Assembly (NCBI RefSeq): GCF_002854065.1 | Contig: NZ_CP024151.1 | DNA length: 64,000 bases | DNA from: Escherichia coli | GTDB lineage: Bacteria > Pseudomonadota > Gammaproteobacteria > Enterobacterales > Enterobacteriaceae | Direction: 5' to 3' (one strand) | Shown here: piece after piece, positions 1 to 64,000 of the stretch | Numbering within the stretch: position 1 is the first letter of the stretch | How the letters are laid out: every line of letters starts with the position of its first letter | Translations under genes and position numbers: made by a program | Notes under the pieces: model-generated | Databases searched by the model: none | What the model saw: the letters and a program-made list of their open reading frames with translations, nothing else | What the model was told of the DNA's origin: nothing

Positions 1-125
1 TGCAGTTGCCATGTTTTACGGCAGTGAGAGCAGAGATAGCGCTGATGTCCGGCGGTGCTTTTGCCGTTACGCACCACCCCGTCAGTAGCTGAACAGGAGG
101 GACAGCTGATAGAAACAGAAGCCAC
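1..125 (-). CDS. insA: IS1 InsA, N-terminal part (3' end lies outside window)
   Basis: Minus-strand translation from GTG at 125 reads [41 protein letters not shown], the InsA N-terminus. Confidence 0.7.
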
Positions 126-180
126 TGGAGCACCTCAAAAACACCATCATACACTAAATCAGTAAGTTGGCAGCATCACC
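1..180 (-). mobile_element. IS1, terminal ~180 bp (element continues beyond window start)
   Basis: Reverse complement of 158-180 is the IS1 terminal inverted repeat GGTGATGCTGCCAACTTACTGAT; the following bases match the IS1 insA 5' region. Confidence 0.8.
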
Positions 181-709
181 AGATTCTGACCAGACGGTTC
201 AGGCTGTACGCTTACGGTTGTCGTGAAGGAGGGGGAAGACCATCTCATCGCTTACTGATGTTCCTGTTACTATATCTATTGAATCCTGGCTATAAGTTCG
301 CTGTTTAAAGAATTATATGAATAGCACCAATTAATAAGTTAATATTAAAAAGAAGACAGACCTTCTAAATAAACGCATTGAATCTATGTTCCCTTGTGAG
401 TGTTTTTACGTTTGGCGGGAGGCCTGGAACCTCGGGATTTAACTTTTCTTTTTATATTTTTGATAAAATCATCAATAGAAAACTGAATCGTCTCTGATAA
501 ATACTGTTGAGCTATATCTGTACTCTGTTTTTCTAAATCAGAAGCTTTCTTTGTTTCAAGAACAGATTTGATTAACTCCTTACGTTGTGTACACCAAATC
601 TCGTCAGATGAACAGTATTTTTTATTTTCGTGTTTGTTCATTATTTATTGCTCTAACTGATTTATTTCCCTATATCCAGGGAGTAGATATATCTACTCCC
701 TGCTTATTA

Positions 710-2407
710 TCATTTCACGTTAGTTAAAGATTTTTTTATATTCTCAAATTTGGCTTGGTTGATATCACTGATCGGTTTTTGACTTGACGTGATGAAGTCA
801 ATCATAACAGCCTTCATATTCTTAACCACATCAGGATGGGATGCAGAGAGATCTTTAGTTTGTTGCAGATCGTTGATATCGTACAGAGCTAGTTTATTCT
901 CTGCATAGGTGTAAACCAGAGAATAATCGTTGCTTCTTACAGTGTATGCAAACTGGCTTAAGTCTTCTGTATGTGGGTTGTGCGGATAATCATCAGACTC
1001 TTTTCTCACGAATTTATGATATCCGTTCCAGAATGCAGTGTTCTCTTCGTCCCACCAGTGAGAATAAGAGGTAATCCAGGACAGATATTTGTGAGGTTCG
1101 CCAGCTGCAGATTTCTTATCAGCTCCTTTCTGTACATATGGCAATAATGATACACCATCTAGTTTCAGAGAAGCAGGGATCTTGATATCTGCGGCATCTA
1201 AAGCGGTCGGATAGAAGTCCATTGATGAAACCAGTTTGTCATAATCACCCGTTTTCAGCTTGCCATTCCACCACATGAACATAGGTGTATGCATACCACC
1301 CGGATACGGTTGGCCTTTGTAACCAGCCTGCGCACCATTCAGTGGCAGTGGACCATCAATTACAGCACCGTTATCAGAGGTGAACAGAATGATGGTGTTG
1401 TCGTACTGACCTTTTTCCTTAAGTGTATTCAGGATCTTTTTAACCCCCTGGTCAACGGAGTAAATTGACGCATAATAGTTATCAGCAGTCTTGCTACCAG
1501 TGTTGAATTTCTCCTGATAGTTTTTAGGCGCAGGCTGATCGTTAGGCAGGTGTGGTGCACTGTATGCCAGATAAATCATAAATGGCTGTTCCAGTTTGCT
1601 TGCACGGTCAATTACACCAATTGCTTCATCAGTTAATTGATCACTAATGTACCCTTCAGCTTTAATGTTTTCACGGTTACGGAACAATGACGGGGAGTTA
1701 TAAAGTGAAACGCCGGATGCGTGATAGCCCATGAAGTAGTTGAAGCCACGATTCTGAGGTTGCCATTCTTCTGCGGAGAAGGTGGTGAAGTTATCGTGGT
1801 AGTCACGGGTTTGTTTTTCTTCAGGCACACCTACGTTGCTGATTTTTGATAAGTGCCACTTACCGATTGCTGCAGTGTAATAACCATGATTCTGAAGTAA
1901 TTCAGACAGGAATGTTTCTTCCAGAGGGATACCATCCTGTGCATCAGAATTTGAATATACACCGAAGCGAGCAGGAGCTCGCGCCGTCAGGATTGCGGCA
2001 CGTGAAGGGCCAGAGACACCGTGTGCAACATAGCCGTTAGTGAATTTTACACCTTCGTCCATCAGGGCCGCTAATGTTGGAGTGGATTTTTTTGCAGCTT
2101 CAATTGCTTTATCAATACCTATTTTGTATGTATCAACAACATTTCGGTTATCCATCGTTTTAGGGTCAAATGAACTATCATCAAAAGGCAATTGTCCATA
2201 CCCTAAATCATCCATTGTTAAAACAATGATATTTGGCTTACCTTTAGTGCTGTATTCCGTCGGCGTGAAGTCCGCAAAGGCAACATTGGTTTTTGTTGCT
2301 TTGAGCTTAACATCATCTGCTGCATTTGCAGTACTCATCATCAGACCAGATGCTAATATAAGTGATATTGATGAGTTAAGCAGTTTTTTATTTAACTGAT
2401 GTTCCAT
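710..2407 (-). CDS. Sulfatase family enzyme (Ser-type, signal peptide; YdeN/AtsA-like)
   Basis: 565 aa ORF with N-terminal signal peptide and sulfatase signature SGPSRAAILTARAP (S-x-P-x-R); ATG preceded by GAAGGA. Confidence 0.8.
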   Translation of the reverse strand: MEHQLNKKLLNSSISLILASGLMMSTANAADDVKLKATKTNVAFADFTPTEYSTKGKPNIIVLTMDDLGYGQLPFDDSSFDPKTMDNRNVVDTYKIGIDKAIEAAKKSTPTLAALMDEGVKFTNGYVAHGVSGPSRAAILTARAPARFGVYSNSDAQDGIPLEETFLSELLQNHGYYTAAIGKWHLSKISNVGVPEEKQTRDYHDNFTTFSAEEWQPQNRGFNYFMGYHASGVSLYNSPSLFRNRENIKAEGYISDQLTDEAIGVIDRASKLEQPFMIYLAYSAPHLPNDQPAPKNYQEKFNTGSKTADNYYASIYSVDQGVKKILNTLKEKGQYDNTIILFTSDNGAVIDGPLPLNGAQAGYKGQPYPGGMHTPMFMWWNGKLKTGDYDKLVSSMDFYPTALDAADIKIPASLKLDGVSLLPYVQKGADKKSAAGEPHKYLSWITSYSHWWDEENTAFWNGYHKFVRKESDDYPHNPHTEDLSQFAYTVRSNDYSLVYTYAENKLALYDINDLQQTKDLSASHPDVVKNMKAVMIDFITSSQKPISDINQAKFENIKKSLTNVK

Positions 2408-2502
2408 ATGGTATTCCTTCTGAGTTGCATCACGAACATTTATTAATAATAAAAGCCTCTGATATAAATAAAAACTATGTAAATCGTTTAAATGGATACC
2501 TG

Positions 2503-3639
2503 TTAAAACTGATACATCATACCAACAGCAAGTATATTATCGGTTGCAACTCCAGCCTTTTTGGTAAATTCGCTTTCATCAATAAGGTTAATTTTGTAAT
2601 CAATAAGAAGTGACATGTTTTTGTTCAGAAAGTAGTTTGCGCCAACATCAATATACTCAACAAGAGACTGATCGCCATAGTTTACTATTCCACCTTTAAC
2701 ATCCATCCCTTTGGACTGAACGTAAGCCAGTGAAGGACGCAGGCCGAAATCAAACATATACTGAGCCACAACTTCAATATTCCGTGCTTTATCTGCGATG
2801 CCTGCGCTACCAAATGGAGTCATATTTCGGGTTTCAGAGTAGTCAGCTGCCAGATACAGGTCATTATCATTATACTTGACCCCAACACCTGCAAACTCCG
2901 CATGTTTTCCCCCGGCAATCCAGCGAGGCGTAATAACTTCTTTTCCTTCTGAATCTTTCGATGTCATGAAACGTTTACGGCCTTCTTTTTCCTGCAGACT
3001 GGTTCTGTCGGCATTAGTGTAAGCGGCAACGATTCCAAAACCTTCATAGTCATAGCTTACGGAGAAACCATATCCATCACCATTAGCTTCAAGTAAATTA
3101 TCACGGTCATTTTTACCCTGATATTGAGCAGAAAAAGTAAGTCCATCAACAAGCCCGAAGAAATCTGTATTGCGCCAGGTCAGAACTCCGGTTGTTCTGC
3201 CGGTCATATAGTTATCAGAGTAAGTCCAGCTGTCACCACCAAAGTCCGGAAGTACGTCAGTCAGAGCCCCCACATCATAGGCAACACCATAGTTTCGCCC
3301 ATAATCAAGTGAACCGAGTATATTGTGGCGAATACCTGCAAATGCCAGACGATTTTTATCGTTGCGTACTTCACTTTCTGTCTTAAACCCCAGGAACTGG
3401 TATTCCCACTGACCAAAGCCAGTCAGGCTCTCATTAATTTGTGTTTCGCCTTTGAAACCAAGACGTGCAAATGTTCTGTCGCCATCCATAGAACCATCAG
3501 AGATGTAATGACGGGCTTTAACGCGACCATAAAAATCCAGTTTATTACCGTCTTTATTATAGATTTCTGCTGCCTGTGTTGCCTCACACAGCATTAATGC
3601 AGAAACGACAGAGCACACAACCACACTTAATTTTCGCAT
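2503..3639 (-). CDS. Outer-membrane general porin (OmpC/OmpF/PhoE family)
   Basis: Starts MRKLSVVV... with signal peptide, AEIYNKDGNKLD and GFGQWEYQ motifs, C-terminal ...MMYQF; start taken at internal ATG (track M8). Confidence 0.8.
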   Translation of the reverse strand: MRKLSVVVCSVVSALMLCEATQAAEIYNKDGNKLDFYGRVKARHYISDGSMDGDRTFARLGFKGETQINESLTGFGQWEYQFLGFKTESEVRNDKNRLAFAGIRHNILGSLDYGRNYGVAYDVGALTDVLPDFGGDSWTYSDNYMTGRTTGVLTWRNTDFFGLVDGLTFSAQYQGKNDRDNLLEANGDGYGFSVSYDYEGFGIVAAYTNADRTSLQEKEGRKRFMTSKDSEGKEVITPRWIAGGKHAEFAGVGVKYNDNDLYLAADYSETRNMTPFGSAGIADKARNIEVVAQYMFDFGLRPSLAYVQSKGMDVKGGIVNYGDQSLVEYIDVGANYFLNKNMSLLIDYKINLIDESEFTKKAGVATDNILAVGMMYQF

Positions 3640-4192
3640 AAAAAAATCCCCTGTGCACATTTTTAGTATGGTTTTAAAAATTAAACTATGGCGAAAAAAT
3701 TATCACCATGCAAATATGTAACAAAATATTTCTCGGTGATCTATGTTGTTGTTTTTATTTGAGGTTGTATATTTTCTAGTGTATTTGACTTTTCTTTCTT
3801 AAGTGTTATTTCTCGACCTTTATCACAGAACCATCTCCCTGGATATCCCCATAACATTGCATGAAAAGCAAGTTTTACCAATCTTGATTTTCAGTGTTAA
3901 ATAAGATTAATAACTGTAATTCTGCAAAAAAAAGAACACCATATGTAGTATGACTACGTATTCCACTCTGTTCGTTCACGGACTGGCATCGAAGTCTGAG
4001 GTGTACTGGCAATAGCGGATACAGTCATTTGTTCTTTTTTTAAGCATTCATCCGATGATACTTTTCCTGAATGCTACCGGAGTGGTATTCCCCTGCCGTG
4101 ATAGACTGGCCCCCTGAATCTCCAGACAACCAATATCACTTAAATAAGTGATAGTCTTAATACTAGTTTTTAGACTAGTCATTGGAGAGCAG

Positions 4193-4558
4193 ATGATTGA
4201 TGTCTTAGGACCGGAGAAACGCAGACGGCGTACTACACAGGAAAAGATCGCTATTGTTCAGCAGAGTTTTGAACCGGGAATGACGGTCTCCCTTGTAGCC
4301 CGGCAACACGGTGTGGCAGCCAGCCAGCTATTTCTCTGGCGCAAGCAATACCAGGAGGGAAGTCTTACTGCTGTGGCCGCAGGAGAACAGGTCGTTCCTG
4401 CCTCTGAACTTGCTGCTGCCATGAAGCAGATTAAAGAACTCCAGCGCCTGCTCGGCAAAAAAACGATGGAAAATGAACTCCTTAAAGAAGCCGTTGAATA
4501 TGGGCGTGCAAAAAAGTGGATAGCGCACGCGCCCTTATTGCCCGGGGATGGGGAGTAA
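4193..4558 (+). CDS. insC: IS2 transposase OrfA (InsC)
   Basis: [56 protein letters not shown]... matches IS2 InsC. Confidence 0.9.
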
Positions 4559-5421
4559 GCTTAGTCAGCCGTTGTCTCCGGGTGTCGCGTGCGCAGTTGC
4601 ACGTCATTCTCAGACGAACCGATGACTGGAAAGATGGTCGCCGCAGCCGTCACTCAGATGATATGGATGTACTTCTCCGTATACACCATGTTATCGGAGA
4701 GCTGCCCACGTATGGTTATCGTCGGGTATGGGCGCTGCTTCGCAGACAGGCCGAACTTGATGGTATGCCTGCGATCAATGCCAAACGTGTTTACCGGATC
4801 ATGTGCCAGAATGCGCTGTTGCTTGAGCGAAAAACCGCTGTACCGCCATCGAAGCGGGCACATACTGGCAAAGTGGCCGTGAAAGAAAGCAATCAACGAT
4901 GGTGCTCTGACGGGTTCGAGTTCCGCTGTGATAACGGAGAAAAACTGCGAGTCACGTTCGCGCTGGACTGCTGTGACCGTGAGGCACTGTACTGGGCGGT
5001 CACTACGGGCGGCTTCGACAGTGAAACAGTACAGGACGTCATGCTGGGAGCGGTTGAACGCCGCTTCGGCAACGAGCTTCCGGCGTCTCCAGTAGAGTGG
5101 CTGACGGATAATGGTTCATGCTACCGGGCTAATGAAACACGGCAGTTTGCCCGGATGTTGGGGCTTGAACCGAAGAACACGGCGGTGCGGAGTCCGGAGA
5201 GTAACGGCATAGCAGAGAGCTTCGTGAAAACGATAAAGCGTGACTACATCAGTGTCATGCCTAAACCAGACGGGTTAACGGCAGCAAAGAACCTTGCAGA
5301 GGCGTTCGAGCATTATAACGAATGGCATCCGCATAGTGCACTGGGTTATCGCTCGCCACGGGAATATCTACGGCAGCAGGCCAGTAATGGGTTAAGTGAT
5401 AACAGGTGTCTGGAAATATAG
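4516..5421 (+). CDS. insD: IS2 transposase OrfB (InsD), DDE integrase domain
   Basis: 301 aa ORF overlapping insC in another frame, as in IS3-family elements; matches IS2 InsD. Confidence 0.9.
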
Positions 5422-5832
5422 GGGCAAATCCAGTATCCGGATGTGCTGCCAGCCTTCTCAGTTAACCGATGTTTTCCGGGCTTTTTGCCATACTGAGGAC
5501 TGATAACGTATTCCTGGTCGTAAAACCCGTCAATATGCGCCGGGGCATCGACAAAACTGACACAGTACGTCCGGAAAGAACTTAACGCTGCATGGCACGA
5601 CAATGCTGCCTTTGTCTTTACCAACAAGGCTCGTTCCCGCATAAAAGTTCTACGCCGGGATAAACATGGCGTATGGCTGCGTCAGGCCTTCACTACTTCA
5701 CACCGGAAGTCTTCCAGCCTGACACGAATATACCGTCCGGGCTCTTTCGCAGGTGCAAACAGTTTTTCACATTCGGCGAATGTCATTTCTGAATCCTGGT
5801 AACGCAACCACTGAACCGGCATATTACCGGGT

Positions 5833-6438
5833 TTGATTATTGTCGCAGTTATTTTATATCGTTTCCCCATATCGCCTCTCATCCTGACAACAAAATTACC
5901 GGCTGAGCCAGGGGGCCCTCACCCCCCTATAAGGGGTCCGCTTGGAAACATATCGAAGAAAACGGCCGGCGGGAGGAATACGGCGCGCTACCTGGGTCGT
6001 TATCTGAAGAAGCCGCCGATAGCAGCCTCCCGGCTGGCACATTACAACGGAGGGGCGAGCCTGAGCCTCCGTTACCTGGACCACAAAATGGGAGAAACGG
6101 CGACGGAAACGCTGACACAGCGAGAGCTGGTCGCGAGGCTGAAACAGCACATCCCGGAGAAGTTTTTTAAGATGGTGAGGTACTTCGGGTTCCTTGCCAA
6201 CCGGGTGTGTGGAGAGAAGCTGCCGCAGGTGTACCGTGCTCTGGGGATGGATAAACCGGAAGCAGTGGCGAAAGTGTGCTATGCACAAATGATGAAACAG
6301 TTCCTGAGTCGTGATCCGTTCGAATGCGTGCTGTGTGGCAACCGGATGGTATACCGCCGGTCCCTTGCGGGGCTGAATGTATCAGGGCTGAAGAAAAACG
6401 CGCGGGATATCAGTCTGCTGAGGTATATGCTGGCCTGA
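5833..6438 (+). pseudogene. IS91-family transposase, C-terminal remnant
   Basis: ORF contains ARYLGRYLKKPPIAASRLAHYNGG...LRYLDHK, typical of IS91/IS801 transposase C-termini; no N-terminal HUH/Y2 domain, left part cut by IS2. Confidence 0.4.
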
Positions 6439-6704
6439 CGCAGGCTAAGTGTGCCCGGGAATTGGTGCAGGAATAAAAAACAGCCTGTTGCGGTATAAGA
6501 ATCGACCATGCAGAGAGATAAAACACCGGAGTGGTGGGAAAAGCAGAAGAGCTCACGTGGCATAAGGCGTGGACAGCGGTATCGTCTGGTTTTTCAATTT
6601 CCTATACGTCAAGGATATTTAATGGAATATCAAACATTTGGCCTGATAACAATGCTCAAGGATTAATACCTGCAGGCTATGTTAAAGTTGTCCCCACACA
6701 CAAT

Positions 6705-6980
6705 CTACCTGTTTTCTCGTGTGTGCCACAGGCGCAATACATAAATAGTCTGGCCAGTAAGTTCGTAACGGATTTCGTACTCGCCAGCATAAATCCGTCT
6801 GACCTCCCTGGGTTCAAACTGAAACAACTGTTCTCCCATACGTGGATGAGTTAACAGAATGACCGGTGCCTGTGTCAGGGACTGCACCGTTCTGGCTGCA
6901 GCTGGTTTACTGGCCAGCGCCAGAAAATCATATAACCGCGCCAAATCAGAAAGCGCCTTACTGGTCCACTTCAGTTCCAT
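6705..6980 (-). CDS. Type II toxin, RelE/ParE family
   Basis: 91 aa, start overlaps the stop of the upstream small gene; pattern ...RRIYAGEYEIRYELTGQTIYVLRLWHTRE typical of ParE/RelE. Confidence 0.75.
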   Translation of the reverse strand: MELKWTSKALSDLARLYDFLALASKPAAARTVQSLTQAPVILLTHPRMGEQLFQFEPREVRRIYAGEYEIRYELTGQTIYVLRLWHTRENR

Positions 6981-7264
6981 CAGCGAGGCACCGGTAACGG
7001 ATTGTCAGTACCGAGGCTGTCCGCCCAGGCCTGTACAGCCTGATGGTCGATAACCTGTCCGGATGTCACATCGTCCAGGGCTTCCAGCGTCAGGCGATTA
7101 CGCTCCTCCTCCTGGGCAAGCCATGCAGAAAGCGCCTGTTTGATAATCCAGCCCCGGGACCGTTCCAGTCTGGCGGCCATCTGGTCGACTTTATCAGCCA
7201 TAGGTAATGGCACATGCGCAGTAATTACTTTTGTTACTTGTGCGGTATTGTTTTTCATTTGCAT
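6980..7264 (-). CDS. Type II antitoxin, ribbon-helix-helix (CopG-like)
   Basis: 94 aa immediately upstream of the toxin with 1-nt overlap; RHH-like segment RLERSRGWIIKQALSAWL; start could be the track M1 or the ATG 6 nt downstream. Confidence 0.7.
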   Translation of the reverse strand: MQMKNNTAQVTKVITAHVPLPMADKVDQMAARLERSRGWIIKQALSAWLAQEEERNRLTLEALDDVTSGQVIDHQAVQAWADSLGTDNPLPVPR

Positions 7265-7899
7265 ATCCGATTAGTTGTTAATCATATTTAATCATAGTGA
7301 TTACTTTCAGACGGAACAAGACAAATAATGCGCGTCAGCGCATGTAAGGCGGCATACGGTGGTTACATGTAGCACAGGAGTAAAACCGCCGAAGCCCGGC
7401 GTAAGCCGGTACGGACTGATAGATTTCACCTTACCCATCCCCAGCCCTGCCAGACCATACCCGCTTTCAGCCATGAGAGAGCTTCTGTGCGCGGTCGGAG
7501 TGGTCCCGACGAGGGTTTACCCGAAGTCGGGGCGTATCTCCGCGTTAGCGGGCCGTCAGGGCCGCTTACGAGCGTGTACTGAGAACTTCCAGCCAGAAGA
7601 CTGACAGCAATGATAATGTAGTTACAACATTCATAATTAAAAGCGACTCTGTTCCGGCCCGAAGGGCCGGGGCGGGGCCGCTTTTCAGTTATGAGGGAGG
7701 GGCTTTGTGGTTTCAGTTCTGCGCGGGACCGGGGTTTTCCTGGTGGTTGTATTTGAGTGTTGTAACTAAAATGGCTCCGGTCGGGGCCCGCCGCTTGCGG
7801 TGGGAGGTGCATATCTGTCTGTCCACAGGACAGGCAGTGAATAGGTTTTCTTTTTAAATGAATGTAGTTAAGTAGTTTAAAGGAGATATAAACAGGTGT

Positions 7900-8174
7900 T
7901 TAAAAGATACATTGCACCCTGTAAGGCTGGCGGATGGCGCTTTATGACATGAACGGTTGTAACCTTATGGGGAAGTCCCTTGCAGTTAAATGTGGATAAG
8001 CAAAATTCCTCGTCTGTGAGGCGTGTTTTGTATCAAAAACAGGAGGGACCGGATGCACCTGAAGGTGGATGATGAGGTTGTTTTTTGTATGCGGTGCTGT
8101 TTTTTTGTTCGCCGACAGGCTTCAGGCGTGCAGATGCCTCCGGTGCGGGCCGGATTATTCAGAGGAGGTCACTT
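7900..8174 (-). other. RepFIIA-type origin of replication (oriR) region, approximate
   Basis: Immediately downstream of repA1; DnaA box TGTGGATAA at about 7991-7999; AT-rich stretch. Confidence 0.5.
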
Positions 8175-9032
8175 TCAGGGGGAAGCTGTGGCCAGCCGGC
8201 TGTAATTACGGTTACGTGACAGAATCATGCGCTCTTTCACACGACGCTCCACTTCGCGTTTTACCGCCTCACGATTGGCAGTGAAGCGCCCTTCCGAGAT
8301 TTCACGCGTCAGCTGCCGTTTCACCAGGGTGACGATATCCTGACGTTCCCTGTTCGCATCACGACGCGCACGGGCACGCTTTATTCCACGGGACTTAAGC
8401 TCTGTCTGGTAACTGCGGAAACGCTCACGCACAAAACGCCAGGCTTTCGCTATCAGTTCATCCATACCCAGGGTATCCAGTCCCTGCTTTTTGCGCTGTC
8501 TGTTTTCCCATTCAACACGACTGCGGCGCGCAGCAACTACTGCATCCTCAGACACATCAAGGGCGGCAAATAGCGCCGGTGTGAACGTGATATCGGTCGG
8601 AATGTAGCACCCGATAAGCGGATCATATTCCGTCTGGTAGGTAATCAGTCCCAGCTCTGCAAGGAACGTCAAGGCTCGGGTGGCCCGGGTGATGGAGAGT
8701 TTTCCGGCAGCAGACTCCGTCGCCAGTCCGCACTCAATGGCCAGCGTAGTGATGGAGCACTGGACGCGGTTGGCCAGCGGGTCATAGTGAAAACACAGCC
8801 CCTGCAGCAGCGCATCAATAGCCCGGCGACGCAGTACCGGTGGCATGCGCCGACGCAGTCCCTTCGAACGGGCATGTGCCACATGAATGGCGAAATCAAA
8901 ACGGGAGGTGAAGCCCACCGCCTTTTCCATCAGTTTTTCGCAGAACTTCAGCGTTCCGGCACCTTCACGGGGTGTGAACACCGGATTCGGGTTTTTAACC
9001 TGTGAATAGTATTTTTGAAGGAGATCAGCCAT
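8175..9032 (-). CDS. repA1: Replication initiator RepA1 (IncFII)
   Basis: From internal ATG: [56 protein letters not shown]..., near-identical to R100/R1 RepA1. Confidence 0.9.
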
Positions 9033-9108
9033 GTCCCCCTCCAACACTATTCCCCCTCCTACGGGCGGCAACTAGCTCGTCTGGGCCGACACGTAAAGTT
9101 TCGAACAT
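9025..9108 (-). CDS. tap: repA1 leader peptide (tap/repA6-like), translationally coupled
   Basis: 27-codon [30 protein letters not shown] whose stop overlaps the repA1 start codon, the arrangement known for IncFII tap. Confidence 0.45.
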
Positions 9109-9805
9109 ATCTGGTCTGAACCAGATGGTTCCTCCATCAAAAGCGATGAGATGAAGATCATTATCAAGAGTTTTGAGGGCTCTCCAAACACGAGTGTATG
9201 AACCTCCACTACAAACTGAAAGCTCTTTAACAGATAAGTTAACTTTGTTCGTATCAGGGATGTAGTGTGCGCACATTACTTGTACGAGGGAAACATAAAA
9301 ACTAACCATCGACGCGCTGATTTTATTTTTACGTTTGCCATGCGCTATTGCAAGAAAACCTCTGATGAAGATCAGATGCTTGAAGGAGTCAAAATGAGCC
9401 CTTTTCTGGAGAAGGCAGCAAAACGGGTGAGGATACTTGCTGGAATCAATGTGAAGATCTGATTCAATCCCACCCGCTATTACTGAATGTGTTTCATGAT
9501 TAGCCACACCATCCTGCACTTACAATGCACAGAAGGAGTGAGCACAGAAAGAAGTCTTGAACTTTTCCGGGCATATAACTATACTCCCCGCATAGCTGAA
9601 TTGTTGGCTATGCGGTTTTATGGGGCCCCGGTAATCTTTCTAGTCGCCAAACTTGAAGAAGATTATCGGGGTTTTCGCTTTTCTGGCTCCTGTAAATCCA
9701 CATCAGAACCAGTTCCCTGCCACCTTACGGCGTGGCCAGCCACAAAATTCCTTAAACGATCAGCAATCTACCACTCACTCCTGAGATAAGCAAGAATGTG
9801 AATAT

Positions 9806-10063
9806 TTACGAAGTCGCTCTGCGTTTCAACTCTGATTCAATCAGTTTTTCAAGCATCTGCGCCTGAGTAATACCTTCCTCATCCGCAAGTTCACTCAGCC
9901 TGTCTTTTAACCGGGCCTGAATAACCGCATGAAAAGCCTTATGAGTGTTGCTTCTGCGAGCCAGAGAAGCTCTTTGCCTCTCTCTGGCCGGAACAGGGTT
10001 ACCTTTCCGGTATGTACGCTTGGTGCCTGATGAGGAAGTCACTGCATTTTCTGTCTGCGACAT
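9806..10063 (-). CDS. copB: Copy-number control repressor CopB (RepA2)
   Basis: [11 protein letters not shown]...[17 protein letters not shown] resembles R100 RepA2/CopB. Confidence 0.85.
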
Positions 10064-10178
10064 CTCGCCTCCTCAATTCTCAAACAGGGATCGTTTCGCA
10101 GAGAATACTACAGTTTTTTGAAATCAGCGACTTGAAAGTTGTGACGATGATCTGTGTTGGCGCACAAATCATGTCTGA

Positions 10179-10529
10179 TTACGACCGTTTAATGTGATTT
10201 TGATAATGAAATGACTGAAAAGCTGGAAATGCCTTAGCCAGGGTGCCGGCCCCGGGCGGGACCGGCTGTTTCTGGTATATAGGATGTCTGCCCCTGAAAT
10301 ACCTCACACTTCCGGAAAGCGGGGACTTCCGTGCTTCGTAGGCCAGAGTTACCTGCACCACTGTATTTCCTCTGTGAATATTCAGCTCACATAACCGTTC
10401 CCTGAATATCAGTGAAAAACACAACACCATGGCGCACACGGCGAGCAACCCGATAAGGGCATATTTCGTCATAAACTTTGACCTCTCTGCAAAGAAGAGG
10501 CTACAATCAGTAGTGTTAAGGTACTTCAT
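10179..10529 (-). CDS. srnB: SrnB/PndA (Hok-family) toxin locus: mok-like leader in frame with toxin; ORF lacks the expected stop
   Basis: MKYLNTTDCSLFFAERSKF-MTKYALIGLLAVCAMVLCFSLIFRERLCELNIHRGNTVVQVTLAYEARK matches SrnB; reading frame continues 48 codons past ...EARK. Confidence 0.7.
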   Translation of the reverse strand: MKYLNTTDCSLFFAERSKFMTKYALIGLLAVCAMVLCFSLIFRERLCELNIHRGNTVVQVTLAYEARKSPLSGSVRYFRGRHPIYQKQPVPPGAGTLAKAFPAFQSFHYQNHIKRS

Positions 10530-11478
10530 GCAGACCTCACGAGTTAATGGATTAACGAGTGGGGTCTTCGCATTTCTGGTACCTGCGTCTTGCCTGAACC
10601 AGAAAGGCTCAGACACCCGCCGCGATAATACCACATTCCCTGTTGCTGGCTATTACCCCCATTTGCCTGTTTTTGTTACAAAAACGCCGGGAGCGGGGGA
10701 AAACTTACTTTTTCCCGTTTCCGGGGGGGACAACTGAGCATTGCGAACGCGTCAGCTACGATGTTCCGGTGATTGCTGATCAGCCCCTGTTGTATTCATA
10801 AACTAATTAACATTCATTCCGTCTGGTGCATAAATCTGCCCGTGAACATCTGCAGACAATACCGACCATAAAAAAATAAATAATCCCAGTAGAATATATT
10901 TCCTCATATTATTATCCATAACAAATAAATGGCACCTGTACACCTGTATTTCAGGCAATCCTGAATATTGCAGCGCACATTGAATAAGACGTTATTTCGT
11001 GACATTAATCACAAAATATAAAATCGCGACTTAATACGGAAAAAACTCTGTGCTACTCAGAACTGACTGGTCATACTGCCCGACCGGATATTAAAAAAGC
11101 AAATCTCATAAACTCCTTTCAGCCTTCTGACTCCTGGAGTAATGAAGGCTGCTTTTTCGTTACACCCTTCCCCGGCAGCGCCGGTAGCAGTGTTCAGCCC
11201 TTTTTCGGGCAAACTGCTGCCAGTCTGTCCGGGGCGCAACACAGGCAGCCCGTCGCCATCCTTCTGCCGCTTCCATCCAGCGTCCACTGACCTCCAGAAT
11301 AACGGCCCGGCTTCCGGCACGCTGCCAGCGCCAGACCTGACCGTTCCGTGAACTGTTTCTGAATCCATTCATCTTTATCACTCCTCTTTAACCCGTCAGT
11401 ATTATGGTGTTAAATAATCTACTGAATTGGCTTCCTTTCGGGTACGGAAGTTTATTTCCTTTTAAGCCTTATTTCCCT

Positions 11479-11507
11479 GCCTCCTCTCTCTGATGGAGGC
11501 TTTTTTT
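11479..11507 (+). terminator. Candidate rho-independent terminator (hairpin plus T7), overlapping finO stop
   Basis: GCCTCC-N10-GGAGGC followed by TTTTTTT on the plus strand; coordinates approximate. Confidence 0.3.
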
Positions 11508-12066
11508 ACTTCTCATCAAGCACGGCCTGAAGTTCTGCCTTTATCCGGTTCTGGCGGCGGATTTTATCCAGACGCTCTGCCGCATACGCTTCCTCCTCCT
11601 GAGAAATATGCTCCGTCACATACCCTTCCGTGTCATACCGGCAGGCACCGGCTTTCATGGCACACAGATAGCTTTCTGAACGGGTGATGGCCTTCAGCGC
11701 CCTGCGCAGTTTTTTATGCGAGAGCGGGATATTCCGCTGCGCCACGTCTTCCAGTAACACGTCCCGGATACCGCAGGCCAGAAGCCGGGGGGTGTCACCG
11801 TCAAATAATCCCGGCCACCAGGGCTTCAGGGTGTTCACGGCTTCATCCAGTGTGGGCAGGTTCAGATAAATGGACAGCGCCTGTCTGGCCTGCGCTTTTT
11901 TTGCCGCCAGCTCTGCCTCCCGAGCCGCTTTCTCCACCAGCTTCTGCTTTTTCACCTTCCATTTTGGTGGCGTGGTGACATTGATGATGGTTTTCCGGTT
12001 GCGGACAGGCGCTGTTCCCTCTGTCTTCCGCTTCAGTGTCAGTACCGGTCGCTTCTGCTCTGTCAT
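11506..12066 (-). CDS. finO: Fertility inhibition protein FinO (intact)
   Basis: 186 aa [17 protein letters not shown]...[16 protein letters not shown], full-length FinO. Confidence 0.95.
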
Positions 12067-12120
12067 GCTGTGTTCTGCCTCTGACGAATCATCCTCTTGC
12101 GGCCAAAGATACCATACCCG

Positions 12121-12867
12121 TCACAGCGCCAGAACGTCCAGCACAGCCAGATGACAGGCATAGAACGTCGGGAAAAAATCCCCGGGCCAGAAACGGGGTA
12201 ATGATTTTCCTGCACACGACACCAGACCAACGGTCAGCACCGTCATCACAAGGCCGGCCACCGCCGCTGCATCACTGGTGGCAAGGTTAAGCGCCGGAAT
12301 AACAGCCAGCAGGCAGGCGACCAGCGCCAGACGTTCCATTCTGTCTTCCGCCCGGTACAGCCTGTGGCTGACTGCCAGCATCAGCAGCCCGGCAATGCCG
12401 TAACTGGTGCCGGAGAAAGGCAACCACATTGCCAGAAGCAACATGGTCTCTGCGGAACGCCACCAGGTGCGCGTTTCACACCATGTCAGCACCTGTGCCG
12501 TAACTGCAAAGGCAAACAGGATATTCCCCTCATACCAGGGAAAGCCGGCCAGATAATATGCGAACTGGGCAATCACCGCCCATCCCCACAGCCGGTTAAT
12601 GGCCTCCTGCCGGATATGCGTATGACGGGACAGATTCAGCCCCCACACCAGGGCAAACAGCGGAAAGGCCCCACGCCCGACCAGAAACATCCACGACTGG
12701 TCCAGATGCAGAATGCGGTTTGCATGGTCCAGAACCATCAGCACCAGTGCCACCGTTTTGATGATATCCCGCTGTCCGGGTGACCAGACCAGCAACGACT
12801 GCAACCAGGTATCGGTCCGGGCAGCCAGTGAATCATTACGTGTTGTGTTCGTGTTATCCGTTGTCAT
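12121..12867 (-). CDS. traX: TraX, F-pilin N-acetylase
   Basis: 248 aa polytopic membrane protein MTTDNTNTTRNDSLAARTDTWLQSLLVW..., last gene of the tra operon. Confidence 0.9.
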   Translation of the reverse strand: MTTDNTNTTRNDSLAARTDTWLQSLLVWSPGQRDIIKTVALVLMVLDHANRILHLDQSWMFLVGRGAFPLFALVWGLNLSRHTHIRQEAINRLWGWAVIAQFAYYLAGFPWYEGNILFAFAVTAQVLTWCETRTWWRSAETMLLLAMWLPFSGTSYGIAGLLMLAVSHRLYRAEDRMERLALVACLLAVIPALNLATSDAAAVAGLVMTVLTVGLVSCAGKSLPRFWPGDFFPTFYACHLAVLDVLAL

Positions 12868-12886
12868 CAGCGTTTATCTTCCTGTA

Positions 12887-15800
12887 TCAGTCTCCGCCCA
12901 GGGTTTTCTCTTTCTGCAGGGCACGAACCATATCCCGCTCCATCTGCTGCAGTCGCTCCTGCAGCAGATTTTCCCGGGCAACATCCCGGACCGCTTCCCG
13001 CACCCGTTGTGATTCACGCAGCACACTCTCCGGCAGCGCGGCTTCCCGTTCAGATATGGCAGACCGGTCACGCTCCTGCCCGGCAATCTCCCTGACAGCC
13101 TGCTCTGTTTTGCCATCCGGCAGGTCAGGTTTGTTCTCTGCCATTTTACGGACAATTTCATCCGCACGGCGTTCCGTTTCACGGCGGATGGCCTCTTCAG
13201 CTTGCCGCTGTGCCAGTACCTCTGCCGTGACCGGTTCGCCATTTCCGGCTCCCGGCTGAACGCTGTTGTCCGGGATATCCCCCCACACGCGACCACCGGT
13301 GATGGTACCGGGATTCCACGGACGACCTTCACCGGCGATTCTTACCACCACACCGCTGTCAGGATTATCACGGGCAATCCGGACACCATCCTGCATATTA
13401 TCAGCCAGCAGGCTCTCTCCGTTACGGCTGCCCTGCAGGGCCACGAACTGCGCATCCCCGCTGCCTTTCACCCGGCCTTCACCACTGAAGCCCCGCAGCC
13501 CGTTTCCGTCATCCGTGGTCAGCGGATTCAGCCAGATACCGGCGGACTTGCCGTTACGGTCAAAAGCCGGCAGTGCCACATACGGCTGCGGATATTTGCG
13601 CCCGGGTGCAATAAACCGTGCAGGATTGTCTCCCCCGGCAAGTCCCGCCTGACGGAGAACGGCACGGCCGGCCGCCACGTCCCGCAGCTCCCGCGCCGTA
13701 CTGAACAGCCGCTCTGCATTCATGACCTCCCGGTCCGATTTCGGCTCAAGCACATCGTGGGCAGTTCCTTTCTGTACGGCATTGTTAATGGCATCCGTCC
13801 AGCCCTGACGGTTATCGGTATACACCTGCACATGCTGCTTCATACGCGACAGGGCCACGTAGGCTGACTCAAAGCCGGCCATCTGTTTCCGGCTGCCTTC
13901 CGTACCTTCAAGCGCGATGGCAAAGGTTTCACTTGCCCCCTGCGCACCGTGGGCGGTGATGGCATAGGCCAGGTCAATATGTTGCTCTGCCCGCTCCTGA
14001 CCGGGGCGAATCACCCGGGTCTGCTGTCCGTCCGACAGCGTGACACTGTCACCGGAAACCGCTGTCACCGTCCAGACGCTGTTGGCCACATAACCGCGCT
14101 CCCGGTCACTCTTCGTGAAGCGCATCCGGTCACCGGTTCCCACCCGGATGGTGTCCGGGGTGTACAGTGTGACGCCTTCAGCCACCGCCTCCCGGGGCGA
14201 AATCAGCCGCGTGTTACCTTCAGCATCCTGCAGGGTTATCAGCCCGTCATCCCTGCTGATACCGGCAATCCGGTGATACACATTATCCACCAGGGCAAGT
14301 GCGTCCCGATGTGTCTCCCAGGTGGAGAGACGACGCAGCTCCCCGTCGCGTATATTCGCTGTGTTCAGGACAGGCACCATGACCTGCTCTTTTCCCAGCT
14401 CACCGGCCTTTTCCCGTGCATCATGAATCATGCTGTTCAGCACGCGCCGGTCCTCATTCAGGTGCGTGACAATCAGCGTCTGCTCCCGTGCTTCCGGTGT
14501 TCTGCCGGTATAGTCGCGGACAATGGCTTCATACAGTGTCATGGGGACATCCGGGAAAGCCTCGCCTTTCAGCATCGCCTTCTGCTGCGCTTCTGCCAGT
14601 TTCGCTTCCTGGCTGTGACTGAACTCCATCACGGAGTGCTCCGGTGCCCATGCGCCCTCCAGACGTGGCACCTGAGACGGTTTCACACTCTCAAGCCCGG
14701 ATAGTGCCCTTTCCACATCCCGGTTAATCAGGTTGTATACCGCCTCCCGCAGTTCCGGCGTCTGACGCACAATCTCCTTCATGATGGCCACATCGGCAGC
14801 ACTGCGCGTCTGCTGGAGACGGAAAGGCTGACCGGGCGCGATGGCCTGCAGCTGGTCCGTGTCACCACTGGCCACGGCACGACCGCCACCGGCCGCAATC
14901 AGGGCGTATGCCCGTGCCATGTCGGTATTGCCCACCATTGAGCTCTCATCGAGCAGGAACAGCGTGTTGCTGAAATCCGGCGTTTCTCCGCTGCGCTGCT
15001 GCAGCTGCGTGTCATGCAGAAAAGACGCCAATGTCTGCGCATCCACGCCGGCGCTGCGCATCTCCCCGACCGCACGGTGTGTGGGACCCAGCCCAACGAC
15101 ACGGGGACGCTCACTCTCCGGCAGCATGTTCACGGCTGACATCACCGCCCGGAACTGTGTGGTCTTACCCACACCGGCATAGCCCTGCACCACCGTGAAG
15201 CGGTCGGACGTTTCCAGTATCATGCGGGTGGCGGCGCGCTGTCCTGATGTCAGTTTCTCCATGAGTTCGCCAGGTACTCTCTCCATCAGCGGCGTGACCG
15301 CCTCCTTACCTTCGAGAATATGGCGAAGAATGCTCTTTTCTGCCTCATACGACGCACGGGAAACCAGCAGGCCTGTGCCATAGTCTTTTGCCACATCCAC
15401 ATACAGTAAATCACCCCGTTTTATCTGCGCATCGATTTCCCCTCCCAGTTCAGTAAAACTGGTTCCTTCTGCAGCAAACGACTTCGCCTCTGTCAGCAGG
15501 TCCACCATGCTGAAGGCCAGGTTTTTACTTTCCAGCACAGGAAGGGCCAGATGAATGGCCTGCTGTGCCGGCGTGTGAAGCCCGGCTTTCTGCAGACTGA
15601 TAGCGGTTTCCAGCAATGTCTCACCGGCACGCGCCTTTATCTGCTCAGAAACCACCGTAAAGGAGGGATGGCGGGCAAGTTTTTCCGCAGTACGGGTTTC
15701 ATCCAGTGAGGAATACAGCCGGACATCACGACCGCTGCGGGCCAGACCGTTCAGGGTGGCGTTGTCCATTGCCATCTGTGTGACGGAGGCAAAAACCTTC

Positions 15801-18157
15801 GCACTGTCGCTGACGGAATGCCCGGGCGTTTCCACCCAGCCGCTCTCCAGCTTCAGTGCCGTGAACGGTGAATCAGCCACAGGCAGGGAGGCCGGTTCAG
15901 CCCGTCCCGGCACAACAACCGTCATCGCGTCCTCGCTGACGGATGCCACCTGCAGGAGGTCACCGCCGGAGACGCGGAGTCCGGGAATTTTCCCGGTCAC
16001 CCTCAGACGCTCGCCGTCTGCCACCGGCATTTTTTCCGGCCGGAACAGCGACCAGCTGCTGTCCAGGGAGGAAATACGCACCACCTGCGTTTCACCCTGC
16101 GCATCCCGCAGGGTCAGGCTGTGACTCTGCGCCGTCACCCGGTCGATAACATAGCGGTCATGACTGCGTGTCTCCGGGTTCCACTGCTCCATCACCATCC
16201 CCGGACGGTACATATCCCGCAGATAACGGCTCCGGCTGTCCAGCCAGACCGGTGACAGTGCCGTCATGGTTACCTCCGGGTGTCCGAGCACGCCCTGTGT
16301 TTTCAGCTCACTGCGAATGGCCTGTGTCAGTATGGCCTGTTCCCGTACCCCGCTGACCTGTGCCACGCTCTCTTCTCCGGCTTTCACGCTGGCCGCAAAA
16401 TCTCCTGCCAGCCGGGCATAGCGGACATTACGGTCCGGTTCACTGATGATGGTGGCCGGCCGCTGTTCTCCCCCCTGCCAGCGATATGTGTTCACCCCGG
16501 CATCTTTCATGGCCATCAGTGCACTGCCTGTACCGGTTCGCTGCCCGCTGTCGGTTATCAGGACCTGTACGTTATGACGTGCAGCACCGTCCAGCAGGGT
16601 TAACGTCTCTTTCAGGGAGAGTTTTTCGCCCTGGTCAACGATAACAGTATTGCCCGGCGTGAAGGCCATGCCCTCCTGCAGCTGACGACGTCCGGTTATC
16701 AGCTCACCGGACAGCCGTTCATCCTGCTTCAGGTTCATCTGCGAGCGACGGTCAGCGGCGATAATCTGCACCTCCCGCCCCTGCTCCCGGGCCATCATGA
16801 CCAGCTCCGCCACCCGCTCACGCTGCCCGGCTGCACCGCCCTGCCCGGACACAATAGCCAGCGACGGGCGATCCTGTGCCAGAACACTGACCGCATCGCT
16901 GTAACCGGCCGTCCGGGGGACACTTTTCTCCGGATGTACGGTCACCCGGTTCTGTTTCATGATGTCACGACTGAGTGCCCGGACTGACAGCTCATCGAGC
17001 ACATGAATCCCGGACGTGAACAGCCCCTTCTCACGATCGAGGGGGATAAGCTGCTCACGGCTGATGGCCTCATCGATACCGGCGCGTGCCCGTTCAATCA
17101 CACCATTTTCCGGCGGCAGTATGCCGACCGTTCTGGCCAGCACGTCCGTGTACGTAAACTGCACTTTGCGTTCACTTAATCCGGCAATCGCCTGTGTCAC
17201 CGCCTGCTGCACATCCGGCCCGTCCGGTGAAGCAGGCCCGGGCGCCTGCGTGCGGGTCTCCGCCCGTTGATCCGCCGCGTCACGATACGCCCGGATGTCG
17301 AACCCGGTTTCCCTCAGCGTCTGCATCCATTCAGCCATTCTGACTTCAGGATCGACGTGCTGTTTGGATTTTCGCGTATCCAGTGCCGCCACATCCCGGG
17401 ATTTCAGCGAGGCATCTTCCCCGACGGCCTCCCGGATAGTCTGTGAGCGTCCGGAAAAGGCCTCCACCGGTACGCCCGGCATCTCCCACATACCGTGCTT
17501 ACCCACCACTTCGGTTTCATAGCCCAGCGCCTCAACCTGCTCTTTCAGTTTTTCCCGGTAGAGCCTGCCAAAGGCAATCTGATTAGCGTACACATTCTCA
17601 ATGAACCCCGTTTTCCCCACTTTGTCACTGCTCAGTGTCTTCCACTCACCGTTATGCTGCGTAACATTAGCCACCACCGCATGCGTGTGTAACTGTGGTT
17701 CCTGATCGCGACTGGTGTCGTGGTTAAACAGTGCCATCACCAGATTACCGGTCAGTACCGTTTCTGACTGTCCGTCCGTCATCACCCGTGTGGAGGCCAG
17801 CGCCTCCACCTGACGAACAGCAAAGTCCACGGCCTGGTTATGTGCATCAATCAGGCGCTTATCGCCACCTAACATGGCCATCATGGAGACACTTTTGGGG
17901 GCGGAGAAGGTCAGGTCGTAGCCGGGACGATGCTTATTACTGCCATCCTGCATGCGGCTTAGATCCGCTCCGTCCGGCAGCCTTCCCTCCAGAAGACGGG
18001 TAAAAACATCCTTATCGACACTGCCCTGCAGTCCCAGCTGTTCAGCCCCCCTGCCGGCCCAGCGTTCTCCCATGCTGCCCAGTACATAGTAATTATCCTT
18101 GTCGGTATAATAGTTACCGGCACTTCCGGCCGATCTGACCTGCGCGATACTCATCAT
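12887..18157 (-). CDS. traI: TraI relaxase/helicase (MOB-F)
   Basis: 1756 aa [43 protein letters not shown]..., F TraI size and N-terminus. Confidence 0.97.
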   Translation of the reverse strand: MMSIAQVRSAGSAGNYYTDKDNYYVLGSMGERWAGRGAEQLGLQGSVDKDVFTRLLEGRLPDGADLSRMQDGSNKHRPGYDLTFSAPKSVSMMAMLGGDKRLIDAHNQAVDFAVRQVEALASTRVMTDGQSETVLTGNLVMALFNHDTSRDQEPQLHTHAVVANVTQHNGEWKTLSSDKVGKTGFIENVYANQIAFGRLYREKLKEQVEALGYETEVVGKHGMWEMPGVPVEAFSGRSQTIREAVGEDASLKSRDVAALDTRKSKQHVDPEVRMAEWMQTLRETGFDIRAYRDAADQRAETRTQAPGPASPDGPDVQQAVTQAIAGLSERKVQFTYTDVLARTVGILPPENGVIERARAGIDEAISREQLIPLDREKGLFTSGIHVLDELSVRALSRDIMKQNRVTVHPEKSVPRTAGYSDAVSVLAQDRPSLAIVSGQGGAAGQRERVAELVMMAREQGREVQIIAADRRSQMNLKQDERLSGELITGRRQLQEGMAFTPGNTVIVDQGEKLSLKETLTLLDGAARHNVQVLITDSGQRTGTGSALMAMKDAGVNTYRWQGGEQRPATIISEPDRNVRYARLAGDFAASVKAGEESVAQVSGVREQAILTQAIRSELKTQGVLGHPEVTMTALSPVWLDSRSRYLRDMYRPGMVMEQWNPETRSHDRYVIDRVTAQSHSLTLRDAQGETQVVRISSLDSSWSLFRPEKMPVADGERLRVTGKIPGLRVSGGDLLQVASVSEDAMTVVVPGRAEPASLPVADSPFTALKLESGWVETPGHSVSDSAKVFASVTQMAMDNATLNGLARSGRDVRLYSSLDETRTAEKLARHPSFTVVSEQIKARAGETLLETAISLQKAGLHTPAQQAIHLALPVLESKNLAFSMVDLLTEAKSFAAEGTSFTELGGEIDAQIKRGDLLYVDVAKDYGTGLLVSRASYEAEKSILRHILEGKEAVTPLMERVPGELMEKLTSGQRAATRMILETSDRFTVVQGYAGVGKTTQFRAVMSAVNMLPESERPRVVGLGPTHRAVGEMRSAGVDAQTLASFLHDTQLQQRSGETPDFSNTLFLLDESSMVGNTDMARAYALIAAGGGRAVASGDTDQLQAIAPGQPFRLQQTRSAADVAIMKEIVRQTPELREAVYNLINRDVERALSGLESVKPSQVPRLEGAWAPEHSVMEFSHSQEAKLAEAQQKAMLKGEAFPDVPMTLYEAIVRDYTGRTPEAREQTLIVTHLNEDRRVLNSMIHDAREKAGELGKEQVMVPVLNTANIRDGELRRLSTWETHRDALALVDNVYHRIAGISRDDGLITLQDAEGNTRLISPREAVAEGVTLYTPDTIRVGTGDRMRFTKSDRERGYVANSVWTVTAVSGDSVTLSDGQQTRVIRPGQERAEQHIDLAYAITAHGAQGASETFAIALEGTEGSRKQMAGFESAYVALSRMKQHVQVYTDNRQGWTDAINNAVQKGTAHDVLEPKSDREVMNAERLFSTARELRDVAAGRAVLRQAGLAGGDNPARFIAPGRKYPQPYVALPAFDRNGKSAGIWLNPLTTDDGNGLRGFSGEGRVKGSGDAQFVALQGSRNGESLLADNMQDGVRIARDNPDSGVVVRIAGEGRPWNPGTITGGRVWGDIPDNSVQPGAGNGEPVTAEVLAQRQAEEAIRRETERRADEIVRKMAENKPDLPDGKTEQAVREIAGQERDRSAISEREAALPESVLRESQRVREAVRDVARENLLQERLQQMERDMVRALQKEKTLGGD

Positions 18158-20319
18158 CAGAAATCATCTCCCGGCTCAACATCCTCCCCACGCTCCCGGT
18201 GCACATTAATGTTCACCTCTTCACGACGCTGCATCTGCTGCTGGATGTCCGGATGATTTTCCTGTTGCCATGCCTCATAAGCGGCCATATCCACCACTTC
18301 ACCGGATTCACTGATCCCGGGTGGCAGTTGCTGTTCCATCTCTTCTTCCGGTTTCATTTTCAGCTCCTGCTCGATCCCCCCTGCCGGAACATTCACACCT
18401 GAATCTGACTTCTTATCGTTTATGGCAGGAGACACCGGCTGTTGCGGCTGTTGCGGCTGTTCAGCCTGAGTCACGTCTTCTCCGGAAACAACTTCCGGCA
18501 CATCCGGTTCGAAGAGGCTGGCCATCTGACGACCTTCTGCTTCCCTTGCGGCAAGTACGGCACTCAGACGGTTCTCCATTTCCGGGTTGATGTCACGCGG
18601 AATAAACTCAGGGGCAACCTTCGGACGTGCCTGATATTTCAGTGAGAGTTTTACTGCCGGATACGGTCCGGGCAGGGTGACATAACAAGTCAGATCCGGC
18701 AGAGACTGAATGTCGGAATAACTGACCAGCGTCTGGCGCTCCATATCCTTACCGGTCGATACCCCGTCACGTACCGGATCAGCACCGTAGGAATACTGCT
18801 CGCTGGCTTTCAGGTGCTCTTTCTCACCAATCTCACCGGCAGCGAACTCTGCAATCTTATGGCTGGGAGAACGGAAAAAGGCACGAGTGTTCATGACGTC
18901 AAACAGCGTGGCAGCCGCTTTCTCACCGTAGATATCTTCCAGCTGGGCATAGGACTGGATACCAAACACATAACAGCCACCGAACTTACGGGCTTCCGGC
19001 AGGATCTCCACCAGGTCCGGCAGTTTGTGTAACGTGGGTAGCTCATCACAGAAAAACCACACACGACGGTTACGGTTTTCTCCCATTGCCAGCAGACCAC
19101 GAATGGCAATGGACAGCCACATGGAGATCACCGGCTTCAGGGAGGCATGGGTGTCGGCATTCGACGAGATAAACAGCCAGCCGTTTTTCTGATCTTCCCG
19201 GACACCCCGCATCCAGTCACGGATGGTAAAAGACTCACCGTTATGCTCAATCCCCTGCAGGTAACGGATGGCTTTCACGTAGTTGGTCAGCACAGCACGG
19301 ATGGAAATCGCCGTTTTCTCAATTTTCTCTTCCACCAGGTTGGCCGCCGGTGAATTACGCAGGAAGGTACGCAGTTTTTCGATTTTGATGGAAAGCAGTG
19401 TGTCCACCAGTTTGCTGTAGCTGCGGTTGGGGTCATTACGCATCAGGTACGCCGCTTCCGCAAAAATGGTACGTCCTGAACCCTGCCAGAACGGGTCCTC
19501 TTTTGTGCCCATCGGGATCAGAGTATTTGCGGTATTATCAAAATCCGGCTGTGTCAGGCACTCCTTCCACAAATCCCAGGCGGCACAACGGGCATCCAGC
19601 GGATTCAGGATTTTATCGATGGAGGGATCATAGTAACTTTTAACAAATTCCCCTGAACGGTCATAAATCACCACCATATCTCCACGCTGACGGGCGTAGT
19701 TGGCCAGACGACGGATAACTTCCGACTTACCGGCCCCGACCGTGCCGTGCAGACAGAAGTTCTGGATTTCGGAATCCCGGATAATCGGCAGGTCGCCAAT
19801 CCGTATATCGGAGTCCTTGCCGTCTTTTTTCAGCATCCGGGCAACGTCTTTCGGGTTCTCCGTCAGCTGACGACCACCTGTGACTTCATTTTCGCTCTGT
19901 TGTTTACCCTGACGCCCCAGAATCCAGGAGACAACAAAGAAGGTAATCAGGCAAATAACCAGTGCCACAACTGTAGCCAGAACGAATGCGGACCATAGCT
20001 GCTCTCCGCACCAGATCATATATTTATCATGCAGTACCTGAGCAGCGTTCATCCGGAAGGTTTTGCCGTAATACTGGATCTCATAGACCGGCTGGGACTT
20101 GATTAAATCCCGCATGCCTTCCAGCGTGGTACACCACCAGTAAATACAGCCGTTCACAAACGTCTGCCAGCTTATTTTTACCCATAAAACCAGACCAACG
20201 AGTATCCAGAAAAAAATAAACAGGCAGTAAAGCATGATATTGGCGATCTGGCTGAACATGCGGATACGCATGGACGCAATCTGACCGCCCTGGGTCATAT
20301 CCTTTGCGTTAAAACTCAT
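18157..20319 (-). CDS. traD: TraD type IV coupling protein
   Basis: 720 aa [24 protein letters not shown]..., Walker [10 protein letters not shown]-terminal QQP repeats; stop overlaps traI start. Confidence 0.97.
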
Positions 20320-20570
20320 GATGATATTCCGAAGAAAAAAGTCAGTCGGACTGATTATTAATGATGAAAAGATTAATAACCGTTAAATTCCGGCTTCGCC
20401 GGCAACACTTCACGGTCGCACAAAGAATTTGCACAACCGCTCAGTGTTTTCATATTTATTTCGGAAACGCCGGGGAGAAATAAAATTTATTTTATTTCTT
20501 TCCGGGGTTGGACAACGAGCAAAGCGAGGCGTCAGTCAGGAGGCCGGTCAGACCAGCCTCCGGAAGATAA

Positions 20571-21302
20571 TCAGAGAATATTTGCGATTGATTTGGCCAG
20601 CTGGTCTTCGAGAACAGGCTTCGCCTCTTCAAATTTCAGGTTAACCTTGTTCGCATTTGAGACCACACGGGTCTGGTATTTATGCTGGTTACCTGTTTCA
20701 GTACTGGTCTGAATTTTCGCACCTGATGTGCCCTGACGCAGGGCGGCAACATTATCCGTTGTCACCGTTGCCTTAGTACGCTCTGCAATCTGCACATCCG
20801 TGATCATGGTATAGTTCACATCTTCCACCATCGCATCTGCAGCCATACCCACCAGACCGGCAGCAAGGCCCACACCGAGTGTGGCACCGGCAGAACTGGA
20901 ATTATATCCGGTGATACCGGCACCTAACGCTGCACCAACTGCTGCGCCCTCATAACCACGGTTCAGCCATCCCTGAGACTCCCGCAGATCCATCTTATCG
21001 GCCTTCAGCACATTCGCCTGAATCCAGTAGTAGGCTTTATCCGGAGAAGTCACCACCTGATATCCTTTTGCTTTCACAGCATCAGCAATTTTGCCCTGCA
21101 GCCCACTCATGTCTTTATCAGACGTGTTTTTGATCTGCAGAAATACCGTGCGTTCGCTGGCGGGTTCAAGCCAGATGGTCTCACTCATCTGAGTCTTCAC
21201 CTCAAGGTTACGCTTCTTGATTGCTGTGCTCATCGCACCACACCCTGAAAGGGCCAGAGTGGAACTGACCAGTGCAACCATCATCAATTTTTTTGTTTTC
21301 AT
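20571..21302 (-). CDS. traT: TraT surface exclusion / serum resistance lipoprotein
   Basis: 243 aa [38 protein letters not shown]... Confidence 0.95.
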
Positions 21303-21315
21303 CCAAAATATCCTT

Positions 21316-21825
21316 TTAACTAACAGACTCTTTTTTGAACAGTCCTATTACTGAGGCTATAGCTGAGAGATTATAACGATTTATATCTATGGTATACACC
21401 AAGAAAAATAATATGAATGTAATCATTAGTGCAAAAACATATAAGATAGAATGCATAAACGAAACCATAGAAAAAACAATCAAAAACAACAAAATATATG
21501 TCTTACTCTTAGAATACATAAAATTTATTATTTTTGAATCCTTTCTGAAACTATCAGGAATCGCAAGGTATAACATCATTCCATTTGTAATAGCCACAAA
21601 AAGCAGGAACCCCATCATTCCACTAGCACATATATCAAAGCCAACATCCCTGACATCACTTTTAACCGATACTAAACGCAGAAAAGTTGGCCATAATAAA
21701 ACCCATAAAAACACATAAGTTCCCGGCTTTATGACTTGTAATAATGATGGGATATTAACACCCTCTACAGAGAGTACCTCCTTTAGTTTTTGCATCTCCA
21801 TTCTTATATCATAGTGAGTGATCAT
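21316..21825 (-). CDS. traS: TraS entry exclusion inner-membrane protein (divergent)
   Basis: 169 aa hydrophobic ORF between traG and traT; ATG overlaps traG stop; sequence not recognisably conserved, called by position. Confidence 0.55.
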
Positions 21826-24647
21826 AATGGCCCCTTCAATCGTTCTTTCTTATCATCCACCATCTGTTTTAACGCATCTTCAGACGGTGTTGGCATTAAT
21901 TTCTGTCGTTTATTTTCTTCATTATATCTGTTGTTTTGTTGAATTTCTTCCTGTTTGTGATTATTTTTTAACTCTGAATATTGTCTGTCTACAATATTTT
22001 CTTCGCCATGAATACTATTCTGAGTATCTCCGATATTCCCTTTATATTCTGTGACCATATTATCAACCTGATGTTTTACATCATTACGGATATTACTGTC
22101 CTGCGTTCTTTGATCAATAATGGCCTGATGCCCCTGATGGTCAGCAATAATATCCTGGCTGCCACCACCCGAAGGTACGCTCTCCATTCCTTTACCAATA
22201 TCCCCACGGGATTCACGCCAGGCATTATCAACACCAGGCTGCACCTGTTCCTGAACAAAAGACCATGCCATCGCCCGACGGCGTTCTGCAATCTCCGGTG
22301 AACTGGTGTTTGTCAGAATAGCTTCGGCATCCTGCGGTGCGTGTTTCATCACATACTGTGCAAACTGTTGCGACAAATCTTCGCTCATCTGCCCACTCAT
22401 GCTTTCAGTACGGGATGCCATTTCAGCATATTCATGGCTGCGGGTCATATTCGTCGTGTACTGGTCGTAACTCTGTTTCGCTGAGTTCAGGGCTGCAGAC
22501 AACTGGTCCACGCGGGAATCGGCATTATTGTCAGTATGGCTGCCGGATTCACTGACTTTGCGACTGGTAAAGTAATCGCTGGCCTCTTTAAAGTCCTTAC
22601 TGGCTTTAGCATCGATATCATGGCGAGCATCATGGGTAGCCCTGCTGCCACTACTTGCTGAATGTGAGTCATCATCCGTTGCATCCAGGCTCCCCTTAAA
22701 TCCACCTCTGATGCCTACCCCACCACCAACACCAAGAATTTTAGGTTTAACCCCCCATTCAGCATGAGCATCAGCATACATTCCACCAGATAGCCTGGTA
22801 CTTGTTGATGCCAGTTCCTGAGTCGCCTGCTCATTACTGATATTATGCGCCTTCGCATAGCTTTCCACTGCACTGCGCATACGGCTGGCCATCATGGAGT
22901 CCTGAGCACTCATCGTGCTGTCAGCACCACCGGTGACAGAATCACTGCTCCCCCGGTTAGAACCAAACTGACTGAGCGTGTTCCAGGCACTGGCAATACT
23001 GCTGCTGAACCCATGCAGGGCACTTTCTGCTCTGTTCGATGCTTCCCGGGCCATTTCCTGTTGTGCCGCCGCAATCTGACGCGTTGCATTGATGCCGACC
23101 GGTAACCGGGACATCGCTCCGCTTGCATCCATCACCATATTACCGTCACGGGTCTGTGTGGCGGTTGCGCCACTGCCGGTCTGGTACATCATCTGACCAA
23201 ACGACGTGGTGCTGTTGGTGCTCCAGCTGAAGCCGTTAACATTCTCCGTCTGCATGTTGCCGTAGGAGTAATTACCGTCAACCACACTGCCTGCTGCACT
23301 GGCGGTCGGGCTGATAGCAGAGGAAGCGAAATGGCTGTACACACTGGAAAATCCTGCCCCGAGCCCCCTGACCATCATCCAGGATAATGGCGGGATCATC
23401 ATGGAAAGATACCCGGCAGTGGAAGCCAGATCGGAGTATTTCAGCTGTATCTGTGAAATTTCCGAGAGCACCACCGGTGCACCATTCTGCTTTGCATAAA
23501 ATGTCATGGCGCTGTTCAGAATGGCGTACAACATTGGCCATGACTGCAACCACATCAGGGCAAACACATAGCCTTTCAGGACGGACAGCGTCAGTTTGTT
23601 GAAGACAGCCGCCAGTACCAGGAGCGGGAAAATACCGATGGCGATCCCCGTCAGGATGGTCTGCGTCATGGGCAGTGTCCGCATCGCCACATGACCGATG
23701 GAGACATGTGCCAGACGTTGCTTCTCCATCGATGATGTGGTGGCCAGATTCACCAGGCTGGCCGAATCACCATTACGTGCGGCATAACTGGTGATCCCCT
23801 CCTTCAGCGCATTGATGGTGACATTCTGGCGGATGATCTGGCTGGCTGATTTACTTGAGCCATAGAAGTAACTGTAACTGTCGCCAATCAGCGTACTGAA
23901 CAACAGGTTCGGATCAGGGCGTCCACCAAATAGCTGCTGGGCATAATAATGCCATGTTTTTCCGCCACTCTGTGTGTCCAGATTCAGCTTGTCTTTCAGC
24001 GAAACCGACGCGTCCTTACAGGTCACGAAATTATTATTGCTGTCATAAACGCCCCGCAGCGGACTGGGGCGGGAAAAAATCAGCGTGTAAGGATCAGCGG
24101 AGGCCATCAGTTCCTCCAGCGTGTATTTGTGGTTCAGGTAAATATCCCCCATCACGCAGTTCTGCACATAATCCTGGAAAAGATTGGCGATTTCCGGATT
24201 ACGGGACAAAAAGTCGGTGCTTTTTGATACCAGTTCTGCGCCAAACAGCATCCCCGTTTTGCTGTAGGTGACACTGTCCGGTTGCGTGAAGATCATCTCG
24301 TAACTGGCCACCATTGCATGCCCGATACGGGTCGTCAGTGAAAGTGGCATCGCCAGTCCGACCGGCACATTATCCACCCGGTGAACTTTGACCAGGTCAC
24401 TGTTATCAATAATCTGCACCGATGTGCGGACATTAACCAGCAGGCTGATAAGCACAAACACGGCCACCCAGCCCAGCAAATCCATCACGTTGTGCCGCTG
24501 TACCCACATTACGGCCACCGCGAGAACAGACAATGTGAGCGCAATTTTTTCAATGGAATCCCACGTCCGGGTCCCCATAAAGGCGGCAATGGCATTCAGG
24601 TTATTCCGCAACCACTCACCACCGGCAATCACATAAACTTCATTCAC
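21822..24647 (-). CDS. traG: TraG mating pair stabilization / pilus assembly
   Basis: 941 aa MNEVYVIAGGEWLRNNLNAIAAFMGTRTW...; GTG start overlapping traH stop. Confidence 0.95.
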   Translation of the reverse strand: MNEVYVIAGGEWLRNNLNAIAAFMGTRTWDSIEKIALTLSVLAVAVMWVQRHNVMDLLGWVAVFVLISLLVNVRTSVQIIDNSDLVKVHRVDNVPVGLAMPLSLTTRIGHAMVASYEMIFTQPDSVTYSKTGMLFGAELVSKSTDFLSRNPEIANLFQDYVQNCVMGDIYLNHKYTLEELMASADPYTLIFSRPSPLRGVYDSNNNFVTCKDASVSLKDKLNLDTQSGGKTWHYYAQQLFGGRPDPNLLFSTLIGDSYSYFYGSSKSASQIIRQNVTINALKEGITSYAARNGDSASLVNLATTSSMEKQRLAHVSIGHVAMRTLPMTQTILTGIAIGIFPLLVLAAVFNKLTLSVLKGYVFALMWLQSWPMLYAILNSAMTFYAKQNGAPVVLSEISQIQLKYSDLASTAGYLSMMIPPLSWMMVRGLGAGFSSVYSHFASSAISPTASAAGSVVDGNYSYGNMQTENVNGFSWSTNSTTSFGQMMYQTGSGATATQTRDGNMVMDASGAMSRLPVGINATRQIAAAQQEMAREASNRAESALHGFSSSIASAWNTLSQFGSNRGSSDSVTGGADSTMSAQDSMMASRMRSAVESYAKAHNISNEQATQELASTSTRLSGGMYADAHAEWGVKPKILGVGGGVGIRGGFKGSLDATDDDSHSASSGSRATHDARHDIDAKASKDFKEASDYFTSRKVSESGSHTDNNADSRVDQLSAALNSAKQSYDQYTTNMTRSHEYAEMASRTESMSGQMSEDLSQQFAQYVMKHAPQDAEAILTNTSSPEIAERRRAMAWSFVQEQVQPGVDNAWRESRGDIGKGMESVPSGGGSQDIIADHQGHQAIIDQRTQDSNIRNDVKHQVDNMVTEYKGNIGDTQNSIHGEENIVDRQYSELKNNHKQEEIQQNNRYNEENKRQKLMPTPSEDALKQMVDDKKERLKGPL

Positions 24648-26020
24648 AGCGTGCTCCCTCCGAAGTGATAGTTGTTCTGGTAACGACTGAGCATGCGGGC
24701 GGAAAGCTGCTGACGCATGTAGCTCATCTGACGATCGACAACCAGCAGCGCATCCTGCTGTACCTGCACCTGTGACTGAAACGCCGCAATCTGCCGGGTG
24801 GCATCATTCATGTTGTCGTTAATATGTTCGATAACTGCTTCGTCATAATTTCCTGTGGCCACCATCGCCCGGGCCTGCTGTATCAGCTCCTGAATGTACT
24901 GCAGCAGGATGTCGTAACCGATATAGTCCGTCAGCTGGTAAATCATACTGTTGGAAACACCGAGCATTTGCGGGTCAACCAGGTATTTGAAGACGGGGAT
25001 GGTGGTACTGGAAATAAAGCCTTTTTCCTTGTCATCCAGAGGCGTGTCACTGACCGCCTTGTTCTGAATGCTGGCCAGAAGTTTAGTAATCTGAGACTTC
25101 AGTGCATTATCCCGGCTGATGGTCACCGGTGTGTCTGCCACCACTTTCAGGCATTTATCAGAATCGTTGCAGTGATAAATTTTTGCTGTGCCGCCTTCCA
25201 TCATGGCCCGGATAATTGAGCGGTCAGTGGTTCTGGCTGATAGCGGTGTGATTTCGCCGTTGGGACCAAACACCAGTGAGCCGGTCAGCGTCATCACAAA
25301 TTCTTTCAGCTCTTTGTTGCCATCAAACATTCTGTTTTTGGAAAGCGCATTCCACATGATGTTGATGTTTTTGGTCACCCGCTCCTTATCCTTGTCGCTG
25401 GCTTTATCCCTGACGCTGTCAGATTTCCCGCCAACGGTACATCCCTGCCGGGAAGCCGCCCAGTCAGCAAAAATATTGCTCTCACCGGCAATGTCCTGAC
25501 AGACTTTCTGCTGGGACACCTGCGTCCGGGGGAAAAGCCCGCCGATAATCCCCTGTGCAGCCTGGCAGGAACTGAGGTTCATACTGTTAATGTCGCTTGC
25601 CATTTTCTGCAGGAAGTCTTTTGCGGTTTTGATTTCCGGCACCGTTGTCTGCAGGGCAAGGTCAAAAAAGTAACCGGCAGCATTGCTCATAATCTGCTTA
25701 ACAAAACGCTGCAGCTGCTCGCCATTAATAAAACTGAACGAACCGAGGTAGGCGTCGATGCCGCCACATCCGGCATTGATATCCGGCAGCGTCATGGAAA
25801 TCAGCTGAACATTTTTGACCTGAGTACGGGCATACAGGGAGCCACCGTAAGCATAACCGGCGGCCTGCCCCTGCCAGACGCCCGGCTGTGTGGTATTGGA
25901 GGCGAAGCCCAGCTTGTTAAAGAACTGATTCATGTCGCTGTTCACATCCGCTGACGCTGCGGGTGTGACCGTCAGTAAAGCAGCACAAAGAACCAGAAGA
26001 GGTTTAATGCGTGGCATCAT
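24644..26020 (-). CDS. traH: TraH pilus assembly protein
   Basis: 458 aa MMPRIKPLLVLCAALLTVTPAASA... Confidence 0.95.
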   Translation of the reverse strand: MMPRIKPLLVLCAALLTVTPAASADVNSDMNQFFNKLGFASNTTQPGVWQGQAAGYAYGGSLYARTQVKNVQLISMTLPDINAGCGGIDAYLGSFSFINGEQLQRFVKQIMSNAAGYFFDLALQTTVPEIKTAKDFLQKMASDINSMNLSSCQAAQGIIGGLFPRTQVSQQKVCQDIAGESNIFADWAASRQGCTVGGKSDSVRDKASDKDKERVTKNINIMWNALSKNRMFDGNKELKEFVMTLTGSLVFGPNGEITPLSARTTDRSIIRAMMEGGTAKIYHCNDSDKCLKVVADTPVTISRDNALKSQITKLLASIQNKAVSDTPLDDKEKGFISSTTIPVFKYLVDPQMLGVSNSMIYQLTDYIGYDILLQYIQELIQQARAMVATGNYDEAVIEHINDNMNDATRQIAAFQSQVQVQQDALLVVDRQMSYMRQQLSARMLSRYQNNYHFGGSTL

Positions 26021-26319
26021 TCTTGCCCTCCCTTAATTTGTTCTCCCGGCGCATACGACATTTCAGCAGGAATATCCTGATATTTCCGTCCAGTCCTGCG
26101 GCTGTAATATATTTCAGACACCGAAATCCATCCCACAATTGCCCCCACAAAAAACACAACAGAAACAGAAAAGGTAAGGCACAGCGAAACGACAATTTCT
26201 ACAGGGCTGGCGGGATAAAAAAGCCCCTGACGGATAAAGGGGATATTCAGGCTGACGATTATTCCCGTCGCGATGCCGGATATTCCGGCAATGAGTAACA
26301 CCACCTGCTTATTTCGCAC
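26017..26319 (-). CDS. trbJ: TrbJ-like small membrane protein (start uncertain: GTG at 26319 or ATG at 26379)
   Basis: ORF between trbB and traH with hydrophobic core VVLLIAGISGIATGIIVSL; only ~290 bp separates trbB and traH so a separate trbF is absent. Confidence 0.45.
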   Translation of the reverse strand: MRNKQVVLLIAGISGIATGIIVSLNIPFIRQGLFYPASPVEIVVSLCLTFSVSVVFFVGAIVGWISVSEIYYSRRTGRKYQDIPAEMSYAPGEQIKGGQE

Positions 26320-26854
26320 CTTTTTTTCCTCCGTACATCTGCAGAACGGTATCCATCCGCGCCATAAAACCGGCGGCATCCGTTGCCCCCTGTAAAAGCG
26401 GTAATGCCTCAAGCGTGTTGACGTTGACCAGGAAGGTGGTCGGTGTGGCCACCGGGATATTCGGGAAGAAGGTCTGCATCACGTCCGGTGGCACCGGTAA
26501 TGCTTCCGGAAAGGCGGTATCCCCCTGACCATCCAGGGTGTAGGGAAAAACGGAAAAGCCGTACTGCTGTGCCAACTGCTTCAGTACCGGGTCAAACTGG
26601 TGACAGTAAGGGCAATGCCCCTGCATAAACAGCACCACCTTCCAGTCGGCCAGGTTAACCTGCCTGCCGTTGCTGAGGCGGAACCAGCGGGGAGCCGGCT
26701 TTTCTGTCCTGGCTGATGTGTCTGCTGCCGGTTGTGCAGGCTGCGCGGCCATGCCCTGCGGATTCCAGAGTCGTTCAATTTCATCCCGGGTGGAGGCCTG
26801 CACGGCAGCGGCTGCCAGCAACAGGGTGAACAACAGTGATTTAATGAGAGACAT
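26309..26854 (-). CDS. trbB: TrbB periplasmic thiol-disulfide isomerase (DsbC-like)
   Basis: 181 aa with signal peptide and CPYC active-site motif. Confidence 0.9.
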   Translation of the reverse strand: MSLIKSLLFTLLLAAAAVQASTRDEIERLWNPQGMAAQPAQPAADTSARTEKPAPRWFRLSNGRQVNLADWKVVLFMQGHCPYCHQFDPVLKQLAQQYGFSVFPYTLDGQGDTAFPEALPVPPDVMQTFFPNIPVATPTTFLVNVNTLEALPLLQGATDAAGFMARMDTVLQMYGGKKGAK

Positions 26855-27125
26855 GTCTGCCCTCCTGCTGCCCTTCCATCATGGCCTGTTGTCTTGCTTC
26901 CAGCGCCTCACGCTCTTCCCGGCTGACACGGGCAATCCATGCATCCAGCACCTGGTATGCGCCGAACAGCACGAGAATGGCCGCAATCAACTCCGCCAGA
27001 AAAAAAGCCATCCAGGGTTTGCTGTAAACAAGACGGGCGACGATATGAAACCAGACACCCAGGGAAAATACCCACATTCCCGTAATATCAAGCCGGGGTA
27101 AAGAGAATCTGCGTTTACTTATCAT
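26841..27125 (-). CDS. traQ: TraQ pilin chaperone
   Basis: 94 aa MISKRRFSLPRLDITGMWVFSLGVWFHIVARLVYSKPWMAFF... Confidence 0.9.
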   Translation of the reverse strand: MISKRRFSLPRLDITGMWVFSLGVWFHIVARLVYSKPWMAFFLAELIAAILVLFGAYQVLDAWIARVSREEREALEARQQAMMEGQQEGRHVSH

Positions 27126-27243
27126 GTTAAACTCCGGTTATTATTTACATGAGAGTATTTATGTCTGTAATATTCGCGTTTGTGTGATATTAATCAGATC
27201 AACCTCATTATTTTGTATGGTTTTTATTACCGTTTTATATGAC

Positions 27244-27591
27244 TTAGCCTGTCATAAGCCCCCTTATAAAAAACCACATCACTCCGGACCATACTGATGA
27301 CAACATAATACAGATAAATATTCTTCTGAACCCGTCGAAGCTCGTAACATTCGGTAATGAGCCAATAACCATTGGAACAACCATTGCTGCGCCCTGATTC
27401 ATAATTGCACCACACAGAAACCAGAGACTGGCAGTCAGCACATATAAACACGCGATATTAATAACAAGGAAAACCAGTGAGCTCAGGAGAAACATTTTCC
27501 TGTCATTACGCTCAGAAAAAAAATAACCGGCAATAATGACAAATATTAACAGAACAACACCTGTAAACAGTTTCAAATAATCTTCACTCAT
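27244..27591 (-). CDS. trbA: TrbA inner-membrane protein
   Basis: 115 aa hydrophobic MSEDYLKLFTGVVLLIFVIIAGYFF... in the conserved position between traQ and traF. Confidence 0.85.
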   Translation of the reverse strand: MSEDYLKLFTGVVLLIFVIIAGYFFSERNDRKMFLLSSLVFLVINIACLYVLTASLWFLCGAIMNQGAAMVVPMVIGSLPNVTSFDGFRRIFICIMLSSVWSGVMWFFIRGLMTG

Positions 27592-27606
27592 AAATCAAAT
27601 CCGCGA

Positions 27607-28350
27607 TTAAAAATTGGGTTTAAAATCTTCAGAAACGTTTAGGAATTGTTTTGCCAGGTCGTCCTGCGAAATAAAGCCGTATGATAACGGGCGAACACTG
27701 CCCTGTTTCGGGTCAACCAGCATCATGGCCGGGAAATATTTCACGCCGAGGCGCTGCGCCTGCCCCTGGTCAGTCCGGGAATCCGGCAACAGCGGATTAA
27801 TCACACCATCCACGGAAACGGGAATAACACTCAGACCATAGGTATCCCTGAAGCCATTAATGACCTGCGCCAGCTGCCCGTCGATGGGGTCCTGCCCCCG
27901 GTAAAAGAACATGATGCCGTAGTGTTCAGCCAGTTTCGCAATGGCCTGTCGCTGCTGCACCTGGTCTGCCGCCAGCTGGTTCCGGACCGTGCCGTTGTAA
28001 TGGCTGTACTGCAGGTTATAGTCCAGTTCGGGATGCGCCAGCATGGATTTTTTGGCGCTCATGGTGAAAAGCCCGGCCTGCTGAGTCCAGTAATTCTGCA
28101 GCCGGAAATATTTCACAAAATTATCCACGCCGGGATACAGAATAGCTTCGTACAGCGCCCGCTTTGTTGCCGTCTGCAGTGCGGCCAGTTTCTGCATAAT
28201 GTCCGGCTCCTGACGGGGGGCTGCAGGTACTGGTTTATTTTCTTTTTCCTTCGGATTTATTTTCTCGTTATACCACTGCCAGCCTGCATCTTTTCCTGAC
28301 GCCGGAAAAATAAAGCAGCAGAGTAACAGTGGCAGTAATGCTTTATTCAT
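27607..28350 (-). CDS. traF: TraF pilus assembly protein (thioredoxin-like fold)
   Basis: From internal ATG: MNKALLPLLLCCFIFPASGKDAGWQWYNEK..., 247 aa as in F. Confidence 0.95.
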   Translation of the reverse strand: MNKALLPLLLCCFIFPASGKDAGWQWYNEKINPKEKENKPVPAAPRQEPDIMQKLAALQTATKRALYEAILYPGVDNFVKYFRLQNYWTQQAGLFTMSAKKSMLAHPELDYNLQYSHYNGTVRNQLAADQVQQRQAIAKLAEHYGIMFFYRGQDPIDGQLAQVINGFRDTYGLSVIPVSVDGVINPLLPDSRTDQGQAQRLGVKYFPAMMLVDPKQGSVRPLSYGFISQDDLAKQFLNVSEDFKPNF

Positions 28351-28603
28351 CTTCATTCCTTTCATCACTTTTTCTTTCATCAGGTTTCTGCAGGTCAGTC
28401 AGGGCAGAAAAACAAAAATACAGAATAAACAGGAGCACACCGGAGTAAAAAATAACGAAAGCAGCAGCAAGTATCTCACCTGCAGTGGTTTCTTTTACCG
28501 TATCCCACGACCAGATAATTACCGGGGAAATGACAATCGCTGTAATCAAAAGCCGGATAAGAAAATCAATAAAACGGTTCGACGTGAATATGACTTTCAT
28601 CAT
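28343..28603 (-). CDS. trbE: TrbE small membrane protein
   Basis: 86 aa MMKVIFTSNRFIDFLIRLLITAIVISPVIIWSW..., overlaps traF start. Confidence 0.8.
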   Translation of the reverse strand: MMKVIFTSNRFIDFLIRLLITAIVISPVIIWSWDTVKETTAGEILAAAFVIFYSGVLLFILYFCFSALTDLQKPDERKSDERNEDE

Positions 28604-28626
28604 TTTCCCCGGTTATTTTCCCTACC

Positions 28627-30435
28627 TTACTGTCCTGCCTGTTTCAGCTGGTCAGCAATCTGCTCTTTCACTTTCTGCGTCAGAACACCACTGTCCGGGA
28701 TTTTCTGGTTATTCATCAGGTCTTCGTAGAAGTTAGTGAAATCCAGTCTGTCGAACTGAATTTTCTGCAGCTCATCAACCGTAATCCCCCGACAGTCAGG
28801 ATGCTTCGCACTGCCAAAACTGATACGCAGCTGTCCGTTGCGCCCCTGCTGCTGGACTATCTGCGCCAGCTTCGAATCAAACTGACAGTAACTGCGTTTT
28901 TTCTCCAGGCAGACACCCAGCACTTTCTTCGAACAGAACTCTCCGACACTGACGGTCAGTTTGTTTGATTTTGCTTTAGCCAGGGCTTTTTCATCACTGC
29001 TGCATTTGGCCAGCCCGATATCCTGTCCCCAGCCGCTGTCCTTACAGCAGTTGCTGTATCCGGCTGCAGCCTTCTTACAAAATTTCGCCTGACCGGTGAA
29101 AGCACGGACATCCACCCCGTTCAGCGCCGCAACATCCTTACCTGCTGCGGCCAGTGCCGCCAGCTGAGAAACGGCTTCGGCAAAATCATTACTCTTCCCG
29201 CTCTGAGCCTTATCGCATTCGCCATCGAGACAGAAGACGTCTCCCCCACAGACCATCATTTTCCCGGATGTTTTTGACTCACAGGAGTACGTGGCATATT
29301 CATGCAGACAGGCACCTTCTTCGGAGTAAAAGGCGCACTGGTGTGACACCAGGGTACAGGCAGGATTGTCGGTGTAGGTCTGACAGGTTCCCTTGTCTGC
29401 TGACTGTGTGACATACGTGTCCCGGTATGCCCAGCAGCTCTGGTACATGCTGTATGACTGACCGTCTTTCACCAGCGTCCTGTTCCCGCCAGCCTCCGTA
29501 CATTCTGTTTTTGTCAGTTTCCCCAGCTCCTTGCTGAACGGGCAGCTTTCAGACCAGACAACATACGGGGTGTACGAGGCTTTTTTTACCCTGACAACCA
29601 GACGCAGCTTCATTGCCGTATGACGTCTGAATTTTGTATTCCCGACCCGGACGGGGTGAGATGACGTAAAAGCCACACCGGCAGTCAGTGTTTTCTGTAC
29701 TGGTGTAAATGAGGCATCTGCTGAGTATTTGGCATTCCAGCTCAGTGGGGTTCCCAGTACTGTAATTGTCATAGGTACACTCTTCTGCAGGTAAGTACGA
29801 CTCCAGCTGTAATGCGCATCGACAATTTCACCGGTAACGGGAGAGGTAATGGAGACAACATACTGACCATTCACTTCACGTGCAGGTAGCTGACTCATTT
29901 CATACTCCAGCGTCCGGGTTTCCCATGTGGTACTCCCCTGCAGCTCCATACGGGCAGTTCGTGTGCAGTACTGCTCCACCTGTAAATCCCGCTCACAGGA
30001 GTAATTCGTGTATTCACTCCGGCTAATCTCCTGCGCACTGCACTGCTGCCCGGTGTTTCCCACAATGCTGTCAGCCCGGTTCACCACATCCCTGCCGGTC
30101 TGGATAAACGGTGCATCCGGTGAAAGAATGTCTTTCGGCTTGTTCATGAATGACTCTGTGATGGTTTTTCCGGTTTCACCGGTCGCCCATTCCGTGGTGC
30201 CGTCATTTTTCAGGCCGCCATCCCCGCCGGCAGTCACGCCACCGTAGTATTTTGTCTCGTCCGGATTCGCGTTATAGCCGGGGATACTCTCCTGTGGCTT
30301 AAAGCCCTGAATACTGCTGCTTCCCTGTCCTTTGATCTGGTGAGCAAAATCAGAGCCGGCCCGGTAATCACTGTTGCTGTCAGCCTGTGCCATGCCGGCA
30401 ACCAGAGCCAGTATCAGAGGTAAAATACGTTTCAT
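28627..30435 (-). CDS. traN: TraN outer-membrane mating pair stabilization protein
   Basis: 602 aa Cys-rich, MKRILPLILALVAGMAQADSNSDYRAGSDFAHQ... Confidence 0.95.
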   Translation of the reverse strand: MKRILPLILALVAGMAQADSNSDYRAGSDFAHQIKGQGSSSIQGFKPQESIPGYNANPDETKYYGGVTAGGDGGLKNDGTTEWATGETGKTITESFMNKPKDILSPDAPFIQTGRDVVNRADSIVGNTGQQCSAQEISRSEYTNYSCERDLQVEQYCTRTARMELQGSTTWETRTLEYEMSQLPAREVNGQYVVSITSPVTGEIVDAHYSWSRTYLQKSVPMTITVLGTPLSWNAKYSADASFTPVQKTLTAGVAFTSSHPVRVGNTKFRRHTAMKLRLVVRVKKASYTPYVVWSESCPFSKELGKLTKTECTEAGGNRTLVKDGQSYSMYQSCWAYRDTYVTQSADKGTCQTYTDNPACTLVSHQCAFYSEEGACLHEYATYSCESKTSGKMMVCGGDVFCLDGECDKAQSGKSNDFAEAVSQLAALAAAGKDVAALNGVDVRAFTGQAKFCKKAAAGYSNCCKDSGWGQDIGLAKCSSDEKALAKAKSNKLTVSVGEFCSKKVLGVCLEKKRSYCQFDSKLAQIVQQQGRNGQLRISFGSAKHPDCRGITVDELQKIQFDRLDFTNFYEDLMNNQKIPDSGVLTQKVKEQIADQLKQAGQ

Positions 30436-31070
30436 TTCCCGGAATCTCCTTTCCCTGCCAGTAAATCATGAGCCACCTGCCGGCAGTCACCCGTGGCGGC
30501 CACTTTCTCCAGCGCCTGGCCGACCCGCAGGTTTCCCCGGATGATGTCGTATCCCTGACTGCAGAACACCACCAGTGCCGGTACACTGCGAATGCCGTAC
30601 TGTGAAAACAGCGTCGGGTCGATCTGAACACCATCAGTCGCGCCGTCTTTCACCAGGGACAGTACGGCTTCAGCGGTGGTCTTCAGGTCATTGTTCACCA
30701 TGCCCCGCAGTGTGGCGGGTATACCGTAGTGCCGGGTTTCGCCCAGCATTCGTTTCAGCCCCTCTTCGGGAATGGAAAACGACACAAAATACAGGGCACC
30801 CTGCCGGGGTTTCCCGTCCTGCGAAGCCTGCTGTTTACGAACCAGCTCATCCAGGAAATGGTTATCTGAACGCTGAAGGGGGTTTTCCAGCACCTGCTTC
30901 TCCGCCCAGGCTTTCAGCTGATGGTCAGGTTTTTCACGCAGTTGTCTGCTTAAATTTTCCTGCTGCTTCAGGAACTGGCGGTTTTCAGGAGTGTTCACGT
31001 TTTCTGACGCCATAACCGCCCCGTTCAGCATCATCAGCAGTGCTGCCAGAGATTTCATACTCAGCTTCAT
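30432..31070 (-). CDS. trbC: TrbC pilus assembly protein
   Basis: From second Met: MKLSMKSLAALLMMLNGAVMASENVNTPENRQF..., 212 aa. Confidence 0.9.
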   Translation of the reverse strand: MKLSMKSLAALLMMLNGAVMASENVNTPENRQFLKQQENLSRQLREKPDHQLKAWAEKQVLENPLQRSDNHFLDELVRKQQASQDGKPRQGALYFVSFSIPEEGLKRMLGETRHYGIPATLRGMVNNDLKTTAEAVLSLVKDGATDGVQIDPTLFSQYGIRSVPALVVFCSQGYDIIRGNLRVGQALEKVAATGDCRQVAHDLLAGKGDSGK

Positions 31071-31078
31071 CATTCACC

Positions 31079-32071
31079 TCACAGGAAGACACAGTTACGT
31101 TTACGCCACATCAGGTAGCCGAAGTTTTTCTTTGTATTGGGCGGATTTTTCCCGGTTTCCCAGCGGGTCACACTGCGCCCGAACGGGTGGCACTGTCCGC
31201 TGTCCGGGTACATATTCACCATCTGATAACGCCAGCGTTCTTTGGGCAGGATTGGGGACGGATATTCATTACAGACGGCGTTATTTTTCCCGATGGTTTC
31301 CATAATCATGCCCTGACGGTGCAGCTTGAACGCCATGCGTTCACTGACCAGCAGGGAGGACTGCAACGGACTGGACTCATTACTCACCCAGCCATTGAAC
31401 GGGTACATACTGCCCTGCGAACCGGCACACCAGAACAGAACATCGAGAGGCATATTAAAGGCGCTGGCAATGGCATCTGCTGCACAGGCCCCCTGTGCTA
31501 TCGGATTGGCAAAGATGACAGCTTCCGGATTGAGAATGGTGGTCAGGCTGCTGTCCGTCCAGGTGGGGTCAATTTCAGAAAGATAAGCGATATCCAGGTC
31601 ACCACCTTCCAGACAGCCCAGCGATGTGATGATGTTAAGCCAGTACGTCAGCGGGTATTTGTACCAGTGAACGTGATAGAACGCCCCGTTCACCTGCTTC
31701 TCATCTTTTTTCGCCGTTCCCTGTGCCGTTTTACCAAAAGCCGGCAGGCTGAAGCCCAGGTTAACCATGCATCCCGGTGACCGGGTGACGTCCGTCAGCG
31801 CCATCGGCTCCCAGTAACCAATGGCCAGCCCGATACGCCTGAACAGCGGCGGCGGTGCCGGACAAATCTGAATGGGCATCGACGGGTTCGCCGTGTCGGG
31901 GACCTTACCCTGACTGACTTTGATACTGCCCAGCGAGAGCGGGAAAATACAGCTCCAGCAGATATCCGTGATCGGGTTTACAAAACGCCCCTCACAGGCA
32001 GAATCCGCAGACGCTGCAGGGACATGACCGGCGAGAAGGAATAACATCAGCAGCCACAGGCTTCGCTTCAT
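31079..32071 (-). CDS. traU: TraU pilus assembly / DNA transfer protein
   Basis: 330 aa MKRSLWLLMLFLLAGHVPAASADSACEGRFVNPITDICWSCIFPL... Confidence 0.95.
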   Translation of the reverse strand: MKRSLWLLMLFLLAGHVPAASADSACEGRFVNPITDICWSCIFPLSLGSIKVSQGKVPDTANPSMPIQICPAPPPLFRRIGLAIGYWEPMALTDVTRSPGCMVNLGFSLPAFGKTAQGTAKKDEKQVNGAFYHVHWYKYPLTYWLNIITSLGCLEGGDLDIAYLSEIDPTWTDSSLTTILNPEAVIFANPIAQGACAADAIASAFNMPLDVLFWCAGSQGSMYPFNGWVSNESSPLQSSLLVSERMAFKLHRQGMIMETIGKNNAVCNEYPSPILPKERWRYQMVNMYPDSGQCHPFGRSVTRWETGKNPPNTKKNFGYLMWRKRNCVFL

Positions 32072-32700
32072 TTTCTGCCCTCCTCTGCCGGAATAAATTC
32101 CACCTTCAGGAAGCGATCGCCGGGAACGGCGCTCACCCGTGCCGGGACCTGATCAATGCCGAGGCGCTGGCAGAGCACACCGTTCTGGTCAAAGTAAACA
32201 CGGCTGTCCAGAGACTTCTGCATCTCCGGGATACTGCCCTGCACGAGGATAATTTTGCTCTCCAGTGTGGGCGGCGTCTGGCGTTTCATCCAGGCCACCT
32301 GCGCCGGATCATCGCCATTGATGAAATACAGCGTCTGGTTAAAAGGAACATACTGCAGCGGATTCATCACTTCACCCTGACGGGCAAACACCCGCCCTTC
32401 GTTATCCCGGATATCCGCAGCCAGTCTGACGGACGGGTCAAACAACCGGCTACCGTATTTCTCCGTGCGTCCGATACCGGGCACGGCAGGGGGCCGCAGA
32501 CTGTTGCGGATCACCCGCTCCTTAAAGGCATCCATTTTCCGGCCCATCTCACCGGACTGCTCCAGTGCCGTCAGGCGCTGCATGATCACCGTCAGCATGT
32601 CCGGCTCCTTTACCGGCCACAGATCGCCCCAGGTACCAAGATCGGCGGCGGCCACACTCTGCCCCCATATCAGCAGGGCAATCAGCCCCCGGCATCTCAT
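32068..32700 (-). CDS. traW: TraW pilus assembly protein
   Basis: From internal ATG: MRCRGLIALLIWGQSVAAADLGTWGDLWPVKEPDMLTV..., 210 aa; ATG directly after trbI stop. Confidence 0.9.
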   Translation of the reverse strand: MRCRGLIALLIWGQSVAAADLGTWGDLWPVKEPDMLTVIMQRLTALEQSGEMGRKMDAFKERVIRNSLRPPAVPGIGRTEKYGSRLFDPSVRLAADIRDNEGRVFARQGEVMNPLQYVPFNQTLYFINGDDPAQVAWMKRQTPPTLESKIILVQGSIPEMQKSLDSRVYFDQNGVLCQRLGIDQVPARVSAVPGDRFLKVEFIPAEEGRK

Positions 32701-33083
32701 GGTTCCGCCCTCATTCGCCGGGCAATATCCTGCTGGATTTCCCGGGTGATATCCGGAGCCCCCTGTACCACGGCAGGCGACACCAGAATGACCGCGTGGT
32801 GTTTCTGCTGCCACGCCTGCAGGCTGGCTTCCAGTGCCGTGTTAAAACGCGCTGAAAGGGCTTTTGACTGTGCTTCTGACAGTTGTTTCTGACTGGCGCT
32901 GTCAAAAAACGCATCCACGGTCTGTTTCATGTTGAAGGCGGCAGTCACCGGTGCGTTCAGTCTGACAATGCCGTAACTGATGGCTGCGTTCAGTAACACC
33001 ATTGCCAGGTATCCCGGCACCGTCCACCACCAGTGGCTGCGTCGAGGGGCTGTAACGTCAGTCGTTTTTTGCGTTGTGGTCAT
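32697..33083 (-). CDS. trbI: TrbI inner-membrane protein
   Basis: 128 aa MTTTQKTTDVTAPRRSHWWWTVPGYLAMVLLNAAISYGIVRL... Confidence 0.9.
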   Translation of the reverse strand: MTTTQKTTDVTAPRRSHWWWTVPGYLAMVLLNAAISYGIVRLNAPVTAAFNMKQTVDAFFDSASQKQLSEAQSKALSARFNTALEASLQAWQQKHHAVILVSPAVVQGAPDITREIQQDIARRMRAEP

Positions 33084-35707
33084 GCAACACTCCTGTATTT
33101 CTCATGCTCTTCAAGCCAGGCTTCCAGCGAAGCCATCTCCGGCCCTGATTTCTTCCACGCCAGCTGCCACACCGCCTCATGAATACTCAGCCCCTCTTTA
33201 CGCTTCTGCTGTACAAACTCAAAGTCCGGGCCGTCAGAGCTGTACATGGCACGGCTTAACGGGTCCACAAACAGACGGTGCCAGGAGGAATGGTTTTCCA
33301 CCTGCAGCAGGAAGGAACTGAACCACTGGTCTTTGGCCGCACCAAACTTGCCAATCATGTCGCGCTGCAGTGGCAGGAACTGGTCCGGATACAGCTGGTT
33401 GTATTTCGCGAACTCCTTCGCACTCTGTTTGAGGATAATTTTGTAGGAGGAGTTACCCCATGCCGCACGGGCAGCACTGGATGCCTTGTCAGAGTCAAAG
33501 TCGACGATGTTCTGTGTGATGGTGATATAGGCACCGGTATGACGGCGGGCGGTACGGTAACCTTTCTCAATAAACTCACCGACCTTGTGATTTTTGAAGT
33601 CCAGCAGACGCCAGCCTTCATCAATAACGTTCAGTTTTTTGAGATTACGCGGCGTGCGGTACATCCTGTTCTCGATGTAGATAATCAGGGAGAACATCAC
33701 CGCAACCAGCAGTGACGGACGGTCTTCCAGTCCGCCCAGCTCCAGCACCACCATTTTTGCGTCATCCCGCAGGGACGGCTCATCAGAGTTAAAATACTGG
33801 CCGTAAGTGCCGTTGGCAGTGTACTGGTCAAGCAGCACAATCATTTCGTCCAGACGGCTGCGGATAGTCGGTGACTCGGCATACTGCTCGCTGTCACTGG
33901 CGTTTTTCAGGAAATCCACCACGTCATCAATACGTGCCCTGTTCTCTTTGGTCCGCCATGATGCCCTGACGGCCTGCAGCAGCAGACCTTCATGCACTTC
34001 ATCCAGGTTACCGTTGGGGCTGGCCATCACCGACAGCTGGTCGCGGACACGCTCCGCTGACTGGTCAATATCGGTGATGTTCGCAAACGGGTTAAAGCGC
34101 AGGGTTTCACCGTCCAGATATACGCCCCCCATGTTCTCACACAGGGACTTGTAGCCATCCCCCATGTCGAACACCACGGCAAAGCCCCCGGAGTCCAGCA
34201 CGCTGCGGATAAGTGGCTGTATCAGCCCGGTTTTACCGGCCCCGGAGGTGCCACAGACCGCCATGTTGTAGTTGGTGTTATTCATCCCCCGGAAGAAAAT
34301 ATCGATAAACGCCAGCTGGTTACGGTAGGTGGGTGCCAGCAGACCTGCCGGTGTCAGGGGGTTATCCGCCACTAACGGCATCAGGTTGGCCACATTAAAG
34401 CTCTCTGCGCGCTGTACCACTCCGGCCTCTTTCAGCTGTTTAAACAACCCTTTCCCGGCCATAAAGGGCAGACAGGTCAGGAAATTGCGCATGTGGTTAA
34501 AGCGCGGTGAAATCAGCTCAAAACCGTTTTTACGGAAGCTGTTCAGGATGTCCTGCTCCACTTCCAGCGCCGTTTCATTATTGTCCTTGCAGAAGGCTGT
34601 GATGTTGAGGAAGTAGGACACCACGGAGGACTGACCGGAGCCCAGCCGCTGACGCAGTTCCCCCCACTCCTTCGCCTCTTTCTCCACGGACGGAAACCAT
34701 TTGGCATAGGAGGTCTTCGACTTTTTCTCCAGGTCCATGTACTTCAGGTTGGCTTCGCTGTGGGTTTTCACCTGGTCTTCCACCACCAGAGTCAGCGTCA
34801 GGATGAACGGACAGGAGATGGACAGTTCCGGGTTCAGCAGGTTGCTGTAGTTGTCAGCCATGTTCCACAGGAAGGCGATTTCCGGGTTACGGGCCAGATG
34901 GAAATTCAGGATGCGGGCCGTGCTGTTCCTGCCGTTCTCACGCAGGCCCAGCGTCAGGTAATCAGCCCGGACTTTCAGATCAAAACTGTCCTCCACACAC
35001 TGATAATTCAGATCAGAATACGGGTCCAGCTGACGTCTTTTCGGGTACAGGGAGTCCGGGTTATGGTTAATCATCTCCCCGACAATATCGATAAAGGCCT
35101 GTGCATCCACCGTCTGTGTGGTGATACTGGCCCCCTGTAACGACGCCCGGATGATTTTCACCAGGTTTTCCATTTCCAGAATGTCGGCCCGGCTTTTTTT
35201 CTTCGAAGGAGAACAGTACGAGATAAACACCCGGTAATGGCGCAGGGTCAGGGGCAGATTCATCCCCTCCGGCAGCGGAAACTGTGTCGCTGCCGCTTTC
35301 ATATAATAGGCCCGGGTAATGGCGTTAAACCGTTCAGCCTGTTCACCTGACCAGGAGAACTCACGCAGCCCGTATTCAATCCTGTCACCAACCAGCTGAC
35401 TGGACATCAGATGGATACACAACGGAATACCGCGCGGCAGTTTGGTGCGCAGCATGTGATCGAGGGCCTCCACAATGGACTCATTCGCCCCATTGATGGG
35501 GATGGCTTCCAGCATAAAGCCCATCGTGGTGTCATTCATGAACAGACCGGATTCCTGGTTGTAATCACGGTACGGCAGCAGACGGCTGAACTGCGGGAAG
35601 CTCATTTCGCCCAGAACTTCATTGGCCTTTGCGGATTCGTCAGGCAGTTTCAGTGCTGTGACGAGGGAGTTAACCGCCTGAGTGACGGCCTCAAGTGGGT
35701 TATTCAC
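33080..35707 (-). CDS. traC: TraC (VirB4-like) pilus assembly ATPase
   Basis: 875 aa MNNPLEAVTQAVNSLVTALKLPDE..., Walker A GTSGAGKTG. Confidence 0.97.
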   Translation of the reverse strand: MNNPLEAVTQAVNSLVTALKLPDESAKANEVLGEMSFPQFSRLLPYRDYNQESGLFMNDTTMGFMLEAIPINGANESIVEALDHMLRTKLPRGIPLCIHLMSSQLVGDRIEYGLREFSWSGEQAERFNAITRAYYMKAAATQFPLPEGMNLPLTLRHYRVFISYCSPSKKKSRADILEMENLVKIIRASLQGASITTQTVDAQAFIDIVGEMINHNPDSLYPKRRQLDPYSDLNYQCVEDSFDLKVRADYLTLGLRENGRNSTARILNFHLARNPEIAFLWNMADNYSNLLNPELSISCPFILTLTLVVEDQVKTHSEANLKYMDLEKKSKTSYAKWFPSVEKEAKEWGELRQRLGSGQSSVVSYFLNITAFCKDNNETALEVEQDILNSFRKNGFELISPRFNHMRNFLTCLPFMAGKGLFKQLKEAGVVQRAESFNVANLMPLVADNPLTPAGLLAPTYRNQLAFIDIFFRGMNNTNYNMAVCGTSGAGKTGLIQPLIRSVLDSGGFAVVFDMGDGYKSLCENMGGVYLDGETLRFNPFANITDIDQSAERVRDQLSVMASPNGNLDEVHEGLLLQAVRASWRTKENRARIDDVVDFLKNASDSEQYAESPTIRSRLDEMIVLLDQYTANGTYGQYFNSDEPSLRDDAKMVVLELGGLEDRPSLLVAVMFSLIIYIENRMYRTPRNLKKLNVIDEGWRLLDFKNHKVGEFIEKGYRTARRHTGAYITITQNIVDFDSDKASSAARAAWGNSSYKIILKQSAKEFAKYNQLYPDQFLPLQRDMIGKFGAAKDQWFSSFLLQVENHSSWHRLFVDPLSRAMYSSDGPDFEFVQQKRKEGLSIHEAVWQLAWKKSGPEMASLEAWLEEHEKYRSVA

Positions 35708-35865
35708 ATGAATTCCTTAGTTGAAAATAAAGCGAGAAATGCGGTAGCCATGAAGGGAATACCTGTAATTAACGCGCCATTTCCCGGCGCATATACAAAG
35801 ATTTCTGTTTTCTGAATATCCACTCATGTTCATCCGGAATTAAATCACTATGTTCTGCGACTGAC

Positions 35866-36087
35866 TTATGCATAATGTTTTCTCTGTCTTTCCTGATACG
35901 CCTGACATTCAACGCACAACGTCACACCGGGAAATATTTTCCGCCGGGCTTCCGGAATAGGATTTCCGCATGCTTCACAGAGATAAACAGGAATACCATG
36001 AGCATTTATTTTCTGGCGTATCCGGTTTATTCCTGTCATGGTCAGTTGTTCTGTCACTGAATATGCTTCATCGGCTTCATCACTCAC
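35866..36087 (-). CDS. traR: TraR (DksA/TraR-family zinc finger)
   Basis: 73 aa MSDEADEAYSVTEQLTMTGINRIRQKINAHGIPVYLCEACGNPIPEARRK... with C4 zinc finger. Confidence 0.85.
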   Translation of the reverse strand: MSDEADEAYSVTEQLTMTGINRIRQKINAHGIPVYLCEACGNPIPEARRKIFPGVTLCVECQAYQERQRKHYA

Positions 36088-36221
36088 GGAATATTCCTCC
36101 CGACATGTTCTGACACGCTACCGCCCATCCCTTTTCACGCACAGGGCACTCGTTTTACAGGCAGATTTTGAATACAGAAAGCCCGCCGGCATTGCCGGCT
36201 GATATACAACTTCAGGGCCAG

Positions 36222-36737
36222 TTAATTAATACGTGGTTTTCCCCACGCAGACGGTTTAATAACAAAAAACACGCTGGATGGCTGATGATAAACATCCTGG
36301 TTATCAATATAAGGCGCTATCCATAATGCTGCCGTCTGCTCACCCGTTCTTAGCGGACGAGGAGGTGTTACCGGCGTAACTGAACTGACCGGAACAACCG
36401 TTTTCACTTCCCGGGCAGCGGTAAACAGCGGGCGAGGTGCCAGCAGTTTCTGCTCCGGATGTGCTGTCACCGCAGGTCTGCTGCCGGACGGAGTGGTCGC
36501 GGTGACGGTCTGCACCGGCATTGTCCGGAAGTTCCCTTCAGCCAGGCGCGGCAGTGATGCCGCAACCGGCTTTGCTTCTGAGGACTGCTCCAGTTTTTTG
36601 GCCTTCTCATTGGCCTGCTCCATCGTCATACAGGTATCTGATGTGGTGGCGTTACACTCAAATTCCGTATTAGTTCCGGCACAGCCAGAAAGTAATAACG
36701 TCCCCAGCAGAGGAATAAATAAAGAAATCTTTTTCAT
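36222..36737 (-). CDS. traV: TraV outer-membrane lipoprotein
   Basis: 171 aa MKKISLFIPLLGTLLLSGCAGTNTEFECNATTSD... with lipobox. Confidence 0.9.
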   Translation of the reverse strand: MKKISLFIPLLGTLLLSGCAGTNTEFECNATTSDTCMTMEQANEKAKKLEQSSEAKPVAASLPRLAEGNFRTMPVQTVTATTPSGSRPAVTAHPEQKLLAPRPLFTAAREVKTVVPVSSVTPVTPPRPLRTGEQTAALWIAPYIDNQDVYHQPSSVFFVIKPSAWGKPRIN

Positions 36738-37054
36738 TACCCTTCTCCTTTTTTATTATTCTCCACAACAGCAGAAATTAACTCTGCTGTCAGATTTGTT
36801 TTCCCTGCACAGGGTTGTCCGAAGACTACTGTATTTCCCGGAGAAGAAAATAAGCTCATCGACATACCCTTCTTCATCACACCGACAGCTGCCATATTAA
36901 AATTGTGCGGCAATGATTCAGAACCGAATTCCTTCAGTGCAGGAAGTACGATTCTTGTGGTGCAGTTACTGAGAACAGCATTCATAAAATCATCTGATAC
37001 GCTTTTATCCGGTACAGAGCGTGCAGTAATAATATTAATATTACGCATGTTCAT
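36737..37054 (-). CDS. trbG: TrbD/TrbG-like ORF (single frame here; start uncertain)
   Basis: ORF between traP and traV in the position of trbD and trbG; several in-frame ATGs near the traP stop; P-loop-like GQPCAGKT. Confidence 0.4.
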   Translation of the reverse strand: MNMRNINIITARSVPDKSVSDDFMNAVLSNCTTRIVLPALKEFGSESLPHNFNMAAVGVMKKGMSMSLFSSPGNTVVFGQPCAGKTNLTAELISAVVENNKKGEG

Positions 37055-37628
37055 TTTTATCTCCGTTGCTTCTGTTTGTTCGGTCATCAGGGAAATAAAC
37101 ATGGCATTTCCTGATTTTTTCCGGCAGGGAAGCATCTTCCGTAAGAACTTCCTTCAGATGTTCATCTGCAGTTGCGACCCGGACACATTTCATTTTTCCG
37201 GGTCGCATCGGATATTTTCCGGAGATCACCGCCAGCGAGACATACATCAGTGCCAGCGTTGCCCATAATGCGGTGAACAGTTGCATCAGAAACTGGTCAG
37301 TCTCCCTGGCATATTCTGCAGCATCCCCCCGGCGAAAACCGCACGTTACAGACGGAGGCATCGCTAAATCGGAACCAAAACTGTTCGAGCAGTATCGGAC
37401 TGGATACAGCCCGGCTGGCGTTCTGCCCCTTACAAACTCGATCTCCTGAACCAGCAATTTCCCCGGTGTGGTGTTGTCCTTCCATAAAACCAGTAACGCC
37501 AGCAGAGCCATTGTGGCCAGCGGCAGAATGACGGCGTATTTCAGACACCAGAACAACCAACACAGGCCCTGGGCAACAACATACCGGGTGGCATGGCATA
37601 TCTGACGGAGTGACATATTATTTGCCAT
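37041..37628 (-). CDS. traP: TraP inner-membrane protein
   Basis: 195 aa MANNMSLRQICHATRYVVAQGLCWLFWCLKYAVILPL... Confidence 0.85.
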   Translation of the reverse strand: MANNMSLRQICHATRYVVAQGLCWLFWCLKYAVILPLATMALLALLVLWKDNTTPGKLLVQEIEFVRGRTPAGLYPVRYCSNSFGSDLAMPPSVTCGFRRGDAAEYARETDQFLMQLFTALWATLALMYVSLAVISGKYPMRPGKMKCVRVATADEHLKEVLTEDASLPEKIRKCHVYFPDDRTNRSNGDKNEHA

Positions 37629-39045
37629 CGTTGCCCCCTCCCTGGCTGCCGGACATAAACTGCTGCGGATTCAGGTTGCCCAGCTGCTTCAGCATCTGGT
37701 CAGTATTAAAGCCGTTAAGATGACTTTCAGCCGATGGCGGAACAGAAACCGGACTTTCCGGATTGTCTTCTTCCGCTCTGCTCTGCGTGCGTTCCAGCGC
37801 CATCTCTTCCACGGTTTTCAGCTGGAAGCCGTCCTGGAACACCACGGTCACTTCGTTGCCCGCACCAATCGGTATCACCGGGTGATACTGTTCGGCACGT
37901 TTGATGTAGTAGTCACTGAGCGTCTGTGCGGCTTTCGATGCGCCGCCACCGATACCCATTTTAAGGACATCGCCGGCCCCGTAAGCAGCGGTGGCACCCA
38001 GCCCGACAGCCGGCTGGGAGGCGCGCTCCATTCCCTGACCGATACCGTCAACAAATCCCGCGCCCCATGCCCAGCCGAGGATTTTGCCGTTACGCATCAC
38101 CACTTCGCCCTTGATACCGTTTTTACCCCGGAAGCTGACATGCCCCTTAATCGGCATATCAATGGTTTTGCCGTCCTTCAGGCAGCTGATATTGCGGGTG
38201 CGTACAATGGCACGCTCACTGGAGACATCCCCCCAGGCTTCCAGCCCCACAAAACATCCCGTTGCGTCATACGTTTTGCTGTTCGGCATTTCCACCAGGC
38301 CGGTGATACGCAGCTGCATCGGCACCGTGGATTCATTACCGGTGACCGACGCATTGGCATCCGCCCCTTCAATCAGCATGGCTTTCGCAAAACTTCCTGA
38401 CGGAATGTACGGCAGTGATGGTCCCTGTTTTCCCTCATTACGGGTAAACACCTTACGCTGTATCCGGTTAGGCACCGGCACAGACTGGTACGTCACCTGT
38501 GGTGGTGGCGTGACACCATTCCCGGGATAAAACGCCGTCGGCGGTGGAACAGCAACGCTGCCCTGCGGCGGGAAGGATACGGGGGTGTTTCCTGGCTGTG
38601 GTTCGCCTTCCGGGCCGGGCGGTGAGGCAGGCATCTGCGGTACAGGCTCACCGGTCGCCGTGACGGGATTAGCACCCAGGGCTTTCACCTGCTCTGCCAG
38701 GGCGGCATTATCCTGTCCCAGCTTTTCAATACGACGCTGGTCATCACCGCGCTGTTTGTTCAGGACATCCAGCTCGCGACGGATTTCCTCATACTGCTTC
38801 TGCATCTGCGCTGCCGTCACCTGCATCTCTGTGGTGGCATGCTGACGCACCTTGTCATCAAAGGTCGTATCCACCACACCGGTCATATCCGGCACGGGTT
38901 CCTGTTCAGCCACGGCCTCACCGTTACCGGACATGTCCACATCAGACAGATACAGTGCACCACCAATCGCGGAGGCTGCACCGACAACCACAATCCCCAG
39001 CCACAGGTACTGCTTGCGTTTCACAATGGTATTGATACTGGCCAT
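37618..39045 (-). CDS. traB: TraB (VirB10-like)
   Basis: 475 aa [35 protein letters not shown]..., proline-rich linker. Confidence 0.95.
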   Translation of the reverse strand: MASINTIVKRKQYLWLGIVVVGAASAIGGALYLSDVDMSGNGEAVAEQEPVPDMTGVVDTTFDDKVRQHATTEMQVTAAQMQKQYEEIRRELDVLNKQRGDDQRRIEKLGQDNAALAEQVKALGANPVTATGEPVPQMPASPPGPEGEPQPGNTPVSFPPQGSVAVPPPTAFYPGNGVTPPPQVTYQSVPVPNRIQRKVFTRNEGKQGPSLPYIPSGSFAKAMLIEGADANASVTGNESTVPMQLRITGLVEMPNSKTYDATGCFVGLEAWGDVSSERAIVRTRNISCLKDGKTIDMPIKGHVSFRGKNGIKGEVVMRNGKILGWAWGAGFVDGIGQGMERASQPAVGLGATAAYGAGDVLKMGIGGGASKAAQTLSDYYIKRAEQYHPVIPIGAGNEVTVVFQDGFQLKTVEEMALERTQSRAEEDNPESPVSVPPSAESHLNGFNTDQMLKQLGNLNPQQFMSGSQGGGNDGK

Positions 39046-39773
39046 CAGTTGCCCTCCCCGTCACGGATGACATACACATCCATGCGCGCACCTGCCAGTA
39101 ACTGGCTGGCAGGCTGGCTGAACATCACGGCACGGGTTCCCGGCTGCCAGAAATCACTTTCCCGGATATTCAGGGCAGACAGCGTTTTATTTTCCACGGC
39201 AAAGCGGACCATCTTCAGGTGATTCCCCGTCCATACGGCATCTGCCACTGAAGACAGCCCCGCCGGGGCCTGCAGGGTTTCCTTTGTCACCGGGACCTGA
39301 TACCAGCCTGCGGGTAATTTTCCGCCACGGACGGCCTGGCTGATGGTCACAAGCAGGGATTCGTAAGGCGTGGACGTTTCCCACGCACCGGCTTCTTCTC
39401 CGGTTCCGCGCAGGTCACTGACCAGCTGAATGGTACGCCCCGCGCCTTCACGGGGAACGGCCTGAATGGAAAGATTCAGACCACGTTCTGTTTCCAGAAT
39501 GAACGTAAAGGGCTTTTTGTTGACGGTGGCCACCACCACACCGCCGGAGGCGGTCTGCTCATTATTGGTCAGGGCACCATCCAGACTGTTCACGGCGATA
39601 ATCCGGTCACCGGGAACGGTAAACAGATTCGGGCTGGTATTGCTGATGGCAATACTGGCCTGACCACCGTTCACCATTGGCACCACGGTGGGGGCCAGCG
39701 TACCGTTTGCGGCCATCACGCTGCAGGAAAAAAACAGGCTGCCGAATATTATTGCCGTATTATTTTTTCTCAT
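39045..39773 (-). CDS. traK: TraK (secretin-like / VirB9-like)
   Basis: 242 aa [38 protein letters not shown]... Confidence 0.95.
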
Positions 39774-40326
39774 CGTCTGTTTCCCCGAAATTATCCAGCC
39801 AGGTCACCCCGTTTTCCCGCTTCAGAATAAGGATGTAATGTTTGATATCAGTGAAAGGTTTTGAATCACCAATCCAGGTTTTAAGCACACCACGAATTTC
39901 CACACGGCCATACTGAGGCCAGACACGAACACTGGTCTGGAAAAAGGCTGAGTTCACGTTATCGTTTTTAATACGCTTCGCTTCTTCAGCCAGAATAACT
40001 TTCATCTGGTTCTGTGCGCCCGGGCGGATATATTGCAGAAGCGCCTGATGTGAGGCATCGACGGTTTCTGATGAAACATTCAGACGGAGGGCAATAAATG
40101 ACAGCGCCATCTGCTGTAAATAAGAGGCGTCGGCACTGTTCTGTGACACGGCAAAGGGAGCATTAAATGCCATTGGCGTCACGGCAGTGCGTTGCTCATT
40201 CTGAAGACGGTAGTTATTCACTCCCTGAATGACGTTAACAGAGAGGCTGAGAACAATAAGCACTGACATAAATATAAAGGCGATGGCCATTACACGACTG
40301 GTACTTAAACGGGCACCGTGTTCCAT
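39760..40326 (-). CDS. traE: TraE (VirB8-like)
   Basis: 188 aa [41 protein letters not shown]... Confidence 0.95.
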
Positions 40327-40347
40327 ATAACAATCCTGGTATCAGTT

Positions 40348-40659
40348 CTATTTAATCCACTGCCGGAAACACGAATCGGGAACATTATGAAAAATACCGC
40401 GCAGCAGGGCTGTTGGCATATACCAGTAAATCAGGTCTCGTAACCAGGAACTGCCCCGCCCTTTTTTCAGTTTTTTAATCCCGAAATAAACCAGAACCGC
40501 TGCACCAATACCGAACAGATATTTCGATGTTGTGATACCCCAGCCAATACAGATTGCTGCGGGGATCAGTTCATCCAGTGGCAGGCCAAACCAGCGGCTC
40601 TGGTTGGTCAGTGTTTCCGGGAAACGATATTTCTTAAGTTTATTCTCGTCTCCCGACAT
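40348..40659 (-). CDS. traL: TraL (VirB3-like)
   Basis: [42 protein letters not shown]..., ATG start. Confidence 0.9.
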
Positions 40660-40673
40660 CGTTTTATTTCCTG

Positions 40674-41039
40674 TCAGAGGCCAACGACGGCCATACCCAC
40701 AGCAATAAATACAGAGATGATGGCGAAACCGGCCAGGAACTTGACGTTTTTGGTCATCATGTACATGACCGCACCGACCAGAACTTCAGCCAGAACAACC
40801 CATTTAACAATACTGGAGTCCTTACCGAAGGTCGCCTTAACCGTGTTGTTACCACTTGCCATCAGGTCCTGACCACTGCTGCTAGCGGCCATCGCCAGTT
40901 GCGGGAAGAACATCATCAGAACAGCAGCCGGGATCACAGCGCGAGCCAGGCGAAGCATATTCAGACGAGTGAATTTGGAAAAAAACGACTTCTTTTTGAC
41001 GGGCGCAGAAGCACCCTGAACACTTAAAACGGCGTCCAT
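40674..41039 (-). CDS. traA: TraA propilin (F-type pilin)
   Basis: 121 aa [64 protein letters not shown]... Confidence 0.95.
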
Positions 41040-41072
41040 ATGATTCCTCTGTTTAATATTGATAGATAAAAA

Positions 41073-41300
41073 CTAAAGTTCTTTAAATGTTGACTCGCTC
41101 TCTTCGGTCACCTCCCTGAATATTTCTTCGTTATAGAAATCAGGAAATCGTTTCAGATGATCTCTGAGACGGATCTGGACTTCTATCGTTTTACTTCTTC
41201 CACTACGATCTTTGGCCTTAATAAGTCGGTTATTTGTATCTTCATCGAGATACACCGAGACTGTTCTGCTTATACCGCCTCTCGCGTTACGCCTCCTCAC
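41073..41300 (-). CDS. traY: TraY (R100-type, 75 aa RHH oriT-binding protein)
   Basis: MRRRNARGGISRTVSVYLDEDTNNRLIKAKDRSGRSKTIEVQIRLRDHLKRFPDFYNEEIFREV... Confidence 0.85.
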   Translation of the reverse strand: MRRRNARGGISRTVSVYLDEDTNNRLIKAKDRSGRSKTIEVQIRLRDHLKRFPDFYNEEIFREVTEESESTFKEL

Positions 41301-41394
41301 TCAATTCACCTCTGTTTCCCGACTAATAAAATTATGATTGCACAGAAACCGACGAAAAAAAAACACGCCAAAATTGGCGTGCCTTATTTAACAT

Positions 41395-42081
41395 TTACTT
41401 AACGCTATAAAATTCACGAATTATATTTAATAGCAAATCTATTTTCCCTTTATAGATACATGACACTCTGAATAAATCAAAGTGTTCAAAAAATTCTTTT
41501 ATTTTCCGTTTAACTGGTTTAATTCGATCCTCAGATGCTCTGTCTGTAATACCCAATTCTCTGGCAATTGTTGCATGACCAACACCCAGCATATAAAAAG
41601 AGAAAACAAGCAATGTCCCGGGGGAAAGATCATTCCATATCGTTAATTTATCAGAAGTATTTGTATTACTTCCACTCTGACTTAACGCAAAAAATGGATA
41701 ATCAGGAAACGGATTAATTTGCCATAAAACAACAGATTCGTCATTATAAAAAGAAACATTCTCCATCCTTATCTGATAGATTTCGCCATGAAAATTAAAA
41801 CGACGACAAAATGCAGAGCCATGTCCAAGAGCCTGGCATTCCAATTCAAGTGATGAAAGAAAAATTTCAACCTGCAGACGTATATAACTCTCTCCGGATA
41901 AGGGTTTATCTTCTCTGGAAAAGAGTTCAATAAAAGCCCCATTGGCATAAAGGATTTTCCGGTTTTTGTTACGGACACAAACCGGAACGGGAGAATTTCT
42001 GTAGATATTCTGAACGTTAAGGATGTACTTATTTACAGATTGACTGTTAAGTGGCCTTTCTCTACGATCCAGCGCACACAT
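41395..42081 (-). CDS. traJ: TraJ transcriptional activator of the tra operon
   Basis: Position between traY and traM; start taken at internal ATG ([13 protein letters not shown]...) preceded by GGAGG; 228 aa. Confidence 0.8.
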
Positions 42082-42152
42082 AGGAACCTCCGTTAAGGAT
42101 TCTATGGACAGTCGATGCAGGGAGTTCAGACCTCCCTGCATCGGCGATTTTC
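42072..42152 (+). ncRNA. finP: FinP antisense RNA (approximate bounds)
   Basis: Antisense to traJ leader/RBS; hairpin GATGCAGGGAG-N6-CTCCCTGCATC followed by GCGATTTT on the plus strand. Confidence 0.5.
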
Positions 42153-42271
42153 AGTTTCAATTTTTAACGTGGCATTAACCACGTAATTAATATACTAATT
42201 ATCTGACGTATTGTCATCTTTTTGAATCATAAAAATTCTTATATTTGAACCAACTCAAACTTCATTTTCAT

Positions 42272-42655
42272 TTATTCATCATCATTTTTTGGAAAAAACC
42301 GGTCCATCTCAACAGACACTTTCTCTCTGATATCGTCAACCATACTGGCATATTCAAACTTCGGGTTTCCGGAGACATGAGGACTGAGAGACTCAATACC
42401 TAAAATCTTTGCCACCGTTGACTGTGTTTTTACAACACATTCAAGAAGAAGTTTATTAAACTCTGTCTGGTTAAACGCAGACTCTTTACGCTCCATCTGT
42501 GCATCATATACGCGAAGCCCCAATTCAAGAAGCATTGAAGCAGTTCCTGAAAGGCTTATATCTTTATCTCTTGCTCCCTCCTGACGACGCTTTTCAACAA
42601 TCATGTTAATTTTTTCATGAACCTCATTACTGATATACAGATTTACTCTGGCCAT
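42272..42655 (-). CDS. traM: TraM relaxosome accessory protein
   Basis: 127 aa MARVNLYISNEVHEKINMIVEKRRQEGARDKDISLSG... Confidence 0.95.
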   Translation of the reverse strand: MARVNLYISNEVHEKINMIVEKRRQEGARDKDISLSGTASMLLELGLRVYDAQMERKESAFNQTEFNKLLLECVVKTQSTVAKILGIESLSPHVSGNPKFEYASMVDDIREKVSVEMDRFFPKNDDE

Positions 42656-43069
42656 AAGACAGTACCTTTTATATTCTGAAACAAGTGTTTTATTTCATTT
42701 ACTAATAGTTTGGTCTGAAAAAAGAAGAGCACCCCTAGCAGCGCCCCTAGGGGCATACTATAAAAAAACGCACGGCGCTGCTAGGGGCGGCCCTAATATA
42801 TCCAAATGTTTTTCATAAAATTTGTCAGTACTGACCCTAACAAGGGTCGCCATAGGGTCGCCATAGGGTCGTCAACGCCCCTATTTAATAATGTAAAATA
42901 AATTAAAATACATTATTTAAAACATAAGCTAATGATTCAAAAAGCAAATCAGCAAAAACTTGTTTTTGCGTGGGGTGTGGTGCTTTTGGTGGTGAGAACC
43001 ACCAACCTGTTGAGCCTTTTTGTGGAGTGGGTTAAATTATTTACGGATAAAGTCACCAGAGGTGGGAAA
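42656..43069 (+). other. oriT: oriT; nic site between 42978 and 42979 on the plus (transferred) strand
   Basis: Plus strand carries the F nic sequence TTTGCGTGGGGTGT^GGTGCTTT, inverted repeat GGTGGTGAGAACCACC (42988-43003), and GGGTCGCCATA direct repeats upstream. Confidence 0.85.
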
Positions 43070-43579
43070 ATGAAAAAATGGATGTTAGCCATCTGCCTGA
43101 TGTTTATAAATGAGATCTGTCTGGCCACTGATTGCTTTGATCTTGCAGGCAGGGATTACAAAATAGATCCTGATTTACTGAGAGCAATATCATGGAAAGA
43201 ATCCCGTTACCGGGTTAATGCCATCGGTATTAATCCGGTAACGGGATATGGCAGCGGACTGATGCAGGTAGATTCCCAGCATTTTAACGAACTGGCCCGC
43301 TATGGAATTAAGCCGGAACATCTGACAACAGATCCCTGCATGAACATTTATACCGGTGCTTATTATCTGGCAATAGCCTTTAAAAAATGGGGCGTCTCCT
43401 GGGAGGCCGTTGGTGCATACAATGCCGGATTCAGGAAAACCGAACGCCAGAACCAGAGACGTCTTGCCTACGCATCAGATGTTTACCGGATTTATACCGG
43501 GATAAAAAGCAGTAAAGGTATCCGGCTTCCGGCCACGAAGAAATCACTTCCGGAAATTAACAGCGAGCAGAACAATTAA
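43070..43579 (+). CDS. Lytic transglycosylase Orf169 (gene X / P19 family)
   Basis: 169 aa from [12 protein letters not shown]... with SLT motifs; GAGGTGGG RBS; divergent from traM. Confidence 0.9.
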
Positions 43580-43835
43580 TCTTACAGACATTGTCAGATA
43601 CCGGTTATGCCGCAAAAGCGGCATGGAAGGCCACACACAAAAATATCATATGAGTGACAATACTGACTGGCCGAAGCCCCGCGAAGCGGGAACCCATCTT
43701 ATATATACCCGGTAACTGCGCAGCCTCCTGCCAGACCATTTTTCGCGGGCACAATATTTACAGACAACCGGAAAGCCGGTTGATGAAATCGAGGTATATC
43801 AGACGACACAGCAATGCCGAAAAATGATAATATAA

Positions 43836-43867
43836 GTAAAGCCCCGAAAATTTTTTCGGGGCTTTAC
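43836..43867. terminator. Perfect palindrome, candidate bidirectional terminator
   Basis: GTAAAGCCCCGAAAA-TT-TTTTCGGGGCTTTAC, 9 bp downstream of the DUF932-like gene stop, T-rich on both sides. Confidence 0.5.
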
Positions 43868-43875
43868 TTATATTA

Positions 43876-44697
43876 TCATGACTTCCACTTTCTGAACTGT
43901 TCGGCAATCACCCATAACGCCTTGTTGATTCTTATATCACCATCAATACCTGTAATGGCTCTTGTCATGGTATTTTTCCCGGAGGCACTTCGCCCCGATA
44001 ATCCACCTTTTATCATATTCTCCTGAACCCGCTGCCAGGTCGTCCAGAGATCGTTCTGTTTATCCTCCCGACGACGGGGAGTAATTATCTGTTCAGGCGT
44101 CACTGGCGTTTTATTTTCATCTTCATACCTGACCATCAGTGCAGCTCTGCCAAATAAATGTTGCTCGTCACTGTTAAGATGAATTTCTTTCATCGCCTCC
44201 ATATTATCAGTGACCTTATCAAAGACACCGAGTACTTCATACGCTCCCTCGATAACCTGCCCGACAATATCACCTTTATGTGGAACGCGGATTTCGCCAA
44301 AATTATTTCCGCACACCAGGCCATTTGTGCAGACAAAACGAAAAATTCCGGGGATCATCTGATAACTGGATGAACCATCATGTGAATTAAGCAGGATAAT
44401 TTCAGGAACTTCCTGCCCGTTAATATGCCCTTCCCTGCGAAGACGTAACATATGTTTACTGTATTCGCGACGTCCCAAATCACGAACCCGACTCTGACAG
44501 GCAAAGAATGGCTGGAAACCTTCATCACGTAACTTATTGATGATATTGATTGTTGGAATATACGTATAACGTTCACTCCGGGACTTATGTTTATCACCGG
44601 AAAATACCGAAGGCACGAACTGCATTAATTCATCATCCGTTAAAGGACGTTCACGGCGGATGGAATTATACCGACCAAAACGGGAAGTTAATCGCAT
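43876..44697 (-). CDS. Conserved leading-region protein (DUF932-like, YubP-like)
   Basis: 273 aa from internal ATG MRLTSRFGRYNSIRRERPLTDDELMQF..., AGGAGT RBS. Confidence 0.65.
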   Translation of the reverse strand: MRLTSRFGRYNSIRRERPLTDDELMQFVPSVFSGDKHKSRSERYTYIPTINIINKLRDEGFQPFFACQSRVRDLGRREYSKHMLRLRREGHINGQEVPEIILLNSHDGSSSYQMIPGIFRFVCTNGLVCGNNFGEIRVPHKGDIVGQVIEGAYEVLGVFDKVTDNMEAMKEIHLNSDEQHLFGRAALMVRYEDENKTPVTPEQIITPRRREDKQNDLWTTWQRVQENMIKGGLSGRSASGKNTMTRAITGIDGDIRINKALWVIAEQFRKWKS

Positions 44698-44815
44698 AAC
44701 AGCTACTCCTTTATGAAAGAATAAATTTAATAAAAAATTTTTCCGCTTAATATAATCCCCCCCGATCTCCATTAACAAGATTGCAACAATCAGGAGGGGT
44801 ATTCATCACATCCGG

Positions 44816-45103
44816 TCAGCAGATCGCCCGGATATCGAGGCCGGCACGCTTAATCTGACGCAGGAACTGTTTGAAGTGATCGGCTTCCGCAATGTTGATA
44901 TGGCGGAACTGCTTATCCACACCCTGACTGAGCGCGTAGCTATAACTGAAGGCCATCTTTTCCGGGTGGCTTTTGCGATATTTTTTCAGCTCAGTCAGGC
45001 TGCTGAATTCCAGGACGTCCCACTCTTCCCCGGTGTTTTTTTTCTTCCCGGCAACAAGAAGCGTGTACGACGCGGTGTTAACGTGGATATTTCGGGTACT
45101 CAT
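44816..45103 (-). CDS. Hypothetical leading-region protein (95 aa)
   Basis: ATG preceded by AGGAGA; immediately downstream (minus strand) of repeat copy 1. Confidence 0.5.
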   Translation of the reverse strand: MSTRNIHVNTASYTLLVAGKKKNTGEEWDVLEFSSLTELKKYRKSHPEKMAFSYSYALSQGVDKQFRHINIAEADHFKQFLRQIKRAGLDIRAIC

Positions 45104-45123
45104 CCTGCTTTCTCCTCTCTCTG

Positions 45124-45765
45124 GTTTTCAGCCCCCATCATCTGTTGAGTTTCGGGAGCCGCGGTTTTGACGTTTTGCGGGGACCTGCCTTTTGTTCCCT
45201 CCGGTATTCACCATCACCTTTTTGAGAACCTTCGCCGCAAGGGGCATCACTGCCACGGCCGGAAACGACTGTCCGGGGGCAGACCGCAAAAGTTTTTGCC
45301 TGCTTTTGAGCAAAAAGTTTTGCGGGATGTGCATTTCACCCCTGGACTGGCGGAGACGGTTGTGGCTGTCTATGCCCCCGGCGACAGGGGCTTAAACAGG
45401 TGAATGGCACCGGACACAACAACGGGCAGGGACCCGCCGCAACGACGTGAAGCGCGGTTTGCGAAACGGCGTTGCCCCTTACATCCCGGCGGCCTTTTGC
45501 CGGGATGCCGGGAGCGCAGGCCACGGCGCGACAGAGGCGGCGCGACCGGAACGGTCGCTGCAAGCCCGGGGTTTTCACGCATCGGACCGTAGCGACAGCC
45601 CGAAACCGCGCCAGCGGGTTCGGCGGAGACTGGCAGGTGCGCCAGCAGCTGCCTGTCGGAGTCGGGTCTGACGACCGGATGCCGCCAGGCAGCCGGGAGC
45701 CGAAGGTGCGCCCGGCAGACAGGACAACACTGCAGTAGTCAGAATCAGAGCAGGAAGAAAAAGAG
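45124..45765 (-). repeat. GC-rich leading-region repeat, copy 1 (Frpo/ssi-like candidate)
   Basis: ~640 bp nearly identical to 50461-51093 and, over its distal ~390 bp, to 53826-54433. Confidence 0.8.
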
Positions 45766-46024
45766 AATAATCACAGGGAAGGTGATGTGATTTCTGACAG
45801 GCCATAACCAGAGAAGGCGGGGGAAAAGAACGGGCGCCGCAGGCGCGCGTTCATCCCCGTTCCTGAAGGGAAACGACCTTCCTGAAGTCAGGTTGTTCAT
45901 GCCCGTACAACATCAGCAAGGAGAAAGGGGCTACCGGCGAACCAGCAGCCCCTTTATAAAGGCGCTTCAGTAGTCAGACCAGCATCAGTCCTGAAAAGGC
46001 GGGCCTGCGCCCGCCTCCAGGTTG

Positions 46025-46183
46025 CTACTTACCGGATTCGTAAGCCATGAAAGCCGCCACCTCCCTGTGTCCGTCTCTGTAACGAATCTCGCACAGCGAT
46101 TTTCGTGTCAGATAAGTGAATATCAACAGTGTGAGACACACGATCAACACACACCAGACAAGGGAACTTCGTGGTAGTTTCAT
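46025..46183 (-). CDS. hok: Hok-family toxin (Hok/FlmA-like), intact
   Basis: [52 protein letters not shown]; 3' UTR GC-rich fold-back region follows. Confidence 0.85.
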
Positions 46184-46241
46184 GGCCTTCTTCTCCTTGC
46201 GCAAAGCGCGGTAAGAGGCTATCCTGATGTGGACTAGACAT
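46029..46241 (-). CDS. mok: Mok/FlmC-like overlapping reading frame
   Basis: 70-codon ORF overlapping hok in the +1 frame. Confidence 0.6.
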
Positions 46242-46462
46242 AGGGATGCCTCGTGGTGGTTAATGAAAATTAACTTACTACGGGGCTATCTTCTTTCTGT
46301 CACACAACACGGCAACAAACCACCTTCACGTCATGAGGCAGAAAGCCTCAAGCGCCGGGCACATCATAGCCCATATACCTGCACGCTGACCACACTCACT
46401 TTCCCTGAAAATAATCCGCTCATTCAGACCGTTCACGGGAAATCCGTGTGATTGTTGCCGCA

Positions 46463-47182
46463 TCACGCCGCCTCCCGGAGTTTGTTCGGCACCATCCATC
46501 GCTCCATCTCACGGACGGCATGACCGGCCTCCCTTGCCGCCATACCAGCCTCTGCGATGACCTGCCAGAATGGCATATCCTGCCACTGCCAGCGTTCCAT
46601 TCCGGCCAGTGACGGAAAACGCTCGCCCCACTGCCAGAACAGGGTTTCCAGGTCATGCTCTGCCACCCGGTCACTCCAGCGTGCATGCCAGCTTCCGACT
46701 GTTTCCGGTGAATGAAATGCCAGTTCGATTTCAGCCTGAGCGACCAGCGCCTGGTACGCACGGGCTTTCTGCTCTGTCTCCCTCGCCTGCTGGCGGCTGT
46801 ACTTCTGCATGACCAGCGCGGATTTATGGCGACTGCGTTCCCTGACACGAAACCGCACCGACGGGAACAAGCGCTCTGCTGCATCACCGGGAAGGGGAAG
46901 GAGGCAGACCTCGCCCTGTGTTTCAATCAGCACATCGATGGCATACAGCCACTGAAGACGGTTGCCGTGCAGTTCTTCTGCGGTCAGGGACGGCATGAAA
47001 AATCGCAGGTCAGACAGCGATATCCTGCGGCTTCCGTTCAGACAGCGGAAAAACGCCCCCGCATACGGATATTCAGCCAGCGTGTTACCCTGATGGCGGC
47101 GTTTTTCGGTCTCCGCCACCGCCCGCCATGCGGCCTGTTGCTCTGTGCTGAGAGGAACCAGTGCCTGTGAACGTGCGCTCAT
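46463..47182 (-). CDS. psiA: PsiA (plasmid SOS inhibition operon protein A)
   Basis: 239 aa [50 protein letters not shown]... Confidence 0.9.
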
Positions 47183-47613
47183 GCCTGACCTCCTTCCGCC
47201 ATCAGGATATGGATGATGTCGTTAACGCTGTATCCCTGCGTATCCAGTGACGCCGCCAGTGCCAGTGAATGGCTGACGGCTTCCGGTGCAAACCGCCGCT
47301 GTACCTGAACCACCGCAAACGGCTCACCACCGGCATTCACCAGAACCAGCACCCAGACCTGGGAGACATCGCCCGGTGAACATAACGCCAGGTGAAAACG
47401 TTCGTGGGCAGGCGTGAAACGGACCTGGACGGGGAAAAAGCCGCCAAACTCGCTGCCGTACTCGCCGTTCATCGTCCAGTTGTCCGGCGCATCCAGCTCC
47501 CGCATCACGGCGTGTGTCAGCTCACGGCGTGCATCACTTCCGGCAGCCCGGATATCTTCATATTCCTGTGCGTTCATGGTATGTAATACATTCAGAGTCA
47601 GTTCAGTTTTCAT
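47179..47613 (-). CDS. psiB: PsiB (anti-SOS, RecA inhibitor)
   Basis: [46 protein letters not shown]...; stop overlaps psiA start. Confidence 0.95.
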
Positions 47614-47667
47614 CACGGTATCTCCCTTGCTGCCGCCCCGTCTCCGGCGGGGCGGTGTGGTTGTTCA

Positions 47668-49626
47668 TCAGGCGGCATCAGCCAGGTTATCGGTGCGTTC
47701 AGTGGCATCCGTCTGTGGGCGTGGTGCACACATCCAGCCAGGCACCCAGCGGTTGTCTTTCATATGGTGCTCTGCATGTTCAGCCGCATCGCCTTTCTTC
47801 ATCTTCTCCGCGTCCCGTGCGGCACCGGATAGTCCTGCCTCATTCAGGGCTGCGATAATCTGCGGCTTTTTCAGGTGTCCGAAAAAGTTTGCTTTCGTCG
47901 GCTGCCACCAGTCGCGCATGTGAAAGCCGATGGCGCTCTCCAGCGTGTCCAGCGGACTGCGTGACGTGTGACCATACTCACGGGTCTGGACACCGTGGAT
48001 ACTGCACGCGGTGCAGAAACTGAGCAGTGATAACAGCACCTCCTGACTGAGTGACAGGAACGTCGTCATATCCCGTGCCCATCCATCCGGCAGCAGGGCG
48101 GCAAGACGGGCTTTTTCTGCCATCATCGTCATGAATGCGGCACCTTCCTTCCCTGACGGCGCATCGCTGGTCAGCGAATAATGCTCACATTCCAGGCGGA
48201 TTCTGGCGGGATTGCTGTAAGCTCCGCTGCCAAATACATTCAGACAGAGTGTCCATGCCAGAAGTGCCAGGGATTTGTCCGGCTGCTGCATCAGTGCTGC
48301 CTGGACTGCCAGCGTGCGCTCTGAGGACATTTTCGTCAGCAGTGGCAGACTGATTTCCTCCACGGAGGCTTTCTCCTGCACCTGTTCCGTGTGGTCAGCG
48401 TCGTCAGCCACATCATCCTCACTGCGTAACTGCACACCACGCTGGACACATACGTTTCCATAACGCCAGGACACCACCACGCCACTTCCGGCACGCATCT
48501 CCGGCGTCCACGCCCTGACCTTCGCCATGCAGTCAATCAGCTTCATTTCTGCTTCCAGCAGGTCGGATTCCTCACACTGGTTTTCCAGCGCATCGTAACG
48601 TGCCATCAGTTTGTTCAGGCGTTCTTCTTCTGCCTCCGTCAGCACCGCTTCCGGCTCCGGCAGACTGCGGTATGTTCCGGCATCCTCACGGCACTCACCA
48701 ACGGCCTCCATGCGTCCGGCACACCATCCCCAGCCCTCGGCTTCCCGAAGGTGTTCAGCAACAGCCTGGAGTTTTTCCAGCAGGGCAGCATCGAGCGCAA
48801 CACAGTCCACATAGCCACCCTCGTCGTCGCTGAACAAATCGGTGCGCAGTTCATCTGGCGAGAAGGCATCAGCCCCCACAAAGCGGAATTTAGTGTTCCC
48901 CGCCACCGCCACTTCACTTTCGGTCACCAGACGACGAATGGTCTGTACTTCCGGTTTTCCGCCCCATCCCGACTGACAGGCAGCTTCAAACACCTGCACC
49001 TGACGCGCGGTGTCGTTCTCCAGCGCCAGCGCCTGACAGTGCTCTGTGGTGATGCGGTCTTCTGCCAGCGCATCGAGGATGACAGGCGCAAGGTCTGCCA
49101 GTTTCAGCATTCGCTGAACGTGGCGGGGTGAATAGCCCAGCAAATCACCGATTTGTGCAGGCGTTTTGCCTTCCTGCGCCATTGCACGGAATCCGGCAAT
49201 CTGTTCGGCAGGGTGCATATCCCGACGATGACCGTTTTCAGTCATTGATGCGGCAGTCGCCAGTTCCTGCGGAATAACCTTCACGCGGACAGGCCAGTCA
49301 GCCGGAAGGATGTTGCGCTCTGCCAGCATGTTGAGTGCTGCCAGTCGGCGACCGCCTGCGGCGACACCGTAACGGTCACCTGGCAGGGCATGAACAACCA
49401 GATTCTGCAGCAGGCCGACGCCCTTAATGGACTCTGCCAGTTCGCTGACAGACTCCGCAGAATACGGCACCGTGCGCACATTCAGCGGTGACTTAATCAG
49501 CGAGGCCAGCGGCACGCTCACTTCAGCCGTCTCCGCCAGCAGGGCCGACAGGACTGTTTCCTGCGTTTTTGCAGGTTTACGGCTGGATTTACGCTCCGTT
49601 TTTACCTTAGACTCTGTAACTGACAT
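47668..49626 (-). CDS. ParB-like nuclease domain protein (652 aa leading-region protein)
   Basis: N-terminal ParB/Srx-like segment LVVHALPGDRYGVAAGGRRLAALNML; start at internal ATG preceded by AAGGAG. Confidence 0.8.
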   Translation of the reverse strand: MSVTESKVKTERKSSRKPAKTQETVLSALLAETAEVSVPLASLIKSPLNVRTVPYSAESVSELAESIKGVGLLQNLVVHALPGDRYGVAAGGRRLAALNMLAERNILPADWPVRVKVIPQELATAASMTENGHRRDMHPAEQIAGFRAMAQEGKTPAQIGDLLGYSPRHVQRMLKLADLAPVILDALAEDRITTEHCQALALENDTARQVQVFEAACQSGWGGKPEVQTIRRLVTESEVAVAGNTKFRFVGADAFSPDELRTDLFSDDEGGYVDCVALDAALLEKLQAVAEHLREAEGWGWCAGRMEAVGECREDAGTYRSLPEPEAVLTEAEEERLNKLMARYDALENQCEESDLLEAEMKLIDCMAKVRAWTPEMRAGSGVVVSWRYGNVCVQRGVQLRSEDDVADDADHTEQVQEKASVEEISLPLLTKMSSERTLAVQAALMQQPDKSLALLAWTLCLNVFGSGAYSNPARIRLECEHYSLTSDAPSGKEGAAFMTMMAEKARLAALLPDGWARDMTTFLSLSQEVLLSLLSFCTACSIHGVQTREYGHTSRSPLDTLESAIGFHMRDWWQPTKANFFGHLKKPQIIAALNEAGLSGAARDAEKMKKGDAAEHAEHHMKDNRWVPGWMCAPRPQTDATERTDNLADAA

Positions 49627-49690
49627 ATATTTCTCCTTTGACCGGGGTGGTTGTATGTCTGCCGGACGTGATCCCCGTCCGGCACCTCTC

Positions 49691-50438
<748 letters not shown>

Positions 50439-50460
50439 GATGTGCCTCCTTCTGTTGATG

Positions 50461-51093
50461 TTTTCAGCCCCCATCATCTTTTGAGTTTCGGGAGCCGCGG
50501 TTTTGACGTTTTGCGGGGACCTGCCTTTTGTTCCCTCCGGTATTCACCATCACCTTTTTGAGAACCTTCGCCGCAAGGGGCATCACTGCCACGGACGGAA
50601 ACGACTGTCCGGGGGCAGACCGCAAAAGTTTTTGCCTGCTTTTGGGCAAAAAGTTTTGCGGGATGTACATTTCACCCCTGGACTGGCGGAGACGGTTGTG
50701 GCTGTCTTTGCCCCCGGCGACAGGGGCTTAAACAGGTGAATGGCACCGGACAGAACAACGGGCAGGGACCCGCCGCAACGACGTGAAGCGCGGTTTGCGA
50801 AACGGCGTTGCCCCTTACATCCCGGCGGTCTTTTGCCGGGATGCCAGGAGCGCAGGCCACGGCGCGACAGAGGCGGCGCGACCGGAACGGTCGCTGCAAG
50901 CCAGGGGTTTTCACGCATCGGACCGTAGCGACAGCCCGAAACCGCGCCAGCGGGTTCGGCGGAGACTGGCAGGTGCGCCAGCAGCTGCCTGTCGGAGTCG
51001 GGCCTGACGACCGGATGCCGCCAGGCAGCCGGGAGCCGAAGGTGCGCCCGGCAGACAGGACAACACTGCAGTAGTCAGAATCAGAGCAGCAGG
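50461..51093 (-). repeat. GC-rich leading-region repeat, copy 2 (immediately upstream of ssb)
   Basis: Nearly identical to copy 1 with a few substitutions. Confidence 0.8.
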
Positions 51094-51104
51094 AAAAAGA
51101 AGAA

Positions 51105-51152
51105 CAGTAGCAGTAGCAGTAGCAGTAGCAGTAGCAGTAGCAGTAGCAGTAG
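51105..51152. repeat. Hexanucleotide tandem repeat (CAGTAG)8
   Basis: Eight perfect CAGTAG units adjacent to repeat copy 2. Confidence 0.9.
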
Positions 51153-51330
51153 CAGGAACAACAACATCAGTAACAGACAAATGACAGGCATGAAGAAACA
51201 GAAGCCCCCATCAGAACGTCCGCGTAATGAAAGGGGCGGCGCGTGAGCGCGGCCCCTTTCAGCACCACCGGCGCGCGTTTTTTCCCGGCGCGGGCAGACA
51301 GGCATTTATCCTCCCGCCGGCCCTGTGTCA

Positions 51331-51894
51331 TCAGGCACGCAGACGAATAATCATCGTCGGGACATCGGTATAAGCAAACGTGCCGCGCGGCAGCTCCTCG
51401 CGGACGTCAGAAAACGGTAACAGCTTCTCCTGCTGGCGTGGTCCGTTGAGACAGACGGCGACCAGCACGCCACCCGGACGCAACAGGGAAAAGGCCCGCA
51501 GGATATGCCGGATATCCTGCCCGTGGCTGAACGGCGGATTCATGATAACCCGGCTGTAATACTGCACCGGCTGCCATTCCATGAAGTCGCCACACTGAAC
51601 CCTGACACCGTTAAAATTTTCCCGCAGATACCGGACCAGCCCGCTGTTGATTTCCACCGCATCACACATGGCCCCCGGCGCGGTATCCCGAATCGCCCGC
51701 AGTATGGCCCCGGTGCCGGCAGAGGGTTCCAGAATGTGATCACGGTTGCTGATCTCCGCCAGCATCACCAGGCGATCACAGACCGGGGCAGGAGTCACAA
51801 AAAGCTGAGATTCAGCCCGGATTTCAGCAACCGGCGCGGCGTTATCCAGCCTTGCGCGCATCAGCCGGATACGTTCTCTTAACTGACTGTGCAT
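51331..51894 (-). CDS. SAM-dependent methyltransferase (putative N6-adenine class, NPPF motif)
   Basis: 187 aa with SAM-binding motif EPSAGTGAIL followed by IMNPPF. Confidence 0.65.
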   Translation of the reverse strand: MHSQLRERIRLMRARLDNAAPVAEIRAESQLFVTPAPVCDRLVMLAEISNRDHILEPSAGTGAILRAIRDTAPGAMCDAVEINSGLVRYLRENFNGVRVQCGDFMEWQPVQYYSRVIMNPPFSHGQDIRHILRAFSLLRPGGVLVAVCLNGPRQQEKLLPFSDVREELPRGTFAYTDVPTMIIRLRA

Positions 51895-51941
51895 ATCATT
51901 ATCTCCGTCATCCCCCGGGGATTTTCCCGGGGGGATATACC

Positions 51942-53303
51942 TTATTTCTGTGGGATTTCCGTGATTTTCATGTCGGAGATATACACATTCACCAGGCGGA
52001 AATTATTGTCCATTGTGCGGCGGTACCGGTATGCCCCGTGGTCTTCTGCTTCTGCCACACTGCGCACGGCCTTACAGTCCCGGGGCAGGGCGGCCCACTG
52101 TGCCTTTGTCATTTCCCGGAAACCTTCCCCCGGATAGTTGACTACCGGCGGACGCTTCGCGGCCTGACTGGCGACGGCAGCCTCTTCTGCCGATGGTGCT
52201 TTGTAGTCCGTGATGCGATCGGGCGTCACTTTCATCGTGCCGCTGTACCCGAGAAAACTGTAATTTGGCGTTGTGACTGAACTCACCGCCCCGTTGCTTT
52301 TGTTCACACGGATGATGGTCAGCCACTCGCCCCGGCTGAAAACCTGTCCGCCCGGCTCAAAATCCTGTGTCCGGGTAACCACGCCGCCGCTTTCGTCCAG
52401 CATGGCACGCTCATAGATCAGGCGGTTCTGATAGTGGTTAACCCAGCGTTGTTGATGCTGAATCTGCCGTTCATGACAGCGGATCGCAATTTCGCGGGCC
52501 TGCTCCGTGGTGATGATGTCATCATCCAGGGCCGACCATAACGATCGACTTCCTTCATACTGGCTTTTTTCTGCCGGGCGCGGATACGTATCCAGCGGGA
52601 AACAGGCGCTGATATGGTCATGACTGCTGATGAGTTTTGCCATATTCAGATCCAGCGATTCAGCCCGCCACATCGTCAGATATTTCTGCGACTGCGCGAT
52701 GGTCTTTTCAGCCTTGCGCAAATCAGCTTCGATTTTTTTGATACGACGCCAGCGAACGTCCGGACGTTCTTTATACTTCGCGTGAAGCAGTGCCGACCGC
52801 GCCCGCTCTTCCCAGTATTCCGCACGTTCAAAGAGCATCACGGCTCGTTTCATGCCGTTTTCAATACGCTGCGCATCACGACGGGCGCGGCGTTCGCTGT
52901 GATGCCCCACAAGAATGGGCTGACCGGGCGGGATCATCGCGGCCAGTCTTTCCACTTCATCAAGTGCCTGTGCGGATTCACTGGCCCGCTTTCCGCTGTA
53001 TCCGGTAAACCGCTCCGCCCGTGCTTCCTGACGTTCAGCGAGCGTGCTGTCTTCATCCTCAATCTCTCCGGCAAGTGAGAGGAGCACGTCTTCCCGGCCC
53101 GGTGTCCAGGCTGGCGCGACAAACAGCGCCTGTTTGGGTGCCCAGCGAAAACCGGCATCATGCACTTTTTTATACGTCTCCGGGTCGAGGCGTGACGCGG
53201 CATACAGGCGCAGTTTGTTGTCATCCGGTGAGTAGGTCGCGCGGTACATCTGCACAGGGCTGGCGGCTTCCGGGGCGGTCATGGTGATTGCTGCTAATGT
53301 CAT
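51942..53303 (-). CDS. Conserved leading-region protein of unknown function (453 aa, DUF3560-like)
   Basis: ATG preceded by AAGGAGA; charged helical central region, no recognisable catalytic motif. Confidence 0.5.
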   Translation of the reverse strand: MTLAAITMTAPEAASPVQMYRATYSPDDNKLRLYAASRLDPETYKKVHDAGFRWAPKQALFVAPAWTPGREDVLLSLAGEIEDEDSTLAERQEARAERFTGYSGKRASESAQALDEVERLAAMIPPGQPILVGHHSERRARRDAQRIENGMKRAVMLFERAEYWEERARSALLHAKYKERPDVRWRRIKKIEADLRKAEKTIAQSQKYLTMWRAESLDLNMAKLISSHDHISACFPLDTYPRPAEKSQYEGSRSLWSALDDDIITTEQAREIAIRCHERQIQHQQRWVNHYQNRLIYERAMLDESGGVVTRTQDFEPGGQVFSRGEWLTIIRVNKSNGAVSSVTTPNYSFLGYSGTMKVTPDRITDYKAPSAEEAAVASQAAKRPPVVNYPGEGFREMTKAQWAALPRDCKAVRSVAEAEDHGAYRYRRTMDNNFRLVNVYISDMKITEIPQK

Positions 53304-53354
53304 AAAATGTTCTCCTTCCGTCTGTTGCCGCCCCTCGCGGGGCGGCTCACCTCA

Positions 53355-53585
53355 TCAGTTAAAAGCGCGTTTCAGTTCGAGTGTGCGGAGCACCTGCCCG
53401 AAGGCCGTGTTTTTCATGGCGGGGATGTGTACACCACGCCCCCGGTGAAAACTCCGGGCAATGTGTCGCCCGAAGGCTTTCAGCACGGGGTCAATTTCCG
53501 GCGCGGGGATGTCTTCGCGTCTGAAACGGGGATGACGGCGGGGCTTTACAGCCGCTGCGGAAGGTGAAACAATACTTACTGTCAT
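53355..53585 (-). CDS. Hypothetical small basic protein (76 aa)
   Basis: ATG with AAGGAG RBS, downstream of repeat copy 3. Confidence 0.45.
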   Translation of the reverse strand: MTVSIVSPSAAAVKPRRHPRFRREDIPAPEIDPVLKAFGRHIARSFHRGRGVHIPAMKNTAFGQVLRTLELKRAFN

Positions 53586-53825
53586 AAATGAAACTCCTTA
53601 TGACAAATTGGTTAACAATGCCGTCAAAATTGGTTGTGCAATTCTTACGGCGTGGATTAAGCAGGTCCCTGACCTGCTTTTTTCATATCTGCGTCTGACG
53701 TTCTACGGTGTTTTCCTCCTTCTGTTCCTGCGTTCTCATTACCTGCCAGCCGGATGACTGACAGAACAAATAAATGCATATTGCCGGAGCCTGAAATAAA
53801 TCCTGATTTTTAAAGAACATCACCC

Positions 53826-54433
53826 GTTGAGTTTCGGGAGCCGCGGTTTTGACGTTTCGCGGGAACCTGCTGCTGTATTCCCTGTGGTATGAACTTCACC
53901 CGTTTGAGAACCTTCGCCGCAAGGGGCATCACTGCCACGGCCTGACGCACCTGTCCTGGGCAGAACGCAAAATTTTTTACCGGGTTTTGGGTAAAAAATT
54001 TTGTGGGCTGTTCATTTACCCTGGACAGTCAGTGCGGCAGGTTGTGGCTGTATCAGCCCCCGGCGACAGGGACTCATACGGGTGTGTGGCACCGGCAGGC
54101 AATGAGCAGGGACCCGCCGCAACGACGGAGAGCGCGTGCGCGAAACGGCGTTGCCCCTTACATCCCGGCGGCCTTTTGCCGGGATGCCGGGAGCGCAGGC
54201 CACGGCGCGACAAGGGTGGCGCGACCGGAACGGTCGCTGCAAGCCCGGGGTTTTCACGCATCGGACCGTAGCGACAGCCCGAAACCGCGCCAGCGGGTTC
54301 GGCGGAGACTGGCGGGTGCGCCAGCAGCTGCCTGTCGGAGTCGGGCCTGACGACCGGATGCCGCCAGGCAGCCGGGAGCCGAAGGTGCGCCCGGCAGACA
54401 GAACAACACTGCAGTAGTCAGAATCAGAGCAGC
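53826..54433 (-). repeat. GC-rich leading-region repeat, copy 3 (diverged in proximal third)
   Basis: Distal ~390 bp closely match copies 1 and 2; first ~220 bp diverge after the shared GTTGAGTTTCGGGAGCCGCGGTTTTGACGTTT. Confidence 0.75.
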
Positions 54434-54622
54434 AGATAAAGGAACAACAACATCAGGAACAGTTCCATAACATAAGAAAGAAACACTCCTGAGTCAGACA
54501 CATCACAGACGGGAAGGGTAACGGGCGACGCGCCAGCGTGGCCCGCTTCCCTTCCGGCAGGCGTCAGCCTGCCAGGGGTTTTCGCGCGGACTGACAGGCG
54601 GCCTCCACCGCCTGCCCCTGTA

Positions 54623-54814
54623 TCACCTGTTTCTGCTACCCTGTAAGATGTAGTGACCGCCCAGGAAAACCGCCTGCTGATTCGCCACAAAATCGCAGAT
54701 TTCATCAACAATCTGCGCGGTGGTGAGCGGTTTCTGCCCCATTTCACGACGCCGCGCATTAATCACGGCCCTGTAATTACGCAGAATTTCGCGGGTTTCT
54801 GTGCTGATATTCAT
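54623..54814 (-). CDS. Hypothetical small protein (63 aa)
   Basis: ATG overlapping the stop of the upstream 144 aa gene (ATGA), suggesting coupling. Confidence 0.45.
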   Translation of the reverse strand: MNISTETREILRNYRAVINARRREMGQKPLTTAQIVDEICDFVANQQAVFLGGHYILQGSRNR

Positions 54815-55245
54815 GACATCGTCTCCCCGTCCAGCGCCTGTAACACAACGTCCATTGCTTCGCGTTCCTCCCTGACGAATGCGTCACCGTCGCCCCCGTT
54901 CTCACTCCCGACGGCATACAGGCGCTTCATTTCACTGCCTGCCAGCGCCATCACTTTTTCCAGCATCACCGCCGGGACTGTCACCTGACGGCTGGCGCGC
55001 TTTTCTTCCATCAGTTCATGAACAACGCCGTGAACAACGCCGTGAACAACGCTGACATCCGCACCATATTCAAAGGCATCGTCCAGCCGCTGCATGACGG
55101 TTTCCAGCTCATCGTCTGTCAGACTCCAGTCCTGGGCTATGTGACGCACATCCCCACGGGTCAGCACCACGGCAAAAACGCATTCACTGTCCGGCACGTC
55201 TGTATCCAGCACTTCGCGGATAATTTCTTTAACAGTACAGTACAT
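54811..55245 (-). CDS. Conserved leading-region protein, paralog B (144 aa, DUF1380-like)
   Basis: AAGGAGA RBS; shares N-terminal MY-T-E--RE, S/LTD-E--TV and RQVTVPA segments with the 56961-57395 ORF. Confidence 0.55.
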   Translation of the reverse strand: MYCTVKEIIREVLDTDVPDSECVFAVVLTRGDVRHIAQDWSLTDDELETVMQRLDDAFEYGADVSVVHGVVHGVVHELMEEKRASRQVTVPAVMLEKVMALAGSEMKRLYAVGSENGGDGDAFVREEREAMDVVLQALDGETMS

Positions 55246-55291
55246 GTTCTCGTCTCCTTTACAGGGGCGGCATTGCCGCCCCGTCCGTTAA

Positions 55292-55717
55292 TCAGTCCAG
55301 AGCCGCGTAAATCGCGTTGCATTCGGGGTGAAATTCGATGTGACGCCACAACTGCGCATCGCGCATCCGGTAAAGCTGGGTCAGTCCTGCATCCCCGCTG
55401 TCGTGGTACAGCCACAACTGGCGGTTAATCACAAGGGAGGTCAGGATGATGCCTGCGGCATCAGCACTCACGGTACGGTCAAACCAGTTTGCACCGTTCA
55501 CCATGTGGAAACGGTCGCCATCCGGCATCATGTAACCGCCACCGTCCGGCAGGCGGATGAAGTGCCAGAAGCCTCCCTGATATTCCGGCATCATTTTTTG
55601 CGCCAGCGCGTACACATACGCCTCGGCATACAGAAAATCGTTGCCAAACAGATACGGCAGAAAGGAGAGACGGTCGCACTCTTCAACATTCAGAGTGACA
55701 GGTTTCGCATATTGCAT
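55292..55717 (-). CDS. klcA: Antirestriction protein, KlcA/ArdB family
   Basis: 141 aa; [18 protein letters not shown] and NAIYAALD segments parallel KlcA of IncP; GGAGGA RBS. Confidence 0.85.
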
Positions 55718-56133
55718 GATGTTTTCCTCCGTTGTTCACATATTCCGCGACACCGGGCGGTGCCGTGCCTCCATAAAAGCCGGGCGAACAGGCGGGGATG
55801 CAGGGGCGCAAGGGAAGCCGCAGCCTGACGCACACGGCTGACGGGAGTTGCAGGGTGAGACCGCGAAATCTGAGCGGGTGAACGACCGGAAAATCACGGC
55901 AGACGGGAAGGAGGGACCGGGTGACCGCAGCGGCGAAGCGTACCCTTGCATCAACGCCAGCCCGGCTAAGATGGAGGCACGGCACAGCCCGCACACGACG
56001 CTGAGGCCACATAACTGAAAAACCACAAGGCCATGCCCTGCATGGCCGGGTAAAGCGGAGCCGGCGGCGACTTCCTTTGTGCTCTGTCCGGGGACCGGCA
56101 GGAAAAAGGCGGGGATTTACCCCGCCAGTGTCA

Positions 56134-56910
56134 TCATTTCCGGATTTTTGCCAGGGCATCCGCCATGCTGCGGATTTCGGTCCGGGCTTCCCGGACCACC
56201 TCCCGCAGAACACCACGGTCAAACCAGCGGCGGGGCGGTTCATCCGGTATACGCAGCACATCGCAGGCCAGCCCACTGGACAGGATATGCTCAATACACT
56301 CACTGACCAGATACATTTCCACCGACGAAAAACGTGCTCCCCGGTTCACGATGGCATCGAGCACCACGGGCAGGTTTTCGTCATCTTCATCGAGCCAGCA
56401 GGGGTGATCGCTTTCCTTCACGACCAGGCGAAAGCGGCGCGTCTGGCGGGTCAGCAACGTCTGACCGGTGGTGGTCAGCGCCGCACGGATACGCCGCGCA
56501 TCTTCTGCCACCTGGTAACAGATGCTTCGTACCGCATCGTGCACCGCATCAAGAACAGCCTTGATTTCGTCTTCGGTCAGCCATTCTCCGGCATACGGGA
56601 AAGACACCTGCGTTCCGTCTGCCGGAAGTACCGGCAGCGACTGCCACTGACTGCCGGACAGTACCAGTTCCGCCCCGGTTCCGGTCAGTCTCTGAATGGC
56701 GGAGGCCAGGAGCGGCGGCAGTACGCCGCCGTGACGGTTGATAAGTAACGTCGCCAGCCGGGGCGCATCCAGCCGCACGTAAATGCTGATCCAGCCCGGA
56801 TAGTTCGGATTTCGCTGGTCAACATCCGTCTCTTCCGGCCAGTCCTGCGCCAGCAGCAGGTTACGGGCGTGACGACAAATCAGTGCGTTCAGCGTGCTGT
56901 TTTCGTTCAT
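56134..56910 (-). CDS. Hypothetical leading-region protein (258 aa from ATG 56910; track ORF extends to 56961)
   Basis: Internal [11 protein letters not shown] preceded by AGGGAGA; no recognisable motif. Confidence 0.5.
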
Positions 56911-56960
56911 GATTAAGCGTTCTCCCTGTATCGCCGCCCGCAGGGCAGGCGGCGATAACA

Positions 56961-57395
56961 TCAGTTGTTTTCGTGTGTGTTGTTTTTCAGCAGGGTGCGG
57001 GCCTGATTAACCACCGCCTGACGGCGGGTAACGCATTCCGGGACGGCGAGGCCGTTATCACGGGCGGCCCACTCACGTTTCCACAGTGCCTGTTCAGCGG
57101 TCTGAATCAGGGACGCCAGCAGTTCAGCAGGGACGGTCACCTGGCGGTTTTCGCTCACGTTGCTGATAATCTCCATCACCGCGGCGGAAGAAATACCGGA
57201 TTCAGTCCGCTGGTCTTCCGGGATGTCCTCCATGCGCGCCAGGACGGTCCTGATTTCATGATCGGTCAGAGAAATTTCCATACCGTCAGCCAGTGCCTGA
57301 ATCTCTTCCGGGGACCAGATAACCAGCATCAGCGGCGCGTCTCCCGGATACTTTGCTGCCAGCTCCCGGCATAGCGTTTCGCATGTTCCGTACAT
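56961..57395 (-). CDS. Conserved leading-region protein, paralog A (144 aa, DUF1380-like)
   Basis: AAGGAGA RBS; paralogous to the 54811-55245 ORF. Confidence 0.55.
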
Positions 57396-57408
57396 TCTCG
57401 TCTCCTTC

Positions 57409-57630
57409 TCAATCTTTGAAGCAGGAATCCAGTTCCAGAATTTCGGTATACGCCTCCATAAACAGGCGATTGGCGCGATACAGCGTCTGGCGTGTCAGGC
57501 GTTCAACAAGCACATCGGAATCAAAGCGACAGCGATGCTCCATATCGTTCAGCCTAGCCCGAAGGTCACACATGGTGTTGGCCACCTCCGCCACGTCGGC
57601 GCGAAGTTTTTCGTGTCCGGCATAGTTCAT
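57409..57630 (-). CDS. Hypothetical small protein (73 aa)
   Basis: ATG directly after the methyltransferase stop codon. Confidence 0.4.
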   Translation of the reverse strand: MNYAGHEKLRADVAEVANTMCDLRARLNDMEHRCRFDSDVLVERLTRQTLYRANRLFMEAYTEILELDSCFKD

Positions 57631-58314
57631 TTACGCAGCCTCCGGTTCAAACCAGTTATCATTCGCGGCCCCCTGCTGCATGGCCCGTTGCACGGCGGCC
57701 AGTCGTTGCTGTCCGGCACGGTGATACTGTTCAAGCAGCTCGATACCGATATACCGGCGTCCGGACTGGAGGGCGGCCACGCAGGTTGAGCCGCTGCCTG
57801 CAAACGGGTCCAGCACAATCGCGTTCGGATGTGTGAAGCTCTCAATCAGTGGTTGCAGGCTGGTAACGGGCTTTTCCGTCGGGTGATGGCGGTTGCCCGA
57901 ATATTTCCAGCCCAGCACGTCGGGTAATGGCTTCGGAGGCAGCGCCGGACGGCCTTTTGCCAGGATATAGGCGCATTCGTGACGGTACGCGACATACGCA
58001 GATTTGGATGTGTAGCTTTTGGTGAACACAAGGTGCCCTACAACGCTGAATCCGGCGCGTTTCCAGGCTGCCATAAAGCGGTCAATACGGTTCCAGCCAT
58101 AGAAACTCACCATCAGCGCATCTTTTTTTAGTACGCGGTACATCTCATTACTGGCAGGTTGCAGCCAGTCATCGTTAACGTCACCGGCAATGGTGCGCCC
58201 GGAACGGTCACGAAAACCAACGAGATATGGTGGGTCGGTTAAGATGAAATCAATGGCGTTATCAGGAATCGTGGCCATAACACGCACGCAGTCACCCAGG
58301 ATAAAACGGGACAT
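57631..58314 (-). CDS. DNA methyltransferase, beta-class N6-adenine/N4-cytosine type (DPPY motif)
   Basis: 227 aa with FILTDPPY near the N-terminus and DPFAGSGSTCVAA SAM-binding motif near the C-terminus; GAGGAGGA RBS. Confidence 0.8.
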   Translation of the reverse strand: MSRFILGDCVRVMATIPDNAIDFILTDPPYLVGFRDRSGRTIAGDVNDDWLQPASNEMYRVLKKDALMVSFYGWNRIDRFMAAWKRAGFSVVGHLVFTKSYTSKSAYVAYRHECAYILAKGRPALPPKPLPDVLGWKYSGNRHHPTEKPVTSLQPLIESFTHPNAIVLDPFAGSGSTCVAALQSGRRYIGIELLEQYHRAGQQRLAAVQRAMQQGAANDNWFEPEAA

Positions 58315-58699
58315 AACAGCACTCCTCCTCTTACAGAGGGCACCGGGAGGGCGCCCCTGTGGCGCCCGTTCTCCGCTGCCTGTGGGCTGTTCACCGCGTC
58401 CGGTAACGGGTCAGGCCGACCGTGGAATACCGCAGCCGTCGTCTTTCTGACGGCGAGGATATGCCGCGAAAGCGGCTTGAAGGGCATTCATCAGAAAAGG
58501 GCGACAGGCTGGCGTACACTGTCACCGACGCCAGCCAGGAGCGGTAAAAGCGCCCGTCCCGTGCCCGGCCGGACACGGGACACTGACCACAGGCAGCGTT
58601 CCTGCCGCGCCGCGTCAGCCGGCGCAGTAAAAAGAGGAGCACGGCGACATCCTTTGTCGGAAAAGAAACGGGCGGTTGCCCGCCCGTCTCCGTCATACT

Positions 58700-59626
58700 T
58701 CATCCGCCATAATGCGCCACCTTGTCGACTATCCACGCAGGTCCGGTGACTTCCGGCAGCTCATCGTCATCTGTCGGGGAAGACCATTCAAGTTCCCCCC
58801 ACAGCACATCAACGAGCTCTCCACGCTCATACAACTGCCAGCCACAGAAATTGCAGCCTTGTTCGGCGTACCAGTGCTCCAGCGTGCAGCTGAAACGGCG
58901 GCTTAATTCTGCAACAACGTCGCTTTCCGGCTGACACCACGGCGTGTCGAAATCCACCTGAATGAAGTTTTCTCCCTGACTGCTGATATTCAGGTCATAC
59001 CCACAAGGCCACTTCACGCCATACCGTTCGGTATACCAGTGATATGCAGAAGGAACACCGTTCAGAACACCACCGTTAAAGCCATTCACTTCAACATCCA
59101 GGCGGGTCGGCAGAACCGTCAGCAGGTCAAACGGCATGGTTTTTTCCGGCAGCACGTTGTCACACAGACGGTTCCACCACACCGATACATCCTCGTTACC
59201 CCAGATGTCACACCAGTCACCTCTTTTTGCGGTGAAATGCACAGTGATGATTTCCCTGACATCATCCGGTAATCCTTCCCAGCGACGCTGTCCAGTACCG
59301 CTCTGCAGCCAGAGTTTATGCAGCATCAGGCAGTTTTGCTCATCCAGCAGTACACCGTCCTGCAGGTATGTCAGCCAGCGGGTGAACGCGATATTCTCCG
59401 GCGATACAACGCCACGCCCGGCAGCCGTCAGTCCGGGGCATGGTTCAAACCGCACATCTTCAGTGGTCTGCAGAAGTCCGGCACTTCCGGCCAGAAACAG
59501 CTGAATACCTTCATTTGTGGCGCGGCGATAAAGCGGTGTGACTGCACCGCTGGCCAGTCGTTTAATCTCAGCAATCTGTGCCGGTTCACCAGAAAAATGC
59601 ATACGATTTGAGCACCAGTTTGGCAT
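58700..59626 (-). CDS. Hypothetical Cys/Trp-rich leading-region protein (308 aa from ATG 59626; track ORF extends to 59671)
   Basis: Internal ATG MPNWCSNRMHF preceded by GAGAGGAGAA; multiple C-x-x-C/W-C motifs. Confidence 0.55.
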   Translation of the reverse strand: MPNWCSNRMHFSGEPAQIAEIKRLASGAVTPLYRRATNEGIQLFLAGSAGLLQTTEDVRFEPCPGLTAAGRGVVSPENIAFTRWLTYLQDGVLLDEQNCLMLHKLWLQSGTGQRRWEGLPDDVREIITVHFTAKRGDWCDIWGNEDVSVWWNRLCDNVLPEKTMPFDLLTVLPTRLDVEVNGFNGGVLNGVPSAYHWYTERYGVKWPCGYDLNISSQGENFIQVDFDTPWCQPESDVVAELSRRFSCTLEHWYAEQGCNFCGWQLYERGELVDVLWGELEWSSPTDDDELPEVTGPAWIVDKVAHYGG

Positions 59627-59980
59627 GGGAATTCTCCTCTCACATGCGGCCTCTATCAGGCCGTGCCGCACCTGTAACCGGGCGACCGCATACGAATGCA
59701 GGTGCGGCCCCGAAGCCGCAGCGCGTGGAGGAGGAACGACGAAACGTGACCGGGTGAGGAGGCCGGCGACAGCGACACACTTGCATCGGATGCAGCCCGG
59801 TTAACGTGCCGGCACGGCCTGGGTAACCAGGTATTTTATTCACAGAACCGTGCGCAAAATGCTGTGGATAAGCTGGACACAGCAGTCCACAGCAGGCATA
59901 CAGCCACACCCTCAGAGAATTGAGCGTTTTTTAGTCACAATAATGACATTTGACTGTGTGTGGATTCAGTTATTAGAATG

Positions 59981-59996
59981 CTGTATATACATACAG
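59981..59996 (+). promoter_or_regulatory. LexA box (SOS operator) upstream of impC
   Basis: CTGTATATACATACAG fits CTGT-N8-ACAG, ~25 bp upstream of the impC ATG. Confidence 0.7.
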
Positions 59997-60019
59997 CAAT
60001 AGAAAAGGGAGATGAGAAC

Positions 60020-60268
60020 ATGATCCGCATTGAAATTCTTTTCGACCGCCAGAGCACAAAAAACCTCAAATCAGGCACACTTCAGGCGCTACAGAATGAA
60101 ATCGAACAACGTCTGAAACCACACTCCCCGGAAATCTGGCTGCGTATAGACCAGGGCAGCGCCCCGTCTGTATCTGTCACAGGAGCCCGCAACGACAAGG
60201 ATAAAGAACGTATCATGTCTCTGCTGGAAGAAATCTGGCAGGACGACAGCTGGCTGCCTGCAGCATGA
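60020..60268 (+). CDS. impC: ImpC (DinI-like SOS modulator)
   Basis: MIRIEILFDRQSTKNLKSGTLQALQNEIEQRLKPHSPEIWLRIDQGSAP...EIWQDDSWLPAA, DinI-family pattern. Confidence 0.85.
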   Translation: MIRIEILFDRQSTKNLKSGTLQALQNEIEQRLKPHSPEIWLRIDQGSAPSVSVTGARNDKDKERIMSLLEEIWQDDSWLPAA

Positions 60269-60702
60269 GTACCGTTTATCACCGTCCGGCTGACCCTTCA
60301 GGCGATGACAGTTACGTGCGACCGTTGTTTGCCGATCGTTGCCAGGCCGGTTTTCCTTCGCCTGCCACTGATTATGCTGAGCAGGAACTGGATCTGAACA
60401 GCTATTGCATCAGCAGACCTGCAGCCACCTTCTTTCTGCGCGCCAGCGGTGAATCGATGAACCAGGCTGGCGTGCAGAATGGTGATCTGCTGGTAGTGGA
60501 CAGGGCCGAGAAACCACAACACGGGGACATCGTTATCGCTGAGATCGACGGTGAGTTCACCGTCAAACGACTGCTGTTGCGCCCACGCCCGGCACTGGAG
60601 CCGGTTTCAGACAGCCCGGAATTTCGCACACTGTATCCGGAAAACATCTGTATTTTTGGTGTTGTCACTCACGTGATACACAGGACGCGGGAGTTACGCT
60701 GA
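60265..60702 (+). CDS. impA: ImpA (UmuD/MucA-like, S24 peptidase fold)
   Basis: 145 aa LexA/UmuD-like; start overlaps impC stop (ATGA). Confidence 0.9.
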   Translation: MSTVYHRPADPSGDDSYVRPLFADRCQAGFPSPATDYAEQELDLNSYCISRPAATFFLRASGESMNQAGVQNGDLLVVDRAEKPQHGDIVIAEIDGEFTVKRLLLRPRPALEPVSDSPEFRTLYPENICIFGVVTHVIHRTRELR

Positions 60703-61972
60703 TGTTTGCACTGGCTGATATCAACAGTTTCTACGCCTCATGTGAAAAAGTTTTCCGCCCGGACCTTCGCAACGAACCGGTCATCGTACTCAGCAATAAC
60801 GATGGCTGTGTGATCGCGCGCAGCCGGAGGCAAAAGCCCTTGGCATCAGAATGGGGCAGCCCTGGTTTCAGGTGAGACAGATGCGCCTGGAGAAGAAAAT
60901 ACATGTATTTTCCAGCAATTATGCGCTGTACCACAGCATGAGCCAACGGGTCATGGCTGTTCTGGAGTCGCTTTCTCCCGCAGTTGAGCCCTACTCAATT
61001 GATGAAATGTTCATTGATTTGCGGGGGATAAATCATTGCATCTCTCCGGAGGTTTTTGGTCATCAGCTCAGGGAACAGGTAAAGAGCTGGACAGGACTCA
61101 CCATGGGGGTGGGCATTGCGCCTACAAAAACGCTGGCTAAAAGTGCACAGTGGGCAACAAAGCAATGGCCACAGTTTTCCGGTGTGGTCGCGCTGGAGGC
61201 AGAAAACCGTAATCGGATCTTGAAGCTACTGGGGCTGCAGCCAGTTGGTGAGGTCTGGGGAGTAGGACGCAGACTGACGGAAAAGCTGAATGCGCTGGGT
61301 ATTAACACAGCACTGCAGCTGGCGCAGGCTAACACGGCATTCATCCGGAAAAACTTCAGCGTCATTCTTGAGCGTACGGTACGCGAACTCAACGGCGAGT
61401 CCTGCATATCCCTGGAAGAAGCACCACCGGCAAAACAGCAGATTGTCTGTAGTCGCAGTTTTGGTGAACGAATCACAGACAAAGATGCCATGCACCAGGC
61501 TGTTGTTCAGTATGCAGAGCGGGCCGCAGAGAAACTACGTGGGGAGCGTCAGTATTGCCGGCAGGTGACGACATTTGTACGGACATCCCCCTTTGCAGTA
61601 AAAGAACCCTGTTACAGCAATGCCGCTGTGGAAAAGCTTCCATTACCCACACAGGACAGCCGGGACATTATTGCCGCAGCATGCAGAGCGTTAAACCATG
61701 TCTGGCGTGAAGGGTACCGCTATATGAAGGCAGGAGTCATGCTGGCTGATTTCACACCATCGGGTATAGCGCAGCCGGGATTATTTGATGAGATCCAGCC
61801 CCGTAAAAACAGCGAAAAGTTAATGAAAACACTCGATGAACTGAACCAGTCTGGAAAAGGGAAAGTGTGGTTTGCGGGGCGAGGAACCGCCCCTGAATGG
61901 CAAATGAAACGGGAAATGCTCTCGCCTTCGTATACAACACAATGGACTGAGATCCCCATTGCTTCATTCTGA
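60702..61972 (+). pseudogene. impB: ImpB (UmuC/MucB-like Y-family polymerase), apparent -1 nt frameshift near 60822-60826
   Basis: N-terminal 40 codons (MFALADINSFYASCEKVFRPDL...VIARS) in frame 0 then stop at ~60878; remainder (EAKALGIRMGQPWFQ... 373 aa) continues in another frame. Confidence 0.8.
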
Positions 61973-61976
61973 TATA

Positions 61977-62405
61977 TCAGAATAATTTTTGCATTTTAAG
62001 GCGCACATCATTCATTGCCTCCTGCACCGAATCAGTAGCAGAAGGAGGCATTTTTTCAGCAGATTGCAAAGCACCGAGTTCAGTCAACACAGCTCTGATA
62101 TCGGCCTGAGAAGGCTTCCATCCTGTCGTCTGACTGAGTAAGGTTACAACCTGATCTGCTGAAAACTCCTCGCTCAAAATGGCAGTCAGCAATACAGGCA
62201 GGCGAGGATCAAGTTGGTGTAACGCCATTCCAGAAATAAATGCATTCCGGAACAGCTCACCACGCTCAGAACGCGGAACGGACTCTATCGCTTCCAAAGC
62301 TTGAAAGTCTGCAGCTTTTTCCGGATGCAGATAAAGTGTGAATTTTTTCCTTTTCCGTTCATCGTCCACAATATTACTCCTCTTTGAAAGCCGCGATAGC
62401 TTCAA
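61977..62405 (-). CDS. parR: ParR/StbB centromere-binding adaptor (type II partition)
   Basis: ESVPRSERGELFRNAFISGMALHQLDPRLPVLLTAILSEEF parallels R1 ParR; directly downstream of parM; start uncertain. Confidence 0.75.
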   Translation of the reverse strand: MKLSRLSKRSNIVDDERKRKKFTLYLHPEKAADFQALEAIESVPRSERGELFRNAFISGMALHQLDPRLPVLLTAILSEEFSADQVVTLLSQTTGWKPSQADIRAVLTELGALQSAEKMPPSATDSVQEAMNDVRLKMQKLF

Positions 62406-63345
62406 CCAGTGCTGTCTGTGGCGACTCCATCATCACTACTTTTTGCCCAAGATGGTGCCATGCCGTTTTTATCGAATCATAGATCAACGGGGCCCCACCA
62501 CCGACAACATAAACACGATTCACATGATGAAAATCACCGAGCTCATTGACTACTTGCTCCCCCAGACTGGCAATAGCCCCCTCAATGGTATTAAGGACCA
62601 GATCAGTTTTTGTTTCGTCATTTATAACCTGCCGAACAAAGTCCGGGTCATTACGACGTTTAATCAATTCATCTGCAACGAGGAAACTGGTATCACTGGA
62701 TGCCATGCGCAATGCACTCATTGCAGCTTTCGTAACTGAAGACACACCAATGCCAGAATTACCATGAATGGCACTTACAGAGTCAAATTGACCAACGATA
62801 ACACCAACATCAAGCGTAGTGCCGCCAATATCAACTACCAGCGATTTTTCGAACTGACCAACTTTATCCATGACCAGACGAGAAAACACAGCTGGCAATG
62901 ATTCAGGCATCACATCAACGTGTTCAATGGTGAAAACATCGCCTTTATTAAGACGAATCGGCCTCATTAAATTCTCAATTTTACGCTGAATGTTGAGTTC
63001 ATTTTTTTGACACTCTTTCGTGTAGAACTCACTGATAGGCAAAGTCACAGTCAATGATACAGGCTGAGGCGCTAATCCACTATTCAGTAAAGCGTGATGC
63101 ACAGCTAACAGGTTAACATCCGTATATTGATACTCAATATGAGTCGTAAGAATAGATTGGTTGCTAACTTCATCATACGTGTATTTTTTACCATCCAGTT
63201 CATAGTTAAATGTCTGGCGAATCCCTAACCCGTCAACCTTCCATCCATGACGAAATGAGTTTTGCGACAACGACTTACAGATTTTCCCATTGTCATTCCA
63301 TGCCAACTTGATTGTTGTTGAACCATCATCGCAGTATACGTTCAT
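62374..63345 (-). CDS. parM: ParM/StbA actin-like segregation ATPase
   Basis: 323 aa MNVYCDDGSTTIKLAW... with DIGGTT and VVGGGA motifs. Confidence 0.9.
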   Translation of the reverse strand: MNVYCDDGSTTIKLAWNDNGKICKSLSQNSFRHGWKVDGLGIRQTFNYELDGKKYTYDEVSNQSILTTHIEYQYTDVNLLAVHHALLNSGLAPQPVSLTVTLPISEFYTKECQKNELNIQRKIENLMRPIRLNKGDVFTIEHVDVMPESLPAVFSRLVMDKVGQFEKSLVVDIGGTTLDVGVIVGQFDSVSAIHGNSGIGVSSVTKAAMSALRMASSDTSFLVADELIKRRNDPDFVRQVINDETKTDLVLNTIEGAIASLGEQVVNELGDFHHVNRVYVVGGGAPLIYDSIKTAWHHLGQKVVMMESPQTALVEAIAAFKEE

Positions 63346-63349
63346 CTAT

Positions 63350-63570
63350 AGCCCCTTAAATACTCAATCTGAGTAAATCACTGTTTCTGGTTGCAAGGTA
63401 ATACTCAATTTGAGCACTATCATAGTTATGAAATCACAAAACACAAGTAATATTTATTACATCATATGACATACTTCATATTTCATACTTCATAAATATG
63501 AATGCATGTTGACACATCAGGTTACCGTGTCAAAATATCATCATACTTCACACATCACATTTATGAGGTT
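63350..63570. other. Candidate partition site / promoter region with short direct repeats
   Basis: AATACTCAAT(C/T)TGAG twice and CATACTTCATA twice, between divergent parM and the ParA-like gene. Confidence 0.3.
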
Positions 63571-63572
63571 GC

Positions 63573-64000
63573 AATGATTACTGTAGTTGGTGGGAACAAA
63601 GGTGGTTCAGGGAAAACTACCATTGCATCAAACCTGGCTATTGCTCTCGCAAATAAAGGAAGGGAAGTCTGCCTGTTAAACGGAGATCTACAACGAACAG
63701 CCGCAAAACATCATGCGGAACGAGAAGCTGCAGGACTGTTACCAGCAATAACCCTTGTTGAGAAATTTGATAACCTGACACAAACACTACAGGCTCTGAA
63801 TGAAAAGTTCGATGATGTAATAGTGGATGTCGCAGGAAGAAACTCAAAGGAATTCATAACGAGTGGAGTTGTCGCACATCAAATAATTGCGCCACTACAG
63901 TGTTCTCAACCAGATCTGGATACTCTTACAGAACTAGAACAACAGATAGACGCAATGCGTAACCTTAACCCGGAACTTAAGGTTTATTGTTTACAAAGTA
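63573..64000 (+). CDS. ParA/MinD-family P-loop ATPase, N-terminal part (runs past window end)
   Basis: ATG at 63573 after GAGG; deviant Walker A GGNKGGSGKTT; no in-frame stop before the window end. Confidence 0.65.

Follow-up and report, generated by a model that had tools for sequence, protein, structure and literature searches.

A probable class 2 single-stranded DNA promoter upstream of klcA in a plasmid leading region of Escherichia coli

Single-stranded promoters of plasmid leading regions

The Frpo elements, also designated ssi1-3 or ssp1, are leading-region hairpins of the transferred strand (T-strand) that mimic a sigma-70 promoter (Masai and Arai 1997; Couturier et al. 2023, PMC9849209); their activity is restricted to single-stranded DNA (ssDNA), and the genes that they serve are transcribed toward oriT (PMC9849209). 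More recently, RNA-seq of fresh transconjugants was reported to reveal the induction of six leading-region operons of pESBL, with a large ssDNA stem-loop carrying -35 and -10 boxes predicted before each operon and all six starts mapped by 5' RACE (Wen et al., NAR 2025, PMC12672017). In that paper, the hairpins 5' of klcA and ardA are termed class 2 and stated to be conserved in F, and class 2 starts are reported from 5' RACE in pESBL and from RNA-seq in F, with activity specific to ssDNA.

In F, the same element was named ssp2 in a preprint (Fraikin 2026, 10.64898/2026.01.09.698686), according to which it sits between yffB and yfgB and drives yfgB. Complementary-strand synthesis was found to stall at the end of the ssp2 stem until the stall is relieved by UvrD; deletion of ssp2 lowers transfer into restricting hosts and quickens conversion at yfgB (94 s vs 162 s), and rifampicin leaves the delay in place. 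According to the same preprint, the two classes act differently on conversion in F, which ssp2 blocks and which class 1 transcripts seem to assist by priming. A third study found the element independently upstream of ardB in F and named it Frpo3 (bioRxiv 10.1101/2025.04.03.647016), so that class 2, ssp2 and Frpo3 are three names of one element.

The DNA analysed here, referred to as the window, is a stretch of 64,000 nt from E. coli (contig NZ_CP024151.1 of RefSeq assembly GCF_002854065.1), and its 416-bp spacer at 55718-56133 is very probably a class 2 ssDNA promoter (ssp2/Frpo3) of IncF/IncI-type leading regions. It resembles the published copies in its position between yffB and klcA/ardB, in its location on the transferred strand and in its long hairpin with reconstituted promoter boxes. 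The spacer is a further copy of an already known element, described by three groups in 2025-2026, from which it differs in nothing of substance, and the biology set out below does not go beyond those papers. What is added to them is the covariation among 22 copies, the invariant TANNRT pattern of the -10 hexamer, a spacer of unequal length on the two arms (15 vs 19 nt), the conserved apical loop, and the use of the element in further plasmids of Enterobacterales, where it precedes methylase, DUF1281 and yffB-like genes. Such a promoter allows an incoming resistance plasmid to make anti-restriction protein before it becomes double-stranded, and the roadblock described for F holds back strand conversion and lengthens this single-stranded period (10.64898/2026.01.09.698686). 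Standard annotation leaves the segment blank, which is why its recognition matters for the annotation of leading regions.

Position and fold of the klcA-upstream spacer

The F oriT nick sequence GCGTGGGGTGTGGTGCTTT (GCGTGGGGTGT/GGTGCTTT) has one exact match in the window, on the + strand at 42968-42986. During F transfer the nicked strand exits 5' first. Since the nick sequence lies on the + strand, it is this strand that is transferred, with the leading region lying above 42979; all leading-region genes in the window are on the - strand, and the incoming + strand is therefore their template. The spacer thus lies on the transferred strand, in the leading region, upstream of and co-oriented with the klcA homologue.

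The first-pass annotation had described about 415 bp of very GC-rich DNA lacking a convincing ORF between the klcA-like gene and the 258-aa gene. The gap measures exactly 416 bp, from the klcA start codon (55717) to the yffB stop codon (56134); in 200-nt windows its GC content is 0.61-0.67, as compared with about 0.55 in the flanking genes, and it holds no credible ORF. The klcA/ardB homologue (Table 1), which identical plasmids and pESBL carry under the annotation 'antirestriction protein' (WP_001198928.1), would be the first gene driven by the promoter hairpin. The yffB homologue is a 777-bp hypothetical protein gene in the existing annotation, and both yffB primers of the ssp2 preprint map within it with two mismatches each.

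Table 1. Features of the spacer, its flanking genes and the Frpo-type repeats of the window.
Feature	Position	Strand	Detail
Three Frpo/ssp1-type repeats	45124-45760, 50460-51096, 53806-54439		Match F regions upstream of ygeA and ssb
klcA/ardB (F yfgB) homologue	55292..55717	-	141-aa ORF; Pfam PF03230 Antirestrict, E 1.5e-26
Leader, hairpin base to klcA start codon	55718..55753	-	Read from sequence
Shine-Dalgarno GGAGG in klcA leader	55726-55730		CCTCC on + strand; 8 nt before ATG at 55717
Portable module common to klcA-upstream and ardA-upstream pESBL copies	55735..56078	+	Four-way alignment
Long imperfect hairpin, transferred strand as ssDNA	55754..55991	+	MFE -70.5 kcal/mol, z -5.67
5' arm of promoter stem (putative template strand)	55759..55806	+	Contains invariant GCCGTGCC (55762-55769)
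3x3 internal loop	AAA 55775-55777 (5' arm) opposite AAG 55968-55970	+	Unpaired in MFE and centroid structures
Apical stem-loop CCGC-GAAATCTGA-GCGG	55861..55877	+	Conserved 9-nt loop
-35-like hexamer TTGCAT (putative non-template strand of stem)	55946..55951	+	TTGCAT in 17/22 copies
-10 hexamer TAAGAT, 3' arm	55967..55972	+	Fits TANNRT
Terminator-like hairpin GGCCATGCAGGGCATGGCC, then TTGTGGTTTT, inside shared module	56029..56047	-	Consensus scan
Flank motif AAAGCGGAGCCGGCGGCGAC..TCCTT	56052..56077	+	20 invariant columns in or near motif in nine flanks otherwise 43% identical
Terminator-like hairpin GGCGGGGTAAATCCCCGCC, then TTTTTCC, directly after yffB stop	56108..56126	-	Consensus scan and both folds
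yffB homologue, last gene of upstream operon	56134..56910	-	258-aa ORF

Among the options raised at first pass, the single-strand promoter is the one borne out, both by the comparison with F, in which the orthologous yffB-yfgB spacer is 97% identical, and by a hairpin with promoter hexamers on the transferred strand. The spacer is also nearly identical to the pESBL-EA11 spacers upstream of klcA and ardA, and a four-way alignment is near-invariant over 55735-56078; in the pESBL ardA copy, similarity starts at TCACAT (55735) and stops after TTCCTT (about 56078). Copies of the spacer with 90-100% identity are very common, occurring in at least 5000 PLSDB plasmids and in 3699 of 5426 complete E. 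coli genomes, with the segment blank in nearly all of the RefSeq records listed. Its likeness to Frpo/ssp1 (T-strand location, mimicry of a sigma-70 promoter and, by analogy, activity as ssDNA only) does not extend to detectable sequence similarity: the best blastn E-values against the three Frpo-type repeats are 0.09-0.3, and a repeat finder shows no relation either, in line with the earlier statement that the three large repeats are not matched. These repeats are of the Frpo1/Frpo2 type, being 84-98% identical to F overall, with 97-98% for the region upstream of ygeA and 90-94% for that upstream of ssb; the plasmid of the window carries three such copies, as against two in F.

Folded as ssDNA, the + strand of the whole 416-nt spacer reaches -103 kcal/mol (z -4.4; 0 of 100 shuffles as good), and the hairpin core 55745-55998 gives -70.5 kcal/mol by itself, a value equalled by none of 200 shuffles (z -5.7). 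A sliding fold of 300-nt pieces over the 64 kb (2549 windows) places the hairpin locus fifth by energy (-80.2 kcal/mol), a rank exceeded only by the three repeats of Frpo type and by a single other spacer of the leading region. The inverted repeats described as many and short at first pass are mainly one long imperfect hairpin, accompanied by two small G+C hairpins; the first-pass description is accurate throughout. The arms of the long hairpin were recovered by self-blastn as a 32-nt inverted repeat (55754-55785 vs 55960-55991). Its base consists of 15 pairs, GTGCCGTGCCTCCAT with ATGGAGGCACGGCAC, and includes GCCGTGCC, which pairs with GGCACGGC at 55976-55983 and is invariant in 22 of 22 copies. 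The base is followed by the 3x3 internal loop, a helix of eight G+C-rich pairs, an asymmetric interior region of 7 nt on the 3' arm vs 11 nt on the 5' arm, and a helix in which TTGCAT is paired with ATGCAG.

The 3' arm carries a promoter that points to the stem base and out along the 5' flank, toward klcA. The hexamers and the start site were assigned here from sequence, and the published boxes may differ. In the -35-like hexamer, which agrees with TTGACA at only three of six positions, the first three bases, TTG, are retained by 21 of the 22 copies. The -10 hexamer occurs in six variants among the 22 copies, all of them TANNRT with T-12, A-11 and T-7 invariant; in the window copy T-12, A-8 and T-7 are paired, and A-11, A-10 and G-9 lie unpaired in the 3x3 loop, which is also open in the 22-copy consensus structure even as its sequences vary among copies. 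The two hexamers are 15 nt apart in the window and in 20 of the 22 copies (20 nt in the other two), outside the usual range of 16-18, and the template arm offers 19 nt against these 15 of the non-template arm. The predicted +1 is template T55766, 7 nt past the -10 hexamer, which would give a 49-nt leader with GGAGG positioned ahead of the ATG as listed in Table 1. A scan for sigma-70 promoters of the duplex type called no site in the spacer; read as duplex, the klcA-directed strand is CTGCAT-N19-TTTTAT, which lacks A-11.

Two terminator-like hairpins lie on the - strand between the yffB stop and the long hairpin. The one directly after yffB is outside the module common to the klcA and ardA copies and, from its form, would mark the end of the upstream operon. 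The other is kept in both pESBL copies, and its role as a terminator is likewise putative; terminator-like sites called by the consensus scan are overall no commoner than in shuffles.

Conservation among copies and competing readings

A KlcA-based scan with one genome per species returned only near-identical copies, some of them in implausible hosts, and was useless for covariation; the divergent copies came through a match in E. coli plasmid ET76 (67% identity), which led to a diverged branch occurring in another 4139 plasmids, the majority of them from Klebsiella and others from Enterobacter, Citrobacter, Serratia, Yersinia and Pantoea. Copies were located by nhmmer, 22 of them were aligned (71% mean column identity), and the consensus structure was derived with RNAalifold. 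In this structure 94.9% of cells form standard pairs, as compared with 32-45% when the partners are slid by 1-3 columns; changes on both sides occur in 21 of 48 pairs, and the covariation score was reached by 0 of 500 shuffles. The apical loop (55865-55873) reads GAA[A/T]NNTGA in all 22 copies and its closing stem covaries (CG/GC, columns 123/137), which suggests a sequence-specific ssDNA contact, possibly with a host protein. Taken together, the alignment indicates that the stem is under selection and that promoter-like bases are conserved on the would-be non-template arm.

In each of the 18 copies for which a downstream gene is annotated, the GCCGTGCC block lies 37-49 nt upstream of a co-oriented start codon, and at least five families are represented among these genes (klcA, ardA, DNA methylase, DUF1281 and yffB-like, plus a hypothetical gene). 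Such a pattern would be expected if a portable promoter were read on the + strand. The flank motif has one exact match in the window, 60-85 nt beyond the hairpin base, and occurs beside copies that follow a yffB-like gene.

The structured RNA that the first-pass annotation had also considered would be an intercistronic or 5'-UTR element on the - strand transcript from yffB to klcA, controlling processing, stability or translation. The - strand RNA of the spacer does fold well (-181 kcal/mol, z -3.05), and the compensatory changes are symmetric, with 19 G-T and 15 A-C wobbles, counts so similar that they favour neither strand and do not tell which one folds. Such a transcript would nevertheless have to pass both terminator-like hairpins, with their T-tracts, before reaching the hairpin, and the promoter's own transcript would not contain it, because the predicted start lies in the stem base. 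A search with the Rfam 15 covariance models at a permissive threshold over 50000-64000 found no family matching 55718-56133 at E <= 1. The bases that do not vary belong to a -10 element of the opposite strand, set in a conserved mismatch, and this mismatch together with TANNRT makes sense only as DNA; moreover, the same module precedes unrelated genes at a fixed distance, and the published 5' RACE and deletion data from pESBL and F place a promoter here. An RNA function is consequently regarded as highly improbable. Very little credence is likewise given to the idea that the hairpin is chiefly an ssi site, which recruits RNA polymerase or the primosome to prime the complementary strand and yields expression as a by-product. 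Early conversion downstream of the ssp1/Frpo promoters is indeed reported to be transcription-dependent (10.64898/2026.01.09.698686), but downstream of ssp2 in F conversion is delayed rather than advanced, and the effects of ssp2 deletion and of rifampicin cited above run against a priming role; no primosome-type motif was found in the segment, in which it was looked for without a search model.

The probability that the gap hides a small protein-coding gene, or holds nothing but operon-end terminators and GC-rich filler, is considered close to negligible. It does contain ORFs of 56, 96 and 206 aa, and a few records label related copies 'hypothetical protein'. Several frames are, however, open together on both strands, as expected at 66% GC, and the open frames differ among homologues, in which small insertions and deletions differing in length (e.g. 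1 nt and 3-8 nt) would disrupt a frame; the open frames of the gap have no Pfam match, and most RefSeq records leave the segment blank. The small-ORF idea was dropped on the grounds that the frames are not conserved among homologues and belong to no Pfam family. Filler is ruled out by the covariation of paired columns, which neither a coding frame nor filler predicts. The two outcomes that would have spoken against the first-pass proposal are thus not encountered: the structure is kept with compensatory changes, and no conserved small protein-coding gene is present.

Proposed mechanism and related hairpins

The class 2 promoter reading suggests the following course of events. During conjugation, the + strand would enter the recipient 5' first from the nick at about 42978, and the segment would follow some 12.8 kb later. 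Before its complement is made, 55754-55991 would snap back into a stem of about 238 nt, of which the base-proximal 45 bp or so would mimic a duplex sigma-70 promoter, with the 3' arm as non-template and the 5' arm as template strand. Positions -11 to -9 would lie in the permanent 3x3 mismatch, so that the -10 element would already be open, and the four extra template-arm bases in the spacer may, speculatively, offset the short 15-nt spacing. RNA polymerase would start near T55766, exit via the stem base along the single strand and transcribe klcA together with the genes that follow, so that anti-restriction protein would be made within minutes of entry. Once the complement is synthesized, the hairpin could no longer form and the promoter would presumably be switched off; in the duplex the 3'-arm hexamers would be directed away from klcA, their 15-nt spacing would be unfavourable and the -10 element would be closed. 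The window copy keeps the whole stem, and by analogy with F the same hairpin may stall complementary-strand synthesis until UvrD unwinds it, prolonging the single-stranded phase downstream.

A shorter hairpin at 59657-59821 (+), upstream of the DUF1281 gene 58700-59671, has a folding energy of -50 kcal/mol (z -4.5). Its arms align with those of the class 2 promoter (TTGCAT, 15 nt, TAACGT and a GCCGTGCC/GGCACGGC base; nhmmer E 3e-8 for the 3' arm), and it shares GCCGTGCC, CCGGGCGA and ATGCAGG on one arm and CTTGCATC, GCCCGG, TAAnnT and GGCACGGC on the other with the klcA-upstream segment. It resembles a class 2 promoter stem that lacks the distal domain, and comparable 'mini' copies were observed in Yersinia ruckeri pYR4 (about 7204-7350).

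The occurrence of the promoter stem alone, before the DUF1281-methylase operon and in pYR4, raises the tentative and rather doubtful possibility that the class 2 element is modular. It would then combine a promoter stem of about 45 bp, which may comprise GCCGTGCC, the -10 loop, the GCCGGGC helix, the bulged spacer and TTGCAT, with a separable distal domain of about 150 nt (55807-55939). This domain, which carries the invariant apical loop GAAWNNTGA, would not belong to the promoter but, jointly with the flank motif 56052-56077, would turn ssp2 into a replication roadblock or a host-factor binding site. The class 3 promoter (ssp3), which lies 5' of M.EcoGIX, is also described as a leading-region T-strand hairpin (Wen et al. 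2025, PMC12672017). Published ssp3 is of equal strength and has no roadblock activity. The hairpin at 59657-59821 may or may not be this element; if it is, the roadblock would map to the distal domain and classes 2 and 3 would form one family.

A further hairpin, at 58326-58625 (+), ranks fourth in stability among the 300-nt ssDNA folds of the window (-87 kcal/mol; for the region 58300-58720, z is -5.6) and is 96% identical to F. It overlaps an annotated hypothetical ORF of 101-103 aa (58391-58696), which may be spurious, just upstream of the DNA methylase gene. The hairpin represents either the class 3 promoter located 5' of M.EcoGIX or one that has not been described.

Several observations concern the surroundings of the element and its occurrence elsewhere. 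The only significant Rfam match in 50000-64000 is AS-pc01 (antisense RNA to pHK01_035) at 53580-53682 (+; 91 bits, E 1.5e-15, above the gathering score); it adjoins the third of the Frpo-type repeats, and its end is formed by a terminator-like hairpin (53659-53679). Within the DUF1380 gene, the 15-bp unit GAACAACGCCGTGAA stands in tandem at 55018-55050 (-), where VVHGVVHGVVH is encoded. In plasmid p4_1_1.1, which is identical in other respects, a difference of 15 bp lies somewhere from the DUF3560 gene to the spacer and the DUF1380 gene is 12 bp shorter, which points to copy-number variation of the GAACAACGCCGTGAA repeat. Contigs with a 95-100% identical klcA and hairpin (L005, L007, L008-L010 and L013) are filed under Streptomyces, Oscillospiraceae, Oscillibacter and Collinsella, where they most likely represent contamination by, or mis-binning of, enterobacterial plasmids. 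Finally, the non-mobilizable Yersinia pestis plasmid pMT1 carries two full class-2-type hairpins (1311-1554 and 3865-4100), upstream of ardA and of a DNA methylase gene, which appear to be relics of a conjugative leading region.

Follow-up and report, generated by a model that had tools for sequence, protein, structure and literature searches.

The window, by which we mean the whole stretch of 64,000 nucleotides that was analysed, is an exact match to the IncFIB/FIC conjugative plasmid NZ_CP055056.1. Its leading region, from about 43 to 60 kb, carries hok, psiA, psiB, a parB-like gene, ssb, a class I methyltransferase gene, klcA/ardB, DUF1380 genes, a DNA methylase gene and a DUF1281 gene, all of them on the - strand and pointing back to oriT and traM. 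An F-type nic sequence, GTGGGGTGT/GGTGCTTT, is found on the + strand at 42970-42986. As the 5' end at nic leads in the transfer of F, the + strand is the transferred strand, arriving with ascending coordinates, and thereby the template of all leading-region genes. The region also contains three copies of Frpo-like (class 1) repeats, at 45124-45760, 50460-51096 and 53806-54439, whose repeat families do not include the spacer described in the following.

This 385-nt intergenic spacer (58315-58699) fills exactly the gap between two genes of the - strand. The DUF1281 gene (58700-59626; 308 aa when counted from its ATG) borders it with its stop codon, and the DNA methylase gene, a homologue of M.EcoGIX (57631-58314; 227 aa, with a DPPY motif and a Pfam N6_N4_Mtase match at 6.7e-39), with its start codon, ATG. 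At its methylase end, a ribosome-binding site can be read in the sequence, AAGAGGAGGAG (58322-58332, - strand), the AGGAGG of which stands 9 nt ahead of the ATG; the original prediction had rightly placed the segment directly 5' of a gene with a strong ribosome-binding site. At the other end, just past the DUF1281 stop, lies an intrinsic-terminator-like hairpin, GGAGACGGGCGG-GCAA-CCGCCCGUUUCU, followed by a U-rich tail (58660-58691, - strand). The 63-nt stretch 58702-58640, which comprises this hairpin and a second small one, folds as RNA with -28.1 kcal/mol, and our terminator scan missed the hairpin because its stem can extend into the T tract. The hairpin would insulate the methylase operon from transcription upstream.

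The spacer is, as predicted, a GC-rich and hairpin-rich segment of about 385 bp. It has a GC content of 0.649, compared with 0.522 in the window as a whole and 0.54-0.56 in the genes on either side. Folded as single-stranded DNA, the + strand yields -108.4 kcal/mol (z = -6.1) and the - strand -109 kcal/mol (z = -7.1), so that in the window sequence alone both strands fold equally well; the z-scores refer to 100 dinucleotide-preserving shuffles, none of which (0/100) reached the energy of the spacer. The structure is closed by a 30-nt imperfect inverted repeat, the arms of which (58374-58403 and 58569-58598) are 165 nt apart.

The spacer had further been described as non-coding, a description that holds with one qualifier. 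RefSeq annotates a hypothetical protein of 101 aa on the - strand (58391-58696), which overlies the spacer and is labelled 'arginase' in some records. That the spacer encodes this protein has practically no probability. Its frame is uninterrupted in the window, in F and in locus L010, but in pESBL and L007 the same stop is reached from a different frame via a 1-nt indel, so that the N-terminal half differs; in L005 the ORF is called frameshifted, and homologues at 75-84% nucleotide identity have it interrupted or shifted to another frame, or lack it altogether. Moreover, its product is Arg-rich and of low complexity, as translated GC-rich hairpin DNA would give, and the substitutions across it are compensatory for base-pairing. 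Since the frame is not conserved among homologues, the 101-aa ORF is, on this comparison, a recurrent spurious RefSeq ORF.

What, then, can be discerned about the function of the spacer? Over its 385 nt it shares 95-97% identity with the spacer that precedes M.EcoGIX in pESBL-EA11 (L003:4398-4781) and 95.8% with that of F (L004:8782-9166). The methylase is 92% identical to M.EcoGIX of pESBL, and in the comparison of DNA the spacer, at 95-96% identity to pESBL and F, compares with 88-89% for the methylase gene; the spacer is thus conserved at least as well as the genes around it. At least 5000 PLSDB plasmids (megablast; near-identical records) carry it, as do 3447 of 5426 complete E. coli genomes.

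M.EcoGIX is an anti-restriction methylase that is single-strand-specific and silent in donors. Its promoter region in pESBL was characterized in a study in which donors were selectively killed and transconjugant RNA was sequenced (PMC12672017; NAR, December 2025). According to this paper, six leading-region operons of pESBL respond within 15 min of conjugation, with inductions of up to 500-fold; each induced operon has a large ssDNA hairpin on its 5' side, and the start site of each was mapped by 5'RACE. The paper designates the M.EcoGIX hairpin 'class 3', finds its 5'RACE start in agreement with the promoter prediction from the ssDNA hairpin, and notes conservation of both class 2 and class 3 in F. 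The hairpin screen described there used a cut-off of < -75 kcal/mol per 300-nt window, and our spacer lies below it (-92.1 kcal/mol for 340 nt and -108.4 kcal/mol for 385 nt, with DNA parameters), as a large ssDNA stem-loop. In a preprint of January 2026 (bioRxiv 10.64898/2026.01.09.698686) the F copies were named ssp2 and ssp3, and ssp3 could replace ssp2 as a promoter cassette 'of equivalent strength', without the replication-roadblock property of ssp2. The single-strand-promoter function of class 3 is already in the literature.

We regard the spacer, with a probability of roughly 0.88, as the IncF copy of the class 3 ssDNA promoter (named ssp3 in F and known from pESBL as the M.EcoGIX promoter), which would drive the methylase gene at 57631-58314. 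The suggestion that the segment is a promoter or single-strand promoter for a methyltransferase sub-operon gains its support from the 95-97% identity to the published element. On other plasmids, hairpins that resemble the class 2 spacer of the window stand before this methylase gene; with the same gene behind either class 3 or class-2-like hairpins, these hairpins behave as exchangeable cassettes.

Read in this way, the sequence of events would be as follows. The + strand would enter the recipient 5' to 3' from nic at about 42979, and the spacer would follow some 15 kb later. While single-stranded, 58368-58600 would fold into a large branched hairpin, part of which would be read as a promoter by the host's sigma-70 RNA polymerase, and transcription would run down the 5' arm of the hairpin into the methylase operon, made up of the methylase gene, a 73-aa ORF and a DUF1380 gene. 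Such early transcription from ssDNA would allow the single-strand-specific methylase to be made before restriction enzymes meet duplex DNA. Synthesis of the complementary strand would then remove the hairpin and turn the promoter off.

To place the fold on a comparative footing, diverged homologues were collected by searching the methylase protein against one genome per species, which yielded 48 loci. A class 3 homologue at 75-84% identity precedes the methylase gene in many Enterobacterales, among them Erwinia, Raoultella, Citrobacter, Klebsiella grimontii, Edwardsiella and Hafnia, and some loci carry a second class 3 copy, for instance before the DUF1281 gene in L017 and in tandem in L035. 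An alignment of 19 class 3 sequences from Enterobacterales with 75-96% identity (alignment A2) gives a consensus fold of 76-86 pairs in which 97.4% of the cells are paired and 18 pairs are changed on both sides, although these covariation counts are not independent, as the 19 homologues amount to few clades. Control structures slid by 1-3 columns retain 33-44% paired cells and 0-6 pairs changed on both sides. Computed with DNA parameters, the consensus reaches -56.6 kcal/mol on the transferred strand versus -39.4 kcal/mol on its complement, and the minimum free energy is lower on the transferred strand in all 19 sequences, by a mean of 5.3 kcal/mol. The consensus further holds 81 G.T cells against 11 A.C cells, a count that is partly biased, the structure underlying it being a prediction for the transferred strand. 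It is to this strand that we assign the fold, which is under selection.

These data also bear on the alternative view that the spacer holds an ordinary duplex promoter and a terminator, its hairpins being incidental to high GC. An intergenic site upstream of a strong ribosome-binding site is typical of a promoter, and the terminator-like hairpin at 58660-58691 would fit this view as well. However, a duplex promoter and terminator scan of 58200-58800 found no sigma-70 consensus promoter on either strand, the z-scores stand at -6 to -7 against dinucleotide-preserving shuffles, compensatory covariation runs through 230 nt, and published data describe the genes as silent in donors and transiently induced in transconjugants. 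We consider this explanation extremely improbable.

Which part of the class 3 hairpin would be read by the polymerase? The core of the element, as delimited by an nhmmer profile of homologues and by the consensus fold, spans 58368-58600 on the + strand. Its basal stem pairs the 5' arm (58374-58403; helices 2-3, with 10 pairs changed on both sides) with the 3' arm (58569-58598). As transcription along the 5' arm would run to lower coordinates, towards the methylase gene, it must use this arm as the template, so that the non-template strand is the 3' arm, followed from loop to base. Above the basal stem, P2 pairs CCCGT (58558-58562) with ACGGG (58406-58410) and, as helix 4, is 100% paired. On top sits the apical module (58405-58488, + strand), which is recognized by a covariance model, R1, with 71.7 bits (E 3e-17). 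It contains helix A, formed by TCAGGCCG (58411-58418) and CGGCTTGA (58473-58480), then CGTGGAATA (58421-58429) and a variable hairpin, and finally TATGCCGCGAAAG (58460-58472/58473), a motif that is invariant in all homologues and occurs on the + strand only. We refer to the latter as RSB-like, for its resemblance to a motif of Gram-positive single-strand origins discussed below; inside it lies the mini-hairpin motif d(GCGAAAGC) (58466-58473, likewise + strand only). Branch B (58482-58555), finally, is the extruded arm of a three-way junction; it varies in sequence and length, with about 70 nt in Enterobacterales and 41-46 nt in Burkholderiales, and is absent in a microvirus.

In our model, the promoter is assembled across this junction. 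The last bases of helix A, TTGA (58477-58480), are the first four of the proposed -35, and CC, the first two bases of the 3' strand of P2, would complete it: with helix A stacked on P2, the non-template strand reads TTGA/CC, a virtual TTGACC that shares 5/6 bases with the -35 consensus. In an alignment of 19 sequences from Enterobacterales, Achromobacter/Bordetella and Paraburkholderia (A3), the TTGA (19/19), a one-base A linker, the G of the linker after branch B and the CC are all invariant; this second linker is GT in 17 of the 19 and GC in L027 and L043. The helices around the junction are compensated between clades. Helix A changes from GGCC/GGCT in Enterobacterales to AGGG/CCCT in Burkholderiales, and P2 from ACGGG/CCCGT to GCGCGG/CCGTGC. 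Copies that lack branch B, namely that of the microvirus and many of those from IMG/VR, have an unbroken TTGACA, TTGACG or TTTACA at the -35 position.

For the -10 we propose GACACT (58579-58584) in a mismatched bubble of the non-template arm. By sequence it is poor, matching the consensus in 3/6 bases, but its A2, A4, C5 and T6 show no or almost no variation in Enterobacterales, where A2, at -11, is always in a C.A mismatch and T6, at -7, always in a T.T mismatch. Sigma-70 flips out these two bases, A-11 and T-7, and a promoter in which both are permanently unpaired would need little else. In Enterobacterales a 6x2 internal loop lies between -35 and -10, and their distance is 18-19 nt along the non-template strand but 15 nt along the template strand. 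In Burkholderiales, GACTGT or GATTGT lies exactly 17 nt past the virtual -35, with the A bulged and the T in a G.T wobble, an assignment made by spacing, from which the MAFFT register of this region differs. Transcription would start at 58380-58383 (- strand), 5-8 nt past the -10, which gives a predicted 5' UTR of about 66 nt. This UTR would include a small covarying stem-loop, GGGCGCC-ACAGG-GGCGCCC (58349-58367, - strand), which forms helix 1 with 4/6 pairs changed on both sides.

The complete model, that is, a three-way-junction promoter with TTGA/CC, an effective spacer of about 17 bp, GACACT, a start at 58380-58383 and assistance from the apical module, has about even odds of being correct. 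The module, just upstream of the -35, probably helps to recruit polymerase or excludes SSB. The model would also account for the switching-off of the promoter: in the duplex, 96 nt separate the -35 from the -10, both are on the opposite strand and face away from the methylase gene, and all that the sense strand offers is CTGACC-N15-AACAGC. Several contiguous sigma-70 boxes on either arm were considered and rejected (TTGAAG-N17-GGCGAC, CTGACC-N17-AACAGC and TGTCAC-N19-TAAAAG), as their -10 candidates are not conserved or lack T-7. Similarly, branch B resembles a class 2 -35 region (D18; 79% over 28 nt), but the putative boxes in it are not conserved in class 3 homologues, and a shared ancestry of the two was rejected on this ground.

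Could the conserved structure act in RNA instead, as a leader or attenuator of a DUF1281-methylase co-transcript or as a small RNA? The terminator-like hairpin after the DUF1281 gene and the equal folding of the - strand in the window sequence would agree with this, and the small stem at 58349-58367 shows C.A cells on the + strand which are G.U in RNA. The larger structure argues the other way: its consensus fold is better by 17 kcal/mol on the transferred strand, which also folds better in 19/19 homologues, the G.T pairs of helix A turn into C.A in the RNA sense, and both GCGAAAGC and the RSB-like motif belong to the + strand only. Further, a search of Rfam with 50000-64000 on both strands gave no match in the spacer at E<=1, the only hit being AS-pc01 at 53580-53682, and if the predicted start is right, the hairpin is mostly untranscribed. 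A role in RNA is thus very unlikely, and we return to the class 3 ssDNA promoter.

The most conserved part of this element is its apical module, and it is also the part that reaches furthest. The window, F and pESBL each contain a single match to R1. The layout, 80 nt in all, is the same throughout: helix A, one or two unpaired bases, CGTGGAATA, the variable hairpin, TATGCCGCGAAAG, and the second arm of helix A with the -35-like hexamer, which begins 3-5 nt past TATGCCGCGAAAG. The module is present upstream of methylase homologues in Achromobacter, Bordetella petrii and Paraburkholderia (62-66% protein identity), as well as in a long non-coding region of the microvirus PQ006669.1, and an exact search for both motifs recovers it in 85 IMG/VR contigs. 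Among 42 representatives with 33 different helix A arm sequences, the arms pair at 7.8 of 9 positions, versus 5.8 when arms are permuted between sequences, and a C-G/A-T switch, split 19 vs 19, adjoins an ATA/TAT helix. A TT[G/T]A -35-like hexamer follows the second motif in 36/42; of the remaining six, one (L113) has none, and the others begin with TTGGCA, TTGCAC, TTCGCA-type or similar sequences. The module is thus common to conjugative plasmids of Entero- and Betaproteobacteria, rolling-circle phage-like elements and at least one microvirus.

The module has a rolling-circle Rep gene (Pfam REP_ORF2-G2P) as its neighbour, at a distance of 117-193 nt, in 39 of the 85 contigs, and in all 39 the module is in the sense of the rep coding strand. 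By analogy with rolling-circle plasmids and filamentous phages, this would be the strand that is displaced as ssDNA and on which a single-strand origin sits, and the linkage suggests that the element descends from an RNA-polymerase-dependent single-strand origin or serves as one in a second role. The RNA-polymerase-binding motif of such origins in Gram-positive rolling-circle plasmids, RSB (TTATGCCGAGAAAATTT), is conserved in ssoA, ssoU, ssoT and ssoW and needed for binding of RNA polymerase; TATGCCGCGAAA of the module matches 11/12 bases of it (TATGCCGAGAAA, pT181 and pSELNU1), albeit over a short motif. The other motif, d(GCGAAAGC), forms a very stable mini-hairpin in the complementary-strand origin of phage G4, binds SSB poorly and is reported to exclude it.

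These observations raise the alternative that the class 3 element is mainly, or also, a single-strand origin at which RNA polymerase primes the complementary strand, expression of the methylase being a by-product or a second use. Besides the recurrence of the invariant module in the IMG/VR contigs, its consistent orientation next to rep and the two shared motifs, this is favoured by the precedent of Frpo, which has a dual role in that its transcripts prime DNA synthesis. Against it stand the strong induction of the downstream operon from a mapped start site, as given in PMC12672017, and the substitution of ssp3 for ssp2 as a promoter (bioRxiv 10.64898/2026.01.09.698686). R1 has no match at E<=10 in pT181, pE194 and pUB110, and no exact RSB-like string is present in pUB110, so that membership in the ssoA/ssoU family is not claimed; no TAGCGT (CS-6) loop was seen on reading the spacer. 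Finally, the module of the microvirus is antisense to the genes, which is not predicted for an origin on the packaged strand. On balance, a primary or additional origin function appears unlikely, and a promoter that drives the methylase operon remains the preferred reading.

Nevertheless, the two functions suggest an evolutionary scenario, which we put forward as a tentative one, at odds clearly below even. The apical module may represent an ancient mobile signal for RNA polymerase on ssDNA, and class 3 elements may be domesticated single-strand origins that also prime, with a split -35 and a pre-melted -10. An origin-like placement in rolling-circle replicons would link zygotic induction to second-strand priming. 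According to the comparative result, the core of the element greatly predates the plasmid family from which it was described and is spread far beyond it, and the compact 80-nt motif can be used to find ssDNA promoters or origins in unannotated sequence.

As the function of class 3 was published in late 2025, our finding mainly confirms an earlier reading of the sequence. New here are the covariation and strand asymmetry in 19 homologues, the junction model, the identification of the spurious ORF and the link to a wider family. In physiological terms, the element would place the expression of an anti-restriction methylase with single-strand specificity in the first seconds following the entry of a resistance plasmid into a new cell, and its presence in about two-thirds of complete E. 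coli genomes makes it a part of the machinery that spreads IncF and IncI plasmids.

How does the element compare with known systems? Closest are the class 3 copies of pESBL and F, which have the same flanking genes as the window, with DUF1281 upstream and an M.EcoGIX-type methylase downstream, and the same leading-region position and strand relation to oriT. The host plasmids differ, IncFIB/FIC in the window and IncI1 for pESBL, and the two elements are set apart by point differences only, several of which are compensatory; the small stem, for example, reads GGGCGCC/GGCGCCC in the window and GGGCACC/GGTGCCC in pESBL. A second comparison is with the sso elements and the minus-strand origin of filamentous phages, where, as in class 3, folded ssDNA is taken for a promoter by RNA polymerase of the host in a strand- and orientation-dependent manner. 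However, the product of class 3 is an mRNA and not only a short primer, and the order of motifs in palA of pT181 differs from that in the class 3 module. The likeness is one of mechanism and of one motif, not of family membership. The phage G4 origin shares the d(GCGAAAGC) motif, carried by the strand that exists in single-stranded form in vivo, but uses DnaG primase instead of RNA polymerase and has no further sequence similarity to class 3, in the consensus fold of which d(GCGAAAGC) is drawn into longer helices and the mini-hairpin does not form. A further functional counterpart is Frpo/ssi1-3 (class 1; Masai and Arai 1997; Couturier 2023). Like class 3, it is a hairpin of the transferred strand that imitates a sigma-70 promoter, is active only when single-stranded and drives leading-region genes. 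In sequence the two are distinct: PMC12672017 describes class 3 as without similarity to Frpo, and a class 3 nhmmer profile does not match the three Frpo-like copies of the window. They also differ in architecture, Frpo being one contiguous imperfect stem, whereas class 3 is branched and would, according to our model, assemble its -35 across a junction.

How far does the class 3 hairpin, the ssDNA promoter in the spacer 58315-58699 upstream of the methylase gene, reach beyond this plasmid? Its apical module, 80 nt at window positions 58405-58488 and characterised by CGTGGAATA, TATGCCGCGAAAG and, after these, a -35-like hexamer, is also present in Burkholderiales methylase loci (L037-L046, at about 1820-1930), in one microvirus (L055:1533-1616) and in 85 IMG/VR contigs (L056-L140). 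In all 39 contigs with a rolling-circle Rep gene, the module adjoins this gene and lies on the rep coding strand. The class 3 apical module looks like a widespread module serving as a single-strand origin or ssDNA promoter. In the microvirus, bajarodmic virus 506 (PQ006669.1, L055:1447-2103), every gene is encoded antisense to the strand that bears the apical module, and this strand differs from the one expected to be packaged. It contains GCGTTAGC as well, a mini-hairpin in the version known from phages St-1 and alpha3. In plasmid annotations the hairpin is overlain by a recurrent ORF on the - strand (58391-58696), a RefSeq 'hypothetical protein' with equivalents in thousands of RefSeq plasmids, some records of which list an extra feature named 'arginase' under the match. 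Its reading frame is not conserved, and the ORF is spurious.

In a set of plasmids from other Enterobacterales (L008, L012-L016, L018, L020, L023-L025, L047 and L048), the methylase orthologues, with 83-92% protein identity, have class-2-like hairpins upstream instead of class 3. In L017 a class 3 copy is located 5' of the DUF1281 gene. The ssDNA promoter cassettes appear to have been exchanged between operons. In the window itself, the spacer upstream of klcA/ardB (55718-56133) is a class 2 ssDNA promoter, corresponding to ssp2 of F; of the pESBL spacers, the one at klcA is 96% identical to it and the one at ardA 95%. The class 2/ssp2 element has been described as a replication roadblock that is resolved by UvrD (2026 preprint, bioRxiv 10.64898/2026.01.09.698686). 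A further conserved hairpin, with arms at 59657-59683 and 59795-59821, is found upstream of the DUF1281 gene in the spacer 59627-59960, which is 98.8% identical to its pESBL and 95% to its F counterpart. The 3' arm resembles that of class 2, reading TTGCAT-N15-TAACGT as compared to TTGCAT-N15-TAAGAT 5' of klcA. This hairpin may constitute an additional ssDNA promoter; it is not one of the six promoters reported for pESBL (PMC12672017).

The window holds further features. Early in the leading region, at 43824-43879, two perfectly complementary 27-nt arms (ATGATAATATAAGTAAAGCCCCGAAAA and its complement) form an inverted repeat around a 2-nt loop, probably a bidirectional terminator, and at 53580-53682 (+) the Rfam family AS-pc01 (RF02875, antisense RNA to pHK01_035) is matched with 91.3 bits, exceeding the gathering score. 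A short tandem array of AGTAGC/GCAGTA, with copies reported at 12-nt spacing, occupies 51104-51164 directly after the second Frpo-like repeat, and a degenerate stretch related to it is seen at 54428-54462. The Frpo-like repeats themselves, about 640 nt long (45124-45760, 50460-51096 and 53806-54439), match the class 1 ssDNA promoters Frpo1 and Frpo2 of F. Every copy in the window begins with a long hairpin, and its other half is again structured and GC-rich. Between the first and second copies identity is about 98%; the third shares 97% with them over its second half but only 67% over its first. With these three copies, the window exceeds the two described for F.

Follow-up and report, generated by a model that had tools for sequence, protein, structure and literature searches.

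The end of the window (the whole 64,000-nucleotide stretch of Escherichia coli DNA that was analysed) carries two well-known plasmid modules lying tail to tail: an imp operon with a broken polymerase gene and a double par locus of the pB171 type. We put the probability of this reading at roughly 93%. Over the 29.3 kb compared, the window and the E. coli IncF plasmid pDETEC81 are 100% identical. The gene order of the window runs from oriT, near 42.7–42.9 kb, through psiB, ssb, an antirestriction gene and methylase genes, with the imp and par region sitting past the distal end of this F-type leading region. A previous reading of the letters alone (here called the sequence-only reading) had placed two segregation systems at the end of the leading region and considered the arrangement notable. 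Both systems are present, beyond the distal end, but what they form is the known pB171 double par locus, an arrangement that has already been described and is ordinary rather than novel.

The double par locus of the E. coli EPEC plasmid pB171, made up of par1 (parMRC) and par2 (parABC), was reportedly described by Ebersbach and Gerdes in 2001 and by Ringgaard et al. in 2007. The locus in the window is, judged by its sequence, this published locus, with a type II system (par1), a type Ib system (par2) and the parC1 region common to both. The link to pB171 was made via the 2JD3 ParR sequence, the contigs encoding it and secondary citations. PDB entry 2JD3 is the crystallised pB171 ParR (PMC3074162), and the ParR of the window is identical to it at 125 of 130 residues (96%). 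Exact pB171 ParR is encoded on six contigs, all of which have the order recombinase, ParB (91 aa), ParA (214 aa), 228-bp spacer, ParM (323 aa), ParR (130 aa), imp operon and leading-region genes; gene order, orientation and protein sizes are the same here as in pB171. Compared with the proteins encoded beside exact pB171 ParR, ParM is identical at 321–322 of 323 residues, ParA at 213 of 214 and ParB at 90 of 91. Also as in pB171-type loci, the spacer is 228 bp long, two 10-bp boxes lie beside parM, and parB is followed by another repeat array. The differences appear to be at the level of alleles only: five substitutions in ParR (5/130), 3–5% of bases in parC1 (which is 95–97% identical to the spacer of the loci encoding exact pB171 ParR), and three 14-bp CTTATGAAATCACA-type units in parC2 where pB171-ParR-type loci have two.

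The type II ParMR system that the sequence-only reading had recognised on the opposite strand is borne out by profile matches. On the minus strand, parM (stbA, 62374–63345) encodes a 323-aa actin-like ATPase (Pfam StbA_N, E 1.6e-64; ParM C-terminal domain, E 4e-44) that matches R1 ParM structures over residues 2–295 (E 3e-76). It is followed by the small parR gene (stbB, 61977–62369, minus strand), which has a GTG start and encodes a 130-aa ribbon-helix-helix centromere-binding adaptor (Pfam Plasmid_stab_B, E 6e-30). A 142-aa ParR reading frame with a TTG start is an upstream extension, and the 130-aa GTG start is preferred on the basis of identical records and the 2JD3 alignment. The stbA qPCR primers used for pUTI89 match the parM of the window exactly. 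The scan gave no consensus-level promoter for parMR; a weak candidate read by eye on the minus strand (63446–63419, TTGTGT-16-TATGAT) may serve. As in parMRC (stbAB) of R1/R100, the prototype of type II, an actin-like ParM is joined by a small ParR encoded downstream, with repeats upstream of parM. Unlike that prototype, the centromere region is common to a second system, 2JD3 is the only solved ParR with a detectable sequence match to the ParR here, and there are two 10-bp boxes as against the 11-bp repeats bound by R1 ParR (PMC9426499).

Between the divergent par operons lies parC1 (63346–63573), a putative centromere and operator region of 228 bp; the corresponding shared region of pB171 is reportedly about 200 bp (Ringgaard 2007). 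It contains two unrelated sets of direct repeats. Two copies of AATACTCAAT lie beside parM, at 63359–63368 (repeat family D4; extended copy AATACTCAATCTGAG) and, 41 bp from the first, at 63400–63409; both are unchanged in pB171-ParR-type loci and would presumably be the ParR boxes. The second set consists of 11 WTCAYA hexamers (a motif defined in this analysis, which may differ from the published ParB box) in three clusters at 63419–63438, 63461–63502 and 63540–63559, several of them at a spacing of 7 bp. No other part of the 64 kb is as dense in this motif (11 in the 228 bp, as against a window-wide 0.22 per 100 bp), and the hexamers are candidate ParB boxes. Short direct repeats between the two systems had been anticipated as a possible centromere; the repeats are there, and by analogy they probably have that role. 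No site for the IHF consensus WATCAANNNNTTR was found in parC1.

The divergent ParA-type gene with a deviant Walker A motif was also read correctly from the letters. It starts at 63574 on the plus strand, and the window holds the first 142 of its 214 codons (63574–64000); the start of the protein carries MITVVGGNKGGSGKTT, that is KGGSGKT. A promoter match (TTGACA, 16-nt spacer, CAAAAT; 63509–63536, plus strand, 10/12 positions, with TG before the -10 hexamer) precedes it. The parts beyond position 64,000 were read from the pDETEC81 record and an identical locus (L001), and this extension supplied the partner that had been looked for there. ParA runs to its full 214 aa at window-equivalent 64218 and overlaps parB (64212–64487), which encodes a 91-aa ribbon-helix-helix protein (RHH_1, 21.8 bits against a cut-off of 20.5). 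Downstream of parB in L001 lies the second array, parC2 (64488–64638), a 151-bp stretch holding 10 WTCAYA boxes together with three 14-bp units that have TATGAAATCACA in common with parC1, and then a tyrosine recombinase gene. A small deviant-Walker-A ParA with no N-terminal DNA-binding domain, a small RHH centromere-binding partner and arrays of very short repeats are also found in the type Ib systems parFGH of TP228 and delta/omega of pSM19035. Sequence similarity to these is only distant (TP228 ParF, 4dzz, residues 8–210, E 3e-7), and here the repeat arrays flank the operon on both sides.

Could the 214-aa ATPase instead be a MipZ/MinD-like division positioning protein, leaving only one true partition system? 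The PGAP/RefSeq label, "division plane positioning ATPase MipZ", says so, and the MipZ family gives the best Pfam score (E 1.6e-13). That match, however, is confined to the P-loop region (residues 2–52, in a profile of 262 positions), whereas similarity to plasmid ParF/ParA extends over the full length. The gene overlaps that of an RHH partner, arrays of one short repeat lie on both flanks, and the protein differs at a single residue from the ParA encoded beside exact pB171 ParR. The literature describes pB171 ParA as an oscillating partition ATPase. Neither full-length similarity to MipZ/MinD nor a chromosomal division context was found, the context being a plasmid par operon, and we regard the MipZ assignment as scarcely credible. 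It is very improbable, too, that the intergenic repeats are autoregulatory operators only and that the true centromere is to be sought elsewhere, such as in parC2 alone. The layout is indeed operator-like: hexamer clusters flank the parA promoter, and the two ParR boxes separate the start of parM from its likely promoter region. Nevertheless, such repeats usually do both jobs in systems of types Ib and II, and the par2 constructs described as functional in the literature contain parC1 as well as parC2. The WTCAYA arrays bracket parA and parB, one lying upstream and one downstream; this agrees with pB171, for which PMC7602700 describes ParB-site arrays on both sides and a regulatory role as well for the upstream one.

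A further possibility, which we consider rather unlikely, is that one par system alone works, with the other carried along redundantly or acting chiefly in regulation or incompatibility. Of the four par proteins, ParR has diverged furthest (5/130), as might suit a system of that kind. On the other hand, all four par genes have unbroken reading frames, the ParR boxes are conserved along with both promoter regions, activity is reported for both halves of the pB171 locus (according to secondary citations), and the complete double module, present in 981 PLSDB plasmids, is kept at at least 95% identity in most of them. With these alternatives weighed, the pB171-type double par locus remains the preferred reading. 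A count of 971 plasmids pairing a type I system with RHH ParB and a type II system has been published (PMC13245405).

How would two systems share one region? For this plasmid, gene content, motifs, repeats and the near-identity to pB171-ParR-type loci were observed, and binding, repression and segregation activity are taken from the literature. ParR dimers would assemble on the AATACTCAAT pair next to the start of parM, and actin-like ParM filaments would capture the resulting complexes and drive sister plasmids away from each other (type II); bound ParR would also repress the parMR promoter. ParB would coat the WTCAYA-type arrays in parC1 and parC2 and stimulate nucleoid-bound ParA-ATP, giving an even spacing of plasmids along the nucleoid (type Ib). 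Around the parA promoter, ParB would auto-repress parAB and dampen the adjoining parMR promoter. Repeat binding by ParR and ParB, stabilisation of test plasmids and cross-repression of par1 by ParB are described in PMC9426499 and PMC9800825, and deletion of parB in pUTI89 raised parA 128-fold and stbA 16-fold (PMC9800825).

The pB171-type locus serves as a textbook case of both actin-like and ParA-type segregation, and it ranks with the most common stability modules on F-like plasmids in Enterobacteriaceae. Its presence here has little weight as a discovery. The annotation can be corrected: the RefSeq "MipZ" would become ParA of par2, and the "hypothetical protein" ParB of par2. We know of no report of a common centromere region in the dual systems of R27 and Shigella pINV. 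These plasmids also carry two different partition types on one low-copy replicon (Par1/Par2 in R27, ParAB and StbAB in pINV) but, unlike the locus here, pair type Ia with type II (PMC13245405).

On the other side of par1 lies the imp operon, which corresponds on plasmids to dinI plus umuDC. A promoter match (-35 TTGACT, 18-nt spacer, -10 TAGAAT; 10/12 positions) lies on the plus strand at 59950–59979, and we infer its function from its place directly before a strong LexA (SOS) box, CTGTATATACATACAG, at 59981–59996. The box, which had been noticed ahead of impC, is indeed near consensus, ends 24 bp from the impC ATG at 60020 and is the sole CTGT-N8-ACAG in the 64 kb. Because about 0.84 occurrences of that pattern are expected by chance in 64 kb, weight is placed on the position of the box and on its near-perfect (TA)n spacer. 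The looser CTG-N10-CAG pattern has 49 matches in the scan and does not discriminate, so it is the strict box and the match to a published site that count: the 16-nt core of CTGTATATACATACAG is identical to that of the impCAB LexA box of the IncF plasmid pTF2, TACTGTATATACATACAGCA, which has a heterology index of 1.60 (PMC12211044). A weaker second site, CTGTGTGTGGATTCAG, overlaps the -35 region (59954–59969) and is the reverse complement of the core of the -48 site of pTF2, AACTGAATCCACACACAGTC, with a heterology index of 13.49 (PMC12211044). A LexA box thus overlaps the promoter, as in imp/umu-type operons. In an SOS-constitutive host carrying pTF2, proteomics found ImpC up 21-fold and ImpA up 9-fold (PMC12211044). 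The shared core supports, by analogy, LexA control of the operon in the window. LexA bound directly after the -10 hexamer and at the weaker site over the -35 would keep the operon off, and RecA-mediated cleavage of LexA in the SOS response would turn it on.

The gene order impC, impA, impB is present, as the sequence-only reading had it, but the operon is not intact. On the plus strand, impC (60020–60268) encodes an 82-aa DinI-like protein (Pfam DinI, E 1.1e-16; also DinI-like in identical records), and impA (60265–60702; source name "Protein ImpA", of Swiss-Prot type) encodes a 145-aa UmuD-like S24 self-cleaving subunit (Pfam Peptidase_S24, E 3e-24) that aligns to E. coli UmuD (8gmt_B) at E 3e-36. 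Its QAGFPSP, ASGESM and FTVKRL segments align with the cleavage-site and Ser/Lys regions of UmuD; from what is known of UmuD and LexA, we take the AG of the first to be the cleavage site and the Ser of the second and Lys of the third to be the dyad. The Y-family polymerase gene impB (60702–61972, plus strand) has a 1-bp deletion that had been missed. Two reading frames (60702–60875 and 60851–61972) divide its IMS, IMS_C and DUF4113 domains between them, with the break after codon 41, where alignment with two intact copies shows a single missing C (CCC to CC at 60824–60825). The span has no annotated CDS in records identical to the window, and it holds no intact UmuC-like Y-family polymerase. 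The impCAB operons of the IncI1 plasmid TP110, the Shigella virulence plasmid and pTF2 have the same LexA box core and the same order of dinI-, umuD- and umuC-like genes with overlapping start and stop codons, but here impB is frameshifted. The operon therefore reads as a decayed member of the family, with impB a pseudogene. Only ImpC and ImpA would be made intact. No pol V-like translesion polymerase would come from this operon, and UV protection or mutagenesis via an ImpA'2-ImpB polymerase is not expected. Ribosomal frameshifting could in principle bypass the deletion.

The imp and parMR operons are convergent, with 4 bp between their stop codons. No convincing terminator was found between impB and parR: an AT-rich palindrome, ATTCTGATATATCAGAAT, covers both stop codons, but its folding is no stronger than that of shuffled sequence (z 0.54) and the terminator scan did not call it. 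SOS transcription from the imp promoter might run antisense into parR and parM, and, if so, would couple DNA damage to reduced expression of par1. In related plasmids, impB is broken by a different 1-bp deletion or by IS insertions, and among the six contigs encoding exact pB171 ParR the imp operon is complete but frameshifted in four and IS-truncated in two. The lesions overall comprise two distinct 1-bp deletions, each in a CCC run, a 5-bp deletion, and insertions of IS66 and IS1. Such repeated independent loss of impB, with the LexA box, impC and impA kept, suggests selection for a polymerase-free function of ImpC and ImpA, for example in modulating RecA. Taken together, read-through into par1 and selection of this kind are unlikely proposals. 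In this plasmid lineage the imp operon in any case has no working polymerase, and the recurrent decay of impB poses a small evolutionary question of its own.

The two divergent partition systems downstream of impCAB appear to be the double par locus of pB171, an E. coli EPEC plasmid, at allele-level divergence. In par1, on the minus strand, ParM matches the R1 ParM structures (E 3e-76). ParR (61977-62369) matches Plasmid_stab_B in Pfam, and its sole solved relative, PDB entry 2JD3 ("StbB protein"), is identical at 125 of 130 residues from the GTG codon onward; 2JD3 is the ParR of pB171 (PMC3074162). The type II ParMR assignment of the sequence-only reading thus holds, as does that of a ParA-type ATPase with a deviant Walker A motif (KGGSGKT, plus strand from 63574). 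This ATPase had been proposed to have a partner beyond position 64000, and in records identical to the window ParA is 214 aa long and overlaps by 7 bp a 91-aa ORF that scores above the Pfam RHH_1 threshold. ParA and TP228 ParF align end to end.

The link to pB171 was made through contigs encoding the exact 2JD3 ParR sequence, for which the index of the collection searched lists about 6000 blocks. The gene order was the same in all six listed places: recombinase, ParB (91 aa), ParA (214), a 228-bp spacer, ParM (323), ParR (130) and the imp operon, the last being full but frameshifted in four contigs and cut short by an IS in the other two. Relative to the locus described here, these contigs are identical at 321-322 of 323 positions in ParM, 213 of 214 in ParA and 90 of 91 in ParB, and parC1, the spacer between the par operons, is 95-97% identical. 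It is this shared order and near-identity that points to the pB171 locus.

Direct repeats between the two systems had been suggested as a possible centromere, and the spacer (63346-63573) does contain them. AATACTCAAT occurs twice beside the parM start, at 63359 and 63400 (41 bp apart), and both boxes are identical in the loci with the exact pB171 ParR. The remaining spacer holds 11 hexamers of the form WTCAYA (our own definition of a candidate ParB box) in three clusters, several at 7-bp spacing, on both sides of a promoter match (TTGACA-16-TGnCAAAAT, 63509-63536). WTCAYA averages 0.22 per 100 bp over the window and is nowhere else in it so densely clustered. Ten more hexamers lie in the 151 bp after parB (parC2), together with three 14-bp CTTATGAAATCACA-type units just outside the window (10800-10847 in the identical plasmid locus L001, equivalent to window 64499-64546); TATGAAATCACA is common to these units and parC1. 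The loci with the exact pB171 ParR have two such units rather than three, a one-unit difference in the downstream centromere. The layout matches that of pB171, whose parAB is described in secondary sources as having an array on either side (PMC7602700).

The par2 system of pB171 works by ParA gradients or oscillation, which space the plasmids out along the nucleoid (PMC4270457; PMC11067062). Published primers for stbA of pUTI89 match the window exactly; deletion of parB from that plasmid raised parA 128-fold and stbA 16-fold (PMC9800825), as would be expected if ParB represses both its own operon and par1. RefSeq/PGAP labels in identical records (ParA as "division plane positioning ATPase MipZ", ParB as "hypothetical protein") are uninformative or misleading for an experimentally studied partition pair.

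The LexA box proposed upstream of impC is confirmed: CTGTATATACATACAG (59981-59996) is the sole CTGT-N8-ACAG in the 64 kb by pattern search, directly follows a promoter match (TTGACT-18-TAGAAT, 59950-59979) and lies 24 bp before the impC ATG (60020). A weaker second site, CTGTGTGTGGATTCAG (59954-59969), overlaps the -35 region. Their counterparts on the IncF plasmid pTF2 are the two LexA sites given for its impCAB promoter, TACTGTATATACATACAGCA (heterology index 1.60) and AACTGAATCCACACACAGTC (13.49); in an SOS-constitutive host carrying pTF2, ImpC rose 21-fold and ImpA 9-fold (PMC12211044). Because of these matches and that induction, SOS control of the imp operon has good support, through its homology with a promoter that has been tested. 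In Pfam, ImpC matches DinI, ImpA matches Peptidase_S24 (with the cleavage-site and Ser/Lys motifs present on alignment with E. coli UmuD), and the third gene matches the impB/mucB/samB Y-family polymerases.

That third gene is broken into two ORF pieces (60702-60875 and 60851-61972), one C being missing from a CCC run at 60824-60825 (impB nt 123) on alignment to two intact copies. Could this be a read error? The polymerase CDS is absent from 7 plasmid records at 99.9-100% identity and listed in records at 99.8%. The records without it come from different laboratories and hosts, which rules out a read error and makes the deletion a mutation of the lineage. Since the catalytic IMS domain is divided between an N-terminal 57-aa fragment and a 373-aa remainder, a working ImpB polymerase would not be expected. 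The loci with the exact pB171 ParR have another 1-bp deletion, at nt 945 and likewise within a CCC run, and some are damaged further (compared at locus coordinates 6398-7668 in plasmid loci L007-L012), by a 5-bp deletion (L009, L011) or by IS66 or IS1 truncation (L008, L010). Independent inactivation of impB has occurred several times. Evenly spaced sampling of PLSDB by tblastn gave 27 close matches to ImpB, about 5 of them split or truncated. The LexA box, impC and impA are kept in five of the seven broken-impB loci examined and lost from two IS-disrupted contigs. Over-expression of impCAB is reported to be toxic, and impB to be under less constraint than impC or impA (PMC10286972).

At the junction with par1 (61970-61979), 4 bp separate the impB and parR stop codons, both inside an 18-nt AT-rich palindrome, ATTCTGATATATCAGAAT. 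With z 0.54 this palindrome makes no convincing terminator, so read-through from one convergent operon into the other may occur.

The 2663-bp segment from parR to parC2 was found in 981 PLSDB records at 80% coverage or more, the majority at least 95% identical, in Escherichia, Salmonella, Klebsiella and Shigella; the entire imp-plus-par segment was covered to at least 80% in at least 872. An independent 2026 survey counted 971 PLSDB plasmids that pair type-I RHH-ParB with type II systems and termed the combination previously reported (PMC13245405). The original observation is confirmed and its interpretation essentially right; the module is already known and has been characterised by experiment, and the setting here is among its commonest.

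Window segments 35000-59999 and 59700-64000 are each 100% identical to pDETEC81 (NZ_CP116170.1), an IncFIA/FIB/FIC conjugative plasmid of 90 kb from E. coli, and 53700-64000 is 100% identical to L001 (from NZ_CP080082.1); sequence past the window end was taken from these two (pDETEC81 coordinate = window minus 8579). The annotated positions of traM (42272-42655) and the SLT gene (42932-43579) in pDETEC81 place oriT between them. Beyond it, all on the minus strand, are annotated F-type leading-region genes (hok, psiB, a 652-aa ParB/RepB/Spo0J-family gene, ssb, methyltransferases, antirestriction, DUF1380 and DUF1281), and the imp/par feature sits just past these, at the end of the leading region as had been proposed.

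A segment of about 630 bp is present in three direct copies, about 88% identical (45136-45767, 50472-51106 and 53818-54444), which lie between the hok/psiB, ssb and antirestriction gene groups or upstream of them; these may be the single-strand promoters (Frpo/ssi-type) that F-like leading regions carry as repeated segments. The 652-aa gene (47668-49626, minus strand, between psiB and ssb) is a third par-like element, outside the double par locus, and may be the counterpart of "parB_2" of I-complex plasmids, over-expression of which lowers fitness (PMC10286972). Two of the 630-bp copies have Rfam matches nearby: sok (46181-46357) follows the first at a distance of about 400 bp, and AS-pc01 (53580-53682) precedes the third by about 140 bp. 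Regulatory RNAs expected on an IncF plasmid (CopA, sok, AS-pc02, AS-traI, AS-traG and the FinP/traJ 5' UTR) all score above gathering scores, with matches at 9592-9680, 10460-10618, 11080-11263, 15232-15308, 23843-23928 and 42075-42184, a set consistent with an F-like backbone.

Follow-up and report, generated by a model that had tools for sequence, protein, structure and literature searches.

A one-base deletion splits the polymerase gene impB of an impCAB operon on an F-like Escherichia coli plasmid

The impCAB operon is known from the IncI1 plasmid TP110 and from the Shigella virulence plasmid (Lodwick et al. 1990; Runyen-Janecky et al. 1999, both cited after PMC12211044), and in plasmid pTF2 the proteins ImpC, ImpA, and ImpB are LexA-controlled, with levels that rise upon SOS induction (PMC12211044). 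Here we describe an operon of this type carried in the window, i.e., the whole 64,000-nucleotide stretch of DNA that was analysed. It shares with the impCAB operons of TP110 and Shigella the order of a DinI-like, a UmuD-like, and a UmuC-like gene, the overlap of the impA stop with the impB start (TGATG), and LexA boxes placed over the promoter, whose cores are those of pTF2. Other records and RefSeq likewise name the third gene impB or its product "protein ImpB". Unlike in these operons, however, impB of the window is frameshifted at codon 42, and no single chain can provide the whole polymerase subunit. Compared to the chromosomal umuDC operon of E. coli (DNA polymerase V), the window operon is alike in its matches to the UmuC and UmuD models and in its SOS control, but differs in being plasmid-borne, in its position in a leading region, in its additional DinI-like first gene, and in that its UmuC-like gene is a pseudogene.

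Positions 39001–64000 of the window are 100% identical to NZ_CP116170.1, the 90,243-bp plasmid pDETEC81 (window coordinates equal those of the accession plus 8,579). The setting is that of an F-like plasmid, with an IncFII RepA, a CopA RNA, and a tra operon with FinP, along with a leading region containing ssb, psiB-psiA, hok/sok, an anti-restriction gene, and methylases. These leading-region genes are followed, in order, by DUF1281, impC, impA, impB, and a parM/stability pair. The impCAB operon thus sits in the leading region of an F-like conjugative plasmid. On NZ_CP116170.1, RefSeq lists impB (PIC86_RS23505) as a "Y-family DNA polymerase" pseudogene, "frameshifted". The host of that plasmid is E. 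coli DETEC-P1056 (GCF_027944915.1), from an ICU rectal swab in Guangzhou, and a literature search for the strain, the plasmid, or the accession returned no publication. Three other genes of the same record, psiA, ompP, and istB, are also flagged "frameshifted". For psiA, which is so called by PGAP, an ORF of 239 aa is open, and 23 plasmids carry exactly this allele; we considered psiA as a gauge of assembly quality and rejected it, since an open ORF with an allele common to that many plasmids is silent against the base calls.

Upstream of impC, a single promoter-like site was found on the + strand, overlapped or followed by two putative LexA boxes (Table 1). The 20-mer of the distal box is the reverse complement of AACTGAATCCACACACAGTC, a LexA site of pTF2 impCAB with an HI of 13.49, while the core of the proximal box is the core of the pTF2 impCAB site TACTGTATATACATACAGCA, with an HI of 1.60 (PMC12211044). 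The first gene, impC, gave a weak match to the NCBIfam DinI model (38.1 bits, short of the cut-off of 111 for an equivalog), and the same gene gives a Pfam DinI match in loci L021–L028. The match of impA to the NCBIfam UmuD model NF007621 was above threshold (143.4 bits, cut-off 110), and on inspection its motifs QAG|FPSP, ASGESM, and TVKRL stand where UmuD has its cleavage site and Ser/Lys dyad. The locus thus has both an adjoining gene for a UmuD-like S24 autoprotease and a LexA box at the promoter, as in an SOS-regulated umuDC-like operon. As read from the sequence, promoter, impC, and impA are intact around a broken impB.

Table 1 Features of the impCAB operon in the window.
Feature	Position	Strand	Remarks
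Sigma-70-type imp promoter	59950..59979	+	TTGACT, 18-nt spacer, TAGAAT; 10/12 consensus matches
Putative LexA box, distal, weaker	59954..59969	+	CTGTGTGTGGATTCAG; overlaps the -35 hexamer and spacer
Putative LexA box, proximal, strong	59981..59996	+	CTGTATATACATACAG; directly downstream of the -10 hexamer
impC, DinI-like, 82 aa	60020..60268	+	Open ORF; RefSeq WP_001775014.1, "DinI-like family protein"
impA, UmuD-like autoproteolytic subunit, 145 aa	60265..60702	+	Open ORF; RefSeq WP_000109071.1
impB pseudogene (UmuC-like Y-family polymerase)	60702..61972	+	1,271 nt, against 1,272 in the intact gene
Translated impB remnant	60702..60875	+	41 native residues (including Asp6 and Tyr11) and 16 out-of-frame residues, then TGA
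1-bp deletion site in impB	60824..60825	+	CC, against CCC in intact genes; AGC CCG GAG becomes AGC CGG AGG
Out-of-frame impB remainder, residues 43–423	60826..61972	+	Without stops

The lesion in impB

The impB gene is divided between two reading frames. In the first, translation from the ATG at 60702 yields 57 codons, MFALADINSFYASCEKVFRPDLRNEPVIVLSNNDGCVIARS followed by RRQKPLASEWGSPGFR, and ends at the TGA at 60873–60875. The second frame, which starts at 60704 (PEAKALGIRMGQPWFQ...), is free of stops until the TGA at 61970–61972. The longest ORF inside this remainder, from the ATG at 60851 (Met50), encodes 373 aa that match positions 51–421 of the UmuC model, and so lacks the first 50 residues. 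A preliminary description of the window had proposed this two-frame layout, which was confirmed, with a first frame of about 60 codons, which is corrected here to 57. The frames and the alignment also bore out its coordinates for impB, the peptide strings it gave for both termini, and the size of about 423 aa that it expected of a repaired protein.

The same description had placed a single missing base near 60822–60826, and an alignment with the intact impB of plasmid pECO-816c (L001) located it: one C is absent at 60824–60825, and this C is the sole difference across 92 columns (GCAG-CCGGAGG, GCAGCCGGAGG, in the window; GCAGCCCGGAGG in pECO-816c). The frame shifts after Ser41, and the gene is split at codon 42. 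Ten carrier loci were compared, and in each of them the deletion falls at impB nt 123. Once the C is restored, impB encodes 423 aa identical to the ImpB of pECO-816c, and the repaired protein scores 790.9 bits against NCBIfam NF002955 (UmuC subfamily; cut-off 431), with residues 1–421 aligned to profile positions 1–421, along with Pfam matches to IMS (4e-40), IMS_C (2e-24), DUF4113 (8e-20), and IMS_HHH. A whole UmuC/ImpB enzyme requires a single uninterrupted reading frame, which impB of the window lacks.

We consider it very probable that the frameshifted impB reflects a true, inherited loss of one C, that the polymerase was lost with it while ImpC and ImpA were kept, and that it is part of a general decay of impB. 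The C would have been lost from the CCC run across codons 41–42, presumably through replication slippage. In public annotation the gene is already flagged, and impB of the window is an ordinary, lineage-marking pseudogene; its significance beyond annotation is small, a possible wider point being the excess of impB decay among plasmids that small samples suggest.

Decay of impB in other plasmids

The impB pseudogenes of pAA-like plasmids (O104:H4-type strains), of pO104_H21, and of p2_STEC346 show the same gene hit either by an internal deletion or by small indels at short homopolymer runs. One C is lost from a C5 run in the pAA-like plasmid CP023530, one A from an A5 run in pO104_H21, and one C at nt 944–946 in both CP024291 and CP014110, while p2_STEC346 has a 115-bp deletion and the STEC1152 plasmid a premature stop at codon 151 (G452A) together with a 1-bp insertion. 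Across these plasmids, impA and usually impC are still annotated. These lesions are independent and differ from lineage to lineage, and the loss of a C at nt 123–125 is confined to the pDETEC81-type haplotype and to recombinants of it. Overall, impB is often found decayed in F-like and I-complex plasmids, and the lesion of the window is one case of this trend. A literature search on impB pseudogenes returned nothing on point.

To compare the three genes, we used two evenly spaced samples, 120 of the ~3,800 PLSDB records that match the operon, and took a missing PLSDB annotation as a proxy for a lesion, which proved a true lesion in 8 of the 8 cases checked. Among the 69 near-full-length operons, the annotated gene was missing for the polymerase in 19, for the UmuD-like protein in 2, and for the DinI-like protein in none. 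If losses simply followed gene length, ~13.6 would be expected in impB, 4.7 in impA, and 2.7 in impC (chi-square p ~0.04, relatedness ignored). In 32 of the 120 sampled records, impC, impA, and most of impB were gone and only a 458-bp 3' remnant of impB was left. These counts, from small and phylogenetically non-independent samples, suggest that impB decays more often than impA or impC.

Why impB should be lost can be approached through its likely cost and benefit. The host chromosome usually supplies umuDC, which may make a plasmid copy dispensable, and expression of the imp genes is likely costly. Induced impCAB causes a severe growth defect, while conjugation of an impB mutant is unchanged (PMC10286972), which fits a loss that is neutral or mildly favoured. 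For pTF2, deletion of impA, impB, or impC left both conjugation and the SOS level unchanged (PMC12211044).

A stronger, adaptive version of this account holds that plasmids repeatedly discard a costly mutator polymerase and keep the LexA-controlled ImpC and ImpA for a role of their own, e.g., damping RecA and the SOS response after conjugative entry. The excess of operons without a polymerase gene is in its favour, as are the toxicity of the induced operon, the intact impC and impA in nearly all impB-lesion plasmids examined, and the position of the operon, which has psiB, ssb, and the anti-restriction gene as neighbours within the leading region. However, the samples behind the excess are small and related by descent, and a missing annotation, despite its agreement with the lesions that were checked, is a mere proxy. 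Young pseudogenes naturally leave their neighbours intact for some time, pAA-like plasmids also lack impC and the start of impA, and in about a quarter of the plasmids sampled, all of impC and impA is missing along with most of impB. The deletions in pTF2 also speak against a separate role for ImpC and ImpA, at least in conjugation or in setting the SOS level. On balance, we regard adaptive loss as an unlikely account of the lesion in the window, and the broader claim that F-like and I-complex plasmids repeatedly and selectively lose impB but retain impC and impA as slightly less likely again. If it were true, the DinI-like and UmuD-like proteins would have, in the leading region, a task that does not depend on the polymerase, such as tuning RecA and the SOS response in a new host; a plasmid-borne mutator polymerase would be a net cost; and the C deletion, seen on two or three imp haplotypes, would have been spread by selection and not by drift. 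Ordinary decay of impB remains our preferred reading.

Predicted loss of the polymerase

Y-family polymerases work by an established three-carboxylate mechanism. When aligned to solved DinB and Dpo4 chains, the ImpB motif ADINSFYAS falls on VDMDAFFAS, the site of the first catalytic Asp and of the steric-gate aromatic residue, and SIDEMFID falls on SIDEAYLD, the site of the Asp-Glu pair. These two catalytic motifs lie on opposite sides of impB codon 42. The 57-aa product holds the first motif only, and a product re-started at Met50, which would be without the N-terminal 49 residues, would hold the second only. The three carboxylates Asp6, Asp101, and Glu102 (UmuC numbering) are hence not found on one chain in the window, and no product would join Asp6 and the steric-gate Tyr11 with Asp101 and Glu102. 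Because the mechanism needs all three carboxylates and the motifs are split, neither fragment is expected to polymerise. From these residue positions and from what is known of the Y family, we infer that the translesion polymerase activity of ImpA'-ImpB is lost. ImpC and ImpA would still be made from the intact LexA-controlled promoter. This favours one of the two alternatives offered in the preliminary description, a polymerase lost with impC and impA kept: both genes are open, the promoter and LexA boxes are present, and impB is split. This plasmid, together with the lineage in which its allele is found, should not be scored as having a working plasmid-borne error-prone polymerase, a point to bear in mind where imp or umuC homologues on resistance plasmids are counted as "mutagenesis" or "evolvability" genes.

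The activity could be retained in part if ribosomes changed frame. Leaky or programmed -1 frameshifting within 60800–60872, for example by a Lys-tRNA slipping from AAG to AAA at CAA AAG, would yield some full-length ImpB and leave the gene partly functional. Both frames are free of stops across this overlap, the downstream impB frame is still stop-free, and an A-AAG motif (CAA AAG, 60831–60836) lies 6 nt after the deletion, A-AAG being a shift-prone Lys codon context in E. coli, as known from dnaX. In principle, low-level -1 slippage at this point might produce a near-native ImpB that is altered at three residues. However, the motif lacks the rest of a shift site: CAA AAG is not part of a full X XXY YYZ heptamer, and the Shine-Dalgarno-like GGAGG at 60826–60830 is immediately adjacent, too near to act, the stimulatory spacing for -1 shifts being 10–14 nt upstream. 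The downstream RNA also folds no better than shuffled sequences (z = 0.49).

The two-frame layout is, furthermore, not conserved. In a search for exact matches to a 61-base query centred on the deletion site, the allele was found in 9 of 2,301 PLSDB plasmids and in 7 of 1,667 replicons of complete E. coli genomes (the two sets overlap), and the others that were examined have impB in a single frame. Lastly, p5735-2 carries the same C deletion and has lost impB nt ~162–953, about 790 bp and most of the gene, as would be expected of a gene already dead (this plasmid was compared by BLAST, its mafft alignment being scrambled by the large internal deletion). Read-through at a level that matters is accordingly judged very improbable, and a programmed frameshift of the dnaX or IS3-transposase type was rejected, given an unconserved layout, no heptamer, and no downstream structure.

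Distribution of the deletion allele

The 2,292 PLSDB plasmids without a match to the deletion allele fell in an identity band of 95–99%. Every non-carrier that was listed or aligned has CCC, i.e., the extra C (98.4% identity to the query), and a single frame; intact orthologues with the same two-frame arrangement, which the preliminary description had named as one observation that would speak against a deletion, were absent. The carriers amount to about 10–11 finished plasmid records from at least 7 strains. They comprise, from Guangdong and Hong Kong, pDETEC81 (Guangzhou), p886Rt_hybrid (Shenzhen), and the plasmids of two wastewater isolates from Hong Kong (one of them CP055053); from elsewhere in China, p626A1-123K (Zhejiang), pWL297-2 (Wenling), and p1916D18-2 (swine, Henan); and, in addition, two plasmids of strain PM4-5 and the bovine p5735-2 (no country given). 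In every RefSeq copy of a carrier, impB is flagged "frameshifted".

The allele follows the sequence around it. Flanking genes are common to the carriers, down to identical protein accessions, and over 4.8 kb carriers differ from the window by 0–4 substitutions, against 9–32 in non-carriers. When the search was made with 8 kb of flanking sequence, the best six matches (99.9–100%) were all carriers, and the best intact match was CP056975, from UK pigs, at 99.7%. By our own arithmetic, six carriers would top ~2,300 records by chance with a probability of ~4e-16 if the deletion were independent of ancestry.

The allele is also on record in draft data. The exact 57-aa frameshift peptide was found on 304 contigs in 421 index blocks, across NCBI drafts, ENA, and Logan assemblies, including SPAdes-style NODE contigs, a metagenome scaffold, and Logan run assemblies. 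All 8 of the 8 peptide-bearing loci that were fetched carry the deletion, 5 of them with 1–6 mismatches in 6.2 kb.

A homopolymer miscall in a plasmid that truly has CCC, the other alternative of the preliminary description, is excluded for practical purposes and is to us the least probable reading of all: although the lesion does fall in a short homopolymer and psiA, ompP, and istB carry the same flag in the record, a base-calling error cannot produce an allele that co-segregates with its flanking haplotype, recurs in so many independent records and assemblies, stays confined to the nearest relatives of the window instead of scattering among the ~2,300 plasmids with identical local sequence, and has decayed further in a descendant such as p5735-2, and the shared psiA allele is no sign of poor base calling. 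The C deletion is a real, heritable allele and a marker of one plasmid haplotype, for which the records that give a country are mainly Chinese and the sources are human, swine, and wastewater.

The allele is found on more than one background, however. The two co-resident plasmids of PM4-5 are ~96% identical over 7.4 kb, yet identical across a 1,990-bp tract that takes in the imp promoter, impC, impA, and impB up to nt 943, with the deletion among them. Between this tract and the window haplotype, 11 sites differ. At least two imp haplotypes, that of the window and that of PM4-5, thus carry the deletion. A single event followed by inheritance would then need short recombination tracts, unless the site is a recurrent one, and the allele would have reached at least one other imp haplotype by either recombination or recurrence. 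In a few Logan contigs, this frameshift peptide is encoded by a third allele, which is more divergent and has additional frameshifts, and the deletion probably lies on this third imp haplotype as well.

Other carriers of the impB single-C deletion and further decay

The single-C deletion that disrupts impB in the window was also found in E. coli PM4-5, where pPM4-5-ndm-5 and pPM4-5-103k, two plasmids that reside together (loci L005 and L006), both carry it. These two plasmids share ~96% identity across 7.4 kb, and within them a 1,990-bp tract (locus coordinates 8863-10852, corresponding to window ~59655-61644) is identical; it contains the imp promoter, both impC and impA, and impB up to nt 943, with the same C missing. 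Eleven sites separate this tract from the window haplotype. The shared tract looks like the product of either gene conversion between the co-resident plasmids or read cross-talk during assembly polishing.

The frameshift peptide (ARSRRQK...) was further detected on a divergent impB allele in two Logan contigs (P0008 and P0010), and the same C deletion is therefore probably present on a third haplotype, through either recurrence or recombination. On this divergent allele, the early stop is gone and the native frame resumes near codon 70, with an additional frameshift near codon 197. The pseudogene is undergoing more decay in plasmid p5735-2 (NZ_CP154889.1; L009, locus coordinates 9910-10380), where, on top of the same C deletion, impB nt ~162-953 are missing and a 5' piece of 161 nt is fused to a 3' piece of 319 nt.

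Independent impB lesions and a widespread 3' remnant

Outside of the C-deletion carriers, impB was inactivated independently in other plasmid lineages, as seen in the impB regions of six plasmid loci (L013, L014, and L017-L020; lesions listed in the table). The impA annotation was retained in all six, and impC was annotated in all except the pAA-like plasmid. To this can be added two PLSDB spread samples (60 records each), queried with window 60020-61972 and with positions 700-2690 of L018: in both samples, the sole imp match for 16 of the 60 records (~1/4) was the same 458-bp piece from the 3' half of impB (query 1431-1899). The fragment, carried for the most part by large IncF plasmids, is a fixed and widespread remnant.

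Coordinates of window features and of impB lesions in other lineages
Feature	Position	Strand
psiA	window 46420-47182	-
psiA 239-aa ORF	window 46463-47182	
LexA-box-like CTG-N10-CAG pair	window 59954-59996	
Rfam match	window 9592-9680	
Rfam match	window 10460-10618	
Rfam match	window 11080-11263	
Rfam match	window 15232-15308	
Rfam match	window 23843-23928	
Rfam match	window 42075-42184	
Rfam match	window 46181-46357	
Rfam match	window 53580-53682	
impB, 115-bp deletion		
impB, premature stop (G452A) plus 1-bp insertion	codon 151 (stop)	
impB, C5 run short of one C	nt 883-887	
impB, A5 run short of one A	nt 422-426	
impB, one C missing (common to two plasmids)	nt 944-946	

psiA, LexA-like motifs, and small RNAs

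RefSeq describes the window psiA as "frameshifted", but it contains an open 239-aa ORF. The exact 763-bp allele occurs at 100% identity in 23 plasmids of PLSDB, and several of these records label the product as intact PsiA. The gene is probably a C-terminal length variant rather than an error.

Across the whole window, CTG-N10-CAG occurred 49 times versus 17.6 expected from dinucleotide-preserving shuffles (shuffle maximum 29), and only the pair in the table was LexA-box-like. This excess probably reflects codon usage (CTG and CAG), which such shuffles fail to preserve. Finally, eight stretches matched Rfam above the gathering score, and the families recovered (CopA, two Sok RNAs, AS-pc02, AS-traI, AS-traG, FinP with the traJ 5' UTR, and AS-pc01) are the small RNAs typically present on F-like plasmids.
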